DNA from: a virus
Lineage: Duplodnaviria > Caudoviricetes
IMG/VR virus record: IMGVR_UViG_3300004457_000145
Span: 1 to 52,590 of that record
Direction: 5' to 3' (one strand)
DNA: 52,590 nt
A program made the translations under genes and the position numbers. Position 1 is the first letter of the stretch, and every line of letters starts with the position of its first letter. Under the pieces are notes generated by a model. It did not search any database. It was not told the origin of the DNA and saw only the letters and a program-made list of their open reading frames with translations. This document shows positions 1 through 52,590 of this stretch, in pieces.

Positions 1-131
1 CTTCACTGAATAGTGGCACATTCATCGAACCAACTCCCAAGAAGACTCGACAGGGTTGTGGGAAGCACACGAAGTATGCTGCCAGTAGCAGAAATAGTAA
101 AAAGAAAATGTATCGTGGACAAGGTAAGTAG
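1..131 (+). CDS. 3' end of small basic hypothetical protein (partial, not in ORF track)
   Basis: Frame 3 reads SLNSGTFIEPTPKKTRQGCGKHTKYAASSRNSKKKMYRGQGK* (TAG 129-131). Resembles small Lys/Arg-rich KKTRQG...KY...SRN...YRGQG proteins of T4-like cyanophages (recalled). Confidence 0.7.
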   Translation, partial: SLNSGTFIEPTPKKTRQGCGKHTKYAASSRNSKKKMYRGQGK

Positions 132-552
132 AGTTAAGGAATGGATTAAATATATTTCTGAGCAGCGTGGGGATCTAGGTGGTCATGCCATATGTCCCTA
201 CGCTTTTTCTGCGTCTGTTCATATAGAGGAGCGTGCCTTACGGCGTGTGACTCTGAGTTCATTACCAAATGCGGACGTAATAATCTACATTTTGGAGGAC
301 GATATCTCTGAATGCGCTCTGATGCAGCGGGTCGCGGAAATTAATATGAGTCAAAGCGTGTGGTATGCGCTTGATGATCATATGGATGACGCAACTCATA
401 TTAATGGAGTGCAAAGTAACTTTAATGAAGGAAACTTGCTACTCATTCAAAATCGTGATAAATTAGAGAAGGCAAGAGAACAATTACACAAGACTGATTA
501 TTATAAACATTGGTCACCAACACTTTATAGGAGAATTATCAATGGCAAATAG
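115..552 (+). CDS. Hypothetical protein with W..(L)GG..CPYA motif
   Basis: ORF track 13..552. Start moved to GTG 115 because 13-131 overlaps the preceding gene. WIKYISEQRGDLGGHAICPYAF motif. Confidence 0.65.
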   Translation: MDKVSRVKEWIKYISEQRGDLGGHAICPYAFSASVHIEERALRRVTLSSLPNADVIIYILEDDISECALMQRVAEINMSQSVWYALDDHMDDATHINGVQSNFNEGNLLLIQNRDKLEKAREQLHKTDYYKHWSPTLYRRIINGK

Positions 553-688
553 TCCAACAGACCTTGGCGAGAAGTTTATAAAATCAGGAATGACACTGAT
601 CACTCAACCTTCTAGCGATTATTGGTTGAAGAAGTCTGAAAAATTGAAAGAAGAAAGAAAGAGACTAGATAATTTGATGGGCTGCTAA
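542..688 (+). CDS. Small hypothetical protein, 48 aa (not in ORF track)
   Basis: ATG 542 preceded by GGAG. Reads MANSPTDLGEKFIKSGMTLITQPSSDYWLKKSEKLKEERKRLDNLMGC*, TAA 686-688, and fills the gap before gp25. Confidence 0.7.
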   Translation: MANSPTDLGEKFIKSGMTLITQPSSDYWLKKSEKLKEERKRLDNLMGC

Positions 689-691
689 ATA
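685..691 (+). promoter_or_regulatory. T4-like late promoter (CTAAATA)
   Basis: CTAAATA about 25 nt upstream of gp25, a variant of the gp55-dependent TATAAATA box. Confidence 0.6.
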
Positions 692-715
692 GATAAGATA
701 CACTCTACTATTCGT

Positions 716-1108
716 GTGGCAAAGTTTCAAACCTTCAAGGATTTGAATGTAACGTTCAAACCACATCCTGTAACAGGTGACTTAATTGTCAAGAAGGATG
801 ATGCTGCAATTAAACAAGCAGTCGTCAATTTGCTGCTTACTACAAAGGGCGAGAGACCATTTCAACCAGATCTAGGGTCTAATCTTCGTAATTTACTATT
901 TGAGACTCTAGATGTGGCGACTGCTGCTGAAATTGGCGATGACATTCGTCAGACTCTAGATCAGTTTGAACCAAGAATCACGGTCACTGGTCTAGAGGTT
1001 GATGCTAATTTTGATGACAATGGATTTGACGTTGCTTTAGAATTTGAAATTATTGGTAGAGAAGACTTTCCTGTCGCCATAGAATTCTTCCTAGAGAGAA
1101 CTCGATAA
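716..1108 (+). CDS. gp25: Baseplate wedge subunit gp25
   Basis: FKDL...HPVTGD...AIKQAVVNLLLTTKGERPFQPDLGS...FEPRI, typical GPW/gp25 family. GTG start. Confidence 0.93.
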   Translation: MAKFQTFKDLNVTFKPHPVTGDLIVKKDDAAIKQAVVNLLLTTKGERPFQPDLGSNLRNLLFETLDVATAAEIGDDIRQTLDQFEPRITVTGLEVDANFDDNGFDVALEFEIIGREDFPVAIEFFLERTR

Positions 1109-2916
1109 TGCCATACGTTCAACTATCAAACCTAGACTTTGCAGATATCAAGACTGCTCTCAAGGAATACTTGAGATCGCAGGGAGAGTTTACTGATTTT
1201 GATTTTGAAGGTTCTGTATGGTCGAATCTTCTCGACGTATTGTCATATAACACGTATTACACAGCGTTCAATACCAATATGGTAGTGAACGAGACATTCC
1301 TTGATTCGGCAACGCTCAGGGACAATGTGGTGGCACTGGCGAAGCAATTGGGTTACACTCCCAAGTCAGCAACATCACCAAAGGCATCTTTGTCTTTTAG
1401 AGTAACATTTCCAAACACTGCACCAAATGAAATTGTTCTAAGAAAGGGAACAGGTTTCAACTCTACATTTGATGGTAACGTATACAATTTTGCAGTTGTT
1501 GAGGACATTAAGGTTCCTGTTATTAATAACATCGGAACTTTTGATAGCATCGATATTTACGAAGGAAACTTCATCACTGACACCTACACGGTTAATGCAG
1601 CACGATCAAACCGTTTTGTAATCAAGAACCCCAATGCAGACATTTCGTCTCTTAGAGTCCGTATTTTTGCATCTGCACAGAGCACTTTTGGCGAGATATA
1701 TGCAAGAGCAGATAGTATCCTAGACATTACGAGTGAGTCAAGTGTTTTCTATGTTGAGGAAACCGAAGATGAGCAGTATGAAGTATTCTTTGGTGATGGT
1801 GTCCTAGGTAGACAACTAGAGTCTGGTAACCAAGTAGAAATTACATATCTGTCAACGAATGGTCCTGATGCTAACGGAGCAAGAGCATTTACCTTTAATG
1901 GCGTCATAGAAACCCCTGCAGGCAATTCTAACCTAAACTACACTGTTGACTACTCTGCTGCTACAGACCTCGTAGAGGCGGCAGTAGGGGGCGCAGAGAT
2001 CGAATCTGTTTCTAAGATCAAGTTCAATGCTCCTAAGTTCTATGGAACACAGAACAGAGCAGTCACAGCACAAGACTATGCAGCAATTGTAAGAGAGATC
2101 TATCCTGCTATTGCTGATATCATTACATTTGGTGGTGAAGAGGATGATCCCCCTGAGTATGGTAAGGTCAAGATTGTTGTCAAACCATCTACCGCACGTA
2201 GATTGAGTTCTGTAACTAAAAAAGATATTGTAGATAAATTGAAACCATACATGGTGGCATCTATCACTCCTGATGTCATTGATGCTTCTATTTTGTATGT
2301 TGAACTAAAGTCCAATATTTACTATTCTAAAGAAAAGACTAATCAGACTAGAGATGAGATTAAATCTAAGGTTCTTGGTGGTCTAGAGGCATATATTGAG
2401 TCTTCTGACACAGAGAAGTTTAACGGCAAGTTTAGATTCTCTAAGTTTGTTGGTGTGATTGATGATGCTGATCGTAGTATTAACAGTAATCTCACCACTG
2501 TCAAAATGAGAAAGGATTTCTATCCTCAGATCAATAGTAAGTTCTTTTACGAACTATGTTTCCAAAATGCTTTCGATAATACTTGTGATGAGGATGTAAT
2601 TGTCCAGTCAACAGGTTTCAAAGTAAGTGAATATCCTCTCTGGACAGTCTATCTCGAAGATCGCTCTGGCAAAATCGTCCTATATAGAATAGACTCTATC
2701 TCAGGTGAGAAAATCGTTTTAAACGACTCTGTTGGAACGGTTGACTATATCAAGGGAGAGATCAAACTTTATGATTTAACAGTTATTGAAGGTAGTTTCT
2801 TTGATAATAGAATCGAAGTTAGAACTATCCCTTTAAGTAATGATATTAGTGCATCGAGAGAAGTCTATCTCGATGTTGATATTCCAAAGAGTTCATTCAC
2901 GATTTACACAGAGTAA
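1108..2916 (+). CDS. gp6: Baseplate wedge subunit gp6
   Basis: LDFADIK...FTDFDFEGS...LLDVLSYNTYY...NETFLDSATLRDNVVALAKQLGY; YEVFFGDG; QNRAVTAQDY. Confidence 0.95.
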   Translation: MPYVQLSNLDFADIKTALKEYLRSQGEFTDFDFEGSVWSNLLDVLSYNTYYTAFNTNMVVNETFLDSATLRDNVVALAKQLGYTPKSATSPKASLSFRVTFPNTAPNEIVLRKGTGFNSTFDGNVYNFAVVEDIKVPVINNIGTFDSIDIYEGNFITDTYTVNAARSNRFVIKNPNADISSLRVRIFASAQSTFGEIYARADSILDITSESSVFYVEETEDEQYEVFFGDGVLGRQLESGNQVEITYLSTNGPDANGARAFTFNGVIETPAGNSNLNYTVDYSAATDLVEAAVGGAEIESVSKIKFNAPKFYGTQNRAVTAQDYAAIVREIYPAIADIITFGGEEDDPPEYGKVKIVVKPSTARRLSSVTKKDIVDKLKPYMVASITPDVIDASILYVELKSNIYYSKEKTNQTRDEIKSKVLGGLEAYIESSDTEKFNGKFRFSKFVGVIDDADRSINSNLTTVKMRKDFYPQINSKFFYELCFQNAFDNTCDEDVIVQSTGFKVSEYPLWTVYLEDRSGKIVLYRIDSISGEKIVLNDSVGTVDYIKGEIKLYDLTVIEGSFFDNRIEVRTIPLSNDISASREVYLDVDIPKSSFTIYTE

Positions 2917-2922
2917 GCTTAA

Positions 2923-5900
2923 ATGGCAGAGACTAGGAGAATATCTACTCTAATCGAGAGTCAACTACCTGAGTTCATTTCTTCTGACTACGAAAATTTT
3001 TCTAAAATTGTAGAGAAATATTACGAGCAGTTAGAACTTAGGGGTCAACCTCTCGACGTGATTCAGAATATCACGAAATATCGTGATATCGATTTTTATG
3101 AGAAAAGTCTTCTAGCACAAGGCACAGAACTAGCAGTAGCAGTATCTGCGAGTGATACTACTATTGAATTGATTGATGCATCTTCTTTCCCTGTGGAAAA
3201 TGGTTACATCAAGATTAACGATGAGATCTTGTTTTACAAAGAGAGAAACGGTAACACTCTCAGTGATGTCTCTCGTGGCGTCAGTGGCAATACAAAACTA
3301 GGTGACCTATACGAAGCAAGCAACTTCGTAACAACGCTTGCTGTGGGTCACAACTCAGGTGTTGCAGTTCAGAACATCAGCAACCTGTTCTTGTATGCTA
3401 TTGTCAAGAACTTTGAGTCTGACTACCTTGCATCCTTCCCAGAAAAATATCTGAATGAGAAGGTAGACAAGCGAACTCTAATCAAGAATATTACTAGTTT
3501 CTATCGTGCAAAAGGCACTGATAGATCAATCAAGTTTATTTTCAACACTCTGGTAGGAAATGACACTCCAGAGGTTGTAAGACCAAAAGATTTTACTGTA
3601 AAAGCATCCACATCCGATTGGATCACCTCTTACTCATTGAAAGTAAAAGTTCTATCGGGTAATGTAACTGATCTCATTGGAGAAGAGATTGTTCAAGGCG
3701 TAGACTCATTTAATCCTAATGCAGGTTTTGCATCTGCTATTGTAGACAATGTTTTCGGTGCTGGCACAGTTGATGGAGAGCAACTATATGAAATTGCTCT
3801 AGATACATCTTCGATTAACAATACATTCAAGATTGCATCTAAAACTGAGTTAACAGCAGACTTTGATAATGGTCTTACTGTTGGAGATCGTATCAATGTG
3901 TTTTCCACAGAAGGATTTTCTTCTACAGGCAGATTCGTAATCCGTGGAGAAGAATTTGAGTATAGTGATAAAAGTGTTACTCAGTTTCTAGTCAGCGACA
4001 GAGAAAGCAATATTGTTTATGCTACTGGAGAATCTGTTTACAGTTTTTCCACAGTTACCTCTGGAAATGTCAAACTTCTAGTCCTTGGTGTCCTTTACAA
4101 CTTGAGCACTGATGCTCCTGTTCCTTATTCTGAGGAAGGAGATCGTATTCAGGTATCTGGTGCAGGTTTTGAGACCAGAGATCCTATTATTATGACTCCA
4201 CAGAATACCATCCGTTGGATTCTGAGTCAAGAGAATGCTGAAGCAGCAAATCCTACTATTCAGTCTCAGATTGGAGATTTGCCTGGTGATGTTGCTGCTG
4301 TATACGAAGATAGCAACTATTACTACATCTGTTCGTCTTCTTTCCCAACTAGACCTATTCTTCTTGCAAATACTCAGCAGACACTGCAAGATCAGAAGAC
4401 GATGAGATTGATTCGTAAGAATCCTCAAGTTATTACTGAATCGTATAAAACAACACAAAGAGATGTTGGCATCTTGGTTGATGGAACTCTTGCTTTCAGT
4501 TATAGAGATTTTGATCAAGTCAAATTTGGTCCTATCACCAAGTTCAGTATTTCACAAAAAGGTGCTGGATTCCAAGATCCTCCTAATGTTCTGATTAATA
4601 ATGTCCCAGGAAGAGCAAGATCTTTCTTGGCAGGTGAGGTTGTTGACAGTATTGAACTTCTCGATCAGACTGTATACACTGTTCCACCAACTGTAACTAT
4701 TACTTCTGGTAGAAATGGAAAAGCATCTGCTACTGTTACTTTCGGTAGAATTACAAGTATTCAAGTAATTGATGCTGGTGAATACTACACCACACCACCT
4801 ACAGTAAGAATTATCGATCGTCTCGGCAAAGGTCGTTTTGCAGAATACAATGCTGTTTTAGAAAATGGTAAAATTGTTGACTTTGAGCAAGTAGACGAAG
4901 GTAAGTTCTACTCCAAAGGAAATGTGTTAGTCGATATTCTTCCTGTTGGTGATGGAGCAGCAGTAACATCTGATATCGTTACATACACCAAAGATCGCTA
5001 CAAGAAACTACAGTCTGAGTTAGACTCGTCTAATGGTTATGCATTTCAGAACTACAACCCTACTAAAGGGTATGGTTATGGTATTGTTGCCAATCCTTCT
5101 AATCTCAGAACTGATCTGAATGATGATGGAACTTCACACTCTCCTATTTTGGGATTTGCTTATGATGGCAATCCAATTTATGGTCCTTATGGTTATGAGA
5201 ACCCTCTAGATGCTAGCAGTGCTGTCAGCAGACTGTCATCATCGTATTATCTGAAGAGCAACAGACTAGGTGGTCCAAATCCATCTGAGTTCCCACTTGG
5301 AACTTTTATTGAAGATTACGAGTGGAGACCTAGCACTCAGACTGGTAAATTAGAATTAGACGAAAATAATGGAAGATTCTGTGCAACACCAGAATATCCA
5401 GCAGGAGTCTATGCATACTTTATTACTATCGATATTAATGGTAATCCTGCATTCCCATATATCCTAGGATCAAATTATTATTCATTACCTGTTGATTCTA
5501 ACTATAATGCAGATCTATCTCAGGATGATTTACCAAAGTATGCCAAGAGACTAAAAACTCCAGGAATGCCTAGCAATGGTGGTAATACTATTCTGAAGAT
5601 CAACAAAACCACTAGTGGTAGTATTTCTACATTGAATGTAGAGGATTCTCCAGCATCATTCAAAGTTGGTAATAGATTCATTGTTAATGACACTGGAACC
5701 GAAGGATCTGGCGCAGCTGCGATTGTCGCAGAGGTTACTGGTAAGACTATTACATCACTCAAATCAAATGATCTAGATCCTACTAATACTCTAGCAGTCT
5801 CTTATATTGAGACTATTACCCCTTGCTATCTGTTTGAAGGAGATATTGTTACTCAAGAAGATAGCAACTACACTGGTAGGGTTGTCGGAGACATTTCTAA

Positions 5901-8900
5901 TAGAAATGAGTTTGTTCTTGAGAATGTATCAGGAACATATCAGTCTGACAAAAATCTAAACTCCTCTAGCAACATTATCAGCATTATCTTGTCTGGTAAT
6001 GGATCGTTTAGTGCAGAAGCAACACTACTCTTAACAGATGGCGATGATGATATCATTGCTAGAGGTAGAATTCTTGAGTCTGTATCAAACCAAAACTCTA
6101 TTAGAGTCGAAGTGACTGAAGGAGAGTTTGTTGTTCCTGAAAGTGCTACTAGGAACTATTTTCTCCAGAGCACAGTTCTTGGAGACACCGTAGGTCTAGA
6201 AGTTGTTATCTACAACGAACTAAGTAAGAACATCGAAGCATTTGTTGTAGATAACAACTATGCTTTGGTATCTACATCCGAACCACACAATGTTGGTGTT
6301 GGTAGTGCTGTAAATATGGATCTTATTCCTAGTGAAGCAGATACTACAACAACGTATTATGTAAGAAAGAGATTCTACCAACAGATTACACTGAGATCAC
6401 CTTCTTTCACTACAGTTATGACTGATAGTGGTGTTGGTAAGTCAGAAGTTCTTAATGGTGGTATAGCATATCAAGCAGGAACATATGAAGATGTTGAACT
6501 TATCTTTTTCGATCAAAGCAAAGTAAGAACTGATATTGGATCTGTTGGAGATCCTGATAATGCGAGAGCAACTATTGTTGTTAGTGACTACAATAATACT
6601 GGATATGGAAGTGTCAGTATAGTTACTATCACAACTAAAGGACAGAACTACATTAAGGGTGACATCCTATCAGTTGCTGATGCATCTCTCAATAGACTAG
6701 ATTCTACCAATTCAACCCAAAGGTTGGCATTGGAAGTTGATCATGTTGGTTTTTCTTTAACTAACACTGTATTACAACTAAGAACTATTCAGAAACTGTC
6801 TGAGAATGACTATCTGCAAATTAATAGTGAGATTGTAAAAGTCATATCTATTGACAATAATGCAAGAACTGCTACTGTTCAAAGGGGTCAGTTTGACACT
6901 GTTGTTACCAATCACTTTGATAATACTACAGTAAGACTGTATAATGGCATCTACAGATTCCAAGAAGACTCAAGACCTCTTGGCGATGGTGTCAATGATC
7001 CATATATCATTGATTATGATGCAACCACTCAAAAAGTAACTCTAGCATACAACTATGGTGCTCCCTCTCCTAGAGAAGTTACTAACAGTAGTATTTTCCA
7101 GGATGATAGTTCTCCTAGAAAGTCTATCAATATTTCTTCATCTGCTCCTGGTCAGAACAACTTGGAGTTCTCTAAGGATGTCAATTTTGCAACGTATGGT
7201 AGAAACACTGACATTCGTATTCAGAAATACTATCGTTATTTGTTTGACACCAGTCATGTTTCTATGAATGGTGTGTTCCTTGATTTCTCTGCTAGCAGAA
7301 CTGGAACTATCTTCACTGAAGAAAAAGAAGTAAGTGGCATTCAACCAGGAAACGCTGGTTCATTTGTTGCTATAACATTAGGTTTTGGTCCTAAGATTGC
7401 TGGTCTCGATCAACAGAGGTTCCCAGTTAACTTTGACACGTATTACTACTTTATTAAGGCGTCTAGTGACGTTAATACAGACAATGCTTCATTGAAAGTC
7501 ATTGATGATCCTTTGACTGGACCTAAGACAGTTAAGTTCACAACATCTACGAAGTTTGCATATCAGTTGCCTGACGTTCCTGATTATCAAGGAACTGGCA
7601 CTATCACATATACTACATCTTCACCTTTCGCTGAAGGTAAGATTAATAAGACCACAATCAATAACCTTGGAGCAGGATATAAGAGATCTCCTATTATTGA
7701 GGGTTGTCTTGTAACTGATAACAACGAACCACTACTGACTGTGGAGTGGGATTCTATCACTCAGTCAATTAAAGGTATCCAAATTAATAATGGTGGTAAG
7801 AACTACATCAATCCTAAAGCAGTTGTTACCAATGGAGATGGTGTTGGTGCTCACTTTAATGTAGTAAGTGATCAAGGAAGAATTACTAGAATTGATGTCT
7901 TAGCAGGTGGCAGTGGTTTCACCTTTGCTCCTATTGTATCGGTATATGAAGGTGCTATTGATGCATTCTTTGAATCTGAGAGCATTGGTCTACCACAAGA
8001 TATTAGCATCATCAGTAATGGTGGTTCTTTCCACAATGATGCGACTATTGAGTCTACTTATAGATCAAACTACGCTATCATTTACAAAGGAGATGCTAAG
8101 TTCTTCAAGGGAGAGCGAGTAGAGCAGCGTGTTGGTTCTTCACTAATCTTCAGTGGTTATGTTTCTGACAAAGGTTGGAGAACAGGATCAAATATTCTTA
8201 GACTTAGCAAAGTAAGTGGCGTTGTAGACACCACCCTAAATCTTTATTCTGCAATGGATCCTAGTAGATCTATTGAAGTATCTGATGTTCTGTTTACTGA
8301 GTTTGATTCTGATATCAGAACTTATTTTGACAATCTTGGTAGATATGCATCTGACAAAGGTAAAGTTGGTAGTAGATATCAAAAGGTAACTGATTCTTAT
8401 TATTACCAAGATTTCTCATATGTCATTCAGTCTAGAACTGCTATTGATGTATGGAGAGATCTGATCAAGCAGACTACACACCCTGCAGGTTTCCAACTGT
8501 TTGGTGAAGTTCTAATTGATTCTGAACAGGAAGCAACAATGCCGACTGATCAGACTCCTACTACATCTATCAGTTATATTGAACTTGCTCCTAAGACAGT
8601 AACTGTAGAGAGGAAGAGCACAAGGATTACAAATTCTTTTGTAACAGTAGCAGATACAAACTTGATTAGAGGTCAAGGTTCTATCTCTATTGATGAGTAT
8701 GATACTGAAGGAATTATTTCTAGAGAACTGACTATCCTAGAACCTTTTACTGGTCGCTATGCAAGCAAGGAAGATTATGTAGGTTCTATCAGATCAATCA
8801 CTAAAGCAGCTGATAATACGTTTGTTTCTACTTCTTTTGGTGGTGGTGTAACTGTTCCATCTGGTGCTTATGCTCACTGGATTAAATTTAAACTGGTAAG

Positions 8901-11900
8901 CAATAGCAACAACCAACCTGCTGTTGGTCCTTTTGTTGGTGCTGGATCTTCTACCCAATCTTGGGATACTAGTGATAATTACACTCTTCTTCCTAATGAT
9001 GAGTATGTAACTACTGGGTCAGGTATCTTTGATCTGACCAAGATCATTCGTATGGATATTGGTTACCTATTCTCATTTGGTGAATTTACTTCTAATCCAT
9101 CCAGTGATGACTATGAGTTTGGTGGATTGGTTCAGTCTACTGAATCAGATTTTTCTAATATTGCATATGAGTTTGAGGTTGGTGATGAGATCACTCTTTA
9201 TGAAAATGCAGCATCTTATATTACTGTTGAAATTCTCGAAGTTAAATCTCCTGCATATGATGTAGTTGAAGGTGTTATTGGTAATGGCAACATTCTCGGT
9301 AGAAAAACATTTACTCTTGTAGATAAAGCAAACTATCTTGCATACTCCCCATACAATGAGCAAGAATTGTTCCTTACTATAAATGGAATTGCACAGGAAC
9401 CTGGCAAATCATTTAAAGTATCTGGTTCACAGATAACATTTAGTGAACCTCCTCTTGGTCCTCTCTTTCCACAAACAGGAGAGAACTTAGATGATACTTA
9501 CGAGACTGAACCTGCATCACTAATCTGTAAAGCATTTAAGTTCAAAGAAGATACTTTCAACTCTCGCTATTTAAGAAAACTTAAGGATATCTCTCCTAAT
9601 TTTGATGGAATTGCAAATCAGTTTGATTTATATTGGGAAGATGGAACTGTTGTAAAAGCAGATCCTGGTGAAAAATTCCTCATCTTTGTCAATGGCATTC
9701 TGCAAGAAGCAAAAGAGTCTGAAGAAGCACCATTGGGTAATGCATATTATATTTTAAGAAGAAATGGATCCCAAGCAGATGCGATTGTATTTGCAGAACC
9801 CCCTAGAAACTTTGCAGACGATATTGATCCTGTTCCAGTTCAACTGGATCAAAGAGAGACTTTCTTTGGATATGGAGTCGGTAGTTACGATAGATTCAAG
9901 ATTGATGATCGTTTGATTCCATATAGAGGAACAGGTCCTTATCTAATCTTCGGTGAAGTTGATGGTAGAGTTAAGAACATCACTGATGGCAGATTTGTCT
10001 TGGTGTTTGTTGATGGAGTTCTGCAAAATCCAGACTCTTATACAATCAATGGTCCAAATATCACATTCACATCAAATCTTACTCGTTATATTCCTGAAAC
10101 TGGCGAAGCAGTTCAGAACAATGTAAGATTGATTTCTCTATATGGTAGAGATGTTCCCAAGACTCTATCATTCTATGATTATGATCGTGTTGGTCTTACT
10201 AATGAGATTATTGTTAGATGTCAGCGAGTTATCGATACATCTGCTGGAAATGAAGAATATAATGACTTCCAGAGTAGATTGTATAGTTTCGATCCATCTA
10301 CTCCTAAGAATTTGTTTACCATCACTTCAGATGGAACTAGAAAACTATTAGGAAAGATTTCTCTAATAAGATTTGATTTACTTGCGGATGGAACTGCAAA
10401 TGGATCTTCAAAAATTGGTGTAACACCAGTTGACTTTACATTTACAGTTTTGAATGCAGCTAACATTGATTTTACTGAGTTGTCATATGATCCAACACAG
10501 AACGTTGCTGATGACACTAGAGTTTCTGCACTTTATGTTTCCAATAAATCAGATTTCTCGGATGCAATTTCTTTTAACAAGATCAACAATGTTTTCTCAA
10601 TTGATATTTCATATCCAGTAGATGATGAAGGTAAGCGTTTGCTTGCTAGAGATCTTCCTGCATGGTTGAGAGGTTCTGAGAATGGAAACTCAGTATATGA
10701 TCTAAGAAATAATACTGAATTAGAAATTATTGCTGGAGATGAAATCCTAGTTGATGGTGAGAATGAATTTAGAACAATTGAGTATGTTCCTGGCAAAGCA
10801 AATCTAAGAAACTTTGGATTAGGTCAGACTGCTAAGTATGAGCACTACTCTAAAGTCGATGTAAGTAATTACAATGGTATTGTTAGAGGAGAGGGTCTTA
10901 GCGTAACCAGTCAAATTGATGGAACTGGTCGTGTTGTTTCTCTTGGATTTAATGATCTTGAGTGGAACAAGAGGGATCTTGCTCTATTCTTCAATACTGG
11001 TATTCTATTACAACCAACAGCATATCAATACTTTGTTCCACCACAACTTAAGTTTGTTCCTGTTGATGGAAACGGTGGTGGCGCTAGAGCGGAAGTTCTT
11101 ACAAAGGACGGACAAGTTCTAGATGTTGTATTAACTAATAGTGGTTTTGGTTATACCCAACCACCTAAAGTAGTTGTCACTAGAGGATATGTCGTTAAGA
11201 GAAATGCTCGTAGAGTAATTAATTCTCAAACTATAATTAGTGTCAACTCAGAAGTTGCAGGCGGTGGTGCTCTATCTGTTGTTCAAACAGAAGTTTTGCT
11301 ATTTGGTGAAGGTGCTGTTTCTAGTGTTCTTTCTATTATTGCACTTGGTGGTCTTGCTGGCGACCAAGTTGATTCTGATTCTGTCTTTGTCACAGGACTC
11401 CATACTACTGCTCGTGAAGCAGGAACAGAACTTAGGAAAGCAGAATTCTGTCAGTATACCAAGAGAGAAGCATCTAGCGCAGTCGATCAAGTAGCATCAG
11501 AACTTAATATCAATGAACTTACTATTACGGTAACTCTTGATTCACCAACTGCTGTTATTACAGATATCTCTCCTGAAATGGGTGTGGATGTAATTACATC
11601 GACATTACATAAGCAAATCAATGCTCCTATTGTTTATGCTGCTCAGGATACCTACAGTGTAACAGGTGCATTCCTCGATGCTCCTCTGTCTCCAACAGGA
11701 ACAACTGCATATATTGGAAATACAAGTCTGTTCCCATCGCAAGGCAAATTGCAGATCGGAAAAGAGATTGTTGCTTACAATTCTACTCTTGGAGACAGAT
11801 TCCTTGACCTCACTAGAGGTATCGAAGGATCTACGGCACAGGCACATAATGCTGGTCAGTATCTTAGAACTCTACCTGAATTTGTTACTGTCCTGCCTGT

Positions 11901-12909
11901 TGGACCTGCAACTATCCTTATTACTGAGTCCGAAGTCAGAATGTCTTCCGCTCAGTTGGTTGAACTTAAGTCACAAGTTATCAGTGAGCAGGAGATCAAA
12001 CAGTCTGATGATCGCTACATCGAGATTGAGAACGAGTTCCAGATTATTACACCTGTCGTCACTCCAGTTATCGAAGTCGGAATCAGGAGTATTGCTACTC
12101 CTGCTCAAGAAACCGTCGCTATCTCTCCAGAGACCGTCATCGTTGTTACTAACACAGTAACACATGATACTGAAGTTAGAATGTTGGATGATCGTTTCAT
12201 CCAGTCTACCAGAAATCTTGATCTTGACCTATACTTTGATTATGACATTACTAAGCAGATTACAATCATTCCTCCAACAACTGTCGTAAGTGCAGAGCAA
12301 ATTGCTGGAAGTGTTAGTAAGATTACGCAAATTAATGCTAGTGTAGAATCCATCAGTAGTGACATTGTTACTATTGCCTCTACGACTACGATCTCGGAGA
12401 TTGACGTTCAGATCAATATCGAACTGGGTCTCCAGACTCAGACTGAGATTACTAAGTTTGAAGGATTCAGAACAGTATCCGCAATCTCTAGTGTATCTGG
12501 AAACGTCACCACAGAACTCTACGCTGCGGCACAACCTGCTAAAGCATCTATGAATGCTCTGTTGACTAATACAATCTCCAGAGTAATTGTAACTCCAGAT
12601 AGTGTCTCTGCTCTAGTTGACTTCCCGAGGGGTGCTGATGGTGGTATTCTTGGTGGTCAGTCTGAAGATGGACCTAAGCAGATTCAACAGCAACTGGATC
12701 TTTCTATCGTCGCTACTCTCACGACGATTGAATCTATAGCAATTACTGCTGGACCATCTATCACATCTACATATACTGTGAGAGCACATCTCCCACAGCA
12801 TGAAGGACGTGAAAAACCCGCTGACGTTATGCTACAAAGAGAGATGGGTGTCCTTGATTACTACACTGAACTTGTCGTTCTGGAAACATCAATTAGAACT
12901 AGAAACTAA
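2923..12909 (+). CDS. gp7: Giant baseplate wedge initiator, gp7-like (3328 aa) with many inserted domains
   Basis: Lies between gp6 and gp8. N-terminal IESQLPEFI and LIKNITSFYRAKGT; DSYYYQDFSYVI...WRDLIKQTTHPAGF gp7 motif; repeated G.GY..PP beta modules. Confidence 0.82.
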   Translation: MAETRRISTLIESQLPEFISSDYENFSKIVEKYYEQLELRGQPLDVIQNITKYRDIDFYEKSLLAQGTELAVAVSASDTTIELIDASSFPVENGYIKINDEILFYKERNGNTLSDVSRGVSGNTKLGDLYEASNFVTTLAVGHNSGVAVQNISNLFLYAIVKNFESDYLASFPEKYLNEKVDKRTLIKNITSFYRAKGTDRSIKFIFNTLVGNDTPEVVRPKDFTVKASTSDWITSYSLKVKVLSGNVTDLIGEEIVQGVDSFNPNAGFASAIVDNVFGAGTVDGEQLYEIALDTSSINNTFKIASKTELTADFDNGLTVGDRINVFSTEGFSSTGRFVIRGEEFEYSDKSVTQFLVSDRESNIVYATGESVYSFSTVTSGNVKLLVLGVLYNLSTDAPVPYSEEGDRIQVSGAGFETRDPIIMTPQNTIRWILSQENAEAANPTIQSQIGDLPGDVAAVYEDSNYYYICSSSFPTRPILLANTQQTLQDQKTMRLIRKNPQVITESYKTTQRDVGILVDGTLAFSYRDFDQVKFGPITKFSISQKGAGFQDPPNVLINNVPGRARSFLAGEVVDSIELLDQTVYTVPPTVTITSGRNGKASATVTFGRITSIQVIDAGEYYTTPPTVRIIDRLGKGRFAEYNAVLENGKIVDFEQVDEGKFYSKGNVLVDILPVGDGAAVTSDIVTYTKDRYKKLQSELDSSNGYAFQNYNPTKGYGYGIVANPSNLRTDLNDDGTSHSPILGFAYDGNPIYGPYGYENPLDASSAVSRLSSSYYLKSNRLGGPNPSEFPLGTFIEDYEWRPSTQTGKLELDENNGRFCATPEYPAGVYAYFITIDINGNPAFPYILGSNYYSLPVDSNYNADLSQDDLPKYAKRLKTPGMPSNGGNTILKINKTTSGSISTLNVEDSPASFKVGNRFIVNDTGTEGSGAAAIVAEVTGKTITSLKSNDLDPTNTLAVSYIETITPCYLFEGDIVTQEDSNYTGRVVGDISNRNEFVLENVSGTYQSDKNLNSSSNIISIILSGNGSFSAEATLLLTDGDDDIIARGRILESVSNQNSIRVEVTEGEFVVPESATRNYFLQSTVLGDTVGLEVVIYNELSKNIEAFVVDNNYALVSTSEPHNVGVGSAVNMDLIPSEADTTTTYYVRKRFYQQITLRSPSFTTVMTDSGVGKSEVLNGGIAYQAGTYEDVELIFFDQSKVRTDIGSVGDPDNARATIVVSDYNNTGYGSVSIVTITTKGQNYIKGDILSVADASLNRLDSTNSTQRLALEVDHVGFSLTNTVLQLRTIQKLSENDYLQINSEIVKVISIDNNARTATVQRGQFDTVVTNHFDNTTVRLYNGIYRFQEDSRPLGDGVNDPYIIDYDATTQKVTLAYNYGAPSPREVTNSSIFQDDSSPRKSINISSSAPGQNNLEFSKDVNFATYGRNTDIRIQKYYRYLFDTSHVSMNGVFLDFSASRTGTIFTEEKEVSGIQPGNAGSFVAITLGFGPKIAGLDQQRFPVNFDTYYYFIKASSDVNTDNASLKVIDDPLTGPKTVKFTTSTKFAYQLPDVPDYQGTGTITYTTSSPFAEGKINKTTINNLGAGYKRSPIIEGCLVTDNNEPLLTVEWDSITQSIKGIQINNGGKNYINPKAVVTNGDGVGAHFNVVSDQGRITRIDVLAGGSGFTFAPIVSVYEGAIDAFFESESIGLPQDISIISNGGSFHNDATIESTYRSNYAIIYKGDAKFFKGERVEQRVGSSLIFSGYVSDKGWRTGSNILRLSKVSGVVDTTLNLYSAMDPSRSIEVSDVLFTEFDSDIRTYFDNLGRYASDKGKVGSRYQKVTDSYYYQDFSYVIQSRTAIDVWRDLIKQTTHPAGFQLFGEVLIDSEQEATMPTDQTPTTSISYIELAPKTVTVERKSTRITNSFVTVADTNLIRGQGSISIDEYDTEGIISRELTILEPFTGRYASKEDYVGSIRSITKAADNTFVSTSFGGGVTVPSGAYAHWIKFKLVSNSNNQPAVGPFVGAGSSTQSWDTSDNYTLLPNDEYVTTGSGIFDLTKIIRMDIGYLFSFGEFTSNPSSDDYEFGGLVQSTESDFSNIAYEFEVGDEITLYENAASYITVEILEVKSPAYDVVEGVIGNGNILGRKTFTLVDKANYLAYSPYNEQELFLTINGIAQEPGKSFKVSGSQITFSEPPLGPLFPQTGENLDDTYETEPASLICKAFKFKEDTFNSRYLRKLKDISPNFDGIANQFDLYWEDGTVVKADPGEKFLIFVNGILQEAKESEEAPLGNAYYILRRNGSQADAIVFAEPPRNFADDIDPVPVQLDQRETFFGYGVGSYDRFKIDDRLIPYRGTGPYLIFGEVDGRVKNITDGRFVLVFVDGVLQNPDSYTINGPNITFTSNLTRYIPETGEAVQNNVRLISLYGRDVPKTLSFYDYDRVGLTNEIIVRCQRVIDTSAGNEEYNDFQSRLYSFDPSTPKNLFTITSDGTRKLLGKISLIRFDLLADGTANGSSKIGVTPVDFTFTVLNAANIDFTELSYDPTQNVADDTRVSALYVSNKSDFSDAISFNKINNVFSIDISYPVDDEGKRLLARDLPAWLRGSENGNSVYDLRNNTELEIIAGDEILVDGENEFRTIEYVPGKANLRNFGLGQTAKYEHYSKVDVSNYNGIVRGEGLSVTSQIDGTGRVVSLGFNDLEWNKRDLALFFNTGILLQPTAYQYFVPPQLKFVPVDGNGGGARAEVLTKDGQVLDVVLTNSGFGYTQPPKVVVTRGYVVKRNARRVINSQTIISVNSEVAGGGALSVVQTEVLLFGEGAVSSVLSIIALGGLAGDQVDSDSVFVTGLHTTAREAGTELRKAEFCQYTKREASSAVDQVASELNINELTITVTLDSPTAVITDISPEMGVDVITSTLHKQINAPIVYAAQDTYSVTGAFLDAPLSPTGTTAYIGNTSLFPSQGKLQIGKEIVAYNSTLGDRFLDLTRGIEGSTAQAHNAGQYLRTLPEFVTVLPVGPATILITESEVRMSSAQLVELKSQVISEQEIKQSDDRYIEIENEFQIITPVVTPVIEVGIRSIATPAQETVAISPETVIVVTNTVTHDTEVRMLDDRFIQSTRNLDLDLYFDYDITKQITIIPPTTVVSAEQIAGSVSKITQINASVESISSDIVTIASTTTISEIDVQINIELGLQTQTEITKFEGFRTVSAISSVSGNVTTELYAAAQPAKASMNALLTNTISRVIVTPDSVSALVDFPRGADGGILGGQSEDGPKQIQQQLDLSIVATLTTIESIAITAGPSITSTYTVRAHLPQHEGREKPADVMLQREMGVLDYYTELVVLETSIRTRN

Positions 12910-13439
12910 TGGCAGAATTACAACTAGCAGCAGGATTTAGAACTGTCCTAAAGAGAGATGGCAACACCGTTGATGTCACTAACTTTGGGCAGAGAATCCC
13001 TGATGGATTTTCATCATTTACTAGTGGTGCTGTTACATACACACTACGAGATTTTGAGTTTATTAAATTTGAAGGTGACCATGTTATTGAAGACATCCAA
13101 AGAGCATTTCCGCAACTTGCTATTAGAGATTTTGAATTGAGACCACAGTCTACCTTCACTCTATCAGGTGATAAGTTCAATGCTGGTCCTTCGGGAATGT
13201 TTATGGGTGTCACCGCAGCAGTTGGAAACCAAACTATATCAGTAGATGCGGAAAATCCTTCTATTATTAATGCAGTTACTACATCAAATTTTGAGAACAG
13301 TGGTCATATCTTTACTGCCGCGAGGCAATTGATTGAATATACGGAGAAAACTGCTACCACATTTACGGGATACGTAAAAAATGGTCCGACTACTCTAAAT
13401 AATAACGATGACATGATTCAATTTTCTGGTCCCGAATGA
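12909..13439 (+). CDS. Hypothetical, probable structural protein
   Basis: 176-aa ORF translationally coupled (TAATG) to gp7. Confidence 0.75.
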   Translation: MAELQLAAGFRTVLKRDGNTVDVTNFGQRIPDGFSSFTSGAVTYTLRDFEFIKFEGDHVIEDIQRAFPQLAIRDFELRPQSTFTLSGDKFNAGPSGMFMGVTAAVGNQTISVDAENPSIINAVTTSNFENSGHIFTAARQLIEYTEKTATTFTGYVKNGPTTLNNNDDMIQFSGPE

Positions 13440-13456
13440 TCTGAAAATGAATAGCA

Positions 13457-13464
13457 TATAAATA
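13457..13464 (+). promoter_or_regulatory. T4 late promoter TATAAATA
   Basis: Perfect consensus in the intergenic gap about 35 nt before gp8. Confidence 0.85.
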
Positions 13465-13498
13465 AATCAGATATTAAAACGTCCCAGAGAAAACAACA

Positions 13499-15382
13499 AT
13501 GGCTGCAATCATCTCAGATAAGTTTAGAATCTTTAATGCTAAACAGTTTTTGGAGTCTCTTAGTGAGCCCAGTGGTGGTCCAGAAGATAGTCCTGAAAAG
13601 ACAAGAATGTATTTCTTTGTTGGTCGCCCCCAACGCTGGGATGCTTTCCTTGAAATCTATTCTCAGAACGCTGTCGCTTTCGCAGAAAATCAGTTTGTCT
13701 ATGTTGCATCTGATACTAACGGAAGTTACACTTTTGCAAACTCCCCTTTTAAAGCTTCAATCGAGGAGGTATATGACAATTCACTGATCCTAAGTGATGT
13801 CACTCCTTCCGTAAACGCAACTCCACTGCCTAATGCAGTTCTTGAAGGTTGGAACGGATCAGCAGATACTGGCGCTGAAGCACGCGCAGGTGTCTACCGT
13901 TACGCAACAGAAGACACCCCTCCTACTCCTCTGGACAACCAGATCGAGAAGTTCAGCGTCTATGACGAAATTATCGCTGCTAAGCGTATTACGGATCAGT
14001 TCGCTCGTGCTGTTATCACTCGTTACGATTGGAACCTGCTCGCTACTGAGCCTCGTTTCGATATGTATAAGCCTGACTACTCTGCAACAACCACTGGTCA
14101 AGTAGGTAAGCAATCCACCACTGGTGCTGCTAGTCTTGGTGCTTCTAAGTTCTATGTAATCAACTCGAACTACGAAGTCTTCAAGTGTATCTACAATGGT
14201 CAGTTCCCAGGTCAGGTAGATCCTAACCCTGTCTACGAACCCAAGACTACTCCTTCTGCAGGTCAAGGAACCTATGATGCAGGAAGCGGTCTCTTCACTG
14301 AGAGTGCTGATGCAGTAGTTGCTAATACTGCTGGTTCGGGATACATTTGGAAGTATATGTATACTATCCCTACCGATGACGTTCTGCGTTTCTTGTCTAC
14401 CAACTTCATGCCAATCAATTTGACTGGCGAAGCAACTCGTGCTGCTACAGAAGCAGCTGCTGTTGATGGTGCTATTGACGTTGTTCTAGTTGAGGATATT
14501 GGATCGGGTCTTCCTAATGGAACCCACTATGCACCTGTCCTTGGCGATGGTCAAGTATCTGGAACTCAATCTGTTGTGAAGATTGTCGTTTCCTCTGGTT
14601 CGATCGAATCTACCGAAGTCGTTGTTAAAGGAGCAGGTTACACCTACGCTAGTATTGCACTGGATGACGGCGCAACTGTTGGTGGTATCAAGTATGGTCT
14701 GTATGCAGAGCAAGCACTGACAACCGCTCGCACTGGTGTTGGTGGAACAGGTGCTCTAGAAGTTGTTCTTCCTCCTCAAGGTGGTCACGGTGCTGACTTT
14801 GAACTGGAACTGAACGCTAAGCGTGTCATGACCAACATTCGTCTGACCTATGCTGAAGGTTCTGGAGACTTCCCTGTTGATAACGACTTCCGTCGTATTG
14901 GCATCATCAAGGACCCATTCAACTGGAGCACTACTGACTTTGCAGTTCTAGATACCTTGAACGGTCTCTATGCTGCTAAGATTACTGGTGCATCTGCAGA
15001 CTACGTTTCTGACGAAACAATCACCCAGGCACTTGCTGGTGGTGGAACTGCTAAAGGCACCGTTGTTTCCTGGACTCTTGATTCTGGTTCAACCACGGAT
15101 GGCGTTCTTAAGTATATCCAATCACCTGATCTCCATGCTGATCAAGGTGTTGTAAGAGCATTCGATGACAGTGCTAACATTGTTGGTAGTGCTTCACTCG
15201 CTTCTGGTGCTGTTGCCACTGGCGTTACTGGAACTACGCTTCTCGGTGTTAGTTTCACGAACGGTTTCGGAACTCCTGAGATCGAACAGAATTCTGGAGA
15301 CATCATTTATGTCGAGAACAGAAGACTGATCACTCGTGCTGCTGACCAAATTGAAGACATTAAGTTGGTAATTGAGTTCTGA
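13499..15382 (+). CDS. gp8: Baseplate wedge subunit gp8
   Basis: MAAIISDKFRIFNA start; FYVINSNYEVFKCIYN; GYIWKYMYTI; C-terminal SGDIIYVENR...RAADQIEDIKLVIEF. Confidence 0.92.
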   Translation: MAAIISDKFRIFNAKQFLESLSEPSGGPEDSPEKTRMYFFVGRPQRWDAFLEIYSQNAVAFAENQFVYVASDTNGSYTFANSPFKASIEEVYDNSLILSDVTPSVNATPLPNAVLEGWNGSADTGAEARAGVYRYATEDTPPTPLDNQIEKFSVYDEIIAAKRITDQFARAVITRYDWNLLATEPRFDMYKPDYSATTTGQVGKQSTTGAASLGASKFYVINSNYEVFKCIYNGQFPGQVDPNPVYEPKTTPSAGQGTYDAGSGLFTESADAVVANTAGSGYIWKYMYTIPTDDVLRFLSTNFMPINLTGEATRAATEAAAVDGAIDVVLVEDIGSGLPNGTHYAPVLGDGQVSGTQSVVKIVVSSGSIESTEVVVKGAGYTYASIALDDGATVGGIKYGLYAEQALTTARTGVGGTGALEVVLPPQGGHGADFELELNAKRVMTNIRLTYAEGSGDFPVDNDFRRIGIIKDPFNWSTTDFAVLDTLNGLYAAKITGASADYVSDETITQALAGGGTAKGTVVSWTLDSGSTTDGVLKYIQSPDLHADQGVVRAFDDSANIVGSASLASGAVATGVTGTTLLGVSFTNGFGTPEIEQNSGDIIYVENRRLITRAADQIEDIKLVIEF

Positions 15383-15386
15383 TCCA

Positions 15387-15414
15387 TTCCTAACCTCCTA
15401 AATAAGGTTAGGAA
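15387..15414 (+). promoter_or_regulatory. 10-bp perfect hairpin with late promoter CTAAATA in the loop
   Basis: TTCCTAACCT-cctaaata-AGGTTAGGAA between gp8 and the next gene. No long T-tract follows. Confidence 0.75.
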
Positions 15415-15437
15415 AATCAGAACGTTAGTAATACACA

Positions 15438-18400
15438 ATGCCCCAGAATACTAACTTAAACGCATCGCCTTACTTTGAAGACTTTGACCCACAGAAAAAT
15501 TTCTATAAGGTTCTATTCAGACCAGGGTATGCAGTTCAGGCTAGAGAGTTAACCACTCTCCAGTCTGTTCTGCAGACTCAACTAGAAAATTTCGGTAGGA
15601 ACGTCTTCAAGCAAGGCGATCTTGTTGTGCCTGGAGAAGTAGGTCTCAACACAAGACTTAATTTTGTTAAGTTGTCATCGGTATCTGAAGTAGCAATTTC
15701 TGATGACGATGGTAACATTACGTATCAAAAATATGATATCAAGACCCTTGTCGGTCTGAAGGTTGAAGGTATTTCTTCAAGTGTTGTTGCTACTGTTGTA
15801 GCGACAGAATACGGTTCGGATACAGAATCTGACACTATCTACGTTAACTATTTGGATAGTGGTTCATCTGGCGATGAAGAGAGATTCCGTCAAGGAGAAA
15901 CATTGGAGGTTGTTGGGGGCGTCAACTCTCCTCTGTTGGTCGTCGGCACCGATGGCGTCTCTTTGCCTACATCTGTTACTGTAACCAATCCTGATACAGG
16001 CGTAGAGTCTTTTCTAGACAGTCCTGCGATGGGTTATTCTTCTGCCGTTAAGGTAGAGGAAGGCATCTATTTTGTTAATGGATACTTTGTGAGAAATTCT
16101 GAGCAGCTGCTCATTATTAACAAATACTATGATCAACCTTCTGCTAAGGTTGGTTTCAAAATTTCTGAAAGTCTGGTAACACCAGAGCAAGATTCATCTC
16201 TATATGATAATGCAAGAGGTTTCTCGAACTTCTCTGCACCTGGAGCACATCGTCTCAAGATTGATCTTCAACTGGTTAAGTATGACTACTTTGCTCTAAC
16301 TGATAGAAACTTCATCCAACTAATACTCGTTAAGAGTGGTGTCATTCAGAAGCAACTCAAAGCGAATGACTTCTCTTTGGTTGAAGCAGCACTCGCTAGA
16401 AAGACTTTTGATGAGTCTGGCGATTATGTTGTAGAACCATTCCCTCTGCAAGTTAGAGAATACTACCAGCAAAATGATAACCTTGGTTTCTATACTAAGG
16501 ATGACAACAATCTTGTCAATGGTCTAAACCCCAACGTTGCCGAAGCAAAGCTAGTAGGAACCATTGGTAGTGGTAAAGCATACATTAAAGGTTACGAGGT
16601 CAAGAACAAAGAGACCAAGTATATTGAAATTGATAAGGCAAGAGATTCTCTTAAGAGAGAAAATCAAACTCTCAAGACATCTGGTCTGACTTCATTCTTC
16701 ATCACCAACGTATATGGCACTACACCTCTAAACTCAGAAGGTGCAGAACTGAATGCATATCCAACTGTATTCTTGAACTCTGTATACAATGATGGCAGCG
16801 TAGGTCTGAACGACACTGAAGCAGATTCTGATGTCAAGCAGACTATCGATCGCCGTGGTCAAGGATATGAAGTAACTGATGGTATCAAGACTATCTACTG
16901 TTCTATTGAGGATACTGCTTTTAATGCAGATAGTTTTACTGATGCTCTGTTAGAGTCTACTATTTCTAAATTGTGGTTTATCAAGACTCGTTCTGATTCT
17001 GGTAACACTAATACGTATTCATATGTTGATGTTCTTTCTTTCTCTAAAGTAAGAAGACCTGAAATTGATGGAACGGGTGCAGCAACATATCTCGAACTGA
17101 CTGTTAAAGGTAATCGTGGTGAACTAGATGTATTCTTACTTGATTACGACCTAACAGATTCTATCAATCTTGTTCGCGAACTCTACAAAACTGAAGTTGA
17201 GGTTCAGACAAGAAACTCTCCTTTGTTTGTAATTAGAGATTACAACGAATCTATCACTCCTATTGTAGGACTGGCAAAACCAAAGAACATTGCACTTAAG
17301 GAAGTAAGTCCTGGTTTCAATAAAGATACTGATAAGATTGTATCTAAAGGAAAACTGACTGGTGGTGTTGAAAAGTATAACTCCATCTTTGACTTCTCAT
17401 TTTTTGCTCCTGAGTTCTTCACTCGTATTCTTCTAGAAGAAACTATTACAGGAACTGAGTTCACTCCTGGTAAGTATGTTTATGGTGCTGTTAGTGGAGC
17501 AATTGCTGTCATTGAAGGTGGAACATCTGCAACATATTCGTCCATCAACAAACTATTTGTCACTATGGTGACTGGTGTATTTTCACCTGGAGAGACTATC
17601 CTAGGAGAAGATGGTGGAACACTTAAGATTGCGGTAGAGAATACCGTTTCCCACTTCATCTGTGTCAAGCGTGGTGACTCCTACAACGTAGGAAACCCTG
17701 TCATCTCTCTAGATGGTGTAGAGTATCCTAGAAGTGCCATTGAGATGGTAATTCAAGGGTCTGGTGCTATCTCTAGAGTATTTGTCAAAGATAGAACAGC
17801 AGTTACTCAAGTCTTCTCACAACCACCTGTAGTAGAGGTTGGTGGTGTTAGTCCACTTCCACTGAACGAAGCAACTATTGTTCCTGTTCTGTTTAGGAAT
17901 ACAGTATATACTTACTCGCCTAAGAACGTCAAGTCTCTATATTCTGCTTTTGGTTCTGGTAGCAAGAACAAGTTCTCTGCTGATGTCGAACTAGAAAGAA
18001 CTGGTTATACTACAACTACTGCTATTACTGATTTTACATTCTCTGGAACCAGAGGATACAAGTATATTGAGTGTAATGGTTTTAACGGTGATGCATCAAG
18101 AAATCTTATTCAAGGCGATACTGTTCTGTTCTCCGATGTCAATGGAGACGTATTCAAGTATGTTGTCCAGTATGCAACCAGACCTGATGGTGTCAAGAGA
18201 TCAAGAATTTACTTGGATCGCACCCTACAAGCAGATGTTGTTAACGCATCTGTTGTAAACCAGAGACCTCTTGTCGAGAATCCAGTAGGAACTCTAGTCT
18301 TCCCAACAGGAGATAAGCAGATCAAGTCACTGATTGATTCATCTGAAGATTCCAAGATTACTTACTACTTCAGAAGAGATTTTATTACTACTGCATCTTC

Positions 18401-21400
18401 TGGTAGCGGTAACCTAACATTTGCTGCACAACTTCCATTCGGAACACAGAGATTTGCTAATTTTACTCAAGAGAACTTCTTGATTACAGTTCTAGATCCT
18501 GGTGTTGCAATTCACAATTCCGAACTAGGAGCAGATCCTGTTAATGATCCTCCTGTTCTACTTCCATTCACAGGAACACTGAAGAAAGGTGATGTTGTAT
18601 ATGTCGATCCTTCATTCGTAAGCATCGAGCAATCTGACAGTAACTTGACTGCTGGTAGTGTTACTATTAACTTCCCAGAAAACTATTTTGGTAACATCGA
18701 CCAAATTAGAGCAGCACTAGAAAACAGAGTTGCTAATCCTGAAGTAGGAGATCCTACATTTGATGTTCCTGCTATCAACTTCCCAACATTGAAGTTGACT
18801 GCTACACTGCAGGTATCCAAAGCAAAACCAAGACTTAAGACTTCTGTCGAGAATAAGCAAATCATTGTTCAGTCTGGTGGAACAACTATCGTTCCATTTA
18901 GAGGACAAGAGAATGGCGGCGAGACTATCCAGATTGTCTCTTATTCTGACGTATACAAACTGAAGTATGTATATGAAGGTTCTGTCTCTGCACCTCCTAC
19001 TGTTGATGCAGGTGGTAACCTAGTATCTGGAACAGACGTAACTGATAGGTATACCTTCGACAATGGTCAAAGAGATACCTTCTATGACACTGCAAGACTA
19101 GTTCTAAAACCAGGAGTATCTGCTCCTACAGGACAGTTGATCATTTCTTTCGATTACTTCGAGCATTCACAAGGTGACTTCTGCACGATTGACTCTTATC
19201 TGCATGAAGCAGGTGTTACTGAAACTGAGATTCCATCATTCAACTCCTCAGTCAGCGGTCTAGTCTCCTTGAAGGATGTCATTGACTTCCGACCTAAGGT
19301 TGACAACACAAACATCCTTCCAGGGTATCAGGACGGATCCTTCCTGGCACAGAATGAGTATCTGTCATTCACTGCAACCTCTGGTATTCCATCCAGCACA
19401 CCATCCGATGATCTGAACCTACCTTGGACTGTCAAGTATAATAAGGATCAGTATCTTGATAGAATTGATGGTGTATTCCTCAACACTCAAGGTAGTTTTA
19501 TTGTCAAGAAAGGCAACTCTTCCTTGAACCCGTCTAAACCTGAAACGCTCAGTGATTCTATTCCTCTATACTATCTGTATGTTCCTGCATACACTGACAG
19601 TTTTAGAGATGTAAGAATTGTTCCTGTTGAGAACAAGCGTTACACGATGAAGGATATCGGTAAACTCAATCAACGTGTCGAACGTCTTGAGTATTACACG
19701 TCCTTGAGCATCCTTGAGCAGCAAGCATTGAATATGCAAGTTAAGGATGAGATTGGTCTAGACAGATTTAAGACTGGTTTCTATGTTGACAACTTTGAAA
19801 CACATAAGGGAGATGTCAAGTCAGATGACTATGCTTGTGCTATTGACTCTCAACAGTCTGTTCTAAGACCACAGGTTAGCGAAGAAAGTCTTCTTGTTAA
19901 GGAAGTCAATACTAGAGAAGACCAGAGAAGAGTTGCTGGTTATGTCAATAATAATGGTGTTCTTTCTCTACCATTCTCGAACCAGAGACTACTTGGAAAC
20001 AATTTTGCCACCAAGACTATCAATCCCAACCCATTTGTTGTTCTACAGTATGTTGGTGATCTATCCGTTAATCCTAGCGTTGACTCCTGGTATGATAGAA
20101 ACACTGTTCCTCTTGTAACAGATAACAACACCAATCTGTTTGTTCCTTTCCTTGCTAAGTCTGATATCTCTTCTGCATTCAGCAGTCTGTATAACTCATT
20201 CCTAGTAACATGGAATGGAACTGAGAGATCTTTCTATAATATTAACGGTCTATCTAAGACTAATGATGAGATTGTTGCAGAAGAAGTAACTGCTGCATCT
20301 GTTGCAAGTTCTTCTAACATCAGTCCACAGAACAACGAAACTCCTAAGGGCGTATCTACTAAGACGAGTGGTGGTAAGTCTATTGTCAACTCTCTGCAAT
20401 ACTTTGCTCGCAGTATTCCTGTTAAGTTTACTATCCGTAGACTGAAACCCAAAACTGAAGTATTCGTATTTCTAGAAGGTAAGAAGATCAACCGTTGGGT
20501 TGTTCCCGATATCAGATTTACTGGAATCGCTGGTAACTCTCTGTCTACATTCAATGCTCCTATCATCACTGATGCAAATGGTAATGCAAGTGGCATCGTT
20601 CTGATTCCTGCTGGTAAAGCACCACGTCAAGCATCACAGTGGACAGGTGATACGGAGACTGTATCTTATGATTCAAGTTCTGAAGAAATTAGAATCACCA
20701 CTGGCGAGAAGACTCTTAGATTCACATCTAGCAGCACCAATGTAGATAAAGAAACTGTAGAGAGTTTTGCAGAAACTAAGTTCTACGCAACTGGACTTCT
20801 ACCAGAGAACCCTGTTTCTATTGTATCCACAAAACCTGCCTACTTCAAATCAAATGAAGGAACCCAGTTGGTCTCTAGCAATACTGAGCAAGAGCAGAAA
20901 CCAAACCCACTCGCTCAGACCTTTAAGGTTGAGAATTACGAGGGTGGTGTATTTGCAACTGGTGTAGATATGTTCATTAACACTAAGAGTGATACTATTC
21001 CTCTTCGTGTATACCTGACTGATGTCAACTCCGAGAAGCCAGGCAAGAATGTTGTTCCTGGAACTGAGGTTGTTGTTGAACCTTACACTTACCTGAAAGT
21101 ATATGTTTCAGATACTGTTGTTATTCTCAAGGACGAAACAATTTCTGGAGAATCTAGTAATGCATCTGGTCCTGTATTGAAGGTTCTTGATAAGAACAAC
21201 AACGAACTTGCTATTTCAGAAGACAATGAAATTGTCCTGACCAATGAGCAGGTTTACACTATTGTTCTTGATAACAATAATGGCATCTCATTTGTTCCTG
21301 ACGAGCGTCTGAAGATCTCTTCTATCACCACATTCAACAACGCAAACAACACTGAGATTACTGCAAGAATTGCTAAAGACTCAGGTGTTGTCTCTGCACT

Positions 21401-23711
21401 GAAGGTTACTAATGCTGGTGATAACTATGACACTGCTACTATTACTGTTGAGTCTCCAAGTCTACCTGGCGGTAGCAACGCGACAGGAACGGTCGTAGTA
21501 TCTGGTGGTCTGATCTACGATTCTACTATCACTCTTGCTGGTAGAGGATACACAGAACCACCTTCGATTGTTATTAGAGGCACAGGAATTGGTAACGGTG
21601 GAGCAGTTATCGAAGCAGAGATCGAAATTACAGAACCTGCTGTTAGAATGGGTGTTGCTACAGACACCACTGGTGTTGTTCCATCTACAACTCCAACCAA
21701 GTTCCACTTCGATTATCCTGTATATCTACAGAACAATACCGAGTATGCTCTGGTTGTTGAGACCGATTCTCAGGACTACAAAATCTGGGCGTCTAAGCTT
21801 GGTGAGACTGAAATCGCAACTAACACTACAGTTACTACTAACCCATCACTTGGTTCTGTCTATAAATCACAGAACACTGGTTCTTGGGTAGAGGATCTGT
21901 TTGAAGATATCAAGTTCACTTTGTATCGTGCTGAGTTTGATATCTCTTCCAATGCAACCATTGACATCACTAACCAGTCACTTGGTTATGAAAAGATGAT
22001 TGACAATCCTCTAGAGACATATGCATTTGCAAATGCGAATGCAACATCTGAGTTGTTTAAGAACAATAATAATGTCATCAAGGTCAACCATAAAAATCAT
22101 GGTTTTGAAGATGGTAAGTCATATGTATTCTTTAAGAATCTAGAGACTACTGCTGGATATACACAAGGATCACTGAATACTACTTTGTTCAGGGTATCTA
22201 ACTGTGGTATTGATACATTCTGTGTATCAGGAATTGGTAGAGCAGCAGACACAGTATTTGGTGGTGGTGCTAGTGGATTGATTACTTCTAATAAGAAGTA
22301 TGAGAGAGTTCTTGCACAGTTCTCATATATCCAGTCACCATCTACAAACATTGATACTACAATCAAGACAACTAATGTAGTTCCTGTTGACTCCAACACC
22401 AAGAACTATACTTCATACTCTGTTGCTAATTTTGAAAGAACATTCCTCAACGAAGAACAGTTCTTCATCAACCAGAAAGTTGTTGCATCAGAAATCAATA
22501 CTCTGCTCAATAACCTTGGTAATAGTCTTGTCTACCGACTAACACTTTCTTCTACTAAGACATATCTGTCTCCAATTCTCGATCTCAAGACATCTTCTAT
22601 CAAACTATCTTCCAACAGAGTCGAGAATGGTTCTGGTAAAGAAAACAGATATGGTAAGAGATTTCAAGTCATTGAGTTCTACCCTGTATACAGATTGACT
22701 CTAACTGGTAACCTAGACAGCAATAGCAATCCAATTGTAATTAACGCTGGTCAAACTGTTGAGGGTATTGGTAACGATTCCCAAAATATTGAGGCATCTG
22801 GTTCTCGTGGTGAAGTTGTTAGATACAGAACTTCAGATAATACTATCTTTGTTAAAGTTAAGAACAACAATGTTTTTAAAGCAAATGAGCAACTCTTCTT
22901 CTCCCTACAATCGCAAGAAAACGGTGTCTTGGAAGATAACACAGTTGTTGTAAGTGCTGCTGGAGCAATTAAAGTAAATCCTGATTTCTCCTTTGGTCAA
23001 CTAGTTACTGGTATCAATCCTTCTGATCCTACCAAAACTTATGACAATCTAATCAATGGAACTGTCCGTATTTGGGATGTTCCTTCTCAGACTCTAACTC
23101 TAGAGAATGATAAGCAACCAATTAATTCTGATTATGCTAGCACCAATGAATCTGGTTCCTTCATCAGAACTCAGCAAGTTGCTGATCAGTCTGCTGATAT
23201 CTTTAGAATTGGTGACCTTGTTTCTTGGTCAAACCTAGATGCAGGTGATGAGAAATATTATGAAATTAAGACTATGATATTCTCCGAGGGTGTAGATTTT
23301 GTTTCCGAAGATAGTGCAAAGGATACTTCCTCTATTGCTAAGTATGTTACTAAAGAAATTAGTCTTTCTCAAGGTGCAACTGCAATTGATGTTATCATCA
23401 CTGCGAACGTAACCGATAGCGAGAATATTCAACTCGCATACAAGACTAAGACTACTTCTATCCAGAAGAAGTTTGAGGATATTGAATGGCAGTTCTTTAA
23501 TGGAACTGGATTTGAAGATACTCCTAAACTTGCTACACCACAGAACACAATCTCTGCTCAGAAGGAAGAACAATCTGCCTATCAAGAGTTTAGATTTAGT
23601 ATTGATAACCTAGATGAGTTTACTTCATTCGGAGTTAAGATTTCGATGAAGACTGATGATCCATCTTATGTTCCCAAGGTTCAGGATATTAGGGTAGTAT
23701 CATCGACATGA
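15438..23711 (+). CDS. Large virion structural protein, VrlC/DUF4815-like (2757 aa)
   Basis: MPQNTNLNASPYFEDFD..FYKVLFRPG..VQARELTTLQ; APGAHRLKI; RYTMKDIGKL..RVERLEYYTSLSILE; NPLAQTF. Confidence 0.85.
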   Translation: MPQNTNLNASPYFEDFDPQKNFYKVLFRPGYAVQARELTTLQSVLQTQLENFGRNVFKQGDLVVPGEVGLNTRLNFVKLSSVSEVAISDDDGNITYQKYDIKTLVGLKVEGISSSVVATVVATEYGSDTESDTIYVNYLDSGSSGDEERFRQGETLEVVGGVNSPLLVVGTDGVSLPTSVTVTNPDTGVESFLDSPAMGYSSAVKVEEGIYFVNGYFVRNSEQLLIINKYYDQPSAKVGFKISESLVTPEQDSSLYDNARGFSNFSAPGAHRLKIDLQLVKYDYFALTDRNFIQLILVKSGVIQKQLKANDFSLVEAALARKTFDESGDYVVEPFPLQVREYYQQNDNLGFYTKDDNNLVNGLNPNVAEAKLVGTIGSGKAYIKGYEVKNKETKYIEIDKARDSLKRENQTLKTSGLTSFFITNVYGTTPLNSEGAELNAYPTVFLNSVYNDGSVGLNDTEADSDVKQTIDRRGQGYEVTDGIKTIYCSIEDTAFNADSFTDALLESTISKLWFIKTRSDSGNTNTYSYVDVLSFSKVRRPEIDGTGAATYLELTVKGNRGELDVFLLDYDLTDSINLVRELYKTEVEVQTRNSPLFVIRDYNESITPIVGLAKPKNIALKEVSPGFNKDTDKIVSKGKLTGGVEKYNSIFDFSFFAPEFFTRILLEETITGTEFTPGKYVYGAVSGAIAVIEGGTSATYSSINKLFVTMVTGVFSPGETILGEDGGTLKIAVENTVSHFICVKRGDSYNVGNPVISLDGVEYPRSAIEMVIQGSGAISRVFVKDRTAVTQVFSQPPVVEVGGVSPLPLNEATIVPVLFRNTVYTYSPKNVKSLYSAFGSGSKNKFSADVELERTGYTTTTAITDFTFSGTRGYKYIECNGFNGDASRNLIQGDTVLFSDVNGDVFKYVVQYATRPDGVKRSRIYLDRTLQADVVNASVVNQRPLVENPVGTLVFPTGDKQIKSLIDSSEDSKITYYFRRDFITTASSGSGNLTFAAQLPFGTQRFANFTQENFLITVLDPGVAIHNSELGADPVNDPPVLLPFTGTLKKGDVVYVDPSFVSIEQSDSNLTAGSVTINFPENYFGNIDQIRAALENRVANPEVGDPTFDVPAINFPTLKLTATLQVSKAKPRLKTSVENKQIIVQSGGTTIVPFRGQENGGETIQIVSYSDVYKLKYVYEGSVSAPPTVDAGGNLVSGTDVTDRYTFDNGQRDTFYDTARLVLKPGVSAPTGQLIISFDYFEHSQGDFCTIDSYLHEAGVTETEIPSFNSSVSGLVSLKDVIDFRPKVDNTNILPGYQDGSFLAQNEYLSFTATSGIPSSTPSDDLNLPWTVKYNKDQYLDRIDGVFLNTQGSFIVKKGNSSLNPSKPETLSDSIPLYYLYVPAYTDSFRDVRIVPVENKRYTMKDIGKLNQRVERLEYYTSLSILEQQALNMQVKDEIGLDRFKTGFYVDNFETHKGDVKSDDYACAIDSQQSVLRPQVSEESLLVKEVNTREDQRRVAGYVNNNGVLSLPFSNQRLLGNNFATKTINPNPFVVLQYVGDLSVNPSVDSWYDRNTVPLVTDNNTNLFVPFLAKSDISSAFSSLYNSFLVTWNGTERSFYNINGLSKTNDEIVAEEVTAASVASSSNISPQNNETPKGVSTKTSGGKSIVNSLQYFARSIPVKFTIRRLKPKTEVFVFLEGKKINRWVVPDIRFTGIAGNSLSTFNAPIITDANGNASGIVLIPAGKAPRQASQWTGDTETVSYDSSSEEIRITTGEKTLRFTSSSTNVDKETVESFAETKFYATGLLPENPVSIVSTKPAYFKSNEGTQLVSSNTEQEQKPNPLAQTFKVENYEGGVFATGVDMFINTKSDTIPLRVYLTDVNSEKPGKNVVPGTEVVVEPYTYLKVYVSDTVVILKDETISGESSNASGPVLKVLDKNNNELAISEDNEIVLTNEQVYTIVLDNNNGISFVPDERLKISSITTFNNANNTEITARIAKDSGVVSALKVTNAGDNYDTATITVESPSLPGGSNATGTVVVSGGLIYDSTITLAGRGYTEPPSIVIRGTGIGNGGAVIEAEIEITEPAVRMGVATDTTGVVPSTTPTKFHFDYPVYLQNNTEYALVVETDSQDYKIWASKLGETEIATNTTVTTNPSLGSVYKSQNTGSWVEDLFEDIKFTLYRAEFDISSNATIDITNQSLGYEKMIDNPLETYAFANANATSELFKNNNNVIKVNHKNHGFEDGKSYVFFKNLETTAGYTQGSLNTTLFRVSNCGIDTFCVSGIGRAADTVFGGGASGLITSNKKYERVLAQFSYIQSPSTNIDTTIKTTNVVPVDSNTKNYTSYSVANFERTFLNEEQFFINQKVVASEINTLLNNLGNSLVYRLTLSSTKTYLSPILDLKTSSIKLSSNRVENGSGKENRYGKRFQVIEFYPVYRLTLTGNLDSNSNPIVINAGQTVEGIGNDSQNIEASGSRGEVVRYRTSDNTIFVKVKNNNVFKANEQLFFSLQSQENGVLEDNTVVVSAAGAIKVNPDFSFGQLVTGINPSDPTKTYDNLINGTVRIWDVPSQTLTLENDKQPINSDYASTNESGSFIRTQQVADQSADIFRIGDLVSWSNLDAGDEKYYEIKTMIFSEGVDFVSEDSAKDTSSIAKYVTKEISLSQGATAIDVIITANVTDSENIQLAYKTKTTSIQKKFEDIEWQFFNGTGFEDTPKLATPQNTISAQKEEQSAYQEFRFSIDNLDEFTSFGVKISMKTDDPSYVPKVQDIRVVSST

Positions 23712-23890
23712 TAAAAGTCGAAGGGCACGAAAACTTATATCGAGACCCCAATACTGGGGCAATCGTTAGCAATGAGAAACCTCCAACAAAGGTTCTGCAC
23801 ACTGCCATAAATGACATAAATACTTTGAAGGCAGAATTATCTGAAATAAAACAACTCTTAAAAGAGATAGCACGCAATGGCAATTCTTAG
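23708..23890 (+). CDS. Small conserved hypothetical protein
   Basis: KVEGHENLYRDPNTGAI plus C-terminal coiled coil; overlaps both neighbouring genes. Confidence 0.8.
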   Translation: MIKVEGHENLYRDPNTGAIVSNEKPPTKVLHTAINDINTLKAELSEIKQLLKEIARNGNS

Positions 23891-26800
23891 AAACGTAGCT
23901 AAATCAGACACATTTGAGAAGCAACGACAAACTATCAACCAAGTAGCAGCAGATTTGTTTGCTATTGGTGGTGGTGGAAGCGATTTATCTACAGGACTTC
24001 TAAGATTAGGTGATGGAACCAGACTGGAACCATCACTTTCTTTTGTGAATGATAACTCTGTAGGTATTTTTAGACCAGGAACAAAGATACTAGCATTTGT
24101 ATCTGATGGAAAGAAACTCCACCAGATACAAAATGAATCCTCCCTGTATTACAGGAATGTTATTCTTCAGAAAAATGTTCTTGAGACTGGAGGATTGCAA
24201 ATCACTGCTGCTGGTCAAGACTACGATCCTGGAGCATTTCAGAATATTGCGGTCATCGGTGGAACTGGTCAAGCAGGATCTCTCAACATTACCGTTTCCG
24301 AATTTGATGGATCTACGGTATCAGGATCTGGATATACTGCACCATCTTCTGCTGGAGGAACTGGCGGATCAAATTTTTCTAATGTATCATTACAGGGTGG
24401 GAATGGTGCAGACATTGTTGTCACGATTGAATATGATGCAGGATCTACTGGATTTAGTTCTACATCAGTTACTGATTATGGAGATGGAAACTATCTACTT
24501 AACGATGTTCTAACTCTTCCAACTAGCGTCAATAATATTACGGCAACAGTTGTTGATGAGTCTAATGAACTTACAGTTGCAGATACTACTGGAATTCTTG
24601 AAGGATTTCTTGTAACAAAAGTATCAGGAACTGGTAACCTAGCGCCACCAATTGCTGGAGACATTACTGTAAGTCAAATTCTTGATGCTACTACAATCGT
24701 TGTTTCTAGTAATGGAGATGCAGATGGAAGTGCAGTATTTAACTTCGAGGCTCCATGGGGAACGGGAACTGGATATTCTTATACTATCGATAAACTAGGT
24801 GTTATAACTAATGTTTCTGTTAATCAAGAAGGTGAAGGATATAGTGTTGATGACGATTTAACTGTATTTAATTTAGATCTAACAAATCCAATTGAATACA
24901 TTGTAGATATTGAAGGTCTAATTAAGGCAACGTTTACAACTGCTGTTCCATCTGGAACTTTTGTTGTAGGAACTTCATATAACTTCAGTAGAGCAGATCC
25001 CTTTGGTGGAGCACCAACTACAATTGCTGCAGTAGCAGAAGAAGTAGTAACATCTGGAGGATCAATTACACTAGTAACTTTCTCTGTTGGTGGAACTGAT
25101 TCTCTTTCTGGCGATGACACTATTGGTGGTCTTACAATAGACACCACTGAGAATGTAAATAGGTATACGATTGATACTGGTGATGGTGTTCCTACTAGAT
25201 ATCCAAATCTATCTTTGTTTGTTAATAATACATACAAATTTGATTACTCTGCTGCTGGAAGTCATCCATTTAGATTCTCTGTTCACCCACGAGGAACTCA
25301 CAATACTATTGAAGATAGTGTAACTGTTACTGAGGGATCTTTAACAATAACACTTACCGATGCTTCCAATGTTTTACCTGGAATGACGGTAGAAAGAGGA
25401 GAGGGTGGAGAGATTACTGATACTGGGGATGTTTCAGCAGATACTACTGTAGTATCAGTTAATGGAAATGTTATTACTATTAACGAACCTATAACATCAA
25501 GTGGTCCAATGCCACTCTTGATTAAAGGTGTTGAATACACTGGGGGAGAGGTAGTATATGAGAATGACTATACTAATATTCAACCAACAGATTCTACTCC
25601 TACACTTTATTATTATTGTGCTCAGCATCCAAATATGTCTGGTGTTGATGCCACTACTGGTCAGATCACTATTGATCCAAACAATCCAAAAACGTTTGGT
25701 TCTGGACTAAACATTTTAGTAACTTCTATTGTTTCATCAGATAATATTACTTTAGATGTAAGTTCTGGTAACGTTGAGGCTATTTCACTTAGCACAGAAA
25801 ATGCAGATATCACTACGGTAAATTCTACTGATGTATTTGCAAATAATTTTACTGCATCAGTAGAAGTAAATACAGATACTGTTACTTCTCCTGGTGGTTT
25901 GCTACTGCAGTCTACTGGTCTTACAAGTCCAGTAAACATTAAAGGTCAAAAAGTATCTTTCGTTCCTCCAACTGAAAATGCTATTGCATTGTTGGAAGTT
26001 ACTACAGATACTGGAGATCTCACAACTACAGGAACTATTAAAACTACGGGGACTATCAACTCATCTGATATCCTTAAGATTGAAAATGCTAATATTTTCA
26101 CTACAGGAACTAATGATTTAACTTTGACTCCTGCTCCTAACAGAGTTGTTAAGGTTGATGGAGTTACTGCTCTTATCATTCCTGCTGGAAATACTGGAGC
26201 AAGACCTGGAGCAGGAATTGTAGAAAATGGTGCTATCAGATATAACACCCAGACTACTCAGTATGAAGGTTACAGTTCTGCAACTTCATCATGGTCTTCT
26301 CTTGGTGGTATTAGAGACCTTGATGGTAATACATATGTAACTGCAGAAGAAAGTGTAGGAGCAAACGATGATACTTTCTACTTCTATAACGGCAATTCAA
26401 ACACTCTTAAAATTACTCCAACGAAATTTAAGTTTGAAGAATTAAAGCAGATTGCATCTCTTAATACATCTGCTCCAGCATATAGTGAATGGTTCTCCAA
26501 CACACCTGTATCTCTTGGTTCTTATCTAAAGCATAGAAACAATATTTACGAAGTAACTCTTGCTGGTGTTACTGCTACCGATGGAAACGCTCCAACGCAT
26601 ACTGCTGGCACACTTCCAAATAATACAGCAGAACTTACATATTCCACAACTGCTGTAGCAAACCTCTTATTCCAAGAAATTAATGAGGTCCAGATTGATC
26701 CGTTTGGTGACACATATCTTACTATTAGTGGAGATTTGCGTCTTCGTAATAACATCATTTCAACAGACATTAATGACTTAACTCTTCAACCAAATGCTGG

Positions 26801-27713
26801 CAAGAAAGTAGTTGTTGATTCTACTAGCACATTAGTTCTTCCTGTCGGTGATGATAATGAAAGAGGATCACCTGTTACAGGATCTATTAGATTCAACACA
26901 TCTTCAAGTCAATTTGAAGGTTATGACGATAATGGTAACTGGGGTTCTCTTGGAGGCGTCAAGGACGTTGATCAAAATACTTACATTATTCCCGAGACTT
27001 CTCCAGGTGCAAATGAAAATATTTTATATTTTTATAATGATAACACCAACACGATGCAACTTAGCACTGCATCTCTAGACCTGACTAATATTGATACCAT
27101 TACATCAATTAATAATACAAGTCTTGCTCTTGAGTTCACTCGACTAACTGTTGATAACAATGAGTTTGTTCTAGATAATACGGTAGCAGATAGAACATTT
27201 ATTTACAATACTAGACAATACCTACAGTTTGGTATGTCTGGTGGTCTGACTGTAGACCCAATTCTCACTATTGAAGATAGTGGAGATATTTTCTATAATA
27301 CCGCATTCGGAACTGGTAATGAAGAAAACCTAAAAATATTAAATAATGATCTAACTGAATTTGAAATTAGAGATTACAAAGTTCTCACATCTAAGTTTGA
27401 TCTTGTAAAAGGAACTTCAGAAAATGGTTCTGCTCTTCTATACAATAAAACAGATCACAAAGGATGTAAAGTTCTTGTGTTTATGGAGAATGCTTTGTCT
27501 AACAAATCTTCCATGATGGAGTTTAGTGTTATTGATAATGGCACTGACATTTTCTATAATGAATATGGAAGTTTAAACTCCAACGAAGATGGTGCCATAG
27601 CAGAATTTGACTTTGACATTGAAGGCAACGCTAGAATTTCTTTAACATTAACAAATGATCATTCCGCTGCTGACACCGTTAAGTTCACTGTAGTCTCTCA
27701 AATCGTAAAGTAA
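23877..27713 (+). CDS. Tail fibre / virion structural protein (1278 aa)
   Basis: N-terminal LRNVAKSDTFEKQRQTIN fibre-type head; two GxIR(Y/F)N..(Y/F)EGY..WxSLGG modules; Thr/Gly/Ser-rich; cupredoxin-like motif. Confidence 0.8.
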   Translation: MAILRNVAKSDTFEKQRQTINQVAADLFAIGGGGSDLSTGLLRLGDGTRLEPSLSFVNDNSVGIFRPGTKILAFVSDGKKLHQIQNESSLYYRNVILQKNVLETGGLQITAAGQDYDPGAFQNIAVIGGTGQAGSLNITVSEFDGSTVSGSGYTAPSSAGGTGGSNFSNVSLQGGNGADIVVTIEYDAGSTGFSSTSVTDYGDGNYLLNDVLTLPTSVNNITATVVDESNELTVADTTGILEGFLVTKVSGTGNLAPPIAGDITVSQILDATTIVVSSNGDADGSAVFNFEAPWGTGTGYSYTIDKLGVITNVSVNQEGEGYSVDDDLTVFNLDLTNPIEYIVDIEGLIKATFTTAVPSGTFVVGTSYNFSRADPFGGAPTTIAAVAEEVVTSGGSITLVTFSVGGTDSLSGDDTIGGLTIDTTENVNRYTIDTGDGVPTRYPNLSLFVNNTYKFDYSAAGSHPFRFSVHPRGTHNTIEDSVTVTEGSLTITLTDASNVLPGMTVERGEGGEITDTGDVSADTTVVSVNGNVITINEPITSSGPMPLLIKGVEYTGGEVVYENDYTNIQPTDSTPTLYYYCAQHPNMSGVDATTGQITIDPNNPKTFGSGLNILVTSIVSSDNITLDVSSGNVEAISLSTENADITTVNSTDVFANNFTASVEVNTDTVTSPGGLLLQSTGLTSPVNIKGQKVSFVPPTENAIALLEVTTDTGDLTTTGTIKTTGTINSSDILKIENANIFTTGTNDLTLTPAPNRVVKVDGVTALIIPAGNTGARPGAGIVENGAIRYNTQTTQYEGYSSATSSWSSLGGIRDLDGNTYVTAEESVGANDDTFYFYNGNSNTLKITPTKFKFEELKQIASLNTSAPAYSEWFSNTPVSLGSYLKHRNNIYEVTLAGVTATDGNAPTHTAGTLPNNTAELTYSTTAVANLLFQEINEVQIDPFGDTYLTISGDLRLRNNIISTDINDLTLQPNAGKKVVVDSTSTLVLPVGDDNERGSPVTGSIRFNTSSSQFEGYDDNGNWGSLGGVKDVDQNTYIIPETSPGANENILYFYNDNTNTMQLSTASLDLTNIDTITSINNTSLALEFTRLTVDNNEFVLDNTVADRTFIYNTRQYLQFGMSGGLTVDPILTIEDSGDIFYNTAFGTGNEENLKILNNDLTEFEIRDYKVLTSKFDLVKGTSENGSALLYNKTDHKGCKVLVFMENALSNKSSMMEFSVIDNGTDIFYNEYGSLNSNEDGAIAEFDFDIEGNARISLTLTNDHSAADTVKFTVVSQIVK

Positions 27714-27714
27714 A

Positions 27715-28224
27715 ATGGCATCTAACATCCAAGAATTTGATTCTAAGCATGGGTTTTCTGTTGATCAGACAACCGTAGTTGATAGTTTTCGTAATGCAAA
27801 AGATATTAATACCTTAGAAATTAAGAATAGAAATTATGATGATAGTTTTGCTTCTTATTATATTCTTAGAGGGTTAAATACTTCGATTCTCGCACTTGAT
27901 GATACAGGATCTCAAATTATTCTCCCAAGTAATAGTGTAAGTTTTATTACTGGGACAATTCTTGCAGTGAATGAAGTTGGCACAGCAGTTTATCATGCGA
28001 AATTAGAATCATCTGCACAAACAGATTTTGGTGGAGTTTCCACAATGTTGTCTAGTATGACAACTGTCATTAGAGATAGTATTCCTACTGGTCAGACATG
28101 GAATATTACTCCTTTTGTTGGTGGAGGATCGAATAGATTCAGTTATTCTACAACAAGAGCTGGAACAACCCTTGGAATTAAATGGGTTGTATATGCTAAG
28201 GTAGTAAATATTGAGTTCCAATGA
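27715..28224 (+). CDS. Hypothetical virion structural protein
   Basis: 169-aa beta-rich ORF starting 2 nt after the fibre stop codon. Confidence 0.75.
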   Translation: MASNIQEFDSKHGFSVDQTTVVDSFRNAKDINTLEIKNRNYDDSFASYYILRGLNTSILALDDTGSQIILPSNSVSFITGTILAVNEVGTAVYHAKLESSAQTDFGGVSTMLSSMTTVIRDSIPTGQTWNITPFVGGGSNRFSYSTTRAGTTLGIKWVVYAKVVNIEFQ

Positions 28225-28226
28225 TG

Positions 28227-28233
28227 CTAAATA
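28227..28233 (+). promoter_or_regulatory. T4-like late promoter CTAAATA
   Basis: Intergenic, about 35 nt upstream of the 3495-aa gene. Confidence 0.7.
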
Positions 28234-28268
28234 AGGTAGGAGAAATTGCAGGCGGAGCTCAGTAGAAC

Positions 28269-31200
28269 ATGAGTTTTAACATTAATTCCGACAAGGAGTT
28301 TATTAAGGCGTCCAAACCTCAGATTATCGGCACAGCAGAATTTGCTATTAAGTCTGGTGTCGGTGTAGACGAAAAAGAAGTTATCAGGGCTCTTCTGGAT
28401 TCAGAAGAGAAGTTACCTCGTGTAGGTATCAATAGGACTGGACAAAGAGTCAATAATATTACTGTATTAACAGGAGGTTCTGGATACACTATTAGACCAA
28501 CTGTTACAGTTTCTCCTCCTCCAGCTGGCGTTGAGGGTGCTATTCAAGCACTTGCGTCCTCCTTTATCTTTAATGGTAGAGTCTCCAGTATTGCTATCAA
28601 TAATCCTGGTAAAGGATATAGCGAACCTCCTACTGTAACTATTACTGGTGGTAATGGTGCTGGTGCTACCGCCGAAGCATTTCTAGATACTGTTGATTTT
28701 GAACTAGACATCAACGGTGCTATTAGAACTTCTACGTCTATCATTTCTGATACGGCGAGAATTCTCAACCTGGATATCGATAACTTCGTTACTCCAGATG
28801 CTAACTTCAGGGGTCCAAACCTGAAGAACTACATGAACAATACTGGAACCATTTGGTCCGCTAATGTTATTGTTCAAAAAGACTCGTATAGATATTTTGG
28901 TTCAAATGTATACCAGGCAATAAATGCTGGTCAGACAGGTGACTTTGCTCCTGAGCATCTTGACGGAATTGTGCTCAATGGCGAAGTCCAATTAAAGCAT
29001 ATTGGTTTCCGTGTAGTTGATTCTACTGAGTTTGGATATAATGAAACTGGAGAGGCAGGTATCTTCCCAAGATCTATTACACCTTTGCTTGGTGATAGGT
29101 CCGATAAAATTGCTACTACTGAATACGTTCTTAATCTGGCAACCAATGACGTTGGTGGCAGAATCTATGTTTCGTCTCAAATTGGTTCTGACCTGAACGA
29201 TGGTCGTTCAGCAGTTAACCCAGTTAGAACAGTTAAAAGGGCAGCACAACTTGCATGGGAAACTGTTGGTGTTAAAGAAACACTGATTGTTTCTGGTGGT
29301 GACTATGTAGAAGACAACCCTATCTCTCTTCCACCTGATGCATCAGTTGTTGGTGATAACCTTCGTCTTGTAATTATCAGACCTAATAATCCTGGTAAGC
29401 ACATCTTTAAGTTTGGTGATAAAAACTATGTTACTGGCGTAACTTATAGAGATAAAGTTGATGCCAACGGAGACTCCGTTGCAACATGGGACTTTGCCAT
29501 GGTGTTTGACGATAAGCAAAGAATTCTTATCGACAAAGAAGCTAATGGAGATTTTGGAGTAAACTTCCCGACTGGTCATCAAGTATTTGGACCTTCAAAA
29601 TTCCAAATTAATTTTCAAAATAATAGCGGTCTTGCTCAACTAGCAAGCGGACTAGAAGCGATTGGTGTTAACACTGGCGCTAGAGGCGATATTTCTAATG
29701 TTAGGTTTGATAACCTTACTGGAAACAATGCATACCGAAATGGTAAACTTGACATTGTTATTACCAGTGGTTCGTTCCTATCTGGTGAAGGTTTTAGATA
29801 TCTAATCAATGGAACTCAAGGGGTATCTCTAGATAGTTCATCAGGAACAACTAGAGCAAATGCTCTAGACAACACAATTTTGATGTCTACTGACCCTACT
29901 CTCAGTAACATCATTCCAGGTGGATACGTATATCTTGATGGAACATCGAATGCTCTTGTAGGAAATGGTTTCTATGAAGTTCTACAAATTGATGATGATA
30001 GTGCTCCTGAATACTATGTAACTGTTGCTCCCATTCTAGGTTCTGTTGGATGGAGAGAAGAACTAGCAGGAACCATTGATATTTACGCTGCATCTGTAAA
30101 CGAAGGTGCATTCGATTCTACTAGTATCGATTCAATCCGTTCTGAGGGTGAAGTAGTTTATACTACAGAAGATTTTGATACCCCACTTCCTCTTTCTAGA
30201 ATTGATTTTACTCTGCAGGGAACTTTTAATGATGGTTTCCAAAATGAAGTATTTGGAGATGCAGAAGATCTGGGTGGAATTGTATTCTATACAAACGCAC
30301 TTGTCGGTAGAGAAAATACTCACGATTTCAAAGAAGGAGAAGAAATTTTAATTGAAGGTCTTCCTACAGTTTCTCCTGACCTTTCATTCTTGAATGGTTT
30401 TCAAAGAATCTATAAGGTTATTGAAGATCCTGATGGTCGTGCAAGACGTTTTGTTATTCCCAAGAAAGTTGATGCTGCTCTTGGATTAAACAGTAATAAT
30501 AATTTTGATCCTGGTCAGTTTGCTACTGTTAAATCTGCGACAAGAAGTGTTACTCTATCCCTTCTCAACTCGCCAAACACATTCCCTCTAGCAACTCCCG
30601 TTGATAGAAGGTTCCAAGATGCTGTCACATTCATTAGAAATAATAGAGATTTTATTTCGGATGAAGTTGTTGGAAGAATCAACGATGAGTTCAAGAAAGA
30701 ATACTACTCTGTCTATAATATTGCAGGAACTGCATCAAGCCAATTTACTCCTACAGATGTAAGTTATAATCCTGCTACAGGAGATTCAGTATTTACTGTT
30801 GCTAATCATGGTCTTGTAGCAGGCGATGGTGTCAGAATCGATGATGATTCGGTTGTGTTCACTTGTGCCATGGATGGCAATGCGACTGAGCATAGTGCTC
30901 CACAATCTCATCATTATTCAAGTGGAAAAACTCTACCTATCACGGCAAGCACAACAAATACATTTACTGTAAATGTAGGTGCTTCTGGACCAGATCAACA
31001 ATATACTCCATCCAATGCAACTTATAATCCAGCTACGGGTGACATGGTTCTCACCATTGGAACTCATGGATTGAGTATTGGAGAAGGTGTTGTTATTGAC
31101 GACAATTCTCTTTCATTCACATGTCAGATGGATGGTTTTGATACCGCCAAGACATATCCACGTCCAGGAATCGATCCATTTGCTGGAAGATCTATTCCCA

Positions 31201-34200
31201 TTAAAGATACTAGCGATACTACCATCACATTGTATGTTGGTGTTTCTGGTGCTAATCAATACTTTACTCCATCAAATGCCACTTACGATCCAGTAACTGG
31301 CGACATGACTGTTACTGTTGGTCAGCATGGTCTTGGAGTAGGTCGTAGTGTTGTTCTTGAAGACGAATCATTTACGTTTACATGTGCTCTTGATGGCAAC
31401 CAGTCAAATCACCAATACCCACGTCCTGGACAAGATCCATTCGCAGGTAAGTCTATTGCTATTACTGCTGTGGGAGCAACTCAGCATACAGCAACAGATG
31501 TTGACTACGATGCAGTTACAGGTGATACAGAAATTACAATTCCATCTCACGGTTTTACGACTGGAGATTATATTAAGATCTCAGATGGATCACTAGTCTT
31601 TACATGTGATCTTGATGGTAATACCGTTCAGAAATCATATCCTCGTCCTTCGTATGATTATCCATCTAATCGTTGGTTGTCAATTACAGTAATTGATTCT
31701 GAGAAATTCCGTGTCAATATTGGAGCTTCTAGTTACGAAGGAACACACACGTTTGTAAGCGCATCCAGTAATGGTATTGATCGTCAAGATGGAACTTTCA
31801 CTATCAATGTAGGAACGTCTTCTGACACTTCCGCACACACGTTTGTAAGCGCCTCTGTAGGTGCTATTAAGCATGAACCACAATCTATCCATAGTTTCCA
31901 AGGATCAACTGCAAATGCTATTAAGCATCTTCCACAGTCTGCACATACCTTTGTAAGAGCAGCAACAGGTGCTATTAAAGTAGGTGGTTCTACGTTTGAT
32001 ATTTTCTTAGGAACTACTGATGATATACACACATATGTGAGTGGAGGAACAGTAGAATACGGCGGAAGCACATATTCTATTAGTAATTTTGCATACGATA
32101 ACATTGTTACTGGTGTTGCTACTGTTACTGTAGCAAATCCAATTAATAATATTACTGATGATGCTACAGTTAAACTTGCAGATATTCTTCTTAGCTGTGC
32201 TAATGGACAAAAAGTATATCCAAGTTTCAGTATTCCTGTAGATGATACTCAATGTAAGCAAGACGTTGCTCACTTCCTCAATGCTTTAACCAGGGACCTT
32301 GAATTTGGTTGCAATCATAATATGATTGAAGCTGCCAAAAAATATATTGTTGGAGCTAAAATTAGTTATGTTGAAAATGAAATTATTCAAACTGTTCGTG
32401 CGGTAGAATATACTACACAGTTAGCAATCTTTGCTATGTGTAACTGGAGAATTGGTAACAGAACTCCAGGAGAAGATGTATATACTCCTGTATATTCATC
32501 AATACCAAGATATTTTGATGACACGGTAATAACCACAACTGCTACAGATGGAGGAACAATTGCTTGCTCCAATGTAGAGTCAGCAATTAGAACTTTATCT
32601 TTCCTTTATGTTGATGTTCTTGCAAACAACACTAACGGCACCAATCTCGATGCTGCATATTTGATTGCAAGAAATAGACATCTCATCGCAGATCTGGCAC
32701 TAATAGATACAGAAACTCTATACCCATCTTTAAATCTATCAGATACACACCAAAGAAAATGTCGTAGAGATATCAGTTACATTCTTGGTGGTCTAATTAG
32801 AGACTTGTCTCTTGGAGGCAACAGTGGAATTGTTACTAACGCAGAATTTTATTACAGTGGTGCTGCACTAACAGGAATTGATGCGTCACAATTAGAAGAA
32901 ACCAGATACGCATATACAAGAGTTGCTGAATACGCAAAATCAGCAATGCGTAACTGGTCTAGTTCTACTACTTCTGAAGTTGTAGAAGTAACACCAACAA
33001 CTGCTACTTATACTCCAGCAAGCGGTGTAGTAGTTATTCAAATTCCTACCCCATCTACAATTCCAGATTTAAATGACAGAATTGCATTTAAAGAAGGAGC
33101 TCTTACATTTACTTGTTCTGGTGGAACTCATGCGAGTCCTACTCCTACAGATAGAAACTACGGTAACAGTCTGACGATTACCAACATCAATAATGTTGGT
33201 GGTGGTATTTTAGAAATTACAGTTAACGTGGGTAATGTTACATCACTAACTGGTAATGTTCCACATACTTTTGATAGTGCTTTGGCAGATGGCACTATCA
33301 TTATCTACAACCCAGTTGATACAAGTAATTCTGATATTCCTAAAGTTGAAGATTGGAATATTCTTCTGTATCCTACTACTCCTCTATGTTCTAATGTAGC
33401 AACTGCAATTGACACATCATTTGCATTGCTTGATGGTATTCTAGAGTATGCAGATGATGATCAGTCACCCACTGCTATTCAACCTGGAGCGACTGCAATT
33501 GATACAGGAACTTTATATGATACAGCAAATATCATCACATATCCTGATTCATTCATCTATGATGCTGACAACCAGCGTGTAGCAGTTCGTGGTGATTATG
33601 ATGACTATCCAATTATTGAGGCATCTCCATACACCCAGAACGCATCTGTTATCTCCTTCCTAGGTGGTGGTGGCGCTGAGGTTGATGGCAACAAAGTTAA
33701 GCAACCTAACTGCCCATTCCCTGGTCTTGAGTTAGACGGAACAGCATCCTTCCCCAATCAGGGTAAGTCGATGGTTGCGGCAGCATTCACGATCGTCTCC
33801 TTCGGAGGAACAGGATACAGAGTTGTTAACGATGGTTACACCCAGTTGGTGTCTGTCTTCGTTATTTTCTGTGCCGATGGCGTTCTTGCAGAATCTGGTG
33901 GTTACTGTTCTATCACTAACTCCGCTACAAACTTCGGTCAGTTTGCTCTAAGAGCAATTGGATTTAGAGAAGAACCATACGTTTTTGATGCTGGTTATTT
34001 CTCGGAAGGTTCATACATTCGTGCTATCATCACGAACGTTTCTCAAACTCCTACAGGAAGAACAATTCTCACTATTGAGAATCTTGGTAGAGAACCACTA
34101 GAGCATTACATCCTTAAGGTTGATGGTCTAAGAAATGTTGACGAAGATACTGAGTTCTTCGTTGAAGAGATTACTCAAGTAGGTGCTGGTCCACCGTTCA

Positions 34201-37200
34201 CTGCTACATGCATTTTCGACGATGGGTCTGGTAGTCCTGTCGAACTAGTTGACATTGCTACAGGATCCACTGTTACTGCTGCTAATTTGAGTGGCAGAAC
34301 TGTCAACCTGCATAGACCATCTATTGTTAACTCTTCCTCGCATACGTGGGAATTTGCTGGTTCAGGAACTAACTACTTGGCACTGCCTGAGAACGGTGGA
34401 ACTAAAGTAGAAGCAAACGAGCAAGTATCTGAATTCTACGGTCGCGTTTATGTTTCTGGAACTGACGAACTTGGTGACTTTAAAGTTGGAACGTTCGCTA
34501 AGATCGAAAACAGAACTGGTGCTATCACCTTTACTGGAACGGTTACCATCTCGGAAGTTGAATTCTTGAAACTGAAAGGTGGCGACGTTGTTGTCACAGG
34601 TTTCGATGACTCCAACACTCTGGGTGGTGCATCTTCTTCTGATAGTAAGATCCCAACTCAAAAGGCAGTTAGAGACTTTATCACTAACAACCTTGGTGCA
34701 TACATCCAGAAAGAATACTCTACTAACTCTGTTCCTAGAGCACTTGTAGAACTAACTGACTCTGGTAAGATCTCCCTAGACCAGATTCCTGCTCTAAGAC
34801 CATTTGAAGTCTACACAGTTTCAAACCTATCTGAAAGACTCGAAATTGAAGGAGCACTTGCTGGTGACATCGCAATTCAGCAAGATAATAATACATCATT
34901 CATTCTGAATAATGATAATGATAGTTTGTTCTTAGCATTTGCTGTAGATCCTACACTAACTTTCACTATCAATGATATCTTTGAGGGAAGTATTTCTCAG
35001 GGACAAATTCAATCAACTGAATACAGACAAGGCGTCATGTATCAGATTGTTATCACTGATCCTGGTTCTGGATATACTATCCCCCCAACTCTTACTATTT
35101 CTGGCGGTTCACCAGGACTAGGTGCGATTGGTGCATCTGCAAGTTGCACTATTGCAAACGGTCAAGTTGTTACAGTATCGATTGATGAGTTCAATGGATA
35201 TGTTGGTGGTTTTGGTTACACGGCACAACCAACAATTACATTCTCTGCTCCTCCTGCAGGAGGAACACAAGCAACTGGTCTTGCATTAATTGAGAGCAGA
35301 TTATATGGCAATATTGTTAATGCCATTAAGATCACAGATACTGATCAAATAGATTCTAGTGATCTTCCTGCAGAAACTGTTAACTTAACAAGAACTATTA
35401 ACACTTCTGCTAGTGATAGCAACAACTGGGTATCACTATCTACCTCAACTGTTGATGCTAGAGATATTACTGGTGGTCCGATTGCAACTGACCTACTTGC
35501 TACCAACTCTACTGCTGCAAACTCTTACACATTCTTAAGAGGTGATCAATCTTATGCTCTGGCAGTTCAATCACTGAAGTCTCCAGAAGAAAGATACTTC
35601 GCAAAACTGACTGTTCCTGCTCAGTCTGGTTCAATTAACATGGTCTTTGCGACCAACCAAAATGCATTGCAGGGTCACCTAATTGTTGATAGTGTTTTTG
35701 GAATTCCATCAGAAACTATCATTCAATCTGTAACCACCGAAAGTGGTCTGACTACGATTGGATTCGCTCAAGAAAAAGCACTAACAGCAACAATTCCAGC
35801 TGGAACAATTATTGAGTTTAGAAGAGCAACATCTCCAATCAGATTTGACTCTACATTTACTGAAGGTAACTTTATTGAAGAAATCATTATTGCCGATGGT
35901 GGTAATGGATTTACCAATGGAGAATATTTCAACCAAGGTGTTGTCGGTGGAAATGGTCAAGGGTTAAAGGCAACTTATATTGTAGAAAACAATCAAGTTG
36001 TTGATATTCTAATCACTAGTGGTGGTTCCAATTATACTCAAGACTTCTCTACTAATATTGCTCCAAGTGTAATCGGAAGTGGAACTGGTCTTGATCTTAG
36101 ATGTAAGAGATCTACTATTAATAGACAGTATGCAAACGTTACTGTTGATATTGATAGAGTTCAAGAAGGTTCTGTTGACCCAGAATACGGAACAGTTGGT
36201 GTTGCTAGATTCGATAAGGCACAGTTCTTTATCAACGTTGGTGGAGAAGGTTCTATCAGACTGAAGACTGCTTCTAACAGTGTTGACTCTGGTCTTGATG
36301 CTGACTTACTCGATGGTAAGCAAGGTTCGTTCTACCAGAATGCAAGTAGTTTGACTTCTGGAACACTTGATTCTGATAGATTAGCAGGAACATATAACAT
36401 TGATATTTCTGGTCAGTCTCAGAACACTATCAGACTGCTGAGTGGTATTAACAACCCCTCCTCTAACCCATCTCCTAACACGTTCAGCACAGGTATTATT
36501 TCTGATACCAAGAACAATAATGCTGACCAGCTAGTTGACGGTGGAACCAAGCATATGGTTCTGACCCTGAGATCTGGTCCTGACGCTACCTATGGTGGCA
36601 TTAGACAGTTGGCATTCACAGACAACGACAACATGTGGTTGCGTGGTTCTGGAACTGGTGTTACTACATTTGGAACATGGGCTAAAATCTGGACATCAGA
36701 AAACGATGGTATTGATACAGGTCTTGATGCTGACCGCCTTGATAATAAGCAAGGAACATGGTATCAAAATGCTCTAAACATTAACTACGGAACAGTTTCT
36801 GCAAATAGATTACCTACATTCCAATCAGCAACTTCTTTCAGAAATACCCTGAAGGTTAAGTCTTACAACGGTGATCCTAAGTATAACATCTACGTCTCTG
36901 GCAGAATTCTATCAACTCTGCCTACACCTAACCCATTTACTCCTGGTAATGCGGTTAAAGTTTATAATGCTAACTCCCAAGCAATTGGTGATCTTGAAAT
37001 TGATAACTTGATTATCAACGATGATACTGCAGATAACTTTAACGATTATACAATTATCCAAGCAAGACTAATCTCTGGTGGATTTACAGGTGCTCTGACA
37101 ATTGGAACAGCAAGTAATAGAGTTGAGTTCCAAGACTTTACGATTGCAGATGATAACAATATTGATATTGCTACTCTGGAATCCGATGGAGGAACTGCTA

Positions 37201-38756
37201 ATTTACGCATGGGTAGAACAGATGGTAATGCATCTAACCCTGGCATTTACTTTAGTTCTTCTCAACTTGCTGCAAATTACAACTCATCTATTGTTGCAAC
37301 TGGAGGAACAGGAGTTGATGGTTCTGGAACACTAAATGTTCAAGTTGTTGATTCTGACGGATTCACTGTCAAAGGAAACATTATTTGGAATGAAGGTAAC
37401 GTTGCATTTAATGATACCAATATTGTTACTACTTACAATGCTCTTGGTCTTCCAACACTAAGAAGCGCAGTAATGCGTGATGCCTCTGGTGACTTTGCTG
37501 CTAATCAGATTACAGTCAAAGCAGGTTTTGATGGTATCGTTGGTGCTTCGTCACTGAACGTATTGAAATCTGGCGATACAATGACTGGCACCTTGGATAT
37601 TACAGGTGCTGGTTCTGGTCTATCCGTTCAGGGAATCACTGGTTTGACTGGTGACGTTACCATGGATAACGACCTTACCATCGGAACTAATGTATTCTTT
37701 GTAGATGAATCCGAAGAAGAGGTTGGTATCGGAACTCTTGTTCCATCAGATAAACTATCTGTAGTTGGTGGTTCCTTCTCTATTGCTTCTGGAGGTGGTT
37801 CTAATTCGATTGGAACTACTAATGGTTTCGGTATTGTATACGATACCACTAACGGTGTCGCTTATCAAATATCGAAGTCCACCAGTGGAAACACTTCAAT
37901 CACTTGGGGAACTTCCGAATCTGGAACGACTACCAATAAGATGTCTCTTGATCCTTCAGGTGATCTTTATCCTCTCCTGTCTACTCAAGATTTAGGTCTG
38001 AATGCTACTAACAACAGATGGAGAAATGCATACATCAAAGATGTATATGCTAAGTCTTCTCTGGCAATTTCAGATGCTACTGCTAATGCAGGAGCTCCTG
38101 CATACTTCCTAGGTGCCTCTGGTTTCCGTAACTTCCGAGTTGGTAACCAACTGTTAGCAGATAATACATTTGAAATCACTGCAAGCACTGCAAATGGTGG
38201 TCAGGCATGGAACAGCACTCCTGCACTGTTTATTCAAGGTTCTACTAATAGAGTTGCAATTAATACCACTAACTTTAGTGGAACTGATACGTCAGAAGCA
38301 ACACCTGTAACTAGAAACTATCAACTGAATATTGAAGGTGACCTGAACTTCAATGGTCAACTCTTCCAGAACAACGAAGAGTTTGTTACTTCAAGATGGA
38401 CACTGAATAAGACTACCAATAATATTTGGAGACTGTCTAAAGTTGGTGTTGGCAAACCTGACCCAGTTTATACTATAGAGACTGCTCCTCTAGTAGTCAG
38501 TGGTTCTCTTGTTAACGATGGTTCCGTTAATGTTGGTGGTTCTACTTTCAGTTCTGGTGTAAACACTAGTGTTGTATATGCAAACGCAGATCCTCAGTAT
38601 ATTGATACTTACGGTATTTTCAAAACAAACCGCAATACAATCAGCGAAGGAATCACAATTCCTTCAGCAACAAATGCTATGAGTGCAGGTCCTCTAACTA
38701 TAAATAACGGTGTAGTCGTCGTTATTCCAAACGGTTCTTCCTGGTCGGTTGTCTAA
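28269..38756 (+). CDS. Giant tail fibre / structural protein (3495 aa)
   Basis: KIATTEYV; beta-helix entry IYVS..GSDLNDG..PVRTVKRA; two GLDAD(L/R)LD fibre motifs; C-terminal NAMSAGPLTINNGVVVVIPNGSSWSVV typical of marine phage fibres. Confidence 0.82.
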   Translation: MSFNINSDKEFIKASKPQIIGTAEFAIKSGVGVDEKEVIRALLDSEEKLPRVGINRTGQRVNNITVLTGGSGYTIRPTVTVSPPPAGVEGAIQALASSFIFNGRVSSIAINNPGKGYSEPPTVTITGGNGAGATAEAFLDTVDFELDINGAIRTSTSIISDTARILNLDIDNFVTPDANFRGPNLKNYMNNTGTIWSANVIVQKDSYRYFGSNVYQAINAGQTGDFAPEHLDGIVLNGEVQLKHIGFRVVDSTEFGYNETGEAGIFPRSITPLLGDRSDKIATTEYVLNLATNDVGGRIYVSSQIGSDLNDGRSAVNPVRTVKRAAQLAWETVGVKETLIVSGGDYVEDNPISLPPDASVVGDNLRLVIIRPNNPGKHIFKFGDKNYVTGVTYRDKVDANGDSVATWDFAMVFDDKQRILIDKEANGDFGVNFPTGHQVFGPSKFQINFQNNSGLAQLASGLEAIGVNTGARGDISNVRFDNLTGNNAYRNGKLDIVITSGSFLSGEGFRYLINGTQGVSLDSSSGTTRANALDNTILMSTDPTLSNIIPGGYVYLDGTSNALVGNGFYEVLQIDDDSAPEYYVTVAPILGSVGWREELAGTIDIYAASVNEGAFDSTSIDSIRSEGEVVYTTEDFDTPLPLSRIDFTLQGTFNDGFQNEVFGDAEDLGGIVFYTNALVGRENTHDFKEGEEILIEGLPTVSPDLSFLNGFQRIYKVIEDPDGRARRFVIPKKVDAALGLNSNNNFDPGQFATVKSATRSVTLSLLNSPNTFPLATPVDRRFQDAVTFIRNNRDFISDEVVGRINDEFKKEYYSVYNIAGTASSQFTPTDVSYNPATGDSVFTVANHGLVAGDGVRIDDDSVVFTCAMDGNATEHSAPQSHHYSSGKTLPITASTTNTFTVNVGASGPDQQYTPSNATYNPATGDMVLTIGTHGLSIGEGVVIDDNSLSFTCQMDGFDTAKTYPRPGIDPFAGRSIPIKDTSDTTITLYVGVSGANQYFTPSNATYDPVTGDMTVTVGQHGLGVGRSVVLEDESFTFTCALDGNQSNHQYPRPGQDPFAGKSIAITAVGATQHTATDVDYDAVTGDTEITIPSHGFTTGDYIKISDGSLVFTCDLDGNTVQKSYPRPSYDYPSNRWLSITVIDSEKFRVNIGASSYEGTHTFVSASSNGIDRQDGTFTINVGTSSDTSAHTFVSASVGAIKHEPQSIHSFQGSTANAIKHLPQSAHTFVRAATGAIKVGGSTFDIFLGTTDDIHTYVSGGTVEYGGSTYSISNFAYDNIVTGVATVTVANPINNITDDATVKLADILLSCANGQKVYPSFSIPVDDTQCKQDVAHFLNALTRDLEFGCNHNMIEAAKKYIVGAKISYVENEIIQTVRAVEYTTQLAIFAMCNWRIGNRTPGEDVYTPVYSSIPRYFDDTVITTTATDGGTIACSNVESAIRTLSFLYVDVLANNTNGTNLDAAYLIARNRHLIADLALIDTETLYPSLNLSDTHQRKCRRDISYILGGLIRDLSLGGNSGIVTNAEFYYSGAALTGIDASQLEETRYAYTRVAEYAKSAMRNWSSSTTSEVVEVTPTTATYTPASGVVVIQIPTPSTIPDLNDRIAFKEGALTFTCSGGTHASPTPTDRNYGNSLTITNINNVGGGILEITVNVGNVTSLTGNVPHTFDSALADGTIIIYNPVDTSNSDIPKVEDWNILLYPTTPLCSNVATAIDTSFALLDGILEYADDDQSPTAIQPGATAIDTGTLYDTANIITYPDSFIYDADNQRVAVRGDYDDYPIIEASPYTQNASVISFLGGGGAEVDGNKVKQPNCPFPGLELDGTASFPNQGKSMVAAAFTIVSFGGTGYRVVNDGYTQLVSVFVIFCADGVLAESGGYCSITNSATNFGQFALRAIGFREEPYVFDAGYFSEGSYIRAIITNVSQTPTGRTILTIENLGREPLEHYILKVDGLRNVDEDTEFFVEEITQVGAGPPFTATCIFDDGSGSPVELVDIATGSTVTAANLSGRTVNLHRPSIVNSSSHTWEFAGSGTNYLALPENGGTKVEANEQVSEFYGRVYVSGTDELGDFKVGTFAKIENRTGAITFTGTVTISEVEFLKLKGGDVVVTGFDDSNTLGGASSSDSKIPTQKAVRDFITNNLGAYIQKEYSTNSVPRALVELTDSGKISLDQIPALRPFEVYTVSNLSERLEIEGALAGDIAIQQDNNTSFILNNDNDSLFLAFAVDPTLTFTINDIFEGSISQGQIQSTEYRQGVMYQIVITDPGSGYTIPPTLTISGGSPGLGAIGASASCTIANGQVVTVSIDEFNGYVGGFGYTAQPTITFSAPPAGGTQATGLALIESRLYGNIVNAIKITDTDQIDSSDLPAETVNLTRTINTSASDSNNWVSLSTSTVDARDITGGPIATDLLATNSTAANSYTFLRGDQSYALAVQSLKSPEERYFAKLTVPAQSGSINMVFATNQNALQGHLIVDSVFGIPSETIIQSVTTESGLTTIGFAQEKALTATIPAGTIIEFRRATSPIRFDSTFTEGNFIEEIIIADGGNGFTNGEYFNQGVVGGNGQGLKATYIVENNQVVDILITSGGSNYTQDFSTNIAPSVIGSGTGLDLRCKRSTINRQYANVTVDIDRVQEGSVDPEYGTVGVARFDKAQFFINVGGEGSIRLKTASNSVDSGLDADLLDGKQGSFYQNASSLTSGTLDSDRLAGTYNIDISGQSQNTIRLLSGINNPSSNPSPNTFSTGIISDTKNNNADQLVDGGTKHMVLTLRSGPDATYGGIRQLAFTDNDNMWLRGSGTGVTTFGTWAKIWTSENDGIDTGLDADRLDNKQGTWYQNALNINYGTVSANRLPTFQSATSFRNTLKVKSYNGDPKYNIYVSGRILSTLPTPNPFTPGNAVKVYNANSQAIGDLEIDNLIINDDTADNFNDYTIIQARLISGGFTGALTIGTASNRVEFQDFTIADDNNIDIATLESDGGTANLRMGRTDGNASNPGIYFSSSQLAANYNSSIVATGGTGVDGSGTLNVQVVDSDGFTVKGNIIWNEGNVAFNDTNIVTTYNALGLPTLRSAVMRDASGDFAANQITVKAGFDGIVGASSLNVLKSGDTMTGTLDITGAGSGLSVQGITGLTGDVTMDNDLTIGTNVFFVDESEEEVGIGTLVPSDKLSVVGGSFSIASGGGSNSIGTTNGFGIVYDTTNGVAYQISKSTSGNTSITWGTSESGTTTNKMSLDPSGDLYPLLSTQDLGLNATNNRWRNAYIKDVYAKSSLAISDATANAGAPAYFLGASGFRNFRVGNQLLADNTFEITASTANGGQAWNSTPALFIQGSTNRVAINTTNFSGTDTSEATPVTRNYQLNIEGDLNFNGQLFQNNEEFVTSRWTLNKTTNNIWRLSKVGVGKPDPVYTIETAPLVVSGSLVNDGSVNVGGSTFSSGVNTSVVYANADPQYIDTYGIFKTNRNTISEGITIPSATNAMSAGPLTINNGVVVVIPNGSSWSVV
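30741..31980 (+). repeat. Four nested ~90-aa coding repeats (YxxxTG..HG..FTC..DG..YPRP..NVG..HTFV)
   Basis: Visible in translation. Includes an exact 19-bp direct repeat CACACACGTTTGTAAGCGC at 31744-31762 and 31834-31852. Confidence 0.8.
38699..38706 (+). promoter_or_regulatory. T4 late promoter TATAAATA inside the 3' end of the fibre gene
   Basis: Perfect consensus about 53 nt before the first Gly-rich gene. Confidence 0.65.
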
Positions 38757-38758
38757 AT

Positions 38759-39517
38759 ATGAGTTCACTATACGTCAATAACATCCAGTCATCAACTGGA
38801 ACTGTTGTAACTATACCAGCTGGCAATGCATTGTCATTTGCTGGGACGCAACTAAGTTCAAACACCATCTTACCTTCGCCTCAAGCAGGTAAGATGGTAT
38901 TTTCTAATGGATCTAATTATGAGTTTGGTGACTATGGTGCTGTAAGAGTTATTCAATTTCAAAGTAATACAACTTACACAGTTCCTAATAATGTTTCTAT
39001 GGTTCACGTTAAATTATGTGGAGCTGGTGGAGGTGGGTCTGGACACGGTGAGTCTGGAGGAGCTGGTGGTTATGCTGAGGGATTCTTTACCGCATCTCAA
39101 TTGGGTGGTGCTGGAGCATCAATCGCAATCACTGTAGGAACTTCTGGAACTGCAACATATTATTCTGGATCGAGTGGTAATGGCGGAACAACATCATTCG
39201 GAAGTTTAATGTCCGCAACTGGGGGACGAGGTGCTAACAGTGTAAACCAACACTGTGGTGGTCATGGTGGACTTGGATCAGGAGGATCAGTAAACCTTTA
39301 TGGTGGTGGTGCTGGCGGACACGTCACATATAATCATAGAGGTGGATCTAGTTACTTCGGTGGTGGTGGTGCTGCTGGTCACCCACAAGGTGGCGCATAT
39401 GCATTCAACCACTCCCAAAATTGTGCCCCTGGTGGCGGTGGTGCAGGAGAGCATTATAGATCATACTCGGGAGGATTTGGAAAAACAGGTATCATCATAA
39501 TCATGGAGTATAGATAA
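38759..39517 (+). CDS. Glycine-rich fibre-tip/adhesin-like protein 1
   Basis: LCGAGGGGSG, GGAGGYAE, GGTTSFG, HCGG, GHPQGG, C-terminal GIIIIMEY; polyglycine-rich domain. Confidence 0.8.
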   Translation: MSSLYVNNIQSSTGTVVTIPAGNALSFAGTQLSSNTILPSPQAGKMVFSNGSNYEFGDYGAVRVIQFQSNTTYTVPNNVSMVHVKLCGAGGGGSGHGESGGAGGYAEGFFTASQLGGAGASIAITVGTSGTATYYSGSSGNGGTTSFGSLMSATGGRGANSVNQHCGGHGGLGSGGSVNLYGGGAGGHVTYNHRGGSSYFGGGGAAGHPQGGAYAFNHSQNCAPGGGGAGEHYRSYSGGFGKTGIIIIMEYR

Positions 39518-40282
39518 ATGTCAGTATTAAGAGTAAACGAACTCAGGTCACAAACAGGCAACATCATCAGCATTCCTTCAGGACACGAATTGGTTTTGGA
39601 TACTACTCCAATCAATTCAAACGCTTTGCCACCAACAGCAGGAACTGCTAATTCAGGAAAATTTCTAAAGTCATCTAATGGTTCTTCTATTGGATGGGAG
39701 TCTGTAGGTCCAGTTTCTATTAGAACATATACTTCTAGTGGAACGTGGTCTAGACCAGCTGGTGTTACTAAGATTCTAGTAAGACTTGTAGGAGGTGGTG
39801 GTGCAGGTTCAGGTGTTGGAGAATCTGGTGCTGCTGGTGGATATTCAGAAAGGTTGCTTGATGTAACTTCTATCAGCAGTGTATCAGTAACTATTGGAGC
39901 AGGTTCAGCTTCTCCTACCACGTATTCAGGTAGATCAGGTAACGGCGGAACAACATCATTTGGATCATATTTATCGGCATCTGGTGGCGCTGGTGCTAAT
40001 ACATCACATCAACATTGCGGTGGTCTTCCTGGAATAGGTTCAGGAGGAGATATTAACCTCTACGGAGGTGGCGGAAATGGACATTCTTACTATGGTTGTG
40101 GGGATGGAGGAACATCATTTTTTGGTGGATCTGGAGCAGTTGGACACCCACAAGGTGGACAATATGCACACAATAATTCAGAATCAGCTGGATTTGGTGC
40201 AGGTGGTGGTCCTGGATATCATACATCAACTCAAGGTGCCAAAGGTAAAGGTGGCGTTGTAGTAGTATACGAATTTAAATAA
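39518..40282 (+). CDS. Glycine-rich fibre-tip/adhesin-like protein 2
   Basis: Paralogue of the previous gene: YTSSGTWSRPAGVTKILVRLVGGGG, HCGG, GHPQGG, GVVVVYEF. Confidence 0.8.
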   Translation: MSVLRVNELRSQTGNIISIPSGHELVLDTTPINSNALPPTAGTANSGKFLKSSNGSSIGWESVGPVSIRTYTSSGTWSRPAGVTKILVRLVGGGGAGSGVGESGAAGGYSERLLDVTSISSVSVTIGAGSASPTTYSGRSGNGGTTSFGSYLSASGGAGANTSHQHCGGLPGIGSGGDINLYGGGGNGHSYYGCGDGGTSFFGGSGAVGHPQGGQYAHNNSESAGFGAGGGPGYHTSTQGAKGKGGVVVVYEFK

Positions 40283-40283
40283 A

Positions 40284-41048
40284 ATGAGCACTCTATCAGT
40301 AAATAACATCGAAGCGGCACAAGGTGGTGTCGTTAATATTCCATCAGGTTATAGTATATCTGTCGATGGCATTTTAATTAATGGCAATACTTTACCTCCA
40401 ACTCCGTCTGGAAGTAATCAAGGTCAAGCACTCTATGTTAATAGTAGTGGAAATCTAGACTTTTCAACTTCTGGTCCTAGAAGTATTCAAACGTTTACTT
40501 CTAGTGGAACTTGGACTAAACCTTCAGGTATTTCAAAAGTTCTTGTTCAAATTGTTGGTGGCGGTGGTGCGGCTTCTAGTTATGGAGAATCTGGTGCTGC
40601 TGGAGGATTTTCAGAAAAACTAATTGATGTTACTGGAACTAATAGTGTAACTGTTACTGTTGGAGCAGGTTCATCTGCATATACATCATACTCAGGTAGA
40701 GCAGGTGGTGGTGGAACATCTTCATTTGGTTCCTTTATGTCTGCTACTGGAGGTGGCGGGGGGAATAGCGCACACCAACATTGCGGCGGTCTTCCTGGAC
40801 TAGGTTCTGGTGGTGATCTAAATATCTATGGGGGTGGAGGTGCTGGACACTCATATTATGGAAGATTTGGTGGAGGAGATTCTTTCTTCGGTGGTGGTGG
40901 TGCTGCTGGTCACCCACAAGGCGGTTACTATGCTTACAATAATAGAGAACTAGTTGCTGCTGGTGGTGGCGGTTCAGGTGGTTATCATTACTACAGTCAC
41001 GGTGCTACTGGAAAAGATGGTGTTGTTATTGTATACGAATATTCCTAA
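40284..41048 (+). CDS. Glycine-rich fibre-tip/adhesin-like protein 3
   Basis: Paralogue: FTSSGTWTKPSGISKVLVQIVGGGG, HCGG, GHPQGG, GVVIVYEY. Confidence 0.8.
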   Translation: MSTLSVNNIEAAQGGVVNIPSGYSISVDGILINGNTLPPTPSGSNQGQALYVNSSGNLDFSTSGPRSIQTFTSSGTWTKPSGISKVLVQIVGGGGAASSYGESGAAGGFSEKLIDVTGTNSVTVTVGAGSSAYTSYSGRAGGGGTSSFGSFMSATGGGGGNSAHQHCGGLPGLGSGGDLNIYGGGGAGHSYYGRFGGGDSFFGGGGAAGHPQGGYYAYNNRELVAAGGGGSGGYHYYSHGATGKDGVVIVYEYS

Positions 41049-41051
41049 ATA
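41045..41051 (+). promoter_or_regulatory. Possible late promoter CTAAATA
   Basis: Overlaps the stop codon of Gly-rich gene 3, about 22 nt before the next ATG. Confidence 0.55.
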
Positions 41052-41073
41052 TTAAAGAGAAAAATTTTTAAAA

Positions 41074-41535
41074 ATGAAAAGAGTATTAGTAGATTACAGA
41101 GGACTGATCAGCGAAGTCGTTGACGTTGGTTCCGAGTTTCCTGTTTATAACGGAGCAGACGCTACCCTTAAGTGGGTTCTTTGTCCTAATGACGAAGTAA
41201 CTGCTCTCTGGCATCTGTCAGAAGGACAGTGGGTTTCCCCAGAACAGAAAGTTGACTATGATCAAAACATGAAAAGAAAGATTGCCTATGGAGACATTGG
41301 CGATCAACTTGATCTACTCTTCAAAGATATTAAATCAGGACATTTGTCTGATGGAGAATGGGTTGCCAGTATTGATAGAGTAAAGACAGAAATCGAATCA
41401 CAGCGTTCATACGAAGCAAACTCGGCTAACTTTGAAGGAAAGGTTAGAGTAAAAATTCATGGCACCGAAGATCCATCATGGAACTATCTACCAAATTCTG
41501 ATTTGATTCCCCCCGAATTTCCTAACGACAACTGA
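41074..41535 (+). CDS. Putative tail fibre assembly/chaperone-like protein
   Basis: RKIAYGDIGDQLDLLFKDI...W...I..VK motif, recalled from proteins next to fibre genes in marine phages; position supports this. Confidence 0.55.
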   Translation: MKRVLVDYRGLISEVVDVGSEFPVYNGADATLKWVLCPNDEVTALWHLSEGQWVSPEQKVDYDQNMKRKIAYGDIGDQLDLLFKDIKSGHLSDGEWVASIDRVKTEIESQRSYEANSANFEGKVRVKIHGTEDPSWNYLPNSDLIPPEFPNDN

Positions 41536-41550
41536 TAACATCTCTATATT

Positions 41551-43050
41551 ATGAAAGTCAATTCAATATGCATTGTCGGTGGTGGCACTGCAGGATGGAT
41601 GTCTGCGGCAACTTTCTCAAGAGTTTTTCCAGATAAGAAGATTACTCTTGTCGAGTCTCCATCTATTGCCACCATCGGTGTTGGAGAATCTACCACTCAG
41701 TTCTTTAGAAAGTGGTTGAACTTTATTGATCTTGATAATTCATGGATGGAAGAATGCGATGCCACATACAAGTTTAGTGTAAGGTTTGAAAACTTCAACG
41801 AAGAAGATCCTTTCCACTATCCATTTACAACGCAAGACTCAAGGAAAGATCCAACTGCGTGGTTCATACACAAAGCAATTACTCCAGGATTGTCTGTGAG
41901 TGATTATGCTGATTGGTATGCTCCACAAATGAAAGCAGTTAATGAGGGTAGAATACCAACCCAAGACTTTGATAGATTTGTTCTGAAGAGAGACACAGGT
42001 TTCCACTTCGACGCTACTAAGTTTGCAACTTGGTTAAAGAATAATTTGTGTCAGAATGTAGAGCACATTGAAGCAGATGTTATTAGTGCCGACCTAGATG
42101 AGTCTGGCAATATAGAGAGTTTACATCTTGACAATGATTCATTGTTGAAAGCAGATCTATTCATTGATTGCACAGGATTTAGATCTTACTTGATCAATGA
42201 TATCATGAAGACTCCATGGGAGACCTTTGATGATATGCTACCCAATGATAGTGCATGGACTGTAAGACTTCCATATACAGATAAAAAGTCTCAGATGAGG
42301 ACTTATACTAACTGCACTGCATTGAACAATGGTTGGGTATGGAATGTCCCATTGAGAAATAGAATAGGAACAGGATACAACTATTCATCAAAGTTTATTA
42401 GTGATGAGGATGCTCTAGAAGAATTTAAAGAGCACCTTGGATATCCTAAAGAAACTCTATGTGAATATAGAAACATCAAATTTAAAACGGGAATCTCAAA
42501 GAAACCCTGGAACAAAAATGTCCTTGCAATTGGATTGTCTGGTGGATTTATTGAACCCCTAGAATCAAATGGATTGCTTAGTGTCCATGAATGGTTGATC
42601 TATGCTTCTCAAATAATTGGAGACAATGCAGTAAGAGCATTAGATATTAATGCATTCAACTTTACTGTTACCAAAGAGTTTAAAACTTTTGCTTACTTTG
42701 TATATTATCACTATGCTTTATCAAGTAGAACTGACTCTCCATACTGGAAGTATATGACAGAACAATATGATGGACATGGAGATCTTCATGATGAATATTT
42801 GTATAAAACTAGAAAGGCAACTACGCCATTGAACAAATTAGAATATGAAAAATTTACTTATACTAACTATAGTGGCGAATCTTTTATCATGGCAGGACAC
42901 GGATACAATCCATTTAATCTTGTAACTCTAAGACTTCTAGAGACAGAAAACATCATTGACAAAGGTTCATATATATCTTTAGATAACTATAAGCATTACG
43001 ACGGCTTAGTTAATACATTCCCATTTGCTCACGAATATTATGAAAGTTGA
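41551..43050 (+). CDS. Flavin-dependent halogenase, tryptophan-halogenase (PrnA-like) family, copy 1
   Basis: GGGTAG FAD motif, IGVGEST, ATYK (catalytic Lys position), HFDA, FIDCTGF, WVWNVP, FIEPLESNG. Confidence 0.9.
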   Translation: MKVNSICIVGGGTAGWMSAATFSRVFPDKKITLVESPSIATIGVGESTTQFFRKWLNFIDLDNSWMEECDATYKFSVRFENFNEEDPFHYPFTTQDSRKDPTAWFIHKAITPGLSVSDYADWYAPQMKAVNEGRIPTQDFDRFVLKRDTGFHFDATKFATWLKNNLCQNVEHIEADVISADLDESGNIESLHLDNDSLLKADLFIDCTGFRSYLINDIMKTPWETFDDMLPNDSAWTVRLPYTDKKSQMRTYTNCTALNNGWVWNVPLRNRIGTGYNYSSKFISDEDALEEFKEHLGYPKETLCEYRNIKFKTGISKKPWNKNVLAIGLSGGFIEPLESNGLLSVHEWLIYASQIIGDNAVRALDINAFNFTVTKEFKTFAYFVYYHYALSSRTDSPYWKYMTEQYDGHGDLHDEYLYKTRKATTPLNKLEYEKFTYTNYSGESFIMAGHGYNPFNLVTLRLLETENIIDKGSYISLDNYKHYDGLVNTFPFAHEYYES

Positions 43051-44662
43051 AAAGATCGTTATTGTTGGTGGTGGTTCGTCTGGATGGATGACTGCAGCAC
43101 TATTGGCAAAACAACTGCCTCATATTAATGTTACAGTTATTGAACCCGAAGATATTCCTACGGTTGGTGTTGGAGAGTCAACACTTGGTCATATCAATAG
43201 ATACATGAAGATGATTGGCATTCTCGATAGAGAAAAAGAATGGATGCCATACTGTGCTGCAACGTATAAAGTATCAATTCAGTTTACAGACTTTACACAC
43301 ATTGGAGATAGATACCAATATCCATTTGGTCAGATGGATTATAGTAATGATATCAGTCTTCAAGACTATGCTTATATCAAAGCAAGACATCCTGAATTTG
43401 AAGTTCCGTATGCTAACTTCTACAATCCTATAGCATACTTAGCAGACAATAATAAAATGACTGCTGATTCTAGGGTTATCAGGAATTTTGATTTCAACTA
43501 TGACACATCATATCATTTTGACGCTGCTCGTTTTGGGGAATGGTTAAAAATTAATATATGTGAACCAGAGGGTGTCACTGTAATTAGAGATTCAGTTGAA
43601 AATATTAATGTGAATAATGATGGTATTGAATCGTTAGTATTAAAAAAAGATAAATCTAAAATTACTGCAGATCTATTCATTGATTGCACAGGATTCAAAT
43701 CTCTTCTTCTAGAGCAAACTATGGGTTCTGAGTTTGTAAGTTTCAGTGATGTTCTTCCTAATGACAAAGCAATTGCTACAAAAATTCCATATGTCGATAA
43801 GAAAAAAGAAATTCATAATGTAACAGACTGCCATGCTTTATCTGCTGGTTGGGTTTGGGATATTCCTTTGTGGCATAGAAGAGGAACTGGATATGTATAC
43901 TCCAGCAAATATATTAGTAGAGAAGATGCAGAGACAGAATTTAGAGCACATCTTGCCAAGACTCTAGATCCAAAGAGAGCAGAAGAAGCAGAATTTTTTG
44001 AGATTGATATTCGTCATGGAAAAAGAAAAAGAGCATGGGTTAAGAACGTAGTTGGTATTGGACTCTCCTATGGGTTCTTAGAACCCCTAGAATCTACAGG
44101 ACTTTTCACTACACATGAAAATGCTATTATGCTAGTTAACACCCTTGAGAGACGTTCTGGGTTTGTCTCGAAGGTTGATGTCGATGGATATAACTATGCT
44201 GCAGATCATATCATCGAATGCTTTAAGTCATTTATTCAGTTCCATTATTCCCTGTCACAGAGAGAAGATAGTCAATATTGGAAAGATCAAATTCATAACA
44301 CTCCTTTGTATTACAATGATAATCCTACTGACATTACATTGACATCCCCAAGATTGTATAAGGAATATTTACATGCAGTAAATGTAGCTAATGTCAGTGA
44401 AGACCTACAAGGATTAAATTATATTGCAGGGGGGATGGGGTATAATCATGTTGGACCATCGGAAACCAACTTCAGACTTAGCAAACAATACGCTGATCCG
44501 TCTAGAATAAATAAGGGTATGGTAGTATCTAGACAAACCAGAGACTATGTGATGCGCCAAATTGTTAATATGCAGTCTACTTATGAATTTCTCCAAAATA
44601 ATGTCTACTTTGAATATATTTCGACAGAGAGAAAATACACACCGAAAGAATACAACTTCTAA
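43040..44662 (+). CDS. Flavin-dependent halogenase, PrnA-like family, copy 2
   Basis: ATG 43040 (MKVEKIVIVGGGSSG), VGVGEST, ATYK, YHFDA, FIDCTGF, WVWDIP, FLEPLESTG. Confidence 0.9.
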   Translation: MKVEKIVIVGGGSSGWMTAALLAKQLPHINVTVIEPEDIPTVGVGESTLGHINRYMKMIGILDREKEWMPYCAATYKVSIQFTDFTHIGDRYQYPFGQMDYSNDISLQDYAYIKARHPEFEVPYANFYNPIAYLADNNKMTADSRVIRNFDFNYDTSYHFDAARFGEWLKINICEPEGVTVIRDSVENINVNNDGIESLVLKKDKSKITADLFIDCTGFKSLLLEQTMGSEFVSFSDVLPNDKAIATKIPYVDKKKEIHNVTDCHALSAGWVWDIPLWHRRGTGYVYSSKYISREDAETEFRAHLAKTLDPKRAEEAEFFEIDIRHGKRKRAWVKNVVGIGLSYGFLEPLESTGLFTTHENAIMLVNTLERRSGFVSKVDVDGYNYAADHIIECFKSFIQFHYSLSQREDSQYWKDQIHNTPLYYNDNPTDITLTSPRLYKEYLHAVNVANVSEDLQGLNYIAGGMGYNHVGPSETNFRLSKQYADPSRINKGMVVSRQTRDYVMRQIVNMQSTYEFLQNNVYFEYISTERKYTPKEYNF

Positions 44663-45428
44663 GATTAAATTTATTTCAACTGTTCCTGGAGTGAGCACTT
44701 TATATCCAATCACTCCAGCAATGAAATATAAAAGAGAATGGATTGGCGAAGAGAAAGAAGACTACAAAGAAAGAAAATCAAAGTGTCCTGTTAATAGTCT
44801 GGTAGCACCTCTTATAGGTTCTATTACAAAGTGTCCTGCTGTAAAAGCAACAATGGGATCAGGATATATTCTGAGAGCACCTGCTGATTTTAAGATTCAT
44901 ACGAATGGAGATGGCGAAACTCTACTACCAACAGCAAGAGATATTCATCAACGCTATACTTATATTGTAACACACGAAAAAGAAATTACTGATTGGTTAC
45001 TGAGTCCTGCTCTAAGAGAAAAAACAGTAAAGACTGTGGTTAAAGTTAATACTCCATGGAGACTCATCTGTCCAGATGATGATATTGTTTTCATGGTAAC
45101 TCCTGTTCCATTTACATCAGAAAGTCGCTTCTCTGCAGTTCAAGGTATCCTAGATCCAAAAACTGCATATGAAGTAAACGTCCAATTATATTGGCATGTT
45201 ATGGAAGGAGATGTTGTTATCAAAGCAGGAACTCCTCTGTGTCAATATATTCCTATTTCAAGAAAAGCATTGACTTCGGAAATTGAATGTTATGATGCCA
45301 CCCAGTATGATCATAAGATGGAAGATGAGATTTACTATGCAGGTATTCACACTTACATGGAAGAATCTACAGGGACAGAAAAAATGCTGAGAATCTCTAA
45401 AATTATGAATAAGTATTATGGTAATTAA
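44601..45428 (+). CDS. Conserved phage hypothetical protein (KCP..GY..P.D / IKAGTPLCQYIP; possibly dUTPase-like beta fold)
   Basis: ORF track 44562..45428; start uncertain (ATG 44601 or later). Confidence 0.6.
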   Translation: MSTLNIFRQRENTHRKNTTSKIKFISTVPGVSTLYPITPAMKYKREWIGEEKEDYKERKSKCPVNSLVAPLIGSITKCPAVKATMGSGYILRAPADFKIHTNGDGETLLPTARDIHQRYTYIVTHEKEITDWLLSPALREKTVKTVVKVNTPWRLICPDDDIVFMVTPVPFTSESRFSAVQGILDPKTAYEVNVQLYWHVMEGDVVIKAGTPLCQYIPISRKALTSEIECYDATQYDHKMEDEIYYAGIHTYMEESTGTEKMLRISKIMNKYYGN

Positions 45429-46047
45429 TTTATTTCCAACACCAATTTACAAGAGATCAATTCGTCCTACTGAATTAGAAAAAAATACTTGTGACAATTT
45501 CTTCGCAGAAATATTTGATAAGTTAGATAAGAATGTGTGGCCAGGTGAGTCTGGAAAATCAACAGGATACTATGATGTAGACTTACATACAAGACCAGAG
45601 TTTAAATGGTTGTTTGACGGAATGATAGAACCATTGAATACTTATTGGTGGGAAGTATTAAAATATCACAATGCTTTAGTTCCTACCATAACTAGTTCGT
45701 GGGCAAATCTTCATATGAAAGGAGAGTCTACTGATGTCCACTCACATGTTGATGGTTATGACGGACTCAATCATATCTCTGGAGTCTTTTACTACAAGAA
45801 ACAAAAGGAAGAAGAAAATATTAAATTTGCAAATCCACTGGATTCTTTATTGAGGTGTCAACCATACAGAGACATGAAAGGCATTGAAGAAATATCTACA
45901 GCACTAGAGACTGAATCATATGATCTATTAATTTTCCCTTCTTGGTTGAGACATAGAGTTGATCCAAACGTATTAGACGAACCACGTATTGCTATATCAT
46001 TTAACTGCAGAGGAAATTATGCTGGCACAGAAAACTTCATTAGATGA
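45418..46047 (+). CDS. Fe(II)/2OG oxygenase, TIGR02466-like
   Basis: LFPTPIY, SWAN, HSH, ISGVFY, LLIFPSWLRHRV, RIAISFN. Confidence 0.88.
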   Translation: MVINLFPTPIYKRSIRPTELEKNTCDNFFAEIFDKLDKNVWPGESGKSTGYYDVDLHTRPEFKWLFDGMIEPLNTYWWEVLKYHNALVPTITSSWANLHMKGESTDVHSHVDGYDGLNHISGVFYYKKQKEEENIKFANPLDSLLRCQPYRDMKGIEEISTALETESYDLLIFPSWLRHRVDPNVLDEPRIAISFNCRGNYAGTENFIR

Positions 46048-46783
46048 CTTTACTTTATGGAGTCCTAGTTCAGTATACTTCAATGATTTTATTAAAGTAA
46101 AGTCATTGAAAGATTGGGAGTATGAAAGAAAGGACAACTACTGGATTGCGGAGTCTCCATTTTATGAAGATGGATTGGATAGATTTAGAGACTTCGTAGC
46201 GCAATGTCCCGTATGGAGAACTAATTCAGAAAAAATATTTAAAGAGAACAATCCTTTTGCAACTATCCATTTACCTACTTGGGCAACAGCTGATGTGTGT
46301 CAATTGCTCAGGGATTTTTTTGTAGTAGAATGTGGTAGTAATTTTTATAATTATCACTACGAAGAGTGGGGTAATATTTTTGATAGAAATTATTGCAAAC
46401 CATTAAAGAGATGGAGAATTCCTCATATGGATTGGCCGAAAGGAATTGTAGGAAACTTATGGTTTGATGGTGGACAATCTACAGGAACTAAACTATACCG
46501 TTACAAAAGAAATGTAAACGTTACTCAGATGGAATTTCATTACAACACAGAACTTCCTCAACATCAAAAATGGATTTCATATGCTGATGATGATAGAGCA
46601 GATGAATGGTTTAATTTTGAAGACACAGATTACTGGGAGTTTGAAGAAATTGATTTTGCTCCTGCTAAAACTGGAACCATGACTTTATACCGTAGTAATA
46701 CAGCACACGATCCTTTCATCACACCAGACACTAATTTCAGATGGTCCCATACGTTCTGTTGCTTTATTGATCATGTATCTTGA
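46019..46783 (+). CDS. Putative Fe(II)/2OG oxygenase (HxD...H)
   Basis: ATG 46019 after GAGG; RIPHMD, GTKLY, MTLYRSNTAH, late Arg in FRWS. Confidence 0.65.
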   Translation: MLAQKTSLDDFTLWSPSSVYFNDFIKVKSLKDWEYERKDNYWIAESPFYEDGLDRFRDFVAQCPVWRTNSEKIFKENNPFATIHLPTWATADVCQLLRDFFVVECGSNFYNYHYEEWGNIFDRNYCKPLKRWRIPHMDWPKGIVGNLWFDGGQSTGTKLYRYKRNVNVTQMEFHYNTELPQHQKWISYADDDRADEWFNFEDTDYWEFEEIDFAPAKTGTMTLYRSNTAHDPFITPDTNFRWSHTFCCFIDHVS

Positions 46784-47345
46784 ACCAGTATTTTCTACAC
46801 CTATATGGTCGGAACAATTAGAGTTAGACTTATCAAGTCTTGAGAGATATGCATATAGTCTCCAGGAAAAAGATTCTGGCAGAGTTATATCAAATCATGG
46901 AGGTTGGCAGTCTTCTGATATATTTGAGTTTGATAATACCCCTATCGAACCTCTAATAAATAATATTAGGAAACTACTAAAGGTATGTTTTCAAACACTG
47001 GAAGTCCCAAATATTCCAGTCATAGACAATGCATGGGTTAATATCAATCCTCCAGGATCTTTTAACAAACCACATATTCATGGGAATAATTGTTTTCTTG
47101 CAGTTGTATTTTACGTAAAGGCAGCAAATAATAGCGGAAGTATATTTTTTGATAGAGGTTCTCTTCAAGAATATATCTTAAGTAATTTTGTTCCTGGCGG
47201 TAGGAATACTTTTAACAGTTCTAGATGGCAGTATCAATCAAAAGAAAATCAAGTTATCATTTTCCCATCTTGGATTTCTCATTCTGTCGGCGTAAACGAA
47301 TCAGATAGCGACCGAATCTCTATAGCATTAAATGTAAAAATATGA
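46773..47345 (+). CDS. Fe(II)/2OG oxygenase, TIGR02466-like
   Basis: FSTPIW, SNHGGWQS, WVNIN, PHIH, IIFPSWISHSV, RISIALN. Confidence 0.88.
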   Translation: MYLEPVFSTPIWSEQLELDLSSLERYAYSLQEKDSGRVISNHGGWQSSDIFEFDNTPIEPLINNIRKLLKVCFQTLEVPNIPVIDNAWVNINPPGSFNKPHIHGNNCFLAVVFYVKAANNSGSIFFDRGSLQEYILSNFVPGGRNTFNSSRWQYQSKENQVIIFPSWISHSVGVNESDSDRISIALNVKI

Positions 47346-47977
47346 TTGAACTTAATAATTTTTTATCAGACAGACTAAATCGCCATTACGAAAATATTTT
47401 ATTTCATGGAGAGTTCCCTTGGTATTATGCTGATAACATTACAAATAGTCCCACGCATTTTAATTCATATCCTATAGATTATAAACAGTATGGATTTCAT
47501 CATACTTGTTTTATGGAGTATGAATCTAGAAGTTCTACTTTATCATACTTTACTCATCTAGTAGAAATGGTTAAAGATGAACTACCAGAAAATCCAGAAG
47601 GTCATGATTGGGAATTGTTTAGAGTGAGGTGTGGATTTAATCTTCCATTGAGTCCTATCAATAAAAGATATGCTTCTCTAGATCATAACCAACCACATGT
47701 TGATCATGATAACATAGTTGTTACTGGTAAAACTTTAACTTGTTTGTATTATGTTAATGATACAGATGGAGATACTTTTATTTTTAACGAGAAACTAAAA
47801 CCTGCTCCTTCATCATGGCCAGCAAAATTTACTGTTAAGACTAGAGTAAATCCTACCAGAAATAAATTATTAATTTTTGATGGCGATCATTTCCATGCAA
47901 GTTCTAGTCCTGTTGAATATGAATCAAGATTAGTATTAACATTTAATTTTCATGATAGACGTTACCAACTTCCATAA
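47342..47977 (+). CDS. Fe(II)/2OG oxygenase
   Basis: PHVD, LYYVNDTDGDT, LIFDGDHFHASSSP, RLVLTFN. Confidence 0.85.
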   Translation: MIELNNFLSDRLNRHYENILFHGEFPWYYADNITNSPTHFNSYPIDYKQYGFHHTCFMEYESRSSTLSYFTHLVEMVKDELPENPEGHDWELFRVRCGFNLPLSPINKRYASLDHNQPHVDHDNIVVTGKTLTCLYYVNDTDGDTFIFNEKLKPAPSSWPAKFTVKTRVNPTRNKLLIFDGDHFHASSSPVEYESRLVLTFNFHDRRYQLP

Positions 47978-48677
47978 ATTTTTAGAAAGAATTCATTCAG
48001 AATGTTTATTCGATGAAAAACCTCTTCATGGTAAGAATGTTTTTTCCGAACCAGTGGCTACATGGAATGATGTCAATGATGTAATTAACTTCAATAGAGG
48101 AGTAGTTGACATCATCGATAGTAATGGAAATCGTATAGATGTTCCCGCACTTAAATATTTTTGGTCTAGTAGAATACTACAGAGCAAGGTAGAAATTACA
48201 CAACAAATTTTAAAAGGAAATTGTTTTTCTATATCTCAATGTTTCTACCTTAACGAACCTGTTAATTACATACTTAATATACTAGAAGAAAGATTTGATT
48301 TGATATGTGATGCTCATCTATATGGAGGAATAAGTGGCGAAGCAAATTCATTTCATCCTCATGTAGATGTTCCATCTAATTTTATTATTCAACTAGAAGG
48401 AGATACTCAATGGACGATATATAAGAACACTGCTTCGGACATGTATCCACAAGAATATATTAATTCTTATAGAAATGTAGATTGTCTAGAACCAGAGATA
48501 GAAGTTATATTAACTCCTGGAGATATTTTATACATTCCCCCTAGAAAATATCATAAAGCAAATCCAAGCGGTAAAAGATTATCTCTAAGCATACCTGCTG
48601 CATCTAAGAAATACACTAATGCTCTCCCTATCGACAGACAATTATATGATATTACCAAAGGATGTTCATTTAATTAA
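47952..48677 (+). CDS. JmjC/cupin-4 oxygenase (YcfD/ROX-like)
   Basis: AHLY, SFHPHVD..NFIIQLEG...W, LTPGDILYIPPRKYHKA, RLSLS. Confidence 0.85.
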   Translation: MIDVTNFHKFLERIHSECLFDEKPLHGKNVFSEPVATWNDVNDVINFNRGVVDIIDSNGNRIDVPALKYFWSSRILQSKVEITQQILKGNCFSISQCFYLNEPVNYILNILEERFDLICDAHLYGGISGEANSFHPHVDVPSNFIIQLEGDTQWTIYKNTASDMYPQEYINSYRNVDCLEPEIEVILTPGDILYIPPRKYHKANPSGKRLSLSIPAASKKYTNALPIDRQLYDITKGCSFN

Positions 48678-49239
48678 GAATCATATTAATAAAGATGTTG
48701 TGTCTTTGTTGCTATCTGAGATTAGGATGTTTGTAGAAGCATCAAAAATTTTTGGAGATAGTAGTGGATATGTAGACGATACCTTTAATTGGTATTCTCC
48801 TCCTGGTTGTGAAGCATTGATGTTAAATCAAAAACAATTTGTTGAAGAAAAAATAGGATTAAATTTATATCCAACATATAGTTATGCTAGAATATACAAC
48901 AAAGGTAGTGAACTCAAAAAACATTTAGATAGAAAAAGTTCTGAACATGTAGTTACTTGCTGTTTATATAAAGAATCTCCATATCCCATCACTATAGATG
49001 ATGGCGATAATCTACATCATATAGATCTAGAGGTGGGGGATATACTAATATTCCCTGGCAGAAAGTATTTTCACTGGAGAGATAAATATCAGGGAAAGGA
49101 ACATATTCATTGTTTTCTTCAATATGTTGATGCTGATGGTTCATTGGCAGACTACAAGTATGATACTAGACCATGCTTGGGTTCCAACTACCAATTTACA
49201 GATCAAAAAGTTAAAGATGAAATGATACGAGGTTATTAA
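48646..49239 (+). CDS. Fe(II)/2OG oxygenase, prolyl-hydroxylase-like
   Basis: LYPTYSYARIY..G.EL.KHLDR, GDILIFPG...HWR, FLQYV; start probably ATG 48646. Confidence 0.85.
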   Translation: MILPKDVHLIKNHINKDVVSLLLSEIRMFVEASKIFGDSSGYVDDTFNWYSPPGCEALMLNQKQFVEEKIGLNLYPTYSYARIYNKGSELKKHLDRKSSEHVVTCCLYKESPYPITIDDGDNLHHIDLEVGDILIFPGRKYFHWRDKYQGKEHIHCFLQYVDADGSLADYKYDTRPCLGSNYQFTDQKVKDEMIRGY

Positions 49240-49508
49240 TGTCTACAGAAACTGAAGAGAAAAAAGATCTTAAAACTTTAGATGAAGTTTGGGATACGTT
49301 CTCGGAGCGACTTGCTGATGCTAGAGTAGCTCTAATAAATAAGAGAGAAGAGATTGAAAAACAAACAGAAATCTCTACGCGAATTGATCTAACAGAACAT
49401 CACGATCTACAGATCATGGTGCATAAGTTAGAAGCAGCACTTGAAACTCTTAACGTAGTTAGAGTCGAGTGTTTAGGACTAGAATCATTAATCAATTATG
49501 AGGTATAA
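49239..49508 (+). CDS. Small helical/coiled-coil hypothetical protein
   Basis: 89 aa, coupled to the previous gene via TAATG, GAGG RBS. Confidence 0.75.
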   Translation: MSTETEEKKDLKTLDEVWDTFSERLADARVALINKREEIEKQTEISTRIDLTEHHDLQIMVHKLEAALETLNVVRVECLGLESLINYEV

Positions 49509-49510
49509 AA

Positions 49511-49696
49511 ATGGATACTGAACAACTTAAAAAGAATTTTGACGATCAACTTGCTCAAACTCTAAAGCAAATTGGGGAACTCAAAGAAAATCTAAAGAAG
49601 GCAGAGGAATATAAACTGAAGCTAGAGGGAGGTCTTGAAACCTTGCTTATGTTGAATCCTCCAGAAGAAGAAGCAGCAGAAGCACCAGCAGAATAA
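49511..49696 (+). CDS. Small coiled-coil hypothetical protein
   Basis: 61 aa, GAGGT RBS, heptad pattern, acidic tail. Confidence 0.8.
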   Translation: MDTEQLKKNFDDQLAQTLKQIGELKENLKKAEEYKLKLEGGLETLLMLNPPEEEAAEAPAE

Positions 49697-49700
49697 CTCT

Positions 49701-49736
49701 AAGTCCCTGCCTGATAAATACAGGTAGGGACTTTTT
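49701..49736 (+). terminator. Rho-independent terminator with late promoter ATAAATA as its loop
   Basis: AAGTCCCTGCCTG-ataaata-CAGGTAGGGACTT (13-bp stem, one G-U pair) running into TTTTT. Confidence 0.85.
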
Positions 49737-49748
49737 GTATCTAGGTGC

Positions 49749-50579
49749 ATGGCTTCACCATCAAGTAAATCAGAATTAATTGATTTCTGTAAGCGTCAAC
49801 TGGGAGCACCAGTGCTGCAAATTAATATTGCAGACGAACAGGCAGATGATATTATTGATCAATCAATGCAATACTATCACGAGTATCATTTTGATGGTGT
49901 TGAAAGGATGTATCTGAAGCACAAGTTTACTGAGGATGATGTTACTCGTTTTACAGAATCTGATCAAGATACTACTGCTCCAAACTCAGATGCTTGGGAA
50001 AATAGAAATAACTATATTGAAGTTCCTGATGCAGTAATTGGTATTGCCAAAGTATTTGGTGTTTCCTCAAACTTTATGAGGAACAACTTGTTTGGTATGA
50101 GTAATCAATATTATTTGATGGACCTGTTTTCATTCTCTTCAGGTTCTGGTTTTGCTTTTGGCAACTTTGATCTTACCAACTATTACATGATCAAGCAGCA
50201 TTTTGAAACCATTGATATGGTTATCAATACAGGTGCGTTTGTTGAGTATAGATTTAATAAAAGACAAGATCGTTTATATCTTGATATAGATACAACAAGA
50301 ATTGTAGAGGATCAGTATCTACTTATTGATTGTTATCGTTATTTAAATCCAGACGATTTTACTCAAGTTTATAATGATAGTTTTGTCAAGAGATATGCTA
50401 CTGCTCTAATGAAGAGACAGTGGGGACAAAACCTAATCAAGTATAACGCAGTTCAACTTCCTGGTGGTGTTACCCTTAATGGTCGCCAAATTTGGGAAGA
50501 CGGCAACAATGAAGTGAAAGAACTGGAGTCAAGAATGATGACAGATTACTCACTCCCACCCATGGATATGATCGGATAA
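49749..50579 (+). CDS. gp13: Neck protein gp13
   Basis: ELIDFCKRQLGAPVLQINI..EYHFDG; KRQWGQNLIKY..VQLPGGVTLNG; PPMDMIG. Confidence 0.95.
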   Translation: MASPSSKSELIDFCKRQLGAPVLQINIADEQADDIIDQSMQYYHEYHFDGVERMYLKHKFTEDDVTRFTESDQDTTAPNSDAWENRNNYIEVPDAVIGIAKVFGVSSNFMRNNLFGMSNQYYLMDLFSFSSGSGFAFGNFDLTNYYMIKQHFETIDMVINTGAFVEYRFNKRQDRLYLDIDTTRIVEDQYLLIDCYRYLNPDDFTQVYNDSFVKRYATALMKRQWGQNLIKYNAVQLPGGVTLNGRQIWEDGNNEVKELESRMMTDYSLPPMDMIG

Positions 50580-50580
50580 G

Positions 50581-51459
50581 ATGCCTACTAGTCCTTATTT
50601 TCCAAGTTATTACGGTGGCACGTCTGGCGAGCAAGGTCTCGTTCAGGATCTTGTGGATGAACAGATTAAACTGTTCGGCACAGATATCTACTACCTACCA
50701 AGAACTATCATTACAGATGGTGTCCTAGACGATATCATCTATAATAAGTTTGAGAGTCAGTTTCAAATAGAGATGCTCTTACAGAACGTAGAAGGTTTTG
50801 GGTCACCATCAGAATTTATCAGCAAGTTTGGACTTCGTATTACCGACGAGGTTCGCTTTGTTGTGTCTCAACGTAGATGGGATGATGCAGCAGCAGGTTA
50901 CACTCTTACTGTCCCTGGTCGTCCTAACGAGGGCGATCTACTTTACTTCCCACTTACAGAAGATATTTACGAGATCAAGTTTGTAGAAAGAGAAGATCCA
51001 TTCTACCAGTTAGGTAAGATCTACTTCTACACTATGACTGCTGAGATCTATGAGTATGGTAGTGATGACATCTCTACAGGTGTTGAAGAGATCGATGCTC
51101 TTGAAAGTCTGTTTAGTAGTGCCATTGCTCTCACTCTTTCTGTTGGTGGAACAGGAGAATTTACTGATGGAGAAACTGTTACAGGTAGCACTACTGGAAC
51201 AGAAGCAGAAGTGAAGTCTTGGGATAGTGCAACTAGAGTTATGCAAGTAATTAATAGAACAGGAACTTTTGCCACAGGAGAAGCTATTACTGGAAATACT
51301 AGTAGTGCTGTCTGGGTAGTAGGAACCTTCGATACTCTAAATAATACGAACAGCGAGTATGATCAAAATCGAGAGATCGAAGATGCCGCTGATAACATCA
51401 TTGATTGGACCGAAGGTAATCCATTTGGTGAGTCTGGAAATTTTACGGGTAGTATCTAA
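50581..51459 (+). CDS. gp14: Neck protein gp14
   Basis: EQGLVQDLVDEQIKLFGTDIYYLPR; SKFGL; RPNEGDLLYFP; FYQLGK; NPFGE. Confidence 0.95.
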   Translation: MPTSPYFPSYYGGTSGEQGLVQDLVDEQIKLFGTDIYYLPRTIITDGVLDDIIYNKFESQFQIEMLLQNVEGFGSPSEFISKFGLRITDEVRFVVSQRRWDDAAAGYTLTVPGRPNEGDLLYFPLTEDIYEIKFVEREDPFYQLGKIYFYTMTAEIYEYGSDDISTGVEEIDALESLFSSAIALTLSVGGTGEFTDGETVTGSTTGTEAEVKSWDSATRVMQVINRTGTFATGEAITGNTSSAVWVVGTFDTLNNTNSEYDQNREIEDAADNIIDWTEGNPFGESGNFTGSI

Positions 51460-52259
51460 TGTTTGGATCTCATTTTTATAACGAAATTATTCGTAAAAAT
51501 ATTGTCGGATTTGGAACCCTGTTCAATAATATTTCCCTCAAAAAAATTGATCCTTCTGACAACTCTGTATTAGAAGAAGAGAAAGTTCCTTTGGCATATG
51601 GTCCAAAGGCAAAGTTCTTAACACGTCTAGAGCAGAATCCAGATGTTGGGAGAAAGATTGCTATTACATTACCACGTATCTACTTTGAGATGACTGGTAT
51701 TCAGTATGACTCATCAAGAAAGACATCTCCAATTCAAAAATACAGAAAGGTTCAAATTGAAGATGGTAATGAAGTAGCAGAACAGTATGTTCCTGTTCCA
51801 TATACTCTTGAATTTCAACTTGGTATTATTGCTAAGTCTCAGGATGATGGACTTCAAATTCTTGAGCAGATTCTTCCCTACTTCCAACCATCTTTTAATA
51901 TCACTCTCAACATGATTCCAGACATGGATGAGAAAAGAGATGTTGCTATTACATTGAACAATGTTCAGTATGATGATGCATGGGATGATGGTTTTCTTGA
52001 GCGTAGATATATTACATGGGAGTTATCATTTACTGCTAAGTCTTACATCTATGGTCCTTATGATCAAGCAAGTGTTATCAACAAAGCAATTGTTTATGAG
52101 GGTATTAACGCTACTGTTCCACAAAGAACTACTAAAGTTACATACACACCCAAAGCATTAGAAGACTATAACAATGATGGCACTATAGATTATCAAGATG
52201 ATCAACTAGTTGTAGCATCAGATGACTTTGGATTTAATGAAGGGATTGAAATACTATGA
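51459..52259 (+). CDS. gp15: Tail sheath stabiliser/terminator gp15
   Basis: HFYNEIIRKNIVGFGTLFNNI; VPLAYGPK; LPRIYFE; QILEQILPYFQP. Confidence 0.95.
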   Translation: MFGSHFYNEIIRKNIVGFGTLFNNISLKKIDPSDNSVLEEEKVPLAYGPKAKFLTRLEQNPDVGRKIAITLPRIYFEMTGIQYDSSRKTSPIQKYRKVQIEDGNEVAEQYVPVPYTLEFQLGIIAKSQDDGLQILEQILPYFQPSFNITLNMIPDMDEKRDVAITLNNVQYDDAWDDGFLERRYITWELSFTAKSYIYGPYDQASVINKAIVYEGINATVPQRTTKVTYTPKALEDYNNDGTIDYQDDQLVVASDDFGFNEGIEIL

Positions 52260-52590
52260 GTAAGTTTGAGGATAATATGGAAGATATGTTTGATATTGAA
52301 GTTGAAGCAACTGAAATTGAACCTTCAAAACCTAAACCTCCCAGAGAAGCAGATAAGGATGATCAGACAAAAGACTATGAGTTTACTCGTGGTCAACTCT
52401 ATAACTTGCTCAGCAAGGGACAGGAGGCGTTAGACGGGGCGTTAGAGGTTGCTCAGGAGTCAGGGCACCCTAGAGCGTATGAAGTCGCTGTGAACGCCAT
52501 GAAGCAGGTTGCAGACGCTTCTGATAAACTTATAGATCTACAGAAAAAGATGAAGGATCTAGAAGCACCCACAAAAAATTCAGTCAATAA
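52256..52590 (+). CDS. gp16: Terminase small subunit gp16 (partial, runs off window)
   Basis: ATG 52256: MSKFEDNMEDMFDI...DYEFTRGQLYNLLSKGQEALDGALEVAQESGHPRAYEV...KLIDLQKKMKDL; follows gp15 as in T4. Confidence 0.92.
   Translation, partial: MSKFEDNMEDMFDIEVEATEIEPSKPKPPREADKDDQTKDYEFTRGQLYNLLSKGQEALDGALEVAQESGHPRAYEVAVNAMKQVADASDKLIDLQKKMKDLEAPTKNSVN

What the first reader, a model, noticed from the sequence alone, without database searches (positions are those of the whole stretch)
30618..33445. Phycobiliprotein-like helical modules with bilin-site-like cysteines inside a tail fibre
Seen: two copies of a helical module. Copy 2 reads DAAYLIARNRHLIADLALIDTETLYP (32649) ... KCRRDISYILGGLIRDLSLGGNS (Cys 32760) ... 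CSNVATAIDTSF (Cys 33387). Copy 1 reads DAVTFIRNNRDFISDEV (30618) ... QCKQDVAHFLNALTRDLEFG (Cys 32253) ... CSNVESAIRTL (Cys 32565). Known (phycocyanin sequences recalled from memory): the alpha-84 site reads roughly KCARDIGYYLRxxTYCLxAGG, preceded by an A..L..N......A.......FP helix, and the beta-153 site reads roughly CSAL.SEI..YF. Copy 2 aligns without gaps to all three. Inference: a globin/phycobiliprotein fold co-opted into the virion, possibly chromophorylated. This would give a use for the bilin reductases and CpeT-like lyases found in cyanophages and might relate to light-dependent adsorption. The Cys residues could instead be structural.
Basis: partly seen in the sequence, partly recalled or inferred. 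Interest (0 to 1): 0.8.

Follow-up and report, generated by a model that had tools for sequence, protein, structure and literature searches.

The report
Phycobiliprotein-like modules in cyanophage fibre
A giant tail-fibre protein of a marine cyanobacterial virus contains two domains that are true distant relatives of its host's light-harvesting pigment proteins and keep their pigment-attachment residues, so it can now be tested whether the virus particle itself carries pigment.

Summary
All six motifs lie at the stated coordinates in one 3495-aa ORF (28269-38756, +) of an S-RIM44-like T4-type cyanophage. The two copies are related (BLASTP E 2e-10). Copy 1 is split by a ~496-aa beta-repeat insert.

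The module is a real relative of phycobiliproteins (PBPs):
- A 26-sequence module profile against all PDB sequences returned only PBPs (60 of 60 listed, best E 4.9e-6).
- Profile-profile comparison with 30 natural PBPs gave 96% probability, E 1.8e-9.
- AlphaFold models of a canonical unit and of the window's own copy 2 match PBPs best (Z 15.3 and 14.2).

The module lacks the PBP N-terminal hairpin. It occurs up to 34 times in tandem in giant phage proteins. The bilin motif CxRD is intact in 1303 of 1384 modules, and losing Cys goes with losing Arg/Asp/Tyr.

A second Cys falls on beta-Cys153, the T-type lyase site, but only in a forced global alignment. In 5 of 5 cyanomyoviruses checked, cpeT lies just upstream of a paralogous module-bearing tail gene.

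Bilin attachment is plausible (about 50%) but not shown. S-RIM44 has no bilin reductase or haem oxygenase, and pelagiphage Mosig has both yet no module.

This scan has noted the same family on other genomes. My literature searches found no published description.

The parts
28269..38756 (+). Giant ORF, 3495 aa: tail-fibre-type virion protein that carries the modules
   Evidence: The ORF list and translation show one open frame. PHROG 5342 'tail fiber protein' matches at E 0 over 1-3495. The DNA is 96% identical to the S-RIM44 gene annotated structural / tail fiber protein.
30603..30719 (+).
   Evidence: It matches module HMM positions 2-39 at i-E 2.4e-4, which complements the 28-113 hit about 1.5 kb downstream.
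30720..32207 (+). Insert of repeated beta units (Y-N-P-x-T-G-D ... F-T-C) in the loop before the Cys helix of module 1
   Evidence: It lies between the two complementary HMM hits. Four of its units match the insert of module 2 by BLASTP, E 4e-5 to 5e-3. PHROG virion-protein repeat families hit aa 822-1204.
32208..32462 (+). Module 1 core helices with C-K-Q-D (Cys1329 at 32253-32255; a CXQD variant)
   Evidence: It matches HMM positions 28-113 at i-E 6e-18. The motif position is given. Relatives carry CRQD, CTRD, CYRD, CKQD, CRED or CRRD at this place.
32565..32627 (+). Module 1 last helix, starting with the second Cys (Cys1433)
   Evidence: The motif is at this place and is conserved as aCa(n/d)V..aI.tL in relatives. 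Its assignment as the last globin helix is by analogy with module 2; it was not modelled.
32628..32942 (+). Module 2, helices 1-5, with C-R-R-D (Cys1498 32760, Arg1500, Asp1501), Asp1512 and Tyr1528
   Evidence: The AlphaFold model has helices at aa 1454-1468, 1470-1484, 1492-1515, 1519-1530 and 1539-1558. It matches HMM positions 2-117 at i-E 1e-29. Invariant columns of A2 are C49 R51 D52 D63 G67 N69 Y79.
32943..33386 (+). Beta domain plus linkers inserted between helix 5 and the last helix of module 2
   Evidence: The AlphaFold model has strands at aa 1571-1679. Relatives L014 and L016 lack the insert. It is the same repeat type as the module 1 insert.
33387..33449 (+). Module 2 last helix, starting with the second Cys (Cys1707)
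   Evidence: The AlphaFold helix covers model residues 258-278. Structural alignments to PBPs run through model residue 277. In a global profile alignment this Cys column falls on beta-Cys153.
29163..29459 (+). First half of an N-terminal domain shared with the giant tandem-repeat proteins
   Evidence: BLASTP of P0002 aa 60-153 against window aa 299-397 gives E 7e-13.
33723..34052 (+). Second half of the same domain, about 1420 aa downstream; the modules lie inside the split
   Evidence: BLASTP of P0002 aa 188-293 against window aa 1819-1928 gives E 3e-18.
34293..34529 (+). Domain that forms the C-terminus of the tandem-repeat proteins
   Evidence: The C-termini of P0002 and P0042 match window aa 2009-2087 by BLASTP, E 5e-16 and 3e-11.

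Best explanation
Shown: the two modules are genuine, distant homologues of phycobiliproteins. They have the globin-like core (six helices, about 110-160 aa) without the N-terminal X-Y hairpin. They are built into a giant virion fibre protein and interrupted by beta-repeat inserts. They belong to a large, apparently phage-borne family of CXRD-globin modules that form tandem arrays (up to 34 per protein) in giant fibre-type proteins.

Inferred: each module keeps a working bilin pocket. While the fibre is made in the bilin-rich cytoplasm of the infected Synechococcus cell, a bilin (phycoerythrobilin or phycocyanobilin) is attached by thioether to the CXRD Cys (Cys1498; Cys1329 in the CXQD copy). 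Attachment would be either autocatalytic, as in ApcE and the bilin biosynthesis-associated globins (BBAGs), or by a host lyase. In the cyanophage subfamily a second bilin is attached at the Cys that opens the last helix (Cys1707, Cys1433), the position of beta-Cys153, with the phage's own T-type lyase CpeT as candidate enzyme.

Speculative: the bound bilin stabilises the bead-like module, and it may make the fibre light-responsive, which would fit the light-dependent adsorption reported for cyanomyoviruses.
For: Homology
- Profile A1 against 177,635 PDB sequences gave 63 hits at E<=10. All 60 listed are PBPs or PBP-derived; the best is phycocyanin alpha at E 4.9e-6, with the module Cys-x-Arg-Asp on Cys84-x-Arg-Asp.
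- hhalign of 123 units against 30 natural PBPs gave probability 96.3%, E 1.8e-9, over 115 columns. CxRD falls on CxRD and the invariant module Tyr on the PBP 'lrE~Y' Tyr.
- Reciprocal check: A1 against five whole cyanobacterial genomes gave 9 hits at E<=0.1, and 9 of 9 lie inside PF00502 ORFs.
- Pfam PF00502 hits 3 of 6 giant relatives (P0008 at 30.4 bits, cut-off 22.2) and 7 of 26 single modules; no other family is hit by more than 1.

Fold
- Canonical unit: pLDDT 92, pTM 0.88. The top 8 of 48,161 chains are PBPs (Z 15.3, rmsd 2.8 A, 141 aligned).
- The window's own module 2: pLDDT 82. The top 8 are PBPs (Z 14.2; ApcE bilin domain Z 13.8, rmsd 2.3 A, 20% identity).

Site conservation
- Over 1416 module instances in 146 proteins: Cys 98%, Arg 95%, Asp 99%, Tyr 99%.
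- CxRD is intact in 1303 of 1384 modules.
- R or D is lost in 13 of 24 non-Cys modules against 57 of 1360 Cys modules (Fisher 7e-12).
- Tyr is lost in 8 of 24 non-Cys modules against 5 of 1360 Cys modules.
- CXRD is the published bilin-binding motif of PBPs and BBAGs, and BBAGs self-attach bilins (PMC10151467, passages).

Context
- Among 50,697 phage genomes, every record hit is a picocyanobacterial phage or an unnamed marine virus: 86, 346 and 133 records in the three searches.
- cpeT lies just upstream, on the same strand, of a paralogous giant module-bearing tail gene in 5 of 5 cyanomyoviruses (four genera). In four of them the annotated gap is 705-1064 nt. In S-PM2 the first module lies 1.9 kb downstream of cpeT and the gene start was not looked up.
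- The second-Cys helix motif follows 139 of 1344 modules, against 3 of 1344 in shuffled controls, and is concentrated in 37 proteins.
- In a global alignment the second Cys falls on beta-Cys153, the site T-type lyases serve (PMC10452541, passage).
- Two of 40 uncultured giant-repeat phage records carry an adjacent haem oxygenase + bilin reductase pair.
Against: - No chromophore was or can be shown here.
- The window protein itself has no Pfam PF00502 hit, even at E<=10.
- Foldseek E-values never reached 1e-3.
- S-RIM44 has neither bilin reductase nor haem oxygenase, so the host would have to supply the bilin.
- Of the giant-repeat records more than 50% complete, only 1 of 4 has a bilin reductase.
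- cpeT is in 0 of 40 of those records.
- Pelagibacter phage Mosig has haem oxygenase + reductase but no module at E<=0.01.
- The loop before the Cys helix is 6-11 residues shorter than in PBPs.
- The invariant Asp 11 residues after CxRD has no PBP counterpart.
- Copy 1 has Gln instead of Arg.
- cpeT synteny is for a paralogue, not this ORF, and conserved gene order in one virus family is not independent evidence.
- The loss statistics are not corrected for relatedness.
- The beta-153 match rests on a forced global alignment (76%).
- I know of no report of coloured cyanophage particles (recalled, not searched for specifically).
Confidence: 0.5

Rival explanations
1. Apo structural bead. The PBP-like fold was taken over only as a compact helical spacer for fibres. 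No bilin is bound, and Cys, Arg, Asp and Tyr are kept for folding or packing, for example an internal polar network between the helices.
For: - Tandem arrays of up to 34 units with several period classes (about 100-110 and 130-170 aa) look like a structural repeat.
- Most carriers show no bilin genes: 38 of 40 records lack the reductase and S-RIM44 lacks reductase and haem oxygenase.
- An extra invariant Asp not found in PBPs sits one helix stretch away from Arg/Asp.
- The loop that covers the pigment in PBPs (recalled) is shortened.
Against: - A single Cys kept at 98% over 1416 extracellular repeat units of about 30% identity is hard to explain by packing.
- Loss of Cys goes with loss of Arg, Asp and Tyr, but not with loss of the extra Asp (1 of 24 against 25 of 1360), as expected for one ligand site.
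- The kept residues are exactly those that PBPs and BBAGs use for the bilin.
Confidence: 0.33
2. Reactive-Cys module with another partner. The conserved Cys makes a covalent link other than to a bilin (an inter-chain or intra-chain disulfide or thioether that locks the fibre), or the pocket binds another ligand or metal.
For:
- Virion proteins are exposed to an oxidising medium (general knowledge).
- The extra invariant Asp and the shortened loop suggest an altered pocket.
Against: - About 90% of modules (1205 of 1344) lack the second-Cys motif yet keep the first Cys, so an intramodule disulfide cannot be the general reason.
- The second Cys aligns to a separate bilin site of beta subunits.
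- No other family matched the profile.
Confidence: 0.1
3. Chance or convergent resemblance of an unrelated helical repeat to the phycocyanin alpha-84 region.
For: - The window protein alone has no Pfam or PDB sequence hit.
- Helical bundles often reach middling structural Z-scores (the tool's own note).
Against: - The profile search of the whole PDB returns only PBPs.
- hhalign gives E 1.8e-9 over 115 columns covering the whole core.
- The reciprocal whole-genome search hits only PBP genes, 9 of 9.
- PBPs rank above all other globins in two independent models.
Confidence: 0.02

Closest known systems
Light-harvesting phycobiliproteins (Pfam PF00502: CpcA/B, CpeA/B, ApcA/B) and the bilin-binding domain of ApcE
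   Same: They share the globin-like core, helix for helix, through the last helix (Z 13-15). CxRD sits on the equivalent helix, a conserved Tyr is aligned, and the second Cys falls on beta-Cys153 in the cyanophage subfamily.
   Different: The module has no X-Y N-terminal hairpin (alignments start at PBP residue about 24-34). The loop before the Cys helix is shorter and there is an extra invariant Asp. The module is embedded, tandemly repeated and interrupted by beta inserts inside giant virion proteins. The window protein does not reach the Pfam threshold. No pigment has been shown.
BBAGs (bilin biosynthesis-associated globins) and photoglobins/photocobilins (Rockwell, Martin, Lagarias 2023, PMC10151467; structures 8j2w, 8j2y)
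   Same: Both are PBP paralogues outside the antenna. They carry a CXRD motif (CXQD in photoglobins, as in copy 1). BBAGs self-attach bilins, and their function is unknown. The photocobilin globin domain scores Z 11.5-12.1.
   Different: BBAGs are small stand-alone cellular proteins in clusters with haem oxygenase and pre-PcyA. Here the module is a repeat in phage structural proteins, and the S-RIM44 genome has no such genes. No BBAG-1 or BBAG-3 sequence was available for a direct comparison.
T-type bilin lyase with its substrate site (CpcT/CpeT acting on beta-Cys153/155)
   Same: Phage cpeT sits next to a gene full of these modules in 5 of 5 phages. The modules of that subfamily have a Cys at the beta-153 position.
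   Different: No enzyme-substrate relation was tested. The window's ORF is not the cpeT-adjacent gene. The accepted view is that phage CpeT serves host phycoerythrin (PMC10452541 and PMC2984593, passages).
Sensor globins (globin-coupled sensors, RsbR, HemAT) and haemoglobins
   Same: They share the globin fold (Z 9-11 for sensor globins, 6-8 for haemoglobins).
   Different: They rank below every PBP row. There is no sequence signal to them in the profile searches.
T4-like cyanophage giant fibre/baseplate proteins (PHROG 5342; annotated 'short tail fiber', 'gp7 baseplate wedge')
   Same: The window ORF is a full-length member. The same module is found in genes carrying these labels.
   Different: None of these annotations mentions a globin or PBP-like domain.

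Membership tests
Phycobiliprotein family (Pfam PF00502) | Scores above the Pfam gathering threshold (22.2 bits) | tested here: not met
   The window protein and its sub-segments have no PF00502 hit even at E<=10. Relatives with many repeats reach it only as a summed score: P0008 at 30.4 bits, with 0 single stretches passing.
Phycobiliprotein family (Pfam PF00502) | Globin-like core fold of PBPs | tested here: met
   The window's module 2 model has PBPs as the top 8 of 48,161 chains (Z 14.2-12.4), with alignment through the last helix. The canonical unit scores Z 15.3. hhalign gives 96.3% over 115 columns.
Phycobiliprotein family (Pfam PF00502) | N-terminal X-Y helix hairpin used for alpha/beta pairing (role recalled) | tested here: not met
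   Structural alignments start at PBP residues 24-48. The hhalign alignment starts at PBP column 34. The next module follows directly.
Phycobiliprotein family (Pfam PF00502) | CXRD bilin-attachment motif on the equivalent helix | tested here: met
   Copy 2 has C-R-R-D and copy 1 has C-K-Q-D. The motif is aligned to CxRD of PDB PBPs and of 30 natural PBPs.
Phycobiliprotein family (Pfam PF00502) | Covalently bound bilin | not testable with these tools
   This needs virion or recombinant protein spectroscopy and mass spectrometry.
Bilin biosynthesis-associated globins (BBAG; PMC10151467) | Gene neighbourhood or genome with haem oxygenase and a bilin reductase | tested here: not met
   S-RIM44 has 0 reductase and 0 haem oxygenase. 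Among uncultured carriers, 2 of 40 have an adjacent pair, 50-120 kb from the fibre gene.
Bilin biosynthesis-associated globins (BBAG; PMC10151467) | Closer to BBAG-1/-3 than to antenna PBPs in a tree | not tested
   No BBAG sequences could be fetched with the tools used. Only the photocobilin globin (a BBAG-2 relative) was compared by structure, and it scored Z 11.5-12.1, below PBPs.
Cyanophage tail-fibre protein family PHROG 5342 | Full-length profile match | tested here: met
   E 0, 5455.9 bits, protein 1-3495 on profile 1-3319 of 3319.
Substrate of T-type lyase (beta-Cys153/155-type site) | Cys at the start of the last helix, equivalent to beta-Cys153 | tested here: inconclusive
   The global hhalign puts the second-Cys column on Cys153 of 9 beta-type PBPs (76%, E 2.6e-6, low column confidence). 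The local alignment stops after 63 columns. In the model Cys1707 is the first residue of the last helix.

The most novel reading that the evidence does not exclude
Cyanomyovirus particles, and those of related uncultured giant phages, are biliproteins. Their fibre and baseplate modules carry covalently bound bilins, loaded by the phage's own CpeT and fed in some phages by the phage's haem oxygenase and PebS/PcyA/PcyX. The pigmented fibres act as the virion's photoreceptor that gates adsorption. This would give phage cpeT and the 'orphan' bilin cassettes of non-cyanobacterial phages a phage-encoded acceptor.
Probability: 0.15. Interest if true: 0.95.

Novelty: new variant of a known kind. Interest (0 to 1): 0.8.

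Why it matters
Phycobiliproteins and their BBAG paralogues are known as cellular proteins. Here the same fold, with its pigment-binding residues under strong selection, is a building block of virus particles.

This makes three open questions directly testable in culturable systems (S-PM2, Syn1 and S-RIM44 on Synechococcus):
- What phage cpeT is for.
- Why phages of hosts without phycobilisomes carry haem oxygenase / PcyX cassettes. This is called open in PMC11480375 (passages read).
- What underlies the light-dependent adsorption of cyanomyoviruses (PMC2984593, passage).

It also bears on the origin of phycobiliproteins, and it offers a large natural library of small, hairpin-less bilin-type globins.

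Tried and rejected
Searches that gave nothing usable
- Single-sequence searches of the window module: Pfam none, PDB phmmer none, ESM Atlas no usable hit.
- The word-indexed protein search gave only 3 close fragments.
- P0008 against PDB sequences gave one irrelevant weak hit.
- Foldseek gave PBP-dominated lists but no E<=1e-3. For the two-domain model the rows were mixed with flavohaemoglobins at rmsd about 20 A.
- The search for related loci with alignment A1 failed because no stretch was conserved enough; P0002 was used instead.
- S-RIM44 CpeT found no relative in genome contigs. psbA was then used to reach cyanobacterial genomes.
- Gasper et al. 2017 on phage CpeT (PMC5336146) is not held. 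What I say of it is recalled.

The idea that bilin cassettes and modules always go together is rejected as a rule
- Mosig has the cassette but no module.
- 5 of 23 reductase-bearing records of 30 kb or more have modules. That is 3 of 3 at 85% completeness or more, one of which is not independent.
- 3 of 4 giant-repeat records more than 50% complete lack the reductase.

Other points
- A disulfide as the general reason for the conserved Cys is rejected, because about 90% of modules lack the second Cys. The geometry could not be checked.
- Complex prediction was not used: an enzyme-substrate pair is a poor case for it.
- Literature searches for a prior description found none. Papers not held in the searched collection (open-licence PubMed Central papers and bioRxiv preprints) and supplements were not covered.

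Full report
**Where the finding lies**

The window is 96% identical in DNA to Cyanophage S-RIM44, a T4-like Synechococcus myovirus (Kyanoviridae, Vellamovirus). The finding lies in one ORF, 28269-38756 (+), 3495 aa. This ORF is a full-length member of PHROG 5342 'tail fiber protein'. It has no Pfam hit at all.

**The observation**

All six quoted motifs are at the stated nucleotides. The core of copy 1 and copy 2 align at E 2e-10, 30% identity over 67 aa.

I built a module HMM by two local rounds over the proteins returned (1416 instances). In the six-frame window it hits only this ORF, at three places:
- nt 30603-30719, HMM positions 2-39, i-E 2.4e-4.
- nt 32208-32462, HMM positions 28-113, i-E 6e-18.
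- nt 32634-32984, HMM positions 2-117, i-E 1e-29.

The insert is made of repeated beta units of the same kind as the single beta domain inserted in copy 2 (BLASTP E 4e-5 to 5e-3 to four units). Some relatives (L014, L016) lack the copy 2 insert.

**The module is a widespread repeat**

An exhaustive HMMER search with aa 1450-1750 found 400 representative proteins at E<=1e-3 and 70 at E<=1e-30. Most are 1000-7900 aa long with many matched stretches.
- Locally, 146 of the 151 proteins held carry the module. The median is 8 copies and the maximum is 34.
- Spacing modes are about 100-110 and 130-170 aa.
- Column frequencies over the instances are Cys 98%, Arg 95% and Asp 99% (the C-x-R-D), Asp 98% eleven residues later, Tyr 99% and Asn 82%.

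**Relation to phycobiliproteins by sequence**
- A 26-sequence alignment of units (A1) was searched as a profile against all PDB sequences. It gave 63 hits at E<=10. All 60 listed are phycocyanin, phycoerythrin, allophycocyanin or engineered derivatives. The best is E 4.9e-6, with the module's Cys-x-Arg-Asp on the PBP Cys84-x-Arg-Asp. PBPs have a 9-11 residue longer loop.
- Pfam PF00502 is hit by 7 of 26 single units at E<=10, and no other family by more than 1. It is hit by 3 of 6 giant relatives. NCBIfam phycocyanin alpha is hit by 2 of 4.
- I fetched 30 natural PBP genes from five cyanobacterial genomes. hhalign of 123 units against them gave probability 96.3%, E 1.8e-9, over 115 columns. 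The alignment runs from PBP column 34 to 162 of 167. CxRD falls on CxRD and the invariant Tyr on the conserved PBP Tyr.
- In the reverse direction, A1 searched over the same five genomes in six frames hit 9 places at E<=0.1. All 9 lie inside PF00502 ORFs.

**Relation by fold**
- A canonical unit folded with pLDDT 92 and pTM 0.88, as six helices.
- Foldseek listed almost only PBPs, with TM 0.6-0.68 over about 154 columns, but no E<=1e-3.
- The aligner that does not depend on Foldseek put PBPs in the top 8 of 48,161 chains (Z 15.3, rmsd 2.8 A, 141 residues). Photocobilin globins follow at Z 11.5, sensor globins at about 11 and haemoglobins at 6-8.
- The window's own copy 2 folded with pLDDT 82: five helices, a beta domain, then a sixth helix starting at Cys1707. 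Its top 8 matches are again PBPs (Z 14.2; ApcE bilin-binding domain Z 13.8, rmsd 2.3 A, 20% identity). The alignments run through the helix after the insert.
- Alignments begin at PBP residue 24-48, so the X-Y hairpin is absent.

**Is the pigment site kept?**

The CXRD motif is the published bilin-binding motif. The Cys links to the A ring and Arg and Asp bind the chromophore. BBAGs with this motif attach bilins without a lyase, and photoglobins have CXQD, as in copy 1 here (PMC10151467, passages read).

Of 1384 modules that cover the site, 1303 have CxRD. Comparing the 24 modules without the Cys to the 1360 with it:
- R or D is also lost in 13 of 24, against 57 of 1360 (Fisher 7e-12).
- The Tyr is lost in 8 of 24, against 5 of 1360.
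- The extra Asp is lost in 1 of 24, against 25 of 1360 (not significant).

These counts are not corrected for relatedness.

A second Cys opening the last helix follows 139 of 1344 modules (3 of 1344 after shuffling). It is concentrated in 37 proteins, while 100 proteins have it in under 10% of modules. In a global profile alignment of 64 such units with 9 beta-type PBPs, this Cys falls on Cys153 (76%, E 2.6e-6, low column confidence). The local alignment covers only the first 63 columns.

**Context**

Three tblastn searches of 50,697 phage genomes hit only Synechococcus or Prochlorococcus phages, 'Cyanophage' records and a few unnamed marine viruses (86, 346 and 133 records). The genes hit are labelled tail fibre, short tail fibre, tail protein or gp7/baseplate wedge.

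S-RIM44 has no bilin reductase and no haem oxygenase, but it has cpeT. That cpeT lies 705 nt upstream of a 4017-aa 'putative tail protein' with five modules. The same arrangement holds in Syn1, S-RSM4, S-CAM1 and S-PM2, so in 5 of 5 genomes from four genera. The window's ORF is a different, paralogous gene. T-type lyases serve the beta-Cys153 position (PMC10452541, passage).

The tandem-repeat giants lie on IMG/VR contigs of up to 330 kb. None of the 40 I searched has psbA or cpeT. Two of the 40 have an adjacent haem oxygenase + reductase pair.

I then started from that reductase. Of 23 reductase-bearing records of 30 kb or more, 5 have modules. These include all 3 that are at least 85% complete, one of which is the starting record.

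Against a general link: Pelagibacter phage Mosig has the pair (51% identity) but no module. Three of 4 giant-repeat records more than 50% complete have no reductase.

**Reading**
- Homology and fold are established.
- Pigment binding is an inference from site conservation, correlated loss, the host range of cultured carriers and cpeT synteny. I put it near one half.
- A light-sensing role is speculation. It rests only on reported light-dependent adsorption of cyanomyoviruses (PMC2984593, passage).
- The function of phage haem oxygenase / PcyX cassettes outside cyanobacteria is stated to be open, with BBAGs named as one possibility (PMC11480375, passages).

**Novelty**

Six literature searches found no description of a PBP-like or globin domain in phage structural proteins. 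Earlier notes of this scan describe the same family, the cpeT neighbourhood and the second-Cys idea on other genomes. I reached the first two independently before reading those notes, and I tested all three here.

**Architecture, in passing**

The N-terminal domain that is contiguous in P0002 is split in the window protein (aa 299-397 and 1819-1928), with both modules inside the split. The C-terminal domain of P0002 and P0042 sits at aa 2009-2087, followed by about 1400 more residues.

Noticed in passing
window 29163-29459 and 33723-34052; 34293-34529: A domain that is contiguous at the N-terminus of the tandem-repeat giants (P0002 aa 60-293) is split here by about 1420 aa that contain both modules. 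The domain that ends P0002 and P0042 lies mid-protein here, with about 1400 aa of further fibre after it.
   Followed up: partly
window 30720-32207 and 32943-33386: The same beta repeat type (Y-x-P-x-x-G ... F-T-C) is inserted in two different loops of the two globin modules. Some relatives lack the second insert. The fold and role of this repeat are unknown.
   Followed up: partly
window 41551-43050 and 43025-44662: Two adjacent ORFs correspond to S-RIM44 genes annotated as tryptophan halogenase, directly downstream of the fibre gene cluster.
   Followed up: no
window 38759-39517, 39518-40282, 40284-41048: Three back-to-back ORFs of 252-254 aa directly follow the giant ORF. They are annotated hypothetical in S-RIM44 and look like tandem paralogues by size.
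   Followed up: no
L102 7600-8172 (S-RIM44), L104 3587-4159 (Syn1), L106 3294-3893 (S-CAM1): A 2OG-Fe(II) oxygenase gene sits between cpeT and the module-bearing tail gene in 3 of 5 phages. Mosig has three such genes next to its haem oxygenase.
   Followed up: no
L097 (record G019, 330 kb, 93% complete): The haem oxygenase + bilin reductase pair of this giant phage is flanked by Hsp20 and ClpS on one side and by the curli secretion genes CsgF and CsgG on the other.
   Followed up: no
L187 (Pelagibacter phage Mosig, MT647606): Ferrochelatase, three 2OG-Fe(II) oxygenases, haem oxygenase and bilin reductase lie directly upstream of the neck genes. The record is filed under Kyanoviridae, yet no PBP-like module was found.
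   Followed up: partly
L203, L237: Contigs of MAGs labelled Gammaproteobacteria and Bradyrhizobium carry psbA at 97% and 93% identity to the phage gene. This is probably mis-binned cyanobacterial or cyanophage DNA.
   Followed up: no

Follow-up and report, generated by a model that had tools for sequence, protein, structure and literature searches.

The window, a stretch of 52,590 nucleotides from a tailed virus, is 99.9% identical to Cyanophage S-RIM44 isolate Np_42_0711. Between its giant fibre gene and gp13 it carries a compact run of tip-like and enzyme-like genes, and the features considered below are the following.

28269..38756, +: giant tail fibre / structural protein, 3495 aa, preceding the tip genes ('tail fiber protein' in the annotation of NC_047734)
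38699..38706, +: late-promoter-like motif TATAAATA (exact match), 60 nt ahead of the first tip gene, within the terminal part of the fibre ORF
38759..39517, +: Gly-rich tip protein A, 252 aa, polyglycine/TNF-like adhesin family (PF21722, E 1.5e-10; phrog_863, E 1.3e-56)
39518..40282, +: Gly-rich tip protein B, 254 aa (PF21722, E 9.7e-9; AF2 model; Foldseek)
40284..41048, +: Gly-rich tip protein C, 254 aa (PF21722, E 1.5e-8)
41044..41051, +: degenerate late-promoter motif CCTAAATA, one mismatch from NATAAATA, 30 nt ahead of the ATG of the small gene
41074..41535, +: small protein, 153 aa, probable tip-specific assembly chaperone (phrog_1787, E 2.3e-32)
41551..43050, +: flavin-dependent halogenase 1, 499 aa (PF04820, E 7.7e-102; VirX1 6QGM, E 2.5e-93)
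43040..44662, +: flavin-dependent halogenase 2, 540 aa, positional orthologue of VirX1 (PF04820, E 2.8e-109; VirX1, E 4.6e-134)
44601..45428, +: dUTPase-fold protein (phrog_7084, E 2.5e-79; AF2 and fold searches)
45418..46047, +: 2OG-Fe(II) oxygenase, TIGR02466/Oxy_5 type (PF13759, 59.2 bits, cut-off 27; TIGR02466, E 2.5e-18)
46019..46783, +: DUF6445-like protein, probable 2OG oxygenase by motif only (PF20043, 19.4 bits, cut-off 24; phrog_1644)
46773..47345, +: 2OG-Fe(II) oxygenase, TIGR02466/Oxy_5 type (PF13759, 61.7 bits; TIGR02466, E 3.9e-22)
47342..47977, +: 2OG-Fe(II) oxygenase, Oxy_3 (prolyl-hydroxylase-like) type (PF13640, 30.9 bits, cut-off 27)
47952..48677, +: JmjC_2 (cupin-4) oxygenase (PF08007, 68.6 bits, cut-off 22; phrog_8014, E 2.9e-97)
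48646..49239, +: 'Ferrochelatase'-labelled protein, probable 2OG oxygenase by motif only (invariant H93, D95, H143)
49239..49696, +: two small coiled-coil-like ORFs, 89 and 61 aa, at the operon end (ORF calls)
49701..49733, +: intrinsic-terminator-like hairpin with T run (13-pair stem, 7 G-C)
49713-49720, +: late-promoter motif for gp13, GATAAATA, in the loop of the terminator hairpin (motif search)
49749..50579, +: gp13 neck protein, where the conserved core module begins (annotated in NC_047734)

The order, 5' to 3', is fibre, three Gly_rich_2 paralogues, the 153-aa gene, two halogenases, and the dUTPase-fold gene with the oxygenases. The ORFs lie where an earlier, sequence-only reading of this DNA had placed them, and the tight, mostly overlapping packing that it described was confirmed: between the fibre and position 49696, genes overlap at 8 of 15 junctions, and the widest gap is 58 nt. 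The 61-aa ORF is kept ahead of gp13 in Syn1, S-PM2 and S-RIM32, even where the enzyme genes are missing. The G+C content of the enzyme genes (0.33-0.36) is below that of the fibre and tip genes (0.40-0.43). Family searches of the block ORFs found no scaffold-building biosynthetic genes, carrier proteins, transporters or exporters, and no glycosyltransferase, sugar-nucleotide enzyme or signal-bearing protein. No flavin reductase had been seen in the earlier reading, and Flavin_Reduct (PF01613) gave no match in the window, nor in five complete genomes with the module.

Promoter motifs and terminator

Two late promoters had been proposed, at 38699 and 41045; the former proved exact, and the latter corresponds to the mismatched motif at 41044-51. 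The TATAAATA motif is also found 58-64 nt upstream in the loci L001, L002, L003, L013, L015 and L018, and since the codons that it overlaps (TINNG) are themselves conserved, part of its conservation may reflect coding. Of 75 relatives, 49 have a perfect NATAAATA 31-35 nt ahead of the small gene. The motif also precedes the first Gly gene (35 of 77 loci), the first halogenase (22 of 72) and gp13 (7 of 8); for all of these the background is 2.7%. Ahead of five oxygenase genes it occurred in 0 of 22-50 loci each (same background). The proposed terminator at 49701 is sound, and none lies earlier. When signs of early expression from an independent promoter were looked for, late motifs only were found, none of them within the oxygenase run. 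These motifs support the prediction of late expression from the tip operon.

Tip proteins and the small gene

All three Gly-rich paralogues score above the Pfam cut-off of Gly_rich_2 (PF21722), with pairwise identities of 46-49%. The AF2 model of protein B (pLDDT 88.1) was matched by Foldseek to the fiber of Cyanophage Pam3 (7YPX_A; E 1.1e-7, 28% identity, TM 0.55), further matches being Bxb1 tail-tip chains and the ALK/LTK glycine-rich domain. As modelled, the tip proteins share the fold of a solved receptor-binding tail-fibre adhesin, and tips of the S-RIM44 type would be TNF-like and polyglycine adhesins, as is Pam3 gp24. The latter is described as a trimeric, receptor-recognising fibre present in virions, with the gene for its chaperone, gp25, adjoining. 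The Tyr/His-rich loops noted previously are also conserved: among 35 aligned homologues, Y, W, F or H make up 60% or more of the residues at 25 positions, and Y136, F148, H166 and H189 are invariant; being conserved and not variable, these positions may be merely structural. In the virion proteome of S-SZBM1 (Table 1 of that report, 30 proteins), fibres gp51-54 were detected and the Gly-rich gp48/49 are not listed, which leaves virion presence of this family unconfirmed.

The 153-aa protein matched phrog_1787 alone in family searches, a family of no annotated function, and had no sequence match among solved structures. Its gene follows the last Gly gene in every untruncated locus, other tip types are likewise trailed by a gene of 90-160 aa, and the position is that of the Pam3 chaperone gene beside its fibre gene. 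By this analogy its product is most likely a tip assembly chaperone.

Enzyme genes

Both halogenases match Trp_halogenase (PF04820), and an alignment of 16 halogenases, the two of the window among them, shows no variation in the motifs reported as intact (GxGxxG, catalytic Lys, WxWx(I/V)P, EPLES). Halogenase 1 is an extra copy, found in 20 of the 55 loci with space for it, while halogenase 2 is 49.6% identical to the Syn9/Syn10 gene. VirX1, a characterised viral iodinase, matches Syn9 gp42 over its full length (1271 bits), which by sequence makes it the second halogenase of the same module in Syn9. VirX1 is described as trimeric, with an unusually open active site that accepts bulky substrates; in the description that we draw on, its activity is documented solely in vitro, on small aromatic substrates.

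The gene that the sequence-only reading had left as unknown can be given a dUTPase-like fold. Its start is probably 44601 and not the RefSeq position 44721, because a conserved N-terminal stretch lies upstream of the latter. The AF2 model (pLDDT 87.9) returned dUTPases or dCTP deaminases as all of its top 20 VIA-align matches (Z 9.6-6.0) and a dUTPase-like match in Foldseek (E 2.8e-4); non-enzymatic proteins of this fold (pp71, ORF10) are among the structure matches. Invariant Asp residues lie within APADF and GILDP, where we place motifs I and III of dUTPases; towards the C-terminus the protein is helical and lacks the glycine-rich motif V. The gene follows the halogenase in most loci and is missing from S-WAM1, P-RSM6, S-SZBM1 and L024, where the tip-halogenase link is retained.

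As to the six Fe/2OG oxygenases claimed earlier, four (two Oxy_5, one Oxy_3, one JmjC_2) exceed Pfam cut-offs, whereas two are 2OG-like by an HxD...H motif only; since profile tests tied neither 46019-46783 nor 48646-49239 to 2OG enzymes, we count four secure and two probable. In the former of these two, H136, D138, H230 and S243 are invariant and R241 is at least 90% conserved, and comparison with the PDB or by hhalign gave no support. The latter had no match in a Pfam search, and its ferrochelatase match is not significant (E 0.12); depositors named its homologues in Sf-CH3 and S-CREM1 2OG dioxygenases. The Oxy_3-type protein has invariant H119, D121 and H185. None of the block oxygenases matched AlkB, TET/JBP or other nucleic-acid oxygenase families. 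Many cyanophage 2OG genes are scattered at other genome sites.

Linkage of tip and enzyme genes in relatives

A tip-seeded survey of IMG/VR, covering the best 80 of 317 confirmed relatives, gave 79 loci, of which 69 continue for 1200 nt or more beyond the last Gly gene and were evaluable, and 10 were too short. A halogenase lies 473-1328 nt downstream of the last Gly gene in 69 of the 69 evaluable loci among these best 80, a count inflated by shared descent, as most linked loci are from T4-like cyanophages. The labelled genes behind it come from the same enzyme families, and the halogenases form 39 clusters at 90% identity and 17 at 70%. In a halogenase-seeded survey (best 80 of 586 relatives; 63 evaluable loci), 43 loci have adjacent Gly_rich_2 genes, and 8 have, within 5 kb, another ORF with a Gly content of 18% or more. 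The automatic test found neither in the remaining 12; eight of these were inspected by eye, and three (L132, L192, L195) have tip or Gly-rich fibre genes.

Eleven named phages whose halogenase shows 37% identity or more were inspected, and in 10 of them Gly-rich genes adjoin it; in Sf-CH1a the enzyme genes lie between two Gly-rich genes. L024, whose portal and capsid are unlike those of T4, has a Gly-rich fibre followed by a halogenase, a small gene and Oxy_5, while in L020 and L022 the halogenase is paired with three C1q-motif tips. The same enzyme set accompanies at least three unrelated tip folds, and the complement ranges from one halogenase alone (L144, L154, L164) to four (L172, L182).

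Some VirX1-clade halogenases are found away from tips, beside sbcC in S-B64, after a gp32-like gene in L027 and in a replication block in L186, as well as in L139, L145 and L160, where no tip gene is near. Halogenases of a more distant clade are located in islands of metabolic genes. In L025, tip-less halogenases lie among proteins with CxxxCxxC motifs, which are typical of radical-SAM enzymes.

Relative to Syn1, identity is 95.7% up to position 24019, 63-70% through the fibres (at the DNA level, also for the 3495-aa fibre) and 96.3% after 49511, and the stretch 37432-49511 is absent. Fibres, tips and enzymes have been swapped as one block between phages with flanking sequences of 96-97% identity. 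Linkage to fibre genes in relatives, which the sequence-only reading had named as a check, is near-universal, and it holds through rearrangement and in a non-T4-like phage. Such near-obligate synteny and the predicted late expression are both supported.

Discussion

The interpretation that we favour, tentatively and with a probability of roughly 0.45, is that the enzymes halogenate or hydroxylate the phage's own fibre tips; the linkage suggests this and does not prove it. The locus would form one late tail-fibre operon of two parts, the tip adhesins with their chaperone and the oxidative tailoring enzymes, driven by the same late promoters; here we infer co-transcription, the role of the small protein as chaperone and, most of all, that proteins are the substrate. 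The enzyme battery would comprise two VirX1-type halogenases relying on host FADH2, the dUTPase-fold protein and four to six Fe/2OG and JmjC oxygenases. Late in infection these may modify the adhesins during synthesis or folding, or other co-made virion proteins, by hydroxylation and by halogenation with seawater-derived Br, I or Cl, the likely sites being conserved Tyr, Trp, His, Pro or Asn. New here are the Pam3-like tip fold, the place of VirX1 in the module, the IMG/VR linkage counts, the non-T4 carrier, the recurrence of the motifs and the block replacement.

Several observations speak against tip modification. VirX1 is documented only on small aromatics in vitro, some halogenases of its clade lie far from any tip gene, the more distant clade occupies metabolic-gene islands, and 2OG genes occur at many other sites. 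The Gly-rich proteins are not in the S-SZBM1 proteome table, the conserved Tyr/His positions may be structural, the enzyme genes differ from the tip genes in G+C, and shared descent of mostly T4-like loci inflates the counts. The conserved dUTPase-fold gene has no role in the model and hints at a nucleotide ligand. Finally, the same linkage would fit a small-molecule product or the masking of a receptor.

A small-molecule product would arise if a metabolite of the host, be it an aromatic amino acid or a pigment or cofactor precursor, were halogenated or hydroxylated, the enzyme genes standing at the end of the fibre operon since this site tolerates extra late genes. We consider this unlikely, if worth keeping in view. 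The tip-less halogenases of L025, with their CxxxCxxC neighbours, and of L139 agree with it, as does the lower G+C; however, cyanophage metabolic genes are mostly early or middle genes, whereas the block shows late motifs only. Moreover, a landing pad should gather assorted genes, yet the slot held a halogenase in every evaluable tip-seeded locus; the block has no scaffold-forming enzyme, carrier protein or exporter, and the adjacency persists through rearrangement and in a non-T4 phage. In its favour, many small aromatics are halogenated by VirX1 in vitro, prnA has previously been interpreted as a gene of the antibiotic type or as an auxiliary metabolic gene, and a cluster of S-SSM6a was predicted to yield a halogenated amino-acid/sugar metabolite (Iyer et al. 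2021).

It is quite unlikely that the enzymes modify the host surface receptor bound by the tips, or a cytoplasmic precursor of it, which would spare progeny from trapping on debris or block superinfection. This requires enzymes matched to the tip type and would thereby explain co-inheritance; it fits the same linkage, co-replacement and late-promoter data, and in phage T5 the receptor-blocking llp gene is located next to that of receptor-binding pb5. On the other hand, the enzymes are cytoplasmic and cofactor-dependent, the block has no glycosyltransferase, sugar-nucleotide enzyme, transporter or signal-bearing protein, and a single receptor chemistry fits poorly with one enzyme set serving unrelated tip folds. 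Characterised JmjC_2 and prolyl-hydroxylase-type (Oxy_3) enzymes, in addition, hydroxylate proteins, the activity for which these types are best known. Decoration of capsular polysaccharide, a related idea, was proposed by Iyer et al. (2021) for a different cyanophage halogenase/2OG cluster.

There is a slim chance that the genes share no function, being independent accessory genes with unrelated substrates whose order was kept by descent in one lineage. The linked loci are mostly from T4-like cyanomyoviruses and the number of halogenases varies, but the link recurs with different tip families, gene orders and downstream flanks and in a non-T4 phage, the genes overlap along the run, and the block is replaced as a unit. 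Highly improbable is a nucleotide or nucleic-acid substrate, where the dUTPase-fold protein would bind or process a pyrimidine nucleotide and the enzymes modify the base (for example at C5 of uracil) to give modified DNA or RNA: the fold matches, the invariant Asp residues and the place of phrog_7084 after the halogenase favour it, but the tip-halogenase link survives loss of this gene, motif V is missing and the C-terminus is helical, non-enzymatic dUTPase-fold proteins exist, no oxygenase resembles AlkB, TET/JBP or a similar family, late promoters beside fibre genes are ill-suited to supplying replication precursors, and a statement in one review finds no evidence for modified bases in cyanomyoviruses.

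If the enzymes do act on the phage's own fibre tips, the chemistry of the receptor-binding tip would be tuned.

Organization and exchange of the module

The data show that a conserved module, predicted to be late, couples putative receptor-binding tips to halogenase and oxidative enzymes. In the window it occupies 38759-49239, with every gene on the plus strand. This block shares 99.9% identity with isolate Np_42_0711 of Cyanophage S-RIM44 (KX349294/NC_047734), a cyanomyovirus that is T4-like and belongs to the genus Vellamovirus. The order described in the sequence-only reading, that is a fibre, three Gly-rich paralogues, a small gene and tightly packed enzyme genes, was reproduced by ORF and Pfam calls.

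Features of the block and its flanks, in order of position
28269-38756, plus strand: giant fibre, 3495 aa
38759-41048, plus strand: three Gly-rich paralogues, 252-254 aa, matching Pfam Gly_rich_2 and phrog_863
41074-41535, plus strand: small gene, 153 aa, phrog_1787
41551-43050 and 43040-44662, plus strand: two Trp_halogenase genes, Pfam family PF04820
44601-45428 (likely start; 44721 in RefSeq), plus strand: phrog_7084 gene (p7084), dUTPase-like fold
45418-49239, plus strand: six further genes, four above Pfam cut-offs (two 2OG-FeII_Oxy_5, one 2OG-FeII_Oxy_3, one JmjC_2)
Between the enzyme run and the terminator, plus strand: two small ORFs, from ORF reading
49701-49733, plus strand: hairpin terminator, strong hairpin
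After the terminator, plus strand: neck genes gp13-gp15

From the fibre to 49696, 8 of 15 junctions overlap and the widest intergenic gap is 58 nt. This gap, which precedes p7084, is probably not real, since a conserved N-terminal stretch of phrog_7084 homologues is found in the window upstream of the RefSeq start. Starting at 44721 probably costs the protein about 40 conserved residues, which include RFxSLxPGVxxLYPI in homologues; with the ATG at 44601 they are regained, and the gene then overlaps the second halogenase. The G+C content of the enzyme genes (42001-50000) is 0.33-0.36, as against 0.40-0.43 in the fibre and tip genes and 0.38 in the neck genes, a difference for which glycine codons account in part.

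Comparison with Syn1 and other S-RIM44 isolates gave DNA identity of 95.7% up to 24019, 63-70% across the fibres, none at 37432-49511 and 96.3% beyond, with the neck genes 97.7% identical. Such a profile indicates that fibres, tips and enzymes were exchanged as a single block, the right edge of which lies just past the enzyme run. At this position Syn1 carries a non-Gly tip, a related 122-aa gene behind it and one Oxy_5-type oxygenase, and S-PM2 three virion structural tip proteins and no enzymes; a short conserved N-terminal motif, MSxLxVNxI, is common to the tip paralogues of the window and the tips of both these phages. The diverged or non-homologous stretch as a whole, about 25.5 kb (24019-49511) with flanks of 96% identity, comprises structural proteins, the giant fibre, tips and enzymes, and looks, from these alignments, like the exchange of a host-recognition cassette inside one named species. 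In S-RIM32 (L033), the interval between the tips and gp13 retains just a 96-aa piece, at 19303-19593 of that locus, whose annotation is 2OG oxygenase; it adjoins two tiny reverse ORFs and looks like a decayed enzyme remnant.

Linkage of tip genes and halogenases among relatives

Among named phages whose halogenase is at least 37% identical, eleven were inspected, and in ten of them (S-RIM44, Sf-CH3, Sf-FR1, Sf-CH1a, Syn9, S-CREM1, P-TIM40, S-WAM1, P-RSM6 and S-SZBM1) Gly-rich genes stand directly upstream. The exception was S-B64, where the halogenase lies beside sbcC with no Gly-rich genes directly upstream. Upstream gene order was constant among these phages; the downstream flank varied: Vellamovirus-like phages have gp13 there, and Syn9, P-TIM40 and S-WAM1 have small ORFs along with helicase and methylase genes.

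The same association was borne out in searches of IMG/VR from either end. When anchored at the halogenase, the best 80 of 586 confirmed relatives yielded 63 evaluable loci (17 were too short upstream), and Gly_rich_2 was adjacent in 43 of the 63, with another ORF of at least 18% glycine within 5 kb in 8 more and neither by automatic test in 12. Eight of these 12 were read by eye: three small tip paralogues were found in one (L132), a 769-aa Gly-rich fibre, a 162-aa gene, a halogenase and an Oxy_5 gene in that order in another (L192), and a 532-aa adhesin with 23% glycine in a third (L195); four had no tip gene (L139, L145, L160 and L186), and one was read as ambiguous (L193). When the search was anchored at the tips with the Gly-rich alignment, the best 80 of 317 confirmed relatives formed 79 loci, 10 of which were too short to judge. 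In each of the 69 loci that extend 1200 nt or more past the last Gly-rich gene, a halogenase lies 473-1328 nt downstream (median 563). Three Gly-rich copies were present in 73 of the 79 loci; the others had two (5 loci) or four (1 locus). Clustered at 90%, 70% and 60% identity, the tip-linked halogenases gave 39, 17 and 8 groups, respectively. A distant halogenase clade (about 28-36% identity; Syn1_205, S-PM2, S-MbCM6 and other S-RIM44 isolates) is located in metabolic-gene islands holding talC, hli or psbA.

The link between tips and enzymes survives while all else in the arrangement changes. In Sf-CH1a, four oxygenase-like genes and a halogenase are placed between two longer Gly-rich genes (30% and 27% glycine), and in P-RSM6 a 2OG gene separates a structural gene from the Gly-rich genes. 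In two loci (L020 and L022) the partners of a halogenase and two oxygenase-like genes are three small tips bearing a C1q-type motif. Another locus (L024) is not even T4-like, its portal (722 aa) belonging to phrog_1216 and its capsid to phrog_1357, and presents a fibre ending in a Gly_rich_2 domain, followed by a halogenase, a phrog_1787 gene and an Oxy_5 gene.

The enzyme complement is variable in size. Four tandem halogenases follow a set of three Gly-rich genes, the small gene and an Oxy_5 gene in two IMG/VR loci (L172 and L182), and a single halogenase with no further oxygenase run was seen in three (L144, L154 and L164). In L025 (IMG/VR 3300020440_000010), a tandem pair of VirX1-like halogenases and three 2OG genes occur with no tip gene, near at least three proteins with CxxxCxxC motifs typical of radical-SAM enzymes, which may mean that this halogenase clade also has another role, directed at a peptide or a metabolite. 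Pelagibacter phage HTVC008M (L118) has four 2OG genes and a gene labelled 'ferrochelatase' on the opposite strand, abutting gp13, as well as a distant halogenase and a 2OG gene between its small and large terminase genes.

Halogenases and their relation to VirX1

Both halogenases of the window scored far above the PF04820 cut-off of 21 bits (341.9 and 366.4 bits), and their top solved match was VirX1 of cyanophage Syn10 (PDB 6QGM; E 2.5e-93 and 4.6e-134). The motifs that had been read by eye as intact proved so: G10-G12, G15, K77, W271, W273, P276 and E348-S352, covering the GxGxxG flavin site, the catalytic Lys, WxWx(I/V)P and EPLES, are invariant in 16 of 16 aligned halogenases, the window copies included, and VirX1 and the window enzymes have all four motifs in common. 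In the first copy, V replaces I of WxWxIP. In Syn9 the order is Gly-rich genes, small gene, two halogenases, phrog_7084 and 2OG genes. Because Syn9 gp42 matches VirX1 across its full length (1271 bits) and occupies the slot of the second halogenase, VirX1, a characterised viral iodinase, can be placed by sequence in the same module as the window halogenases.

No flavin reductase had been seen in the window by the sequence-only reading, and indeed PF01613 had no match there or in five complete genomes of module-bearing phages; host reductases would thus have to serve the halogenases. The small gene and p7084 were dropped as candidates for the missing reductase, as both lack a PF01613 match and the latter has a dUTPase fold instead.

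p7084 and the oxygenases

The model of p7084 (pLDDT 87.9) is a dUTPase-type barrel, with the jelly-roll beta-barrel fold of the dUTPase/dCTP deaminase superfamily. The 20 best VIA-align matches were all dUTPase or dCTP deaminase chains (Z 9.6-6.0), and Foldseek returned a dUTPase-type match (E 2.8e-4, 14% identity). In true dUTPases a C-terminal glycine-rich motif V closes the active site. The last 40 residues of p7084 form two helices in the model, and its alignment contains no glycine-rich motif at this end. Since helices stand where true dUTPases bear the closing motif, p7084 is, on the model, best filed as a dUTPase-fold protein and not as a dUTPase. An hhalign comparison of p7084 with the Oxy_3 family gave no match.

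Of six Fe/2OG oxygenases proposed earlier, four (45418-46047, 46773-47345, 47342-47977 and 47952-48677) passed 2OG or JmjC Pfam cut-offs, and both 2OG-FeII_Oxy_5 genes also matched TIGR02466. The other two have only invariant HxD...H residues to recommend them: the DUF6445-like gene (46019-46783) reached 19.4 bits against a DUF6445 cut-off of 24, the last gene (48646-49239), which carries the RefSeq label 'ferrochelatase', had no Pfam match, and neither gained significant support from PDB profile searches or from hhalign against the Oxy_3 family. Window genes pass the cut-offs for the JmjC_2/cupin-4 type (PF08007; YcfD/RoxA, NO66, MINA53) and the prolyl-4-hydroxylase type (PF13640), and the Oxy_3 gene keeps the HxD...H iron triad of the latter. 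Known substrates of these two types are ribosomal proteins, or collagen-like and HIF-type proteins; we know of no characterised member of TIGR02466/Oxy_5. The RefSeq labels 'ferrochelatase', 'DNA endonuclease V' and 'minor coat protein' are PHROG names, unsupported here.

The Gly-rich tips and the small gene

All three tip proteins exceeded the Gly_rich_2 (PF21722) cut-off of 24.3 bits (41.9, 36.0 and 35.4 bits), and in five complete genomes this family is confined to the tip site. Searching the family profile against PDB sequences gave no match. The model of the middle protein, GlyB (pLDDT 88.1), has a TNF-like sandwich with a glycine-rich lattice and matches the fibre of cyanophage Pam3 (7YPX_A, E 1.1e-7, 28% identity), as well as 7YFW_a, 9D93 Q chains, tail-tip chains of mycobacteriophage Bxb1 and the glycine-rich domains of ALK/LTK. 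The polyglycine adhesin gp38 of phage S16 is a further known likeness. Having a fibre fold, the Gly-rich proteins were discarded as precursor peptides. In their alignment, the loops between glycine runs are conserved rather than hypervariable, and the Tyr/His positions, also conserved, may be structural.

The likeness to Pam3 extends to the neighbouring gene. In the available text on that phage, the glycine-rich domain of the fibre, gp24, is taken as a receptor-recognising tip, and the fibre, present in virions, is helped to fold by gp25, a 162-aa chaperone encoded directly downstream and itself not in virions; no enzyme battery is mentioned there, whereas one follows the tips in the window. 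Moreover, Pam3 has a single fibre docking on the baseplate, and the window three paralogues after a 3495-aa fibre. The small gene stands in the place matching gp25 and adjoins the tips in every untruncated locus. Its position and size would fit a tip assembly chaperone; we infer the role from these, as the protein has no detectable relative among solved structures or in Pfam. It belongs to no Pfam or NCBIfam family, and its profile gave only chance matches in PDB (E 0.24 or worse), none to gp25 or any other solved chain. The protein atlas offered weak leads to XkdW and DUF2977 (0.85-0.86) and, again as a lead only, DUF6065 on 23% of the members of one cluster. Complex prediction of GlyB with the small protein scored 0.01, which weighs neither way.

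In loci with other tip families (L020, L022 and L132) the tips are likewise three paralogues, here 170-197 aa long, with a gene of 91-113 aa behind them. The C1q-type motif FxAPxxGxYxF marks one of these families, and a conserved RIYxGHxxFxG at the C terminus marks the other. Small tips seem to be triplicated as a general pattern.

Predicted late expression

According to the part of a review available to us, the late-promoter consensus of cyanophages is NATAAATA, which by chance is expected in 2.7% of 150-nt stretches of the compared loci. It was present before the first Gly-rich gene in 35 of 77 loci. For the small gene the count was 49 of 75, in every case 31-35 nt ahead of the start; for the first halogenase it was 22 of 72 (at 28-34 nt), and for gp13 it was 7 of 8. 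None of the 22-50 loci scored for each of five oxygenase genes had it upstream. The two late promoters reported previously in the window hold as motifs, one being an exact TATAAATA at 38699 and the other, placed at 41045, being CCTAAATA (41044-41051) with one mismatch, 30 nt ahead of the small gene. The stretch from these sites to 49701 is free of terminator-like hairpins; at 49701 the first clear terminator had been proposed, and a strong hairpin is indeed located there. Sigma-70-like promoters were not enriched (54 against 61.7 expected). With late motifs at the tips, small gene and halogenase, this hairpin-free stretch and no enrichment of sigma-70-like sites, the enzymes are predicted to be late genes, expressed by read-through from the tip promoters.

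The gp13 late-promoter motif, GATAAATA (49713-49720), is situated in the loop of the hairpin that ends the enzyme operon, so that signals for termination and re-initiation are nested. NtcA-like sites (GTAN8TAC) number 20 in the whole window, as compared with 12.2 expected (2 of 100 shuffles reach 20), three of them inside the block (38964, 45343 and 45577).

Discussion

A central question is what the enzymes of this module act on. Our preferred reading is that the tips, or other virion proteins made late, are modified, as the first reading had proposed for the tips, and we give it a probability of roughly 45%. The module is inherited and replaced along with the tips, and it is functionally coherent without a gene for scaffold building or export. 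Some of its enzyme types are known for protein hydroxylation, which speaks in the same direction. So does the structure of VirX1, described in the accessible portion of a review as a trimer with an unusually open active site. On the other hand, some members of the VirX1 clade are unlinked to tips, the dUTPase-fold gene has no explanation under this reading, and the conserved Tyr/His positions may be needed for the fold. In addition, the virion table of S-SZBM1, as far as the source was available, lists fibres gp51-54 and not the Gly-rich gp48/49. A more specific version, in which the phage's own polyglycine adhesin is the native substrate of VirX1-type viral halogenases, and conserved Tyr, Trp or His at the tips would be brominated or iodinated and hydroxylated, is advanced only tentatively, the odds being against it.

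The halogenase activity on record, in the review text available, is that of VirX1 itself on small molecules; it was investigated as a biocatalyst on small aromatics, with iodide preferred, and the review table gives it no gene cluster. This record counts against virion modification, and a small-molecule product was assumed by earlier authors in the portions of their work at hand. However, none of the 18 proteins scanned at 38759-52259 is a scaffold-forming enzyme, precursor peptide, carrier protein or exporter, and the block thus lacks what defines a secondary-metabolite or RiPP cluster. We consider such a product unlikely. Receptor masking would fit the linkage as well as tip modification does, and appears quite improbable to us. 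That the neighbouring genes share no function is very unlikely, and a nucleotide substrate is scarcely credible.

A cluster resembling the present one was described by Iyer et al. 2021 in the jumbo cyanophages S-SSM6a, S-SSM7 and P-SSM2. In the part of that paper available, it likewise combines a halogenase with several 2OG oxygenases and cupin-like enzymes, but it also holds carbamoyltransferases, a HemK-like methylase and HAD phosphatases, which the window block does not, and was interpreted as metabolite-making or capsule-decorating. Its halogenase has about 30% identity, and the window block, unlike it, sits between fibre tips and gp13.

These gene families, and how common they are in cyanophages, were known before: prnA (tryptophan-halogenase-like) genes were found in 6 of 16 cyanophage genomes and 2OG-oxygenase genes in 14 of 16. 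What appears new is the association of VirX1-type halogenases and oxygenases with polyglycine fibre adhesins as a module. In the literature covered, partly as incomplete texts and with the primary VirX1 and Syn9 papers outside its scope, we found no such statement and no paper tying VirX1 or cyanophage halogenase/2OG genes to fibre proteins.

Viruses are known to tailor their own particles, as in virion glycosylation in mycobacteriophages and the collagen hydroxylases of giant viruses, where virus enzymes act on their own structural proteins. Pending proof, the module described here would be a further case, in which the chemistry would be halogenation and hydroxylation and the target the receptor-binding tip. 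Of the unexplained 'auxiliary metabolic genes' in ocean cyanophages, those of the prnA-like and 2OG types are some of the most frequent, and if the gene for VirX1, a well-known biocatalyst, is in effect part of a tip module, these supposed metabolic genes would shift to virion maturation and the enzyme would gain a concrete, testable substrate candidate. Should the adhesin be its native substrate, it would be the first halogenated viral structural protein, with a tuning of host recognition invisible from the genome sequence alone. Confirmation would mean that abundant marine viruses recognise their hosts partly through enzyme chemistry and seawater halides, not by sequence alone, and prediction of host range from genomes would be affected.
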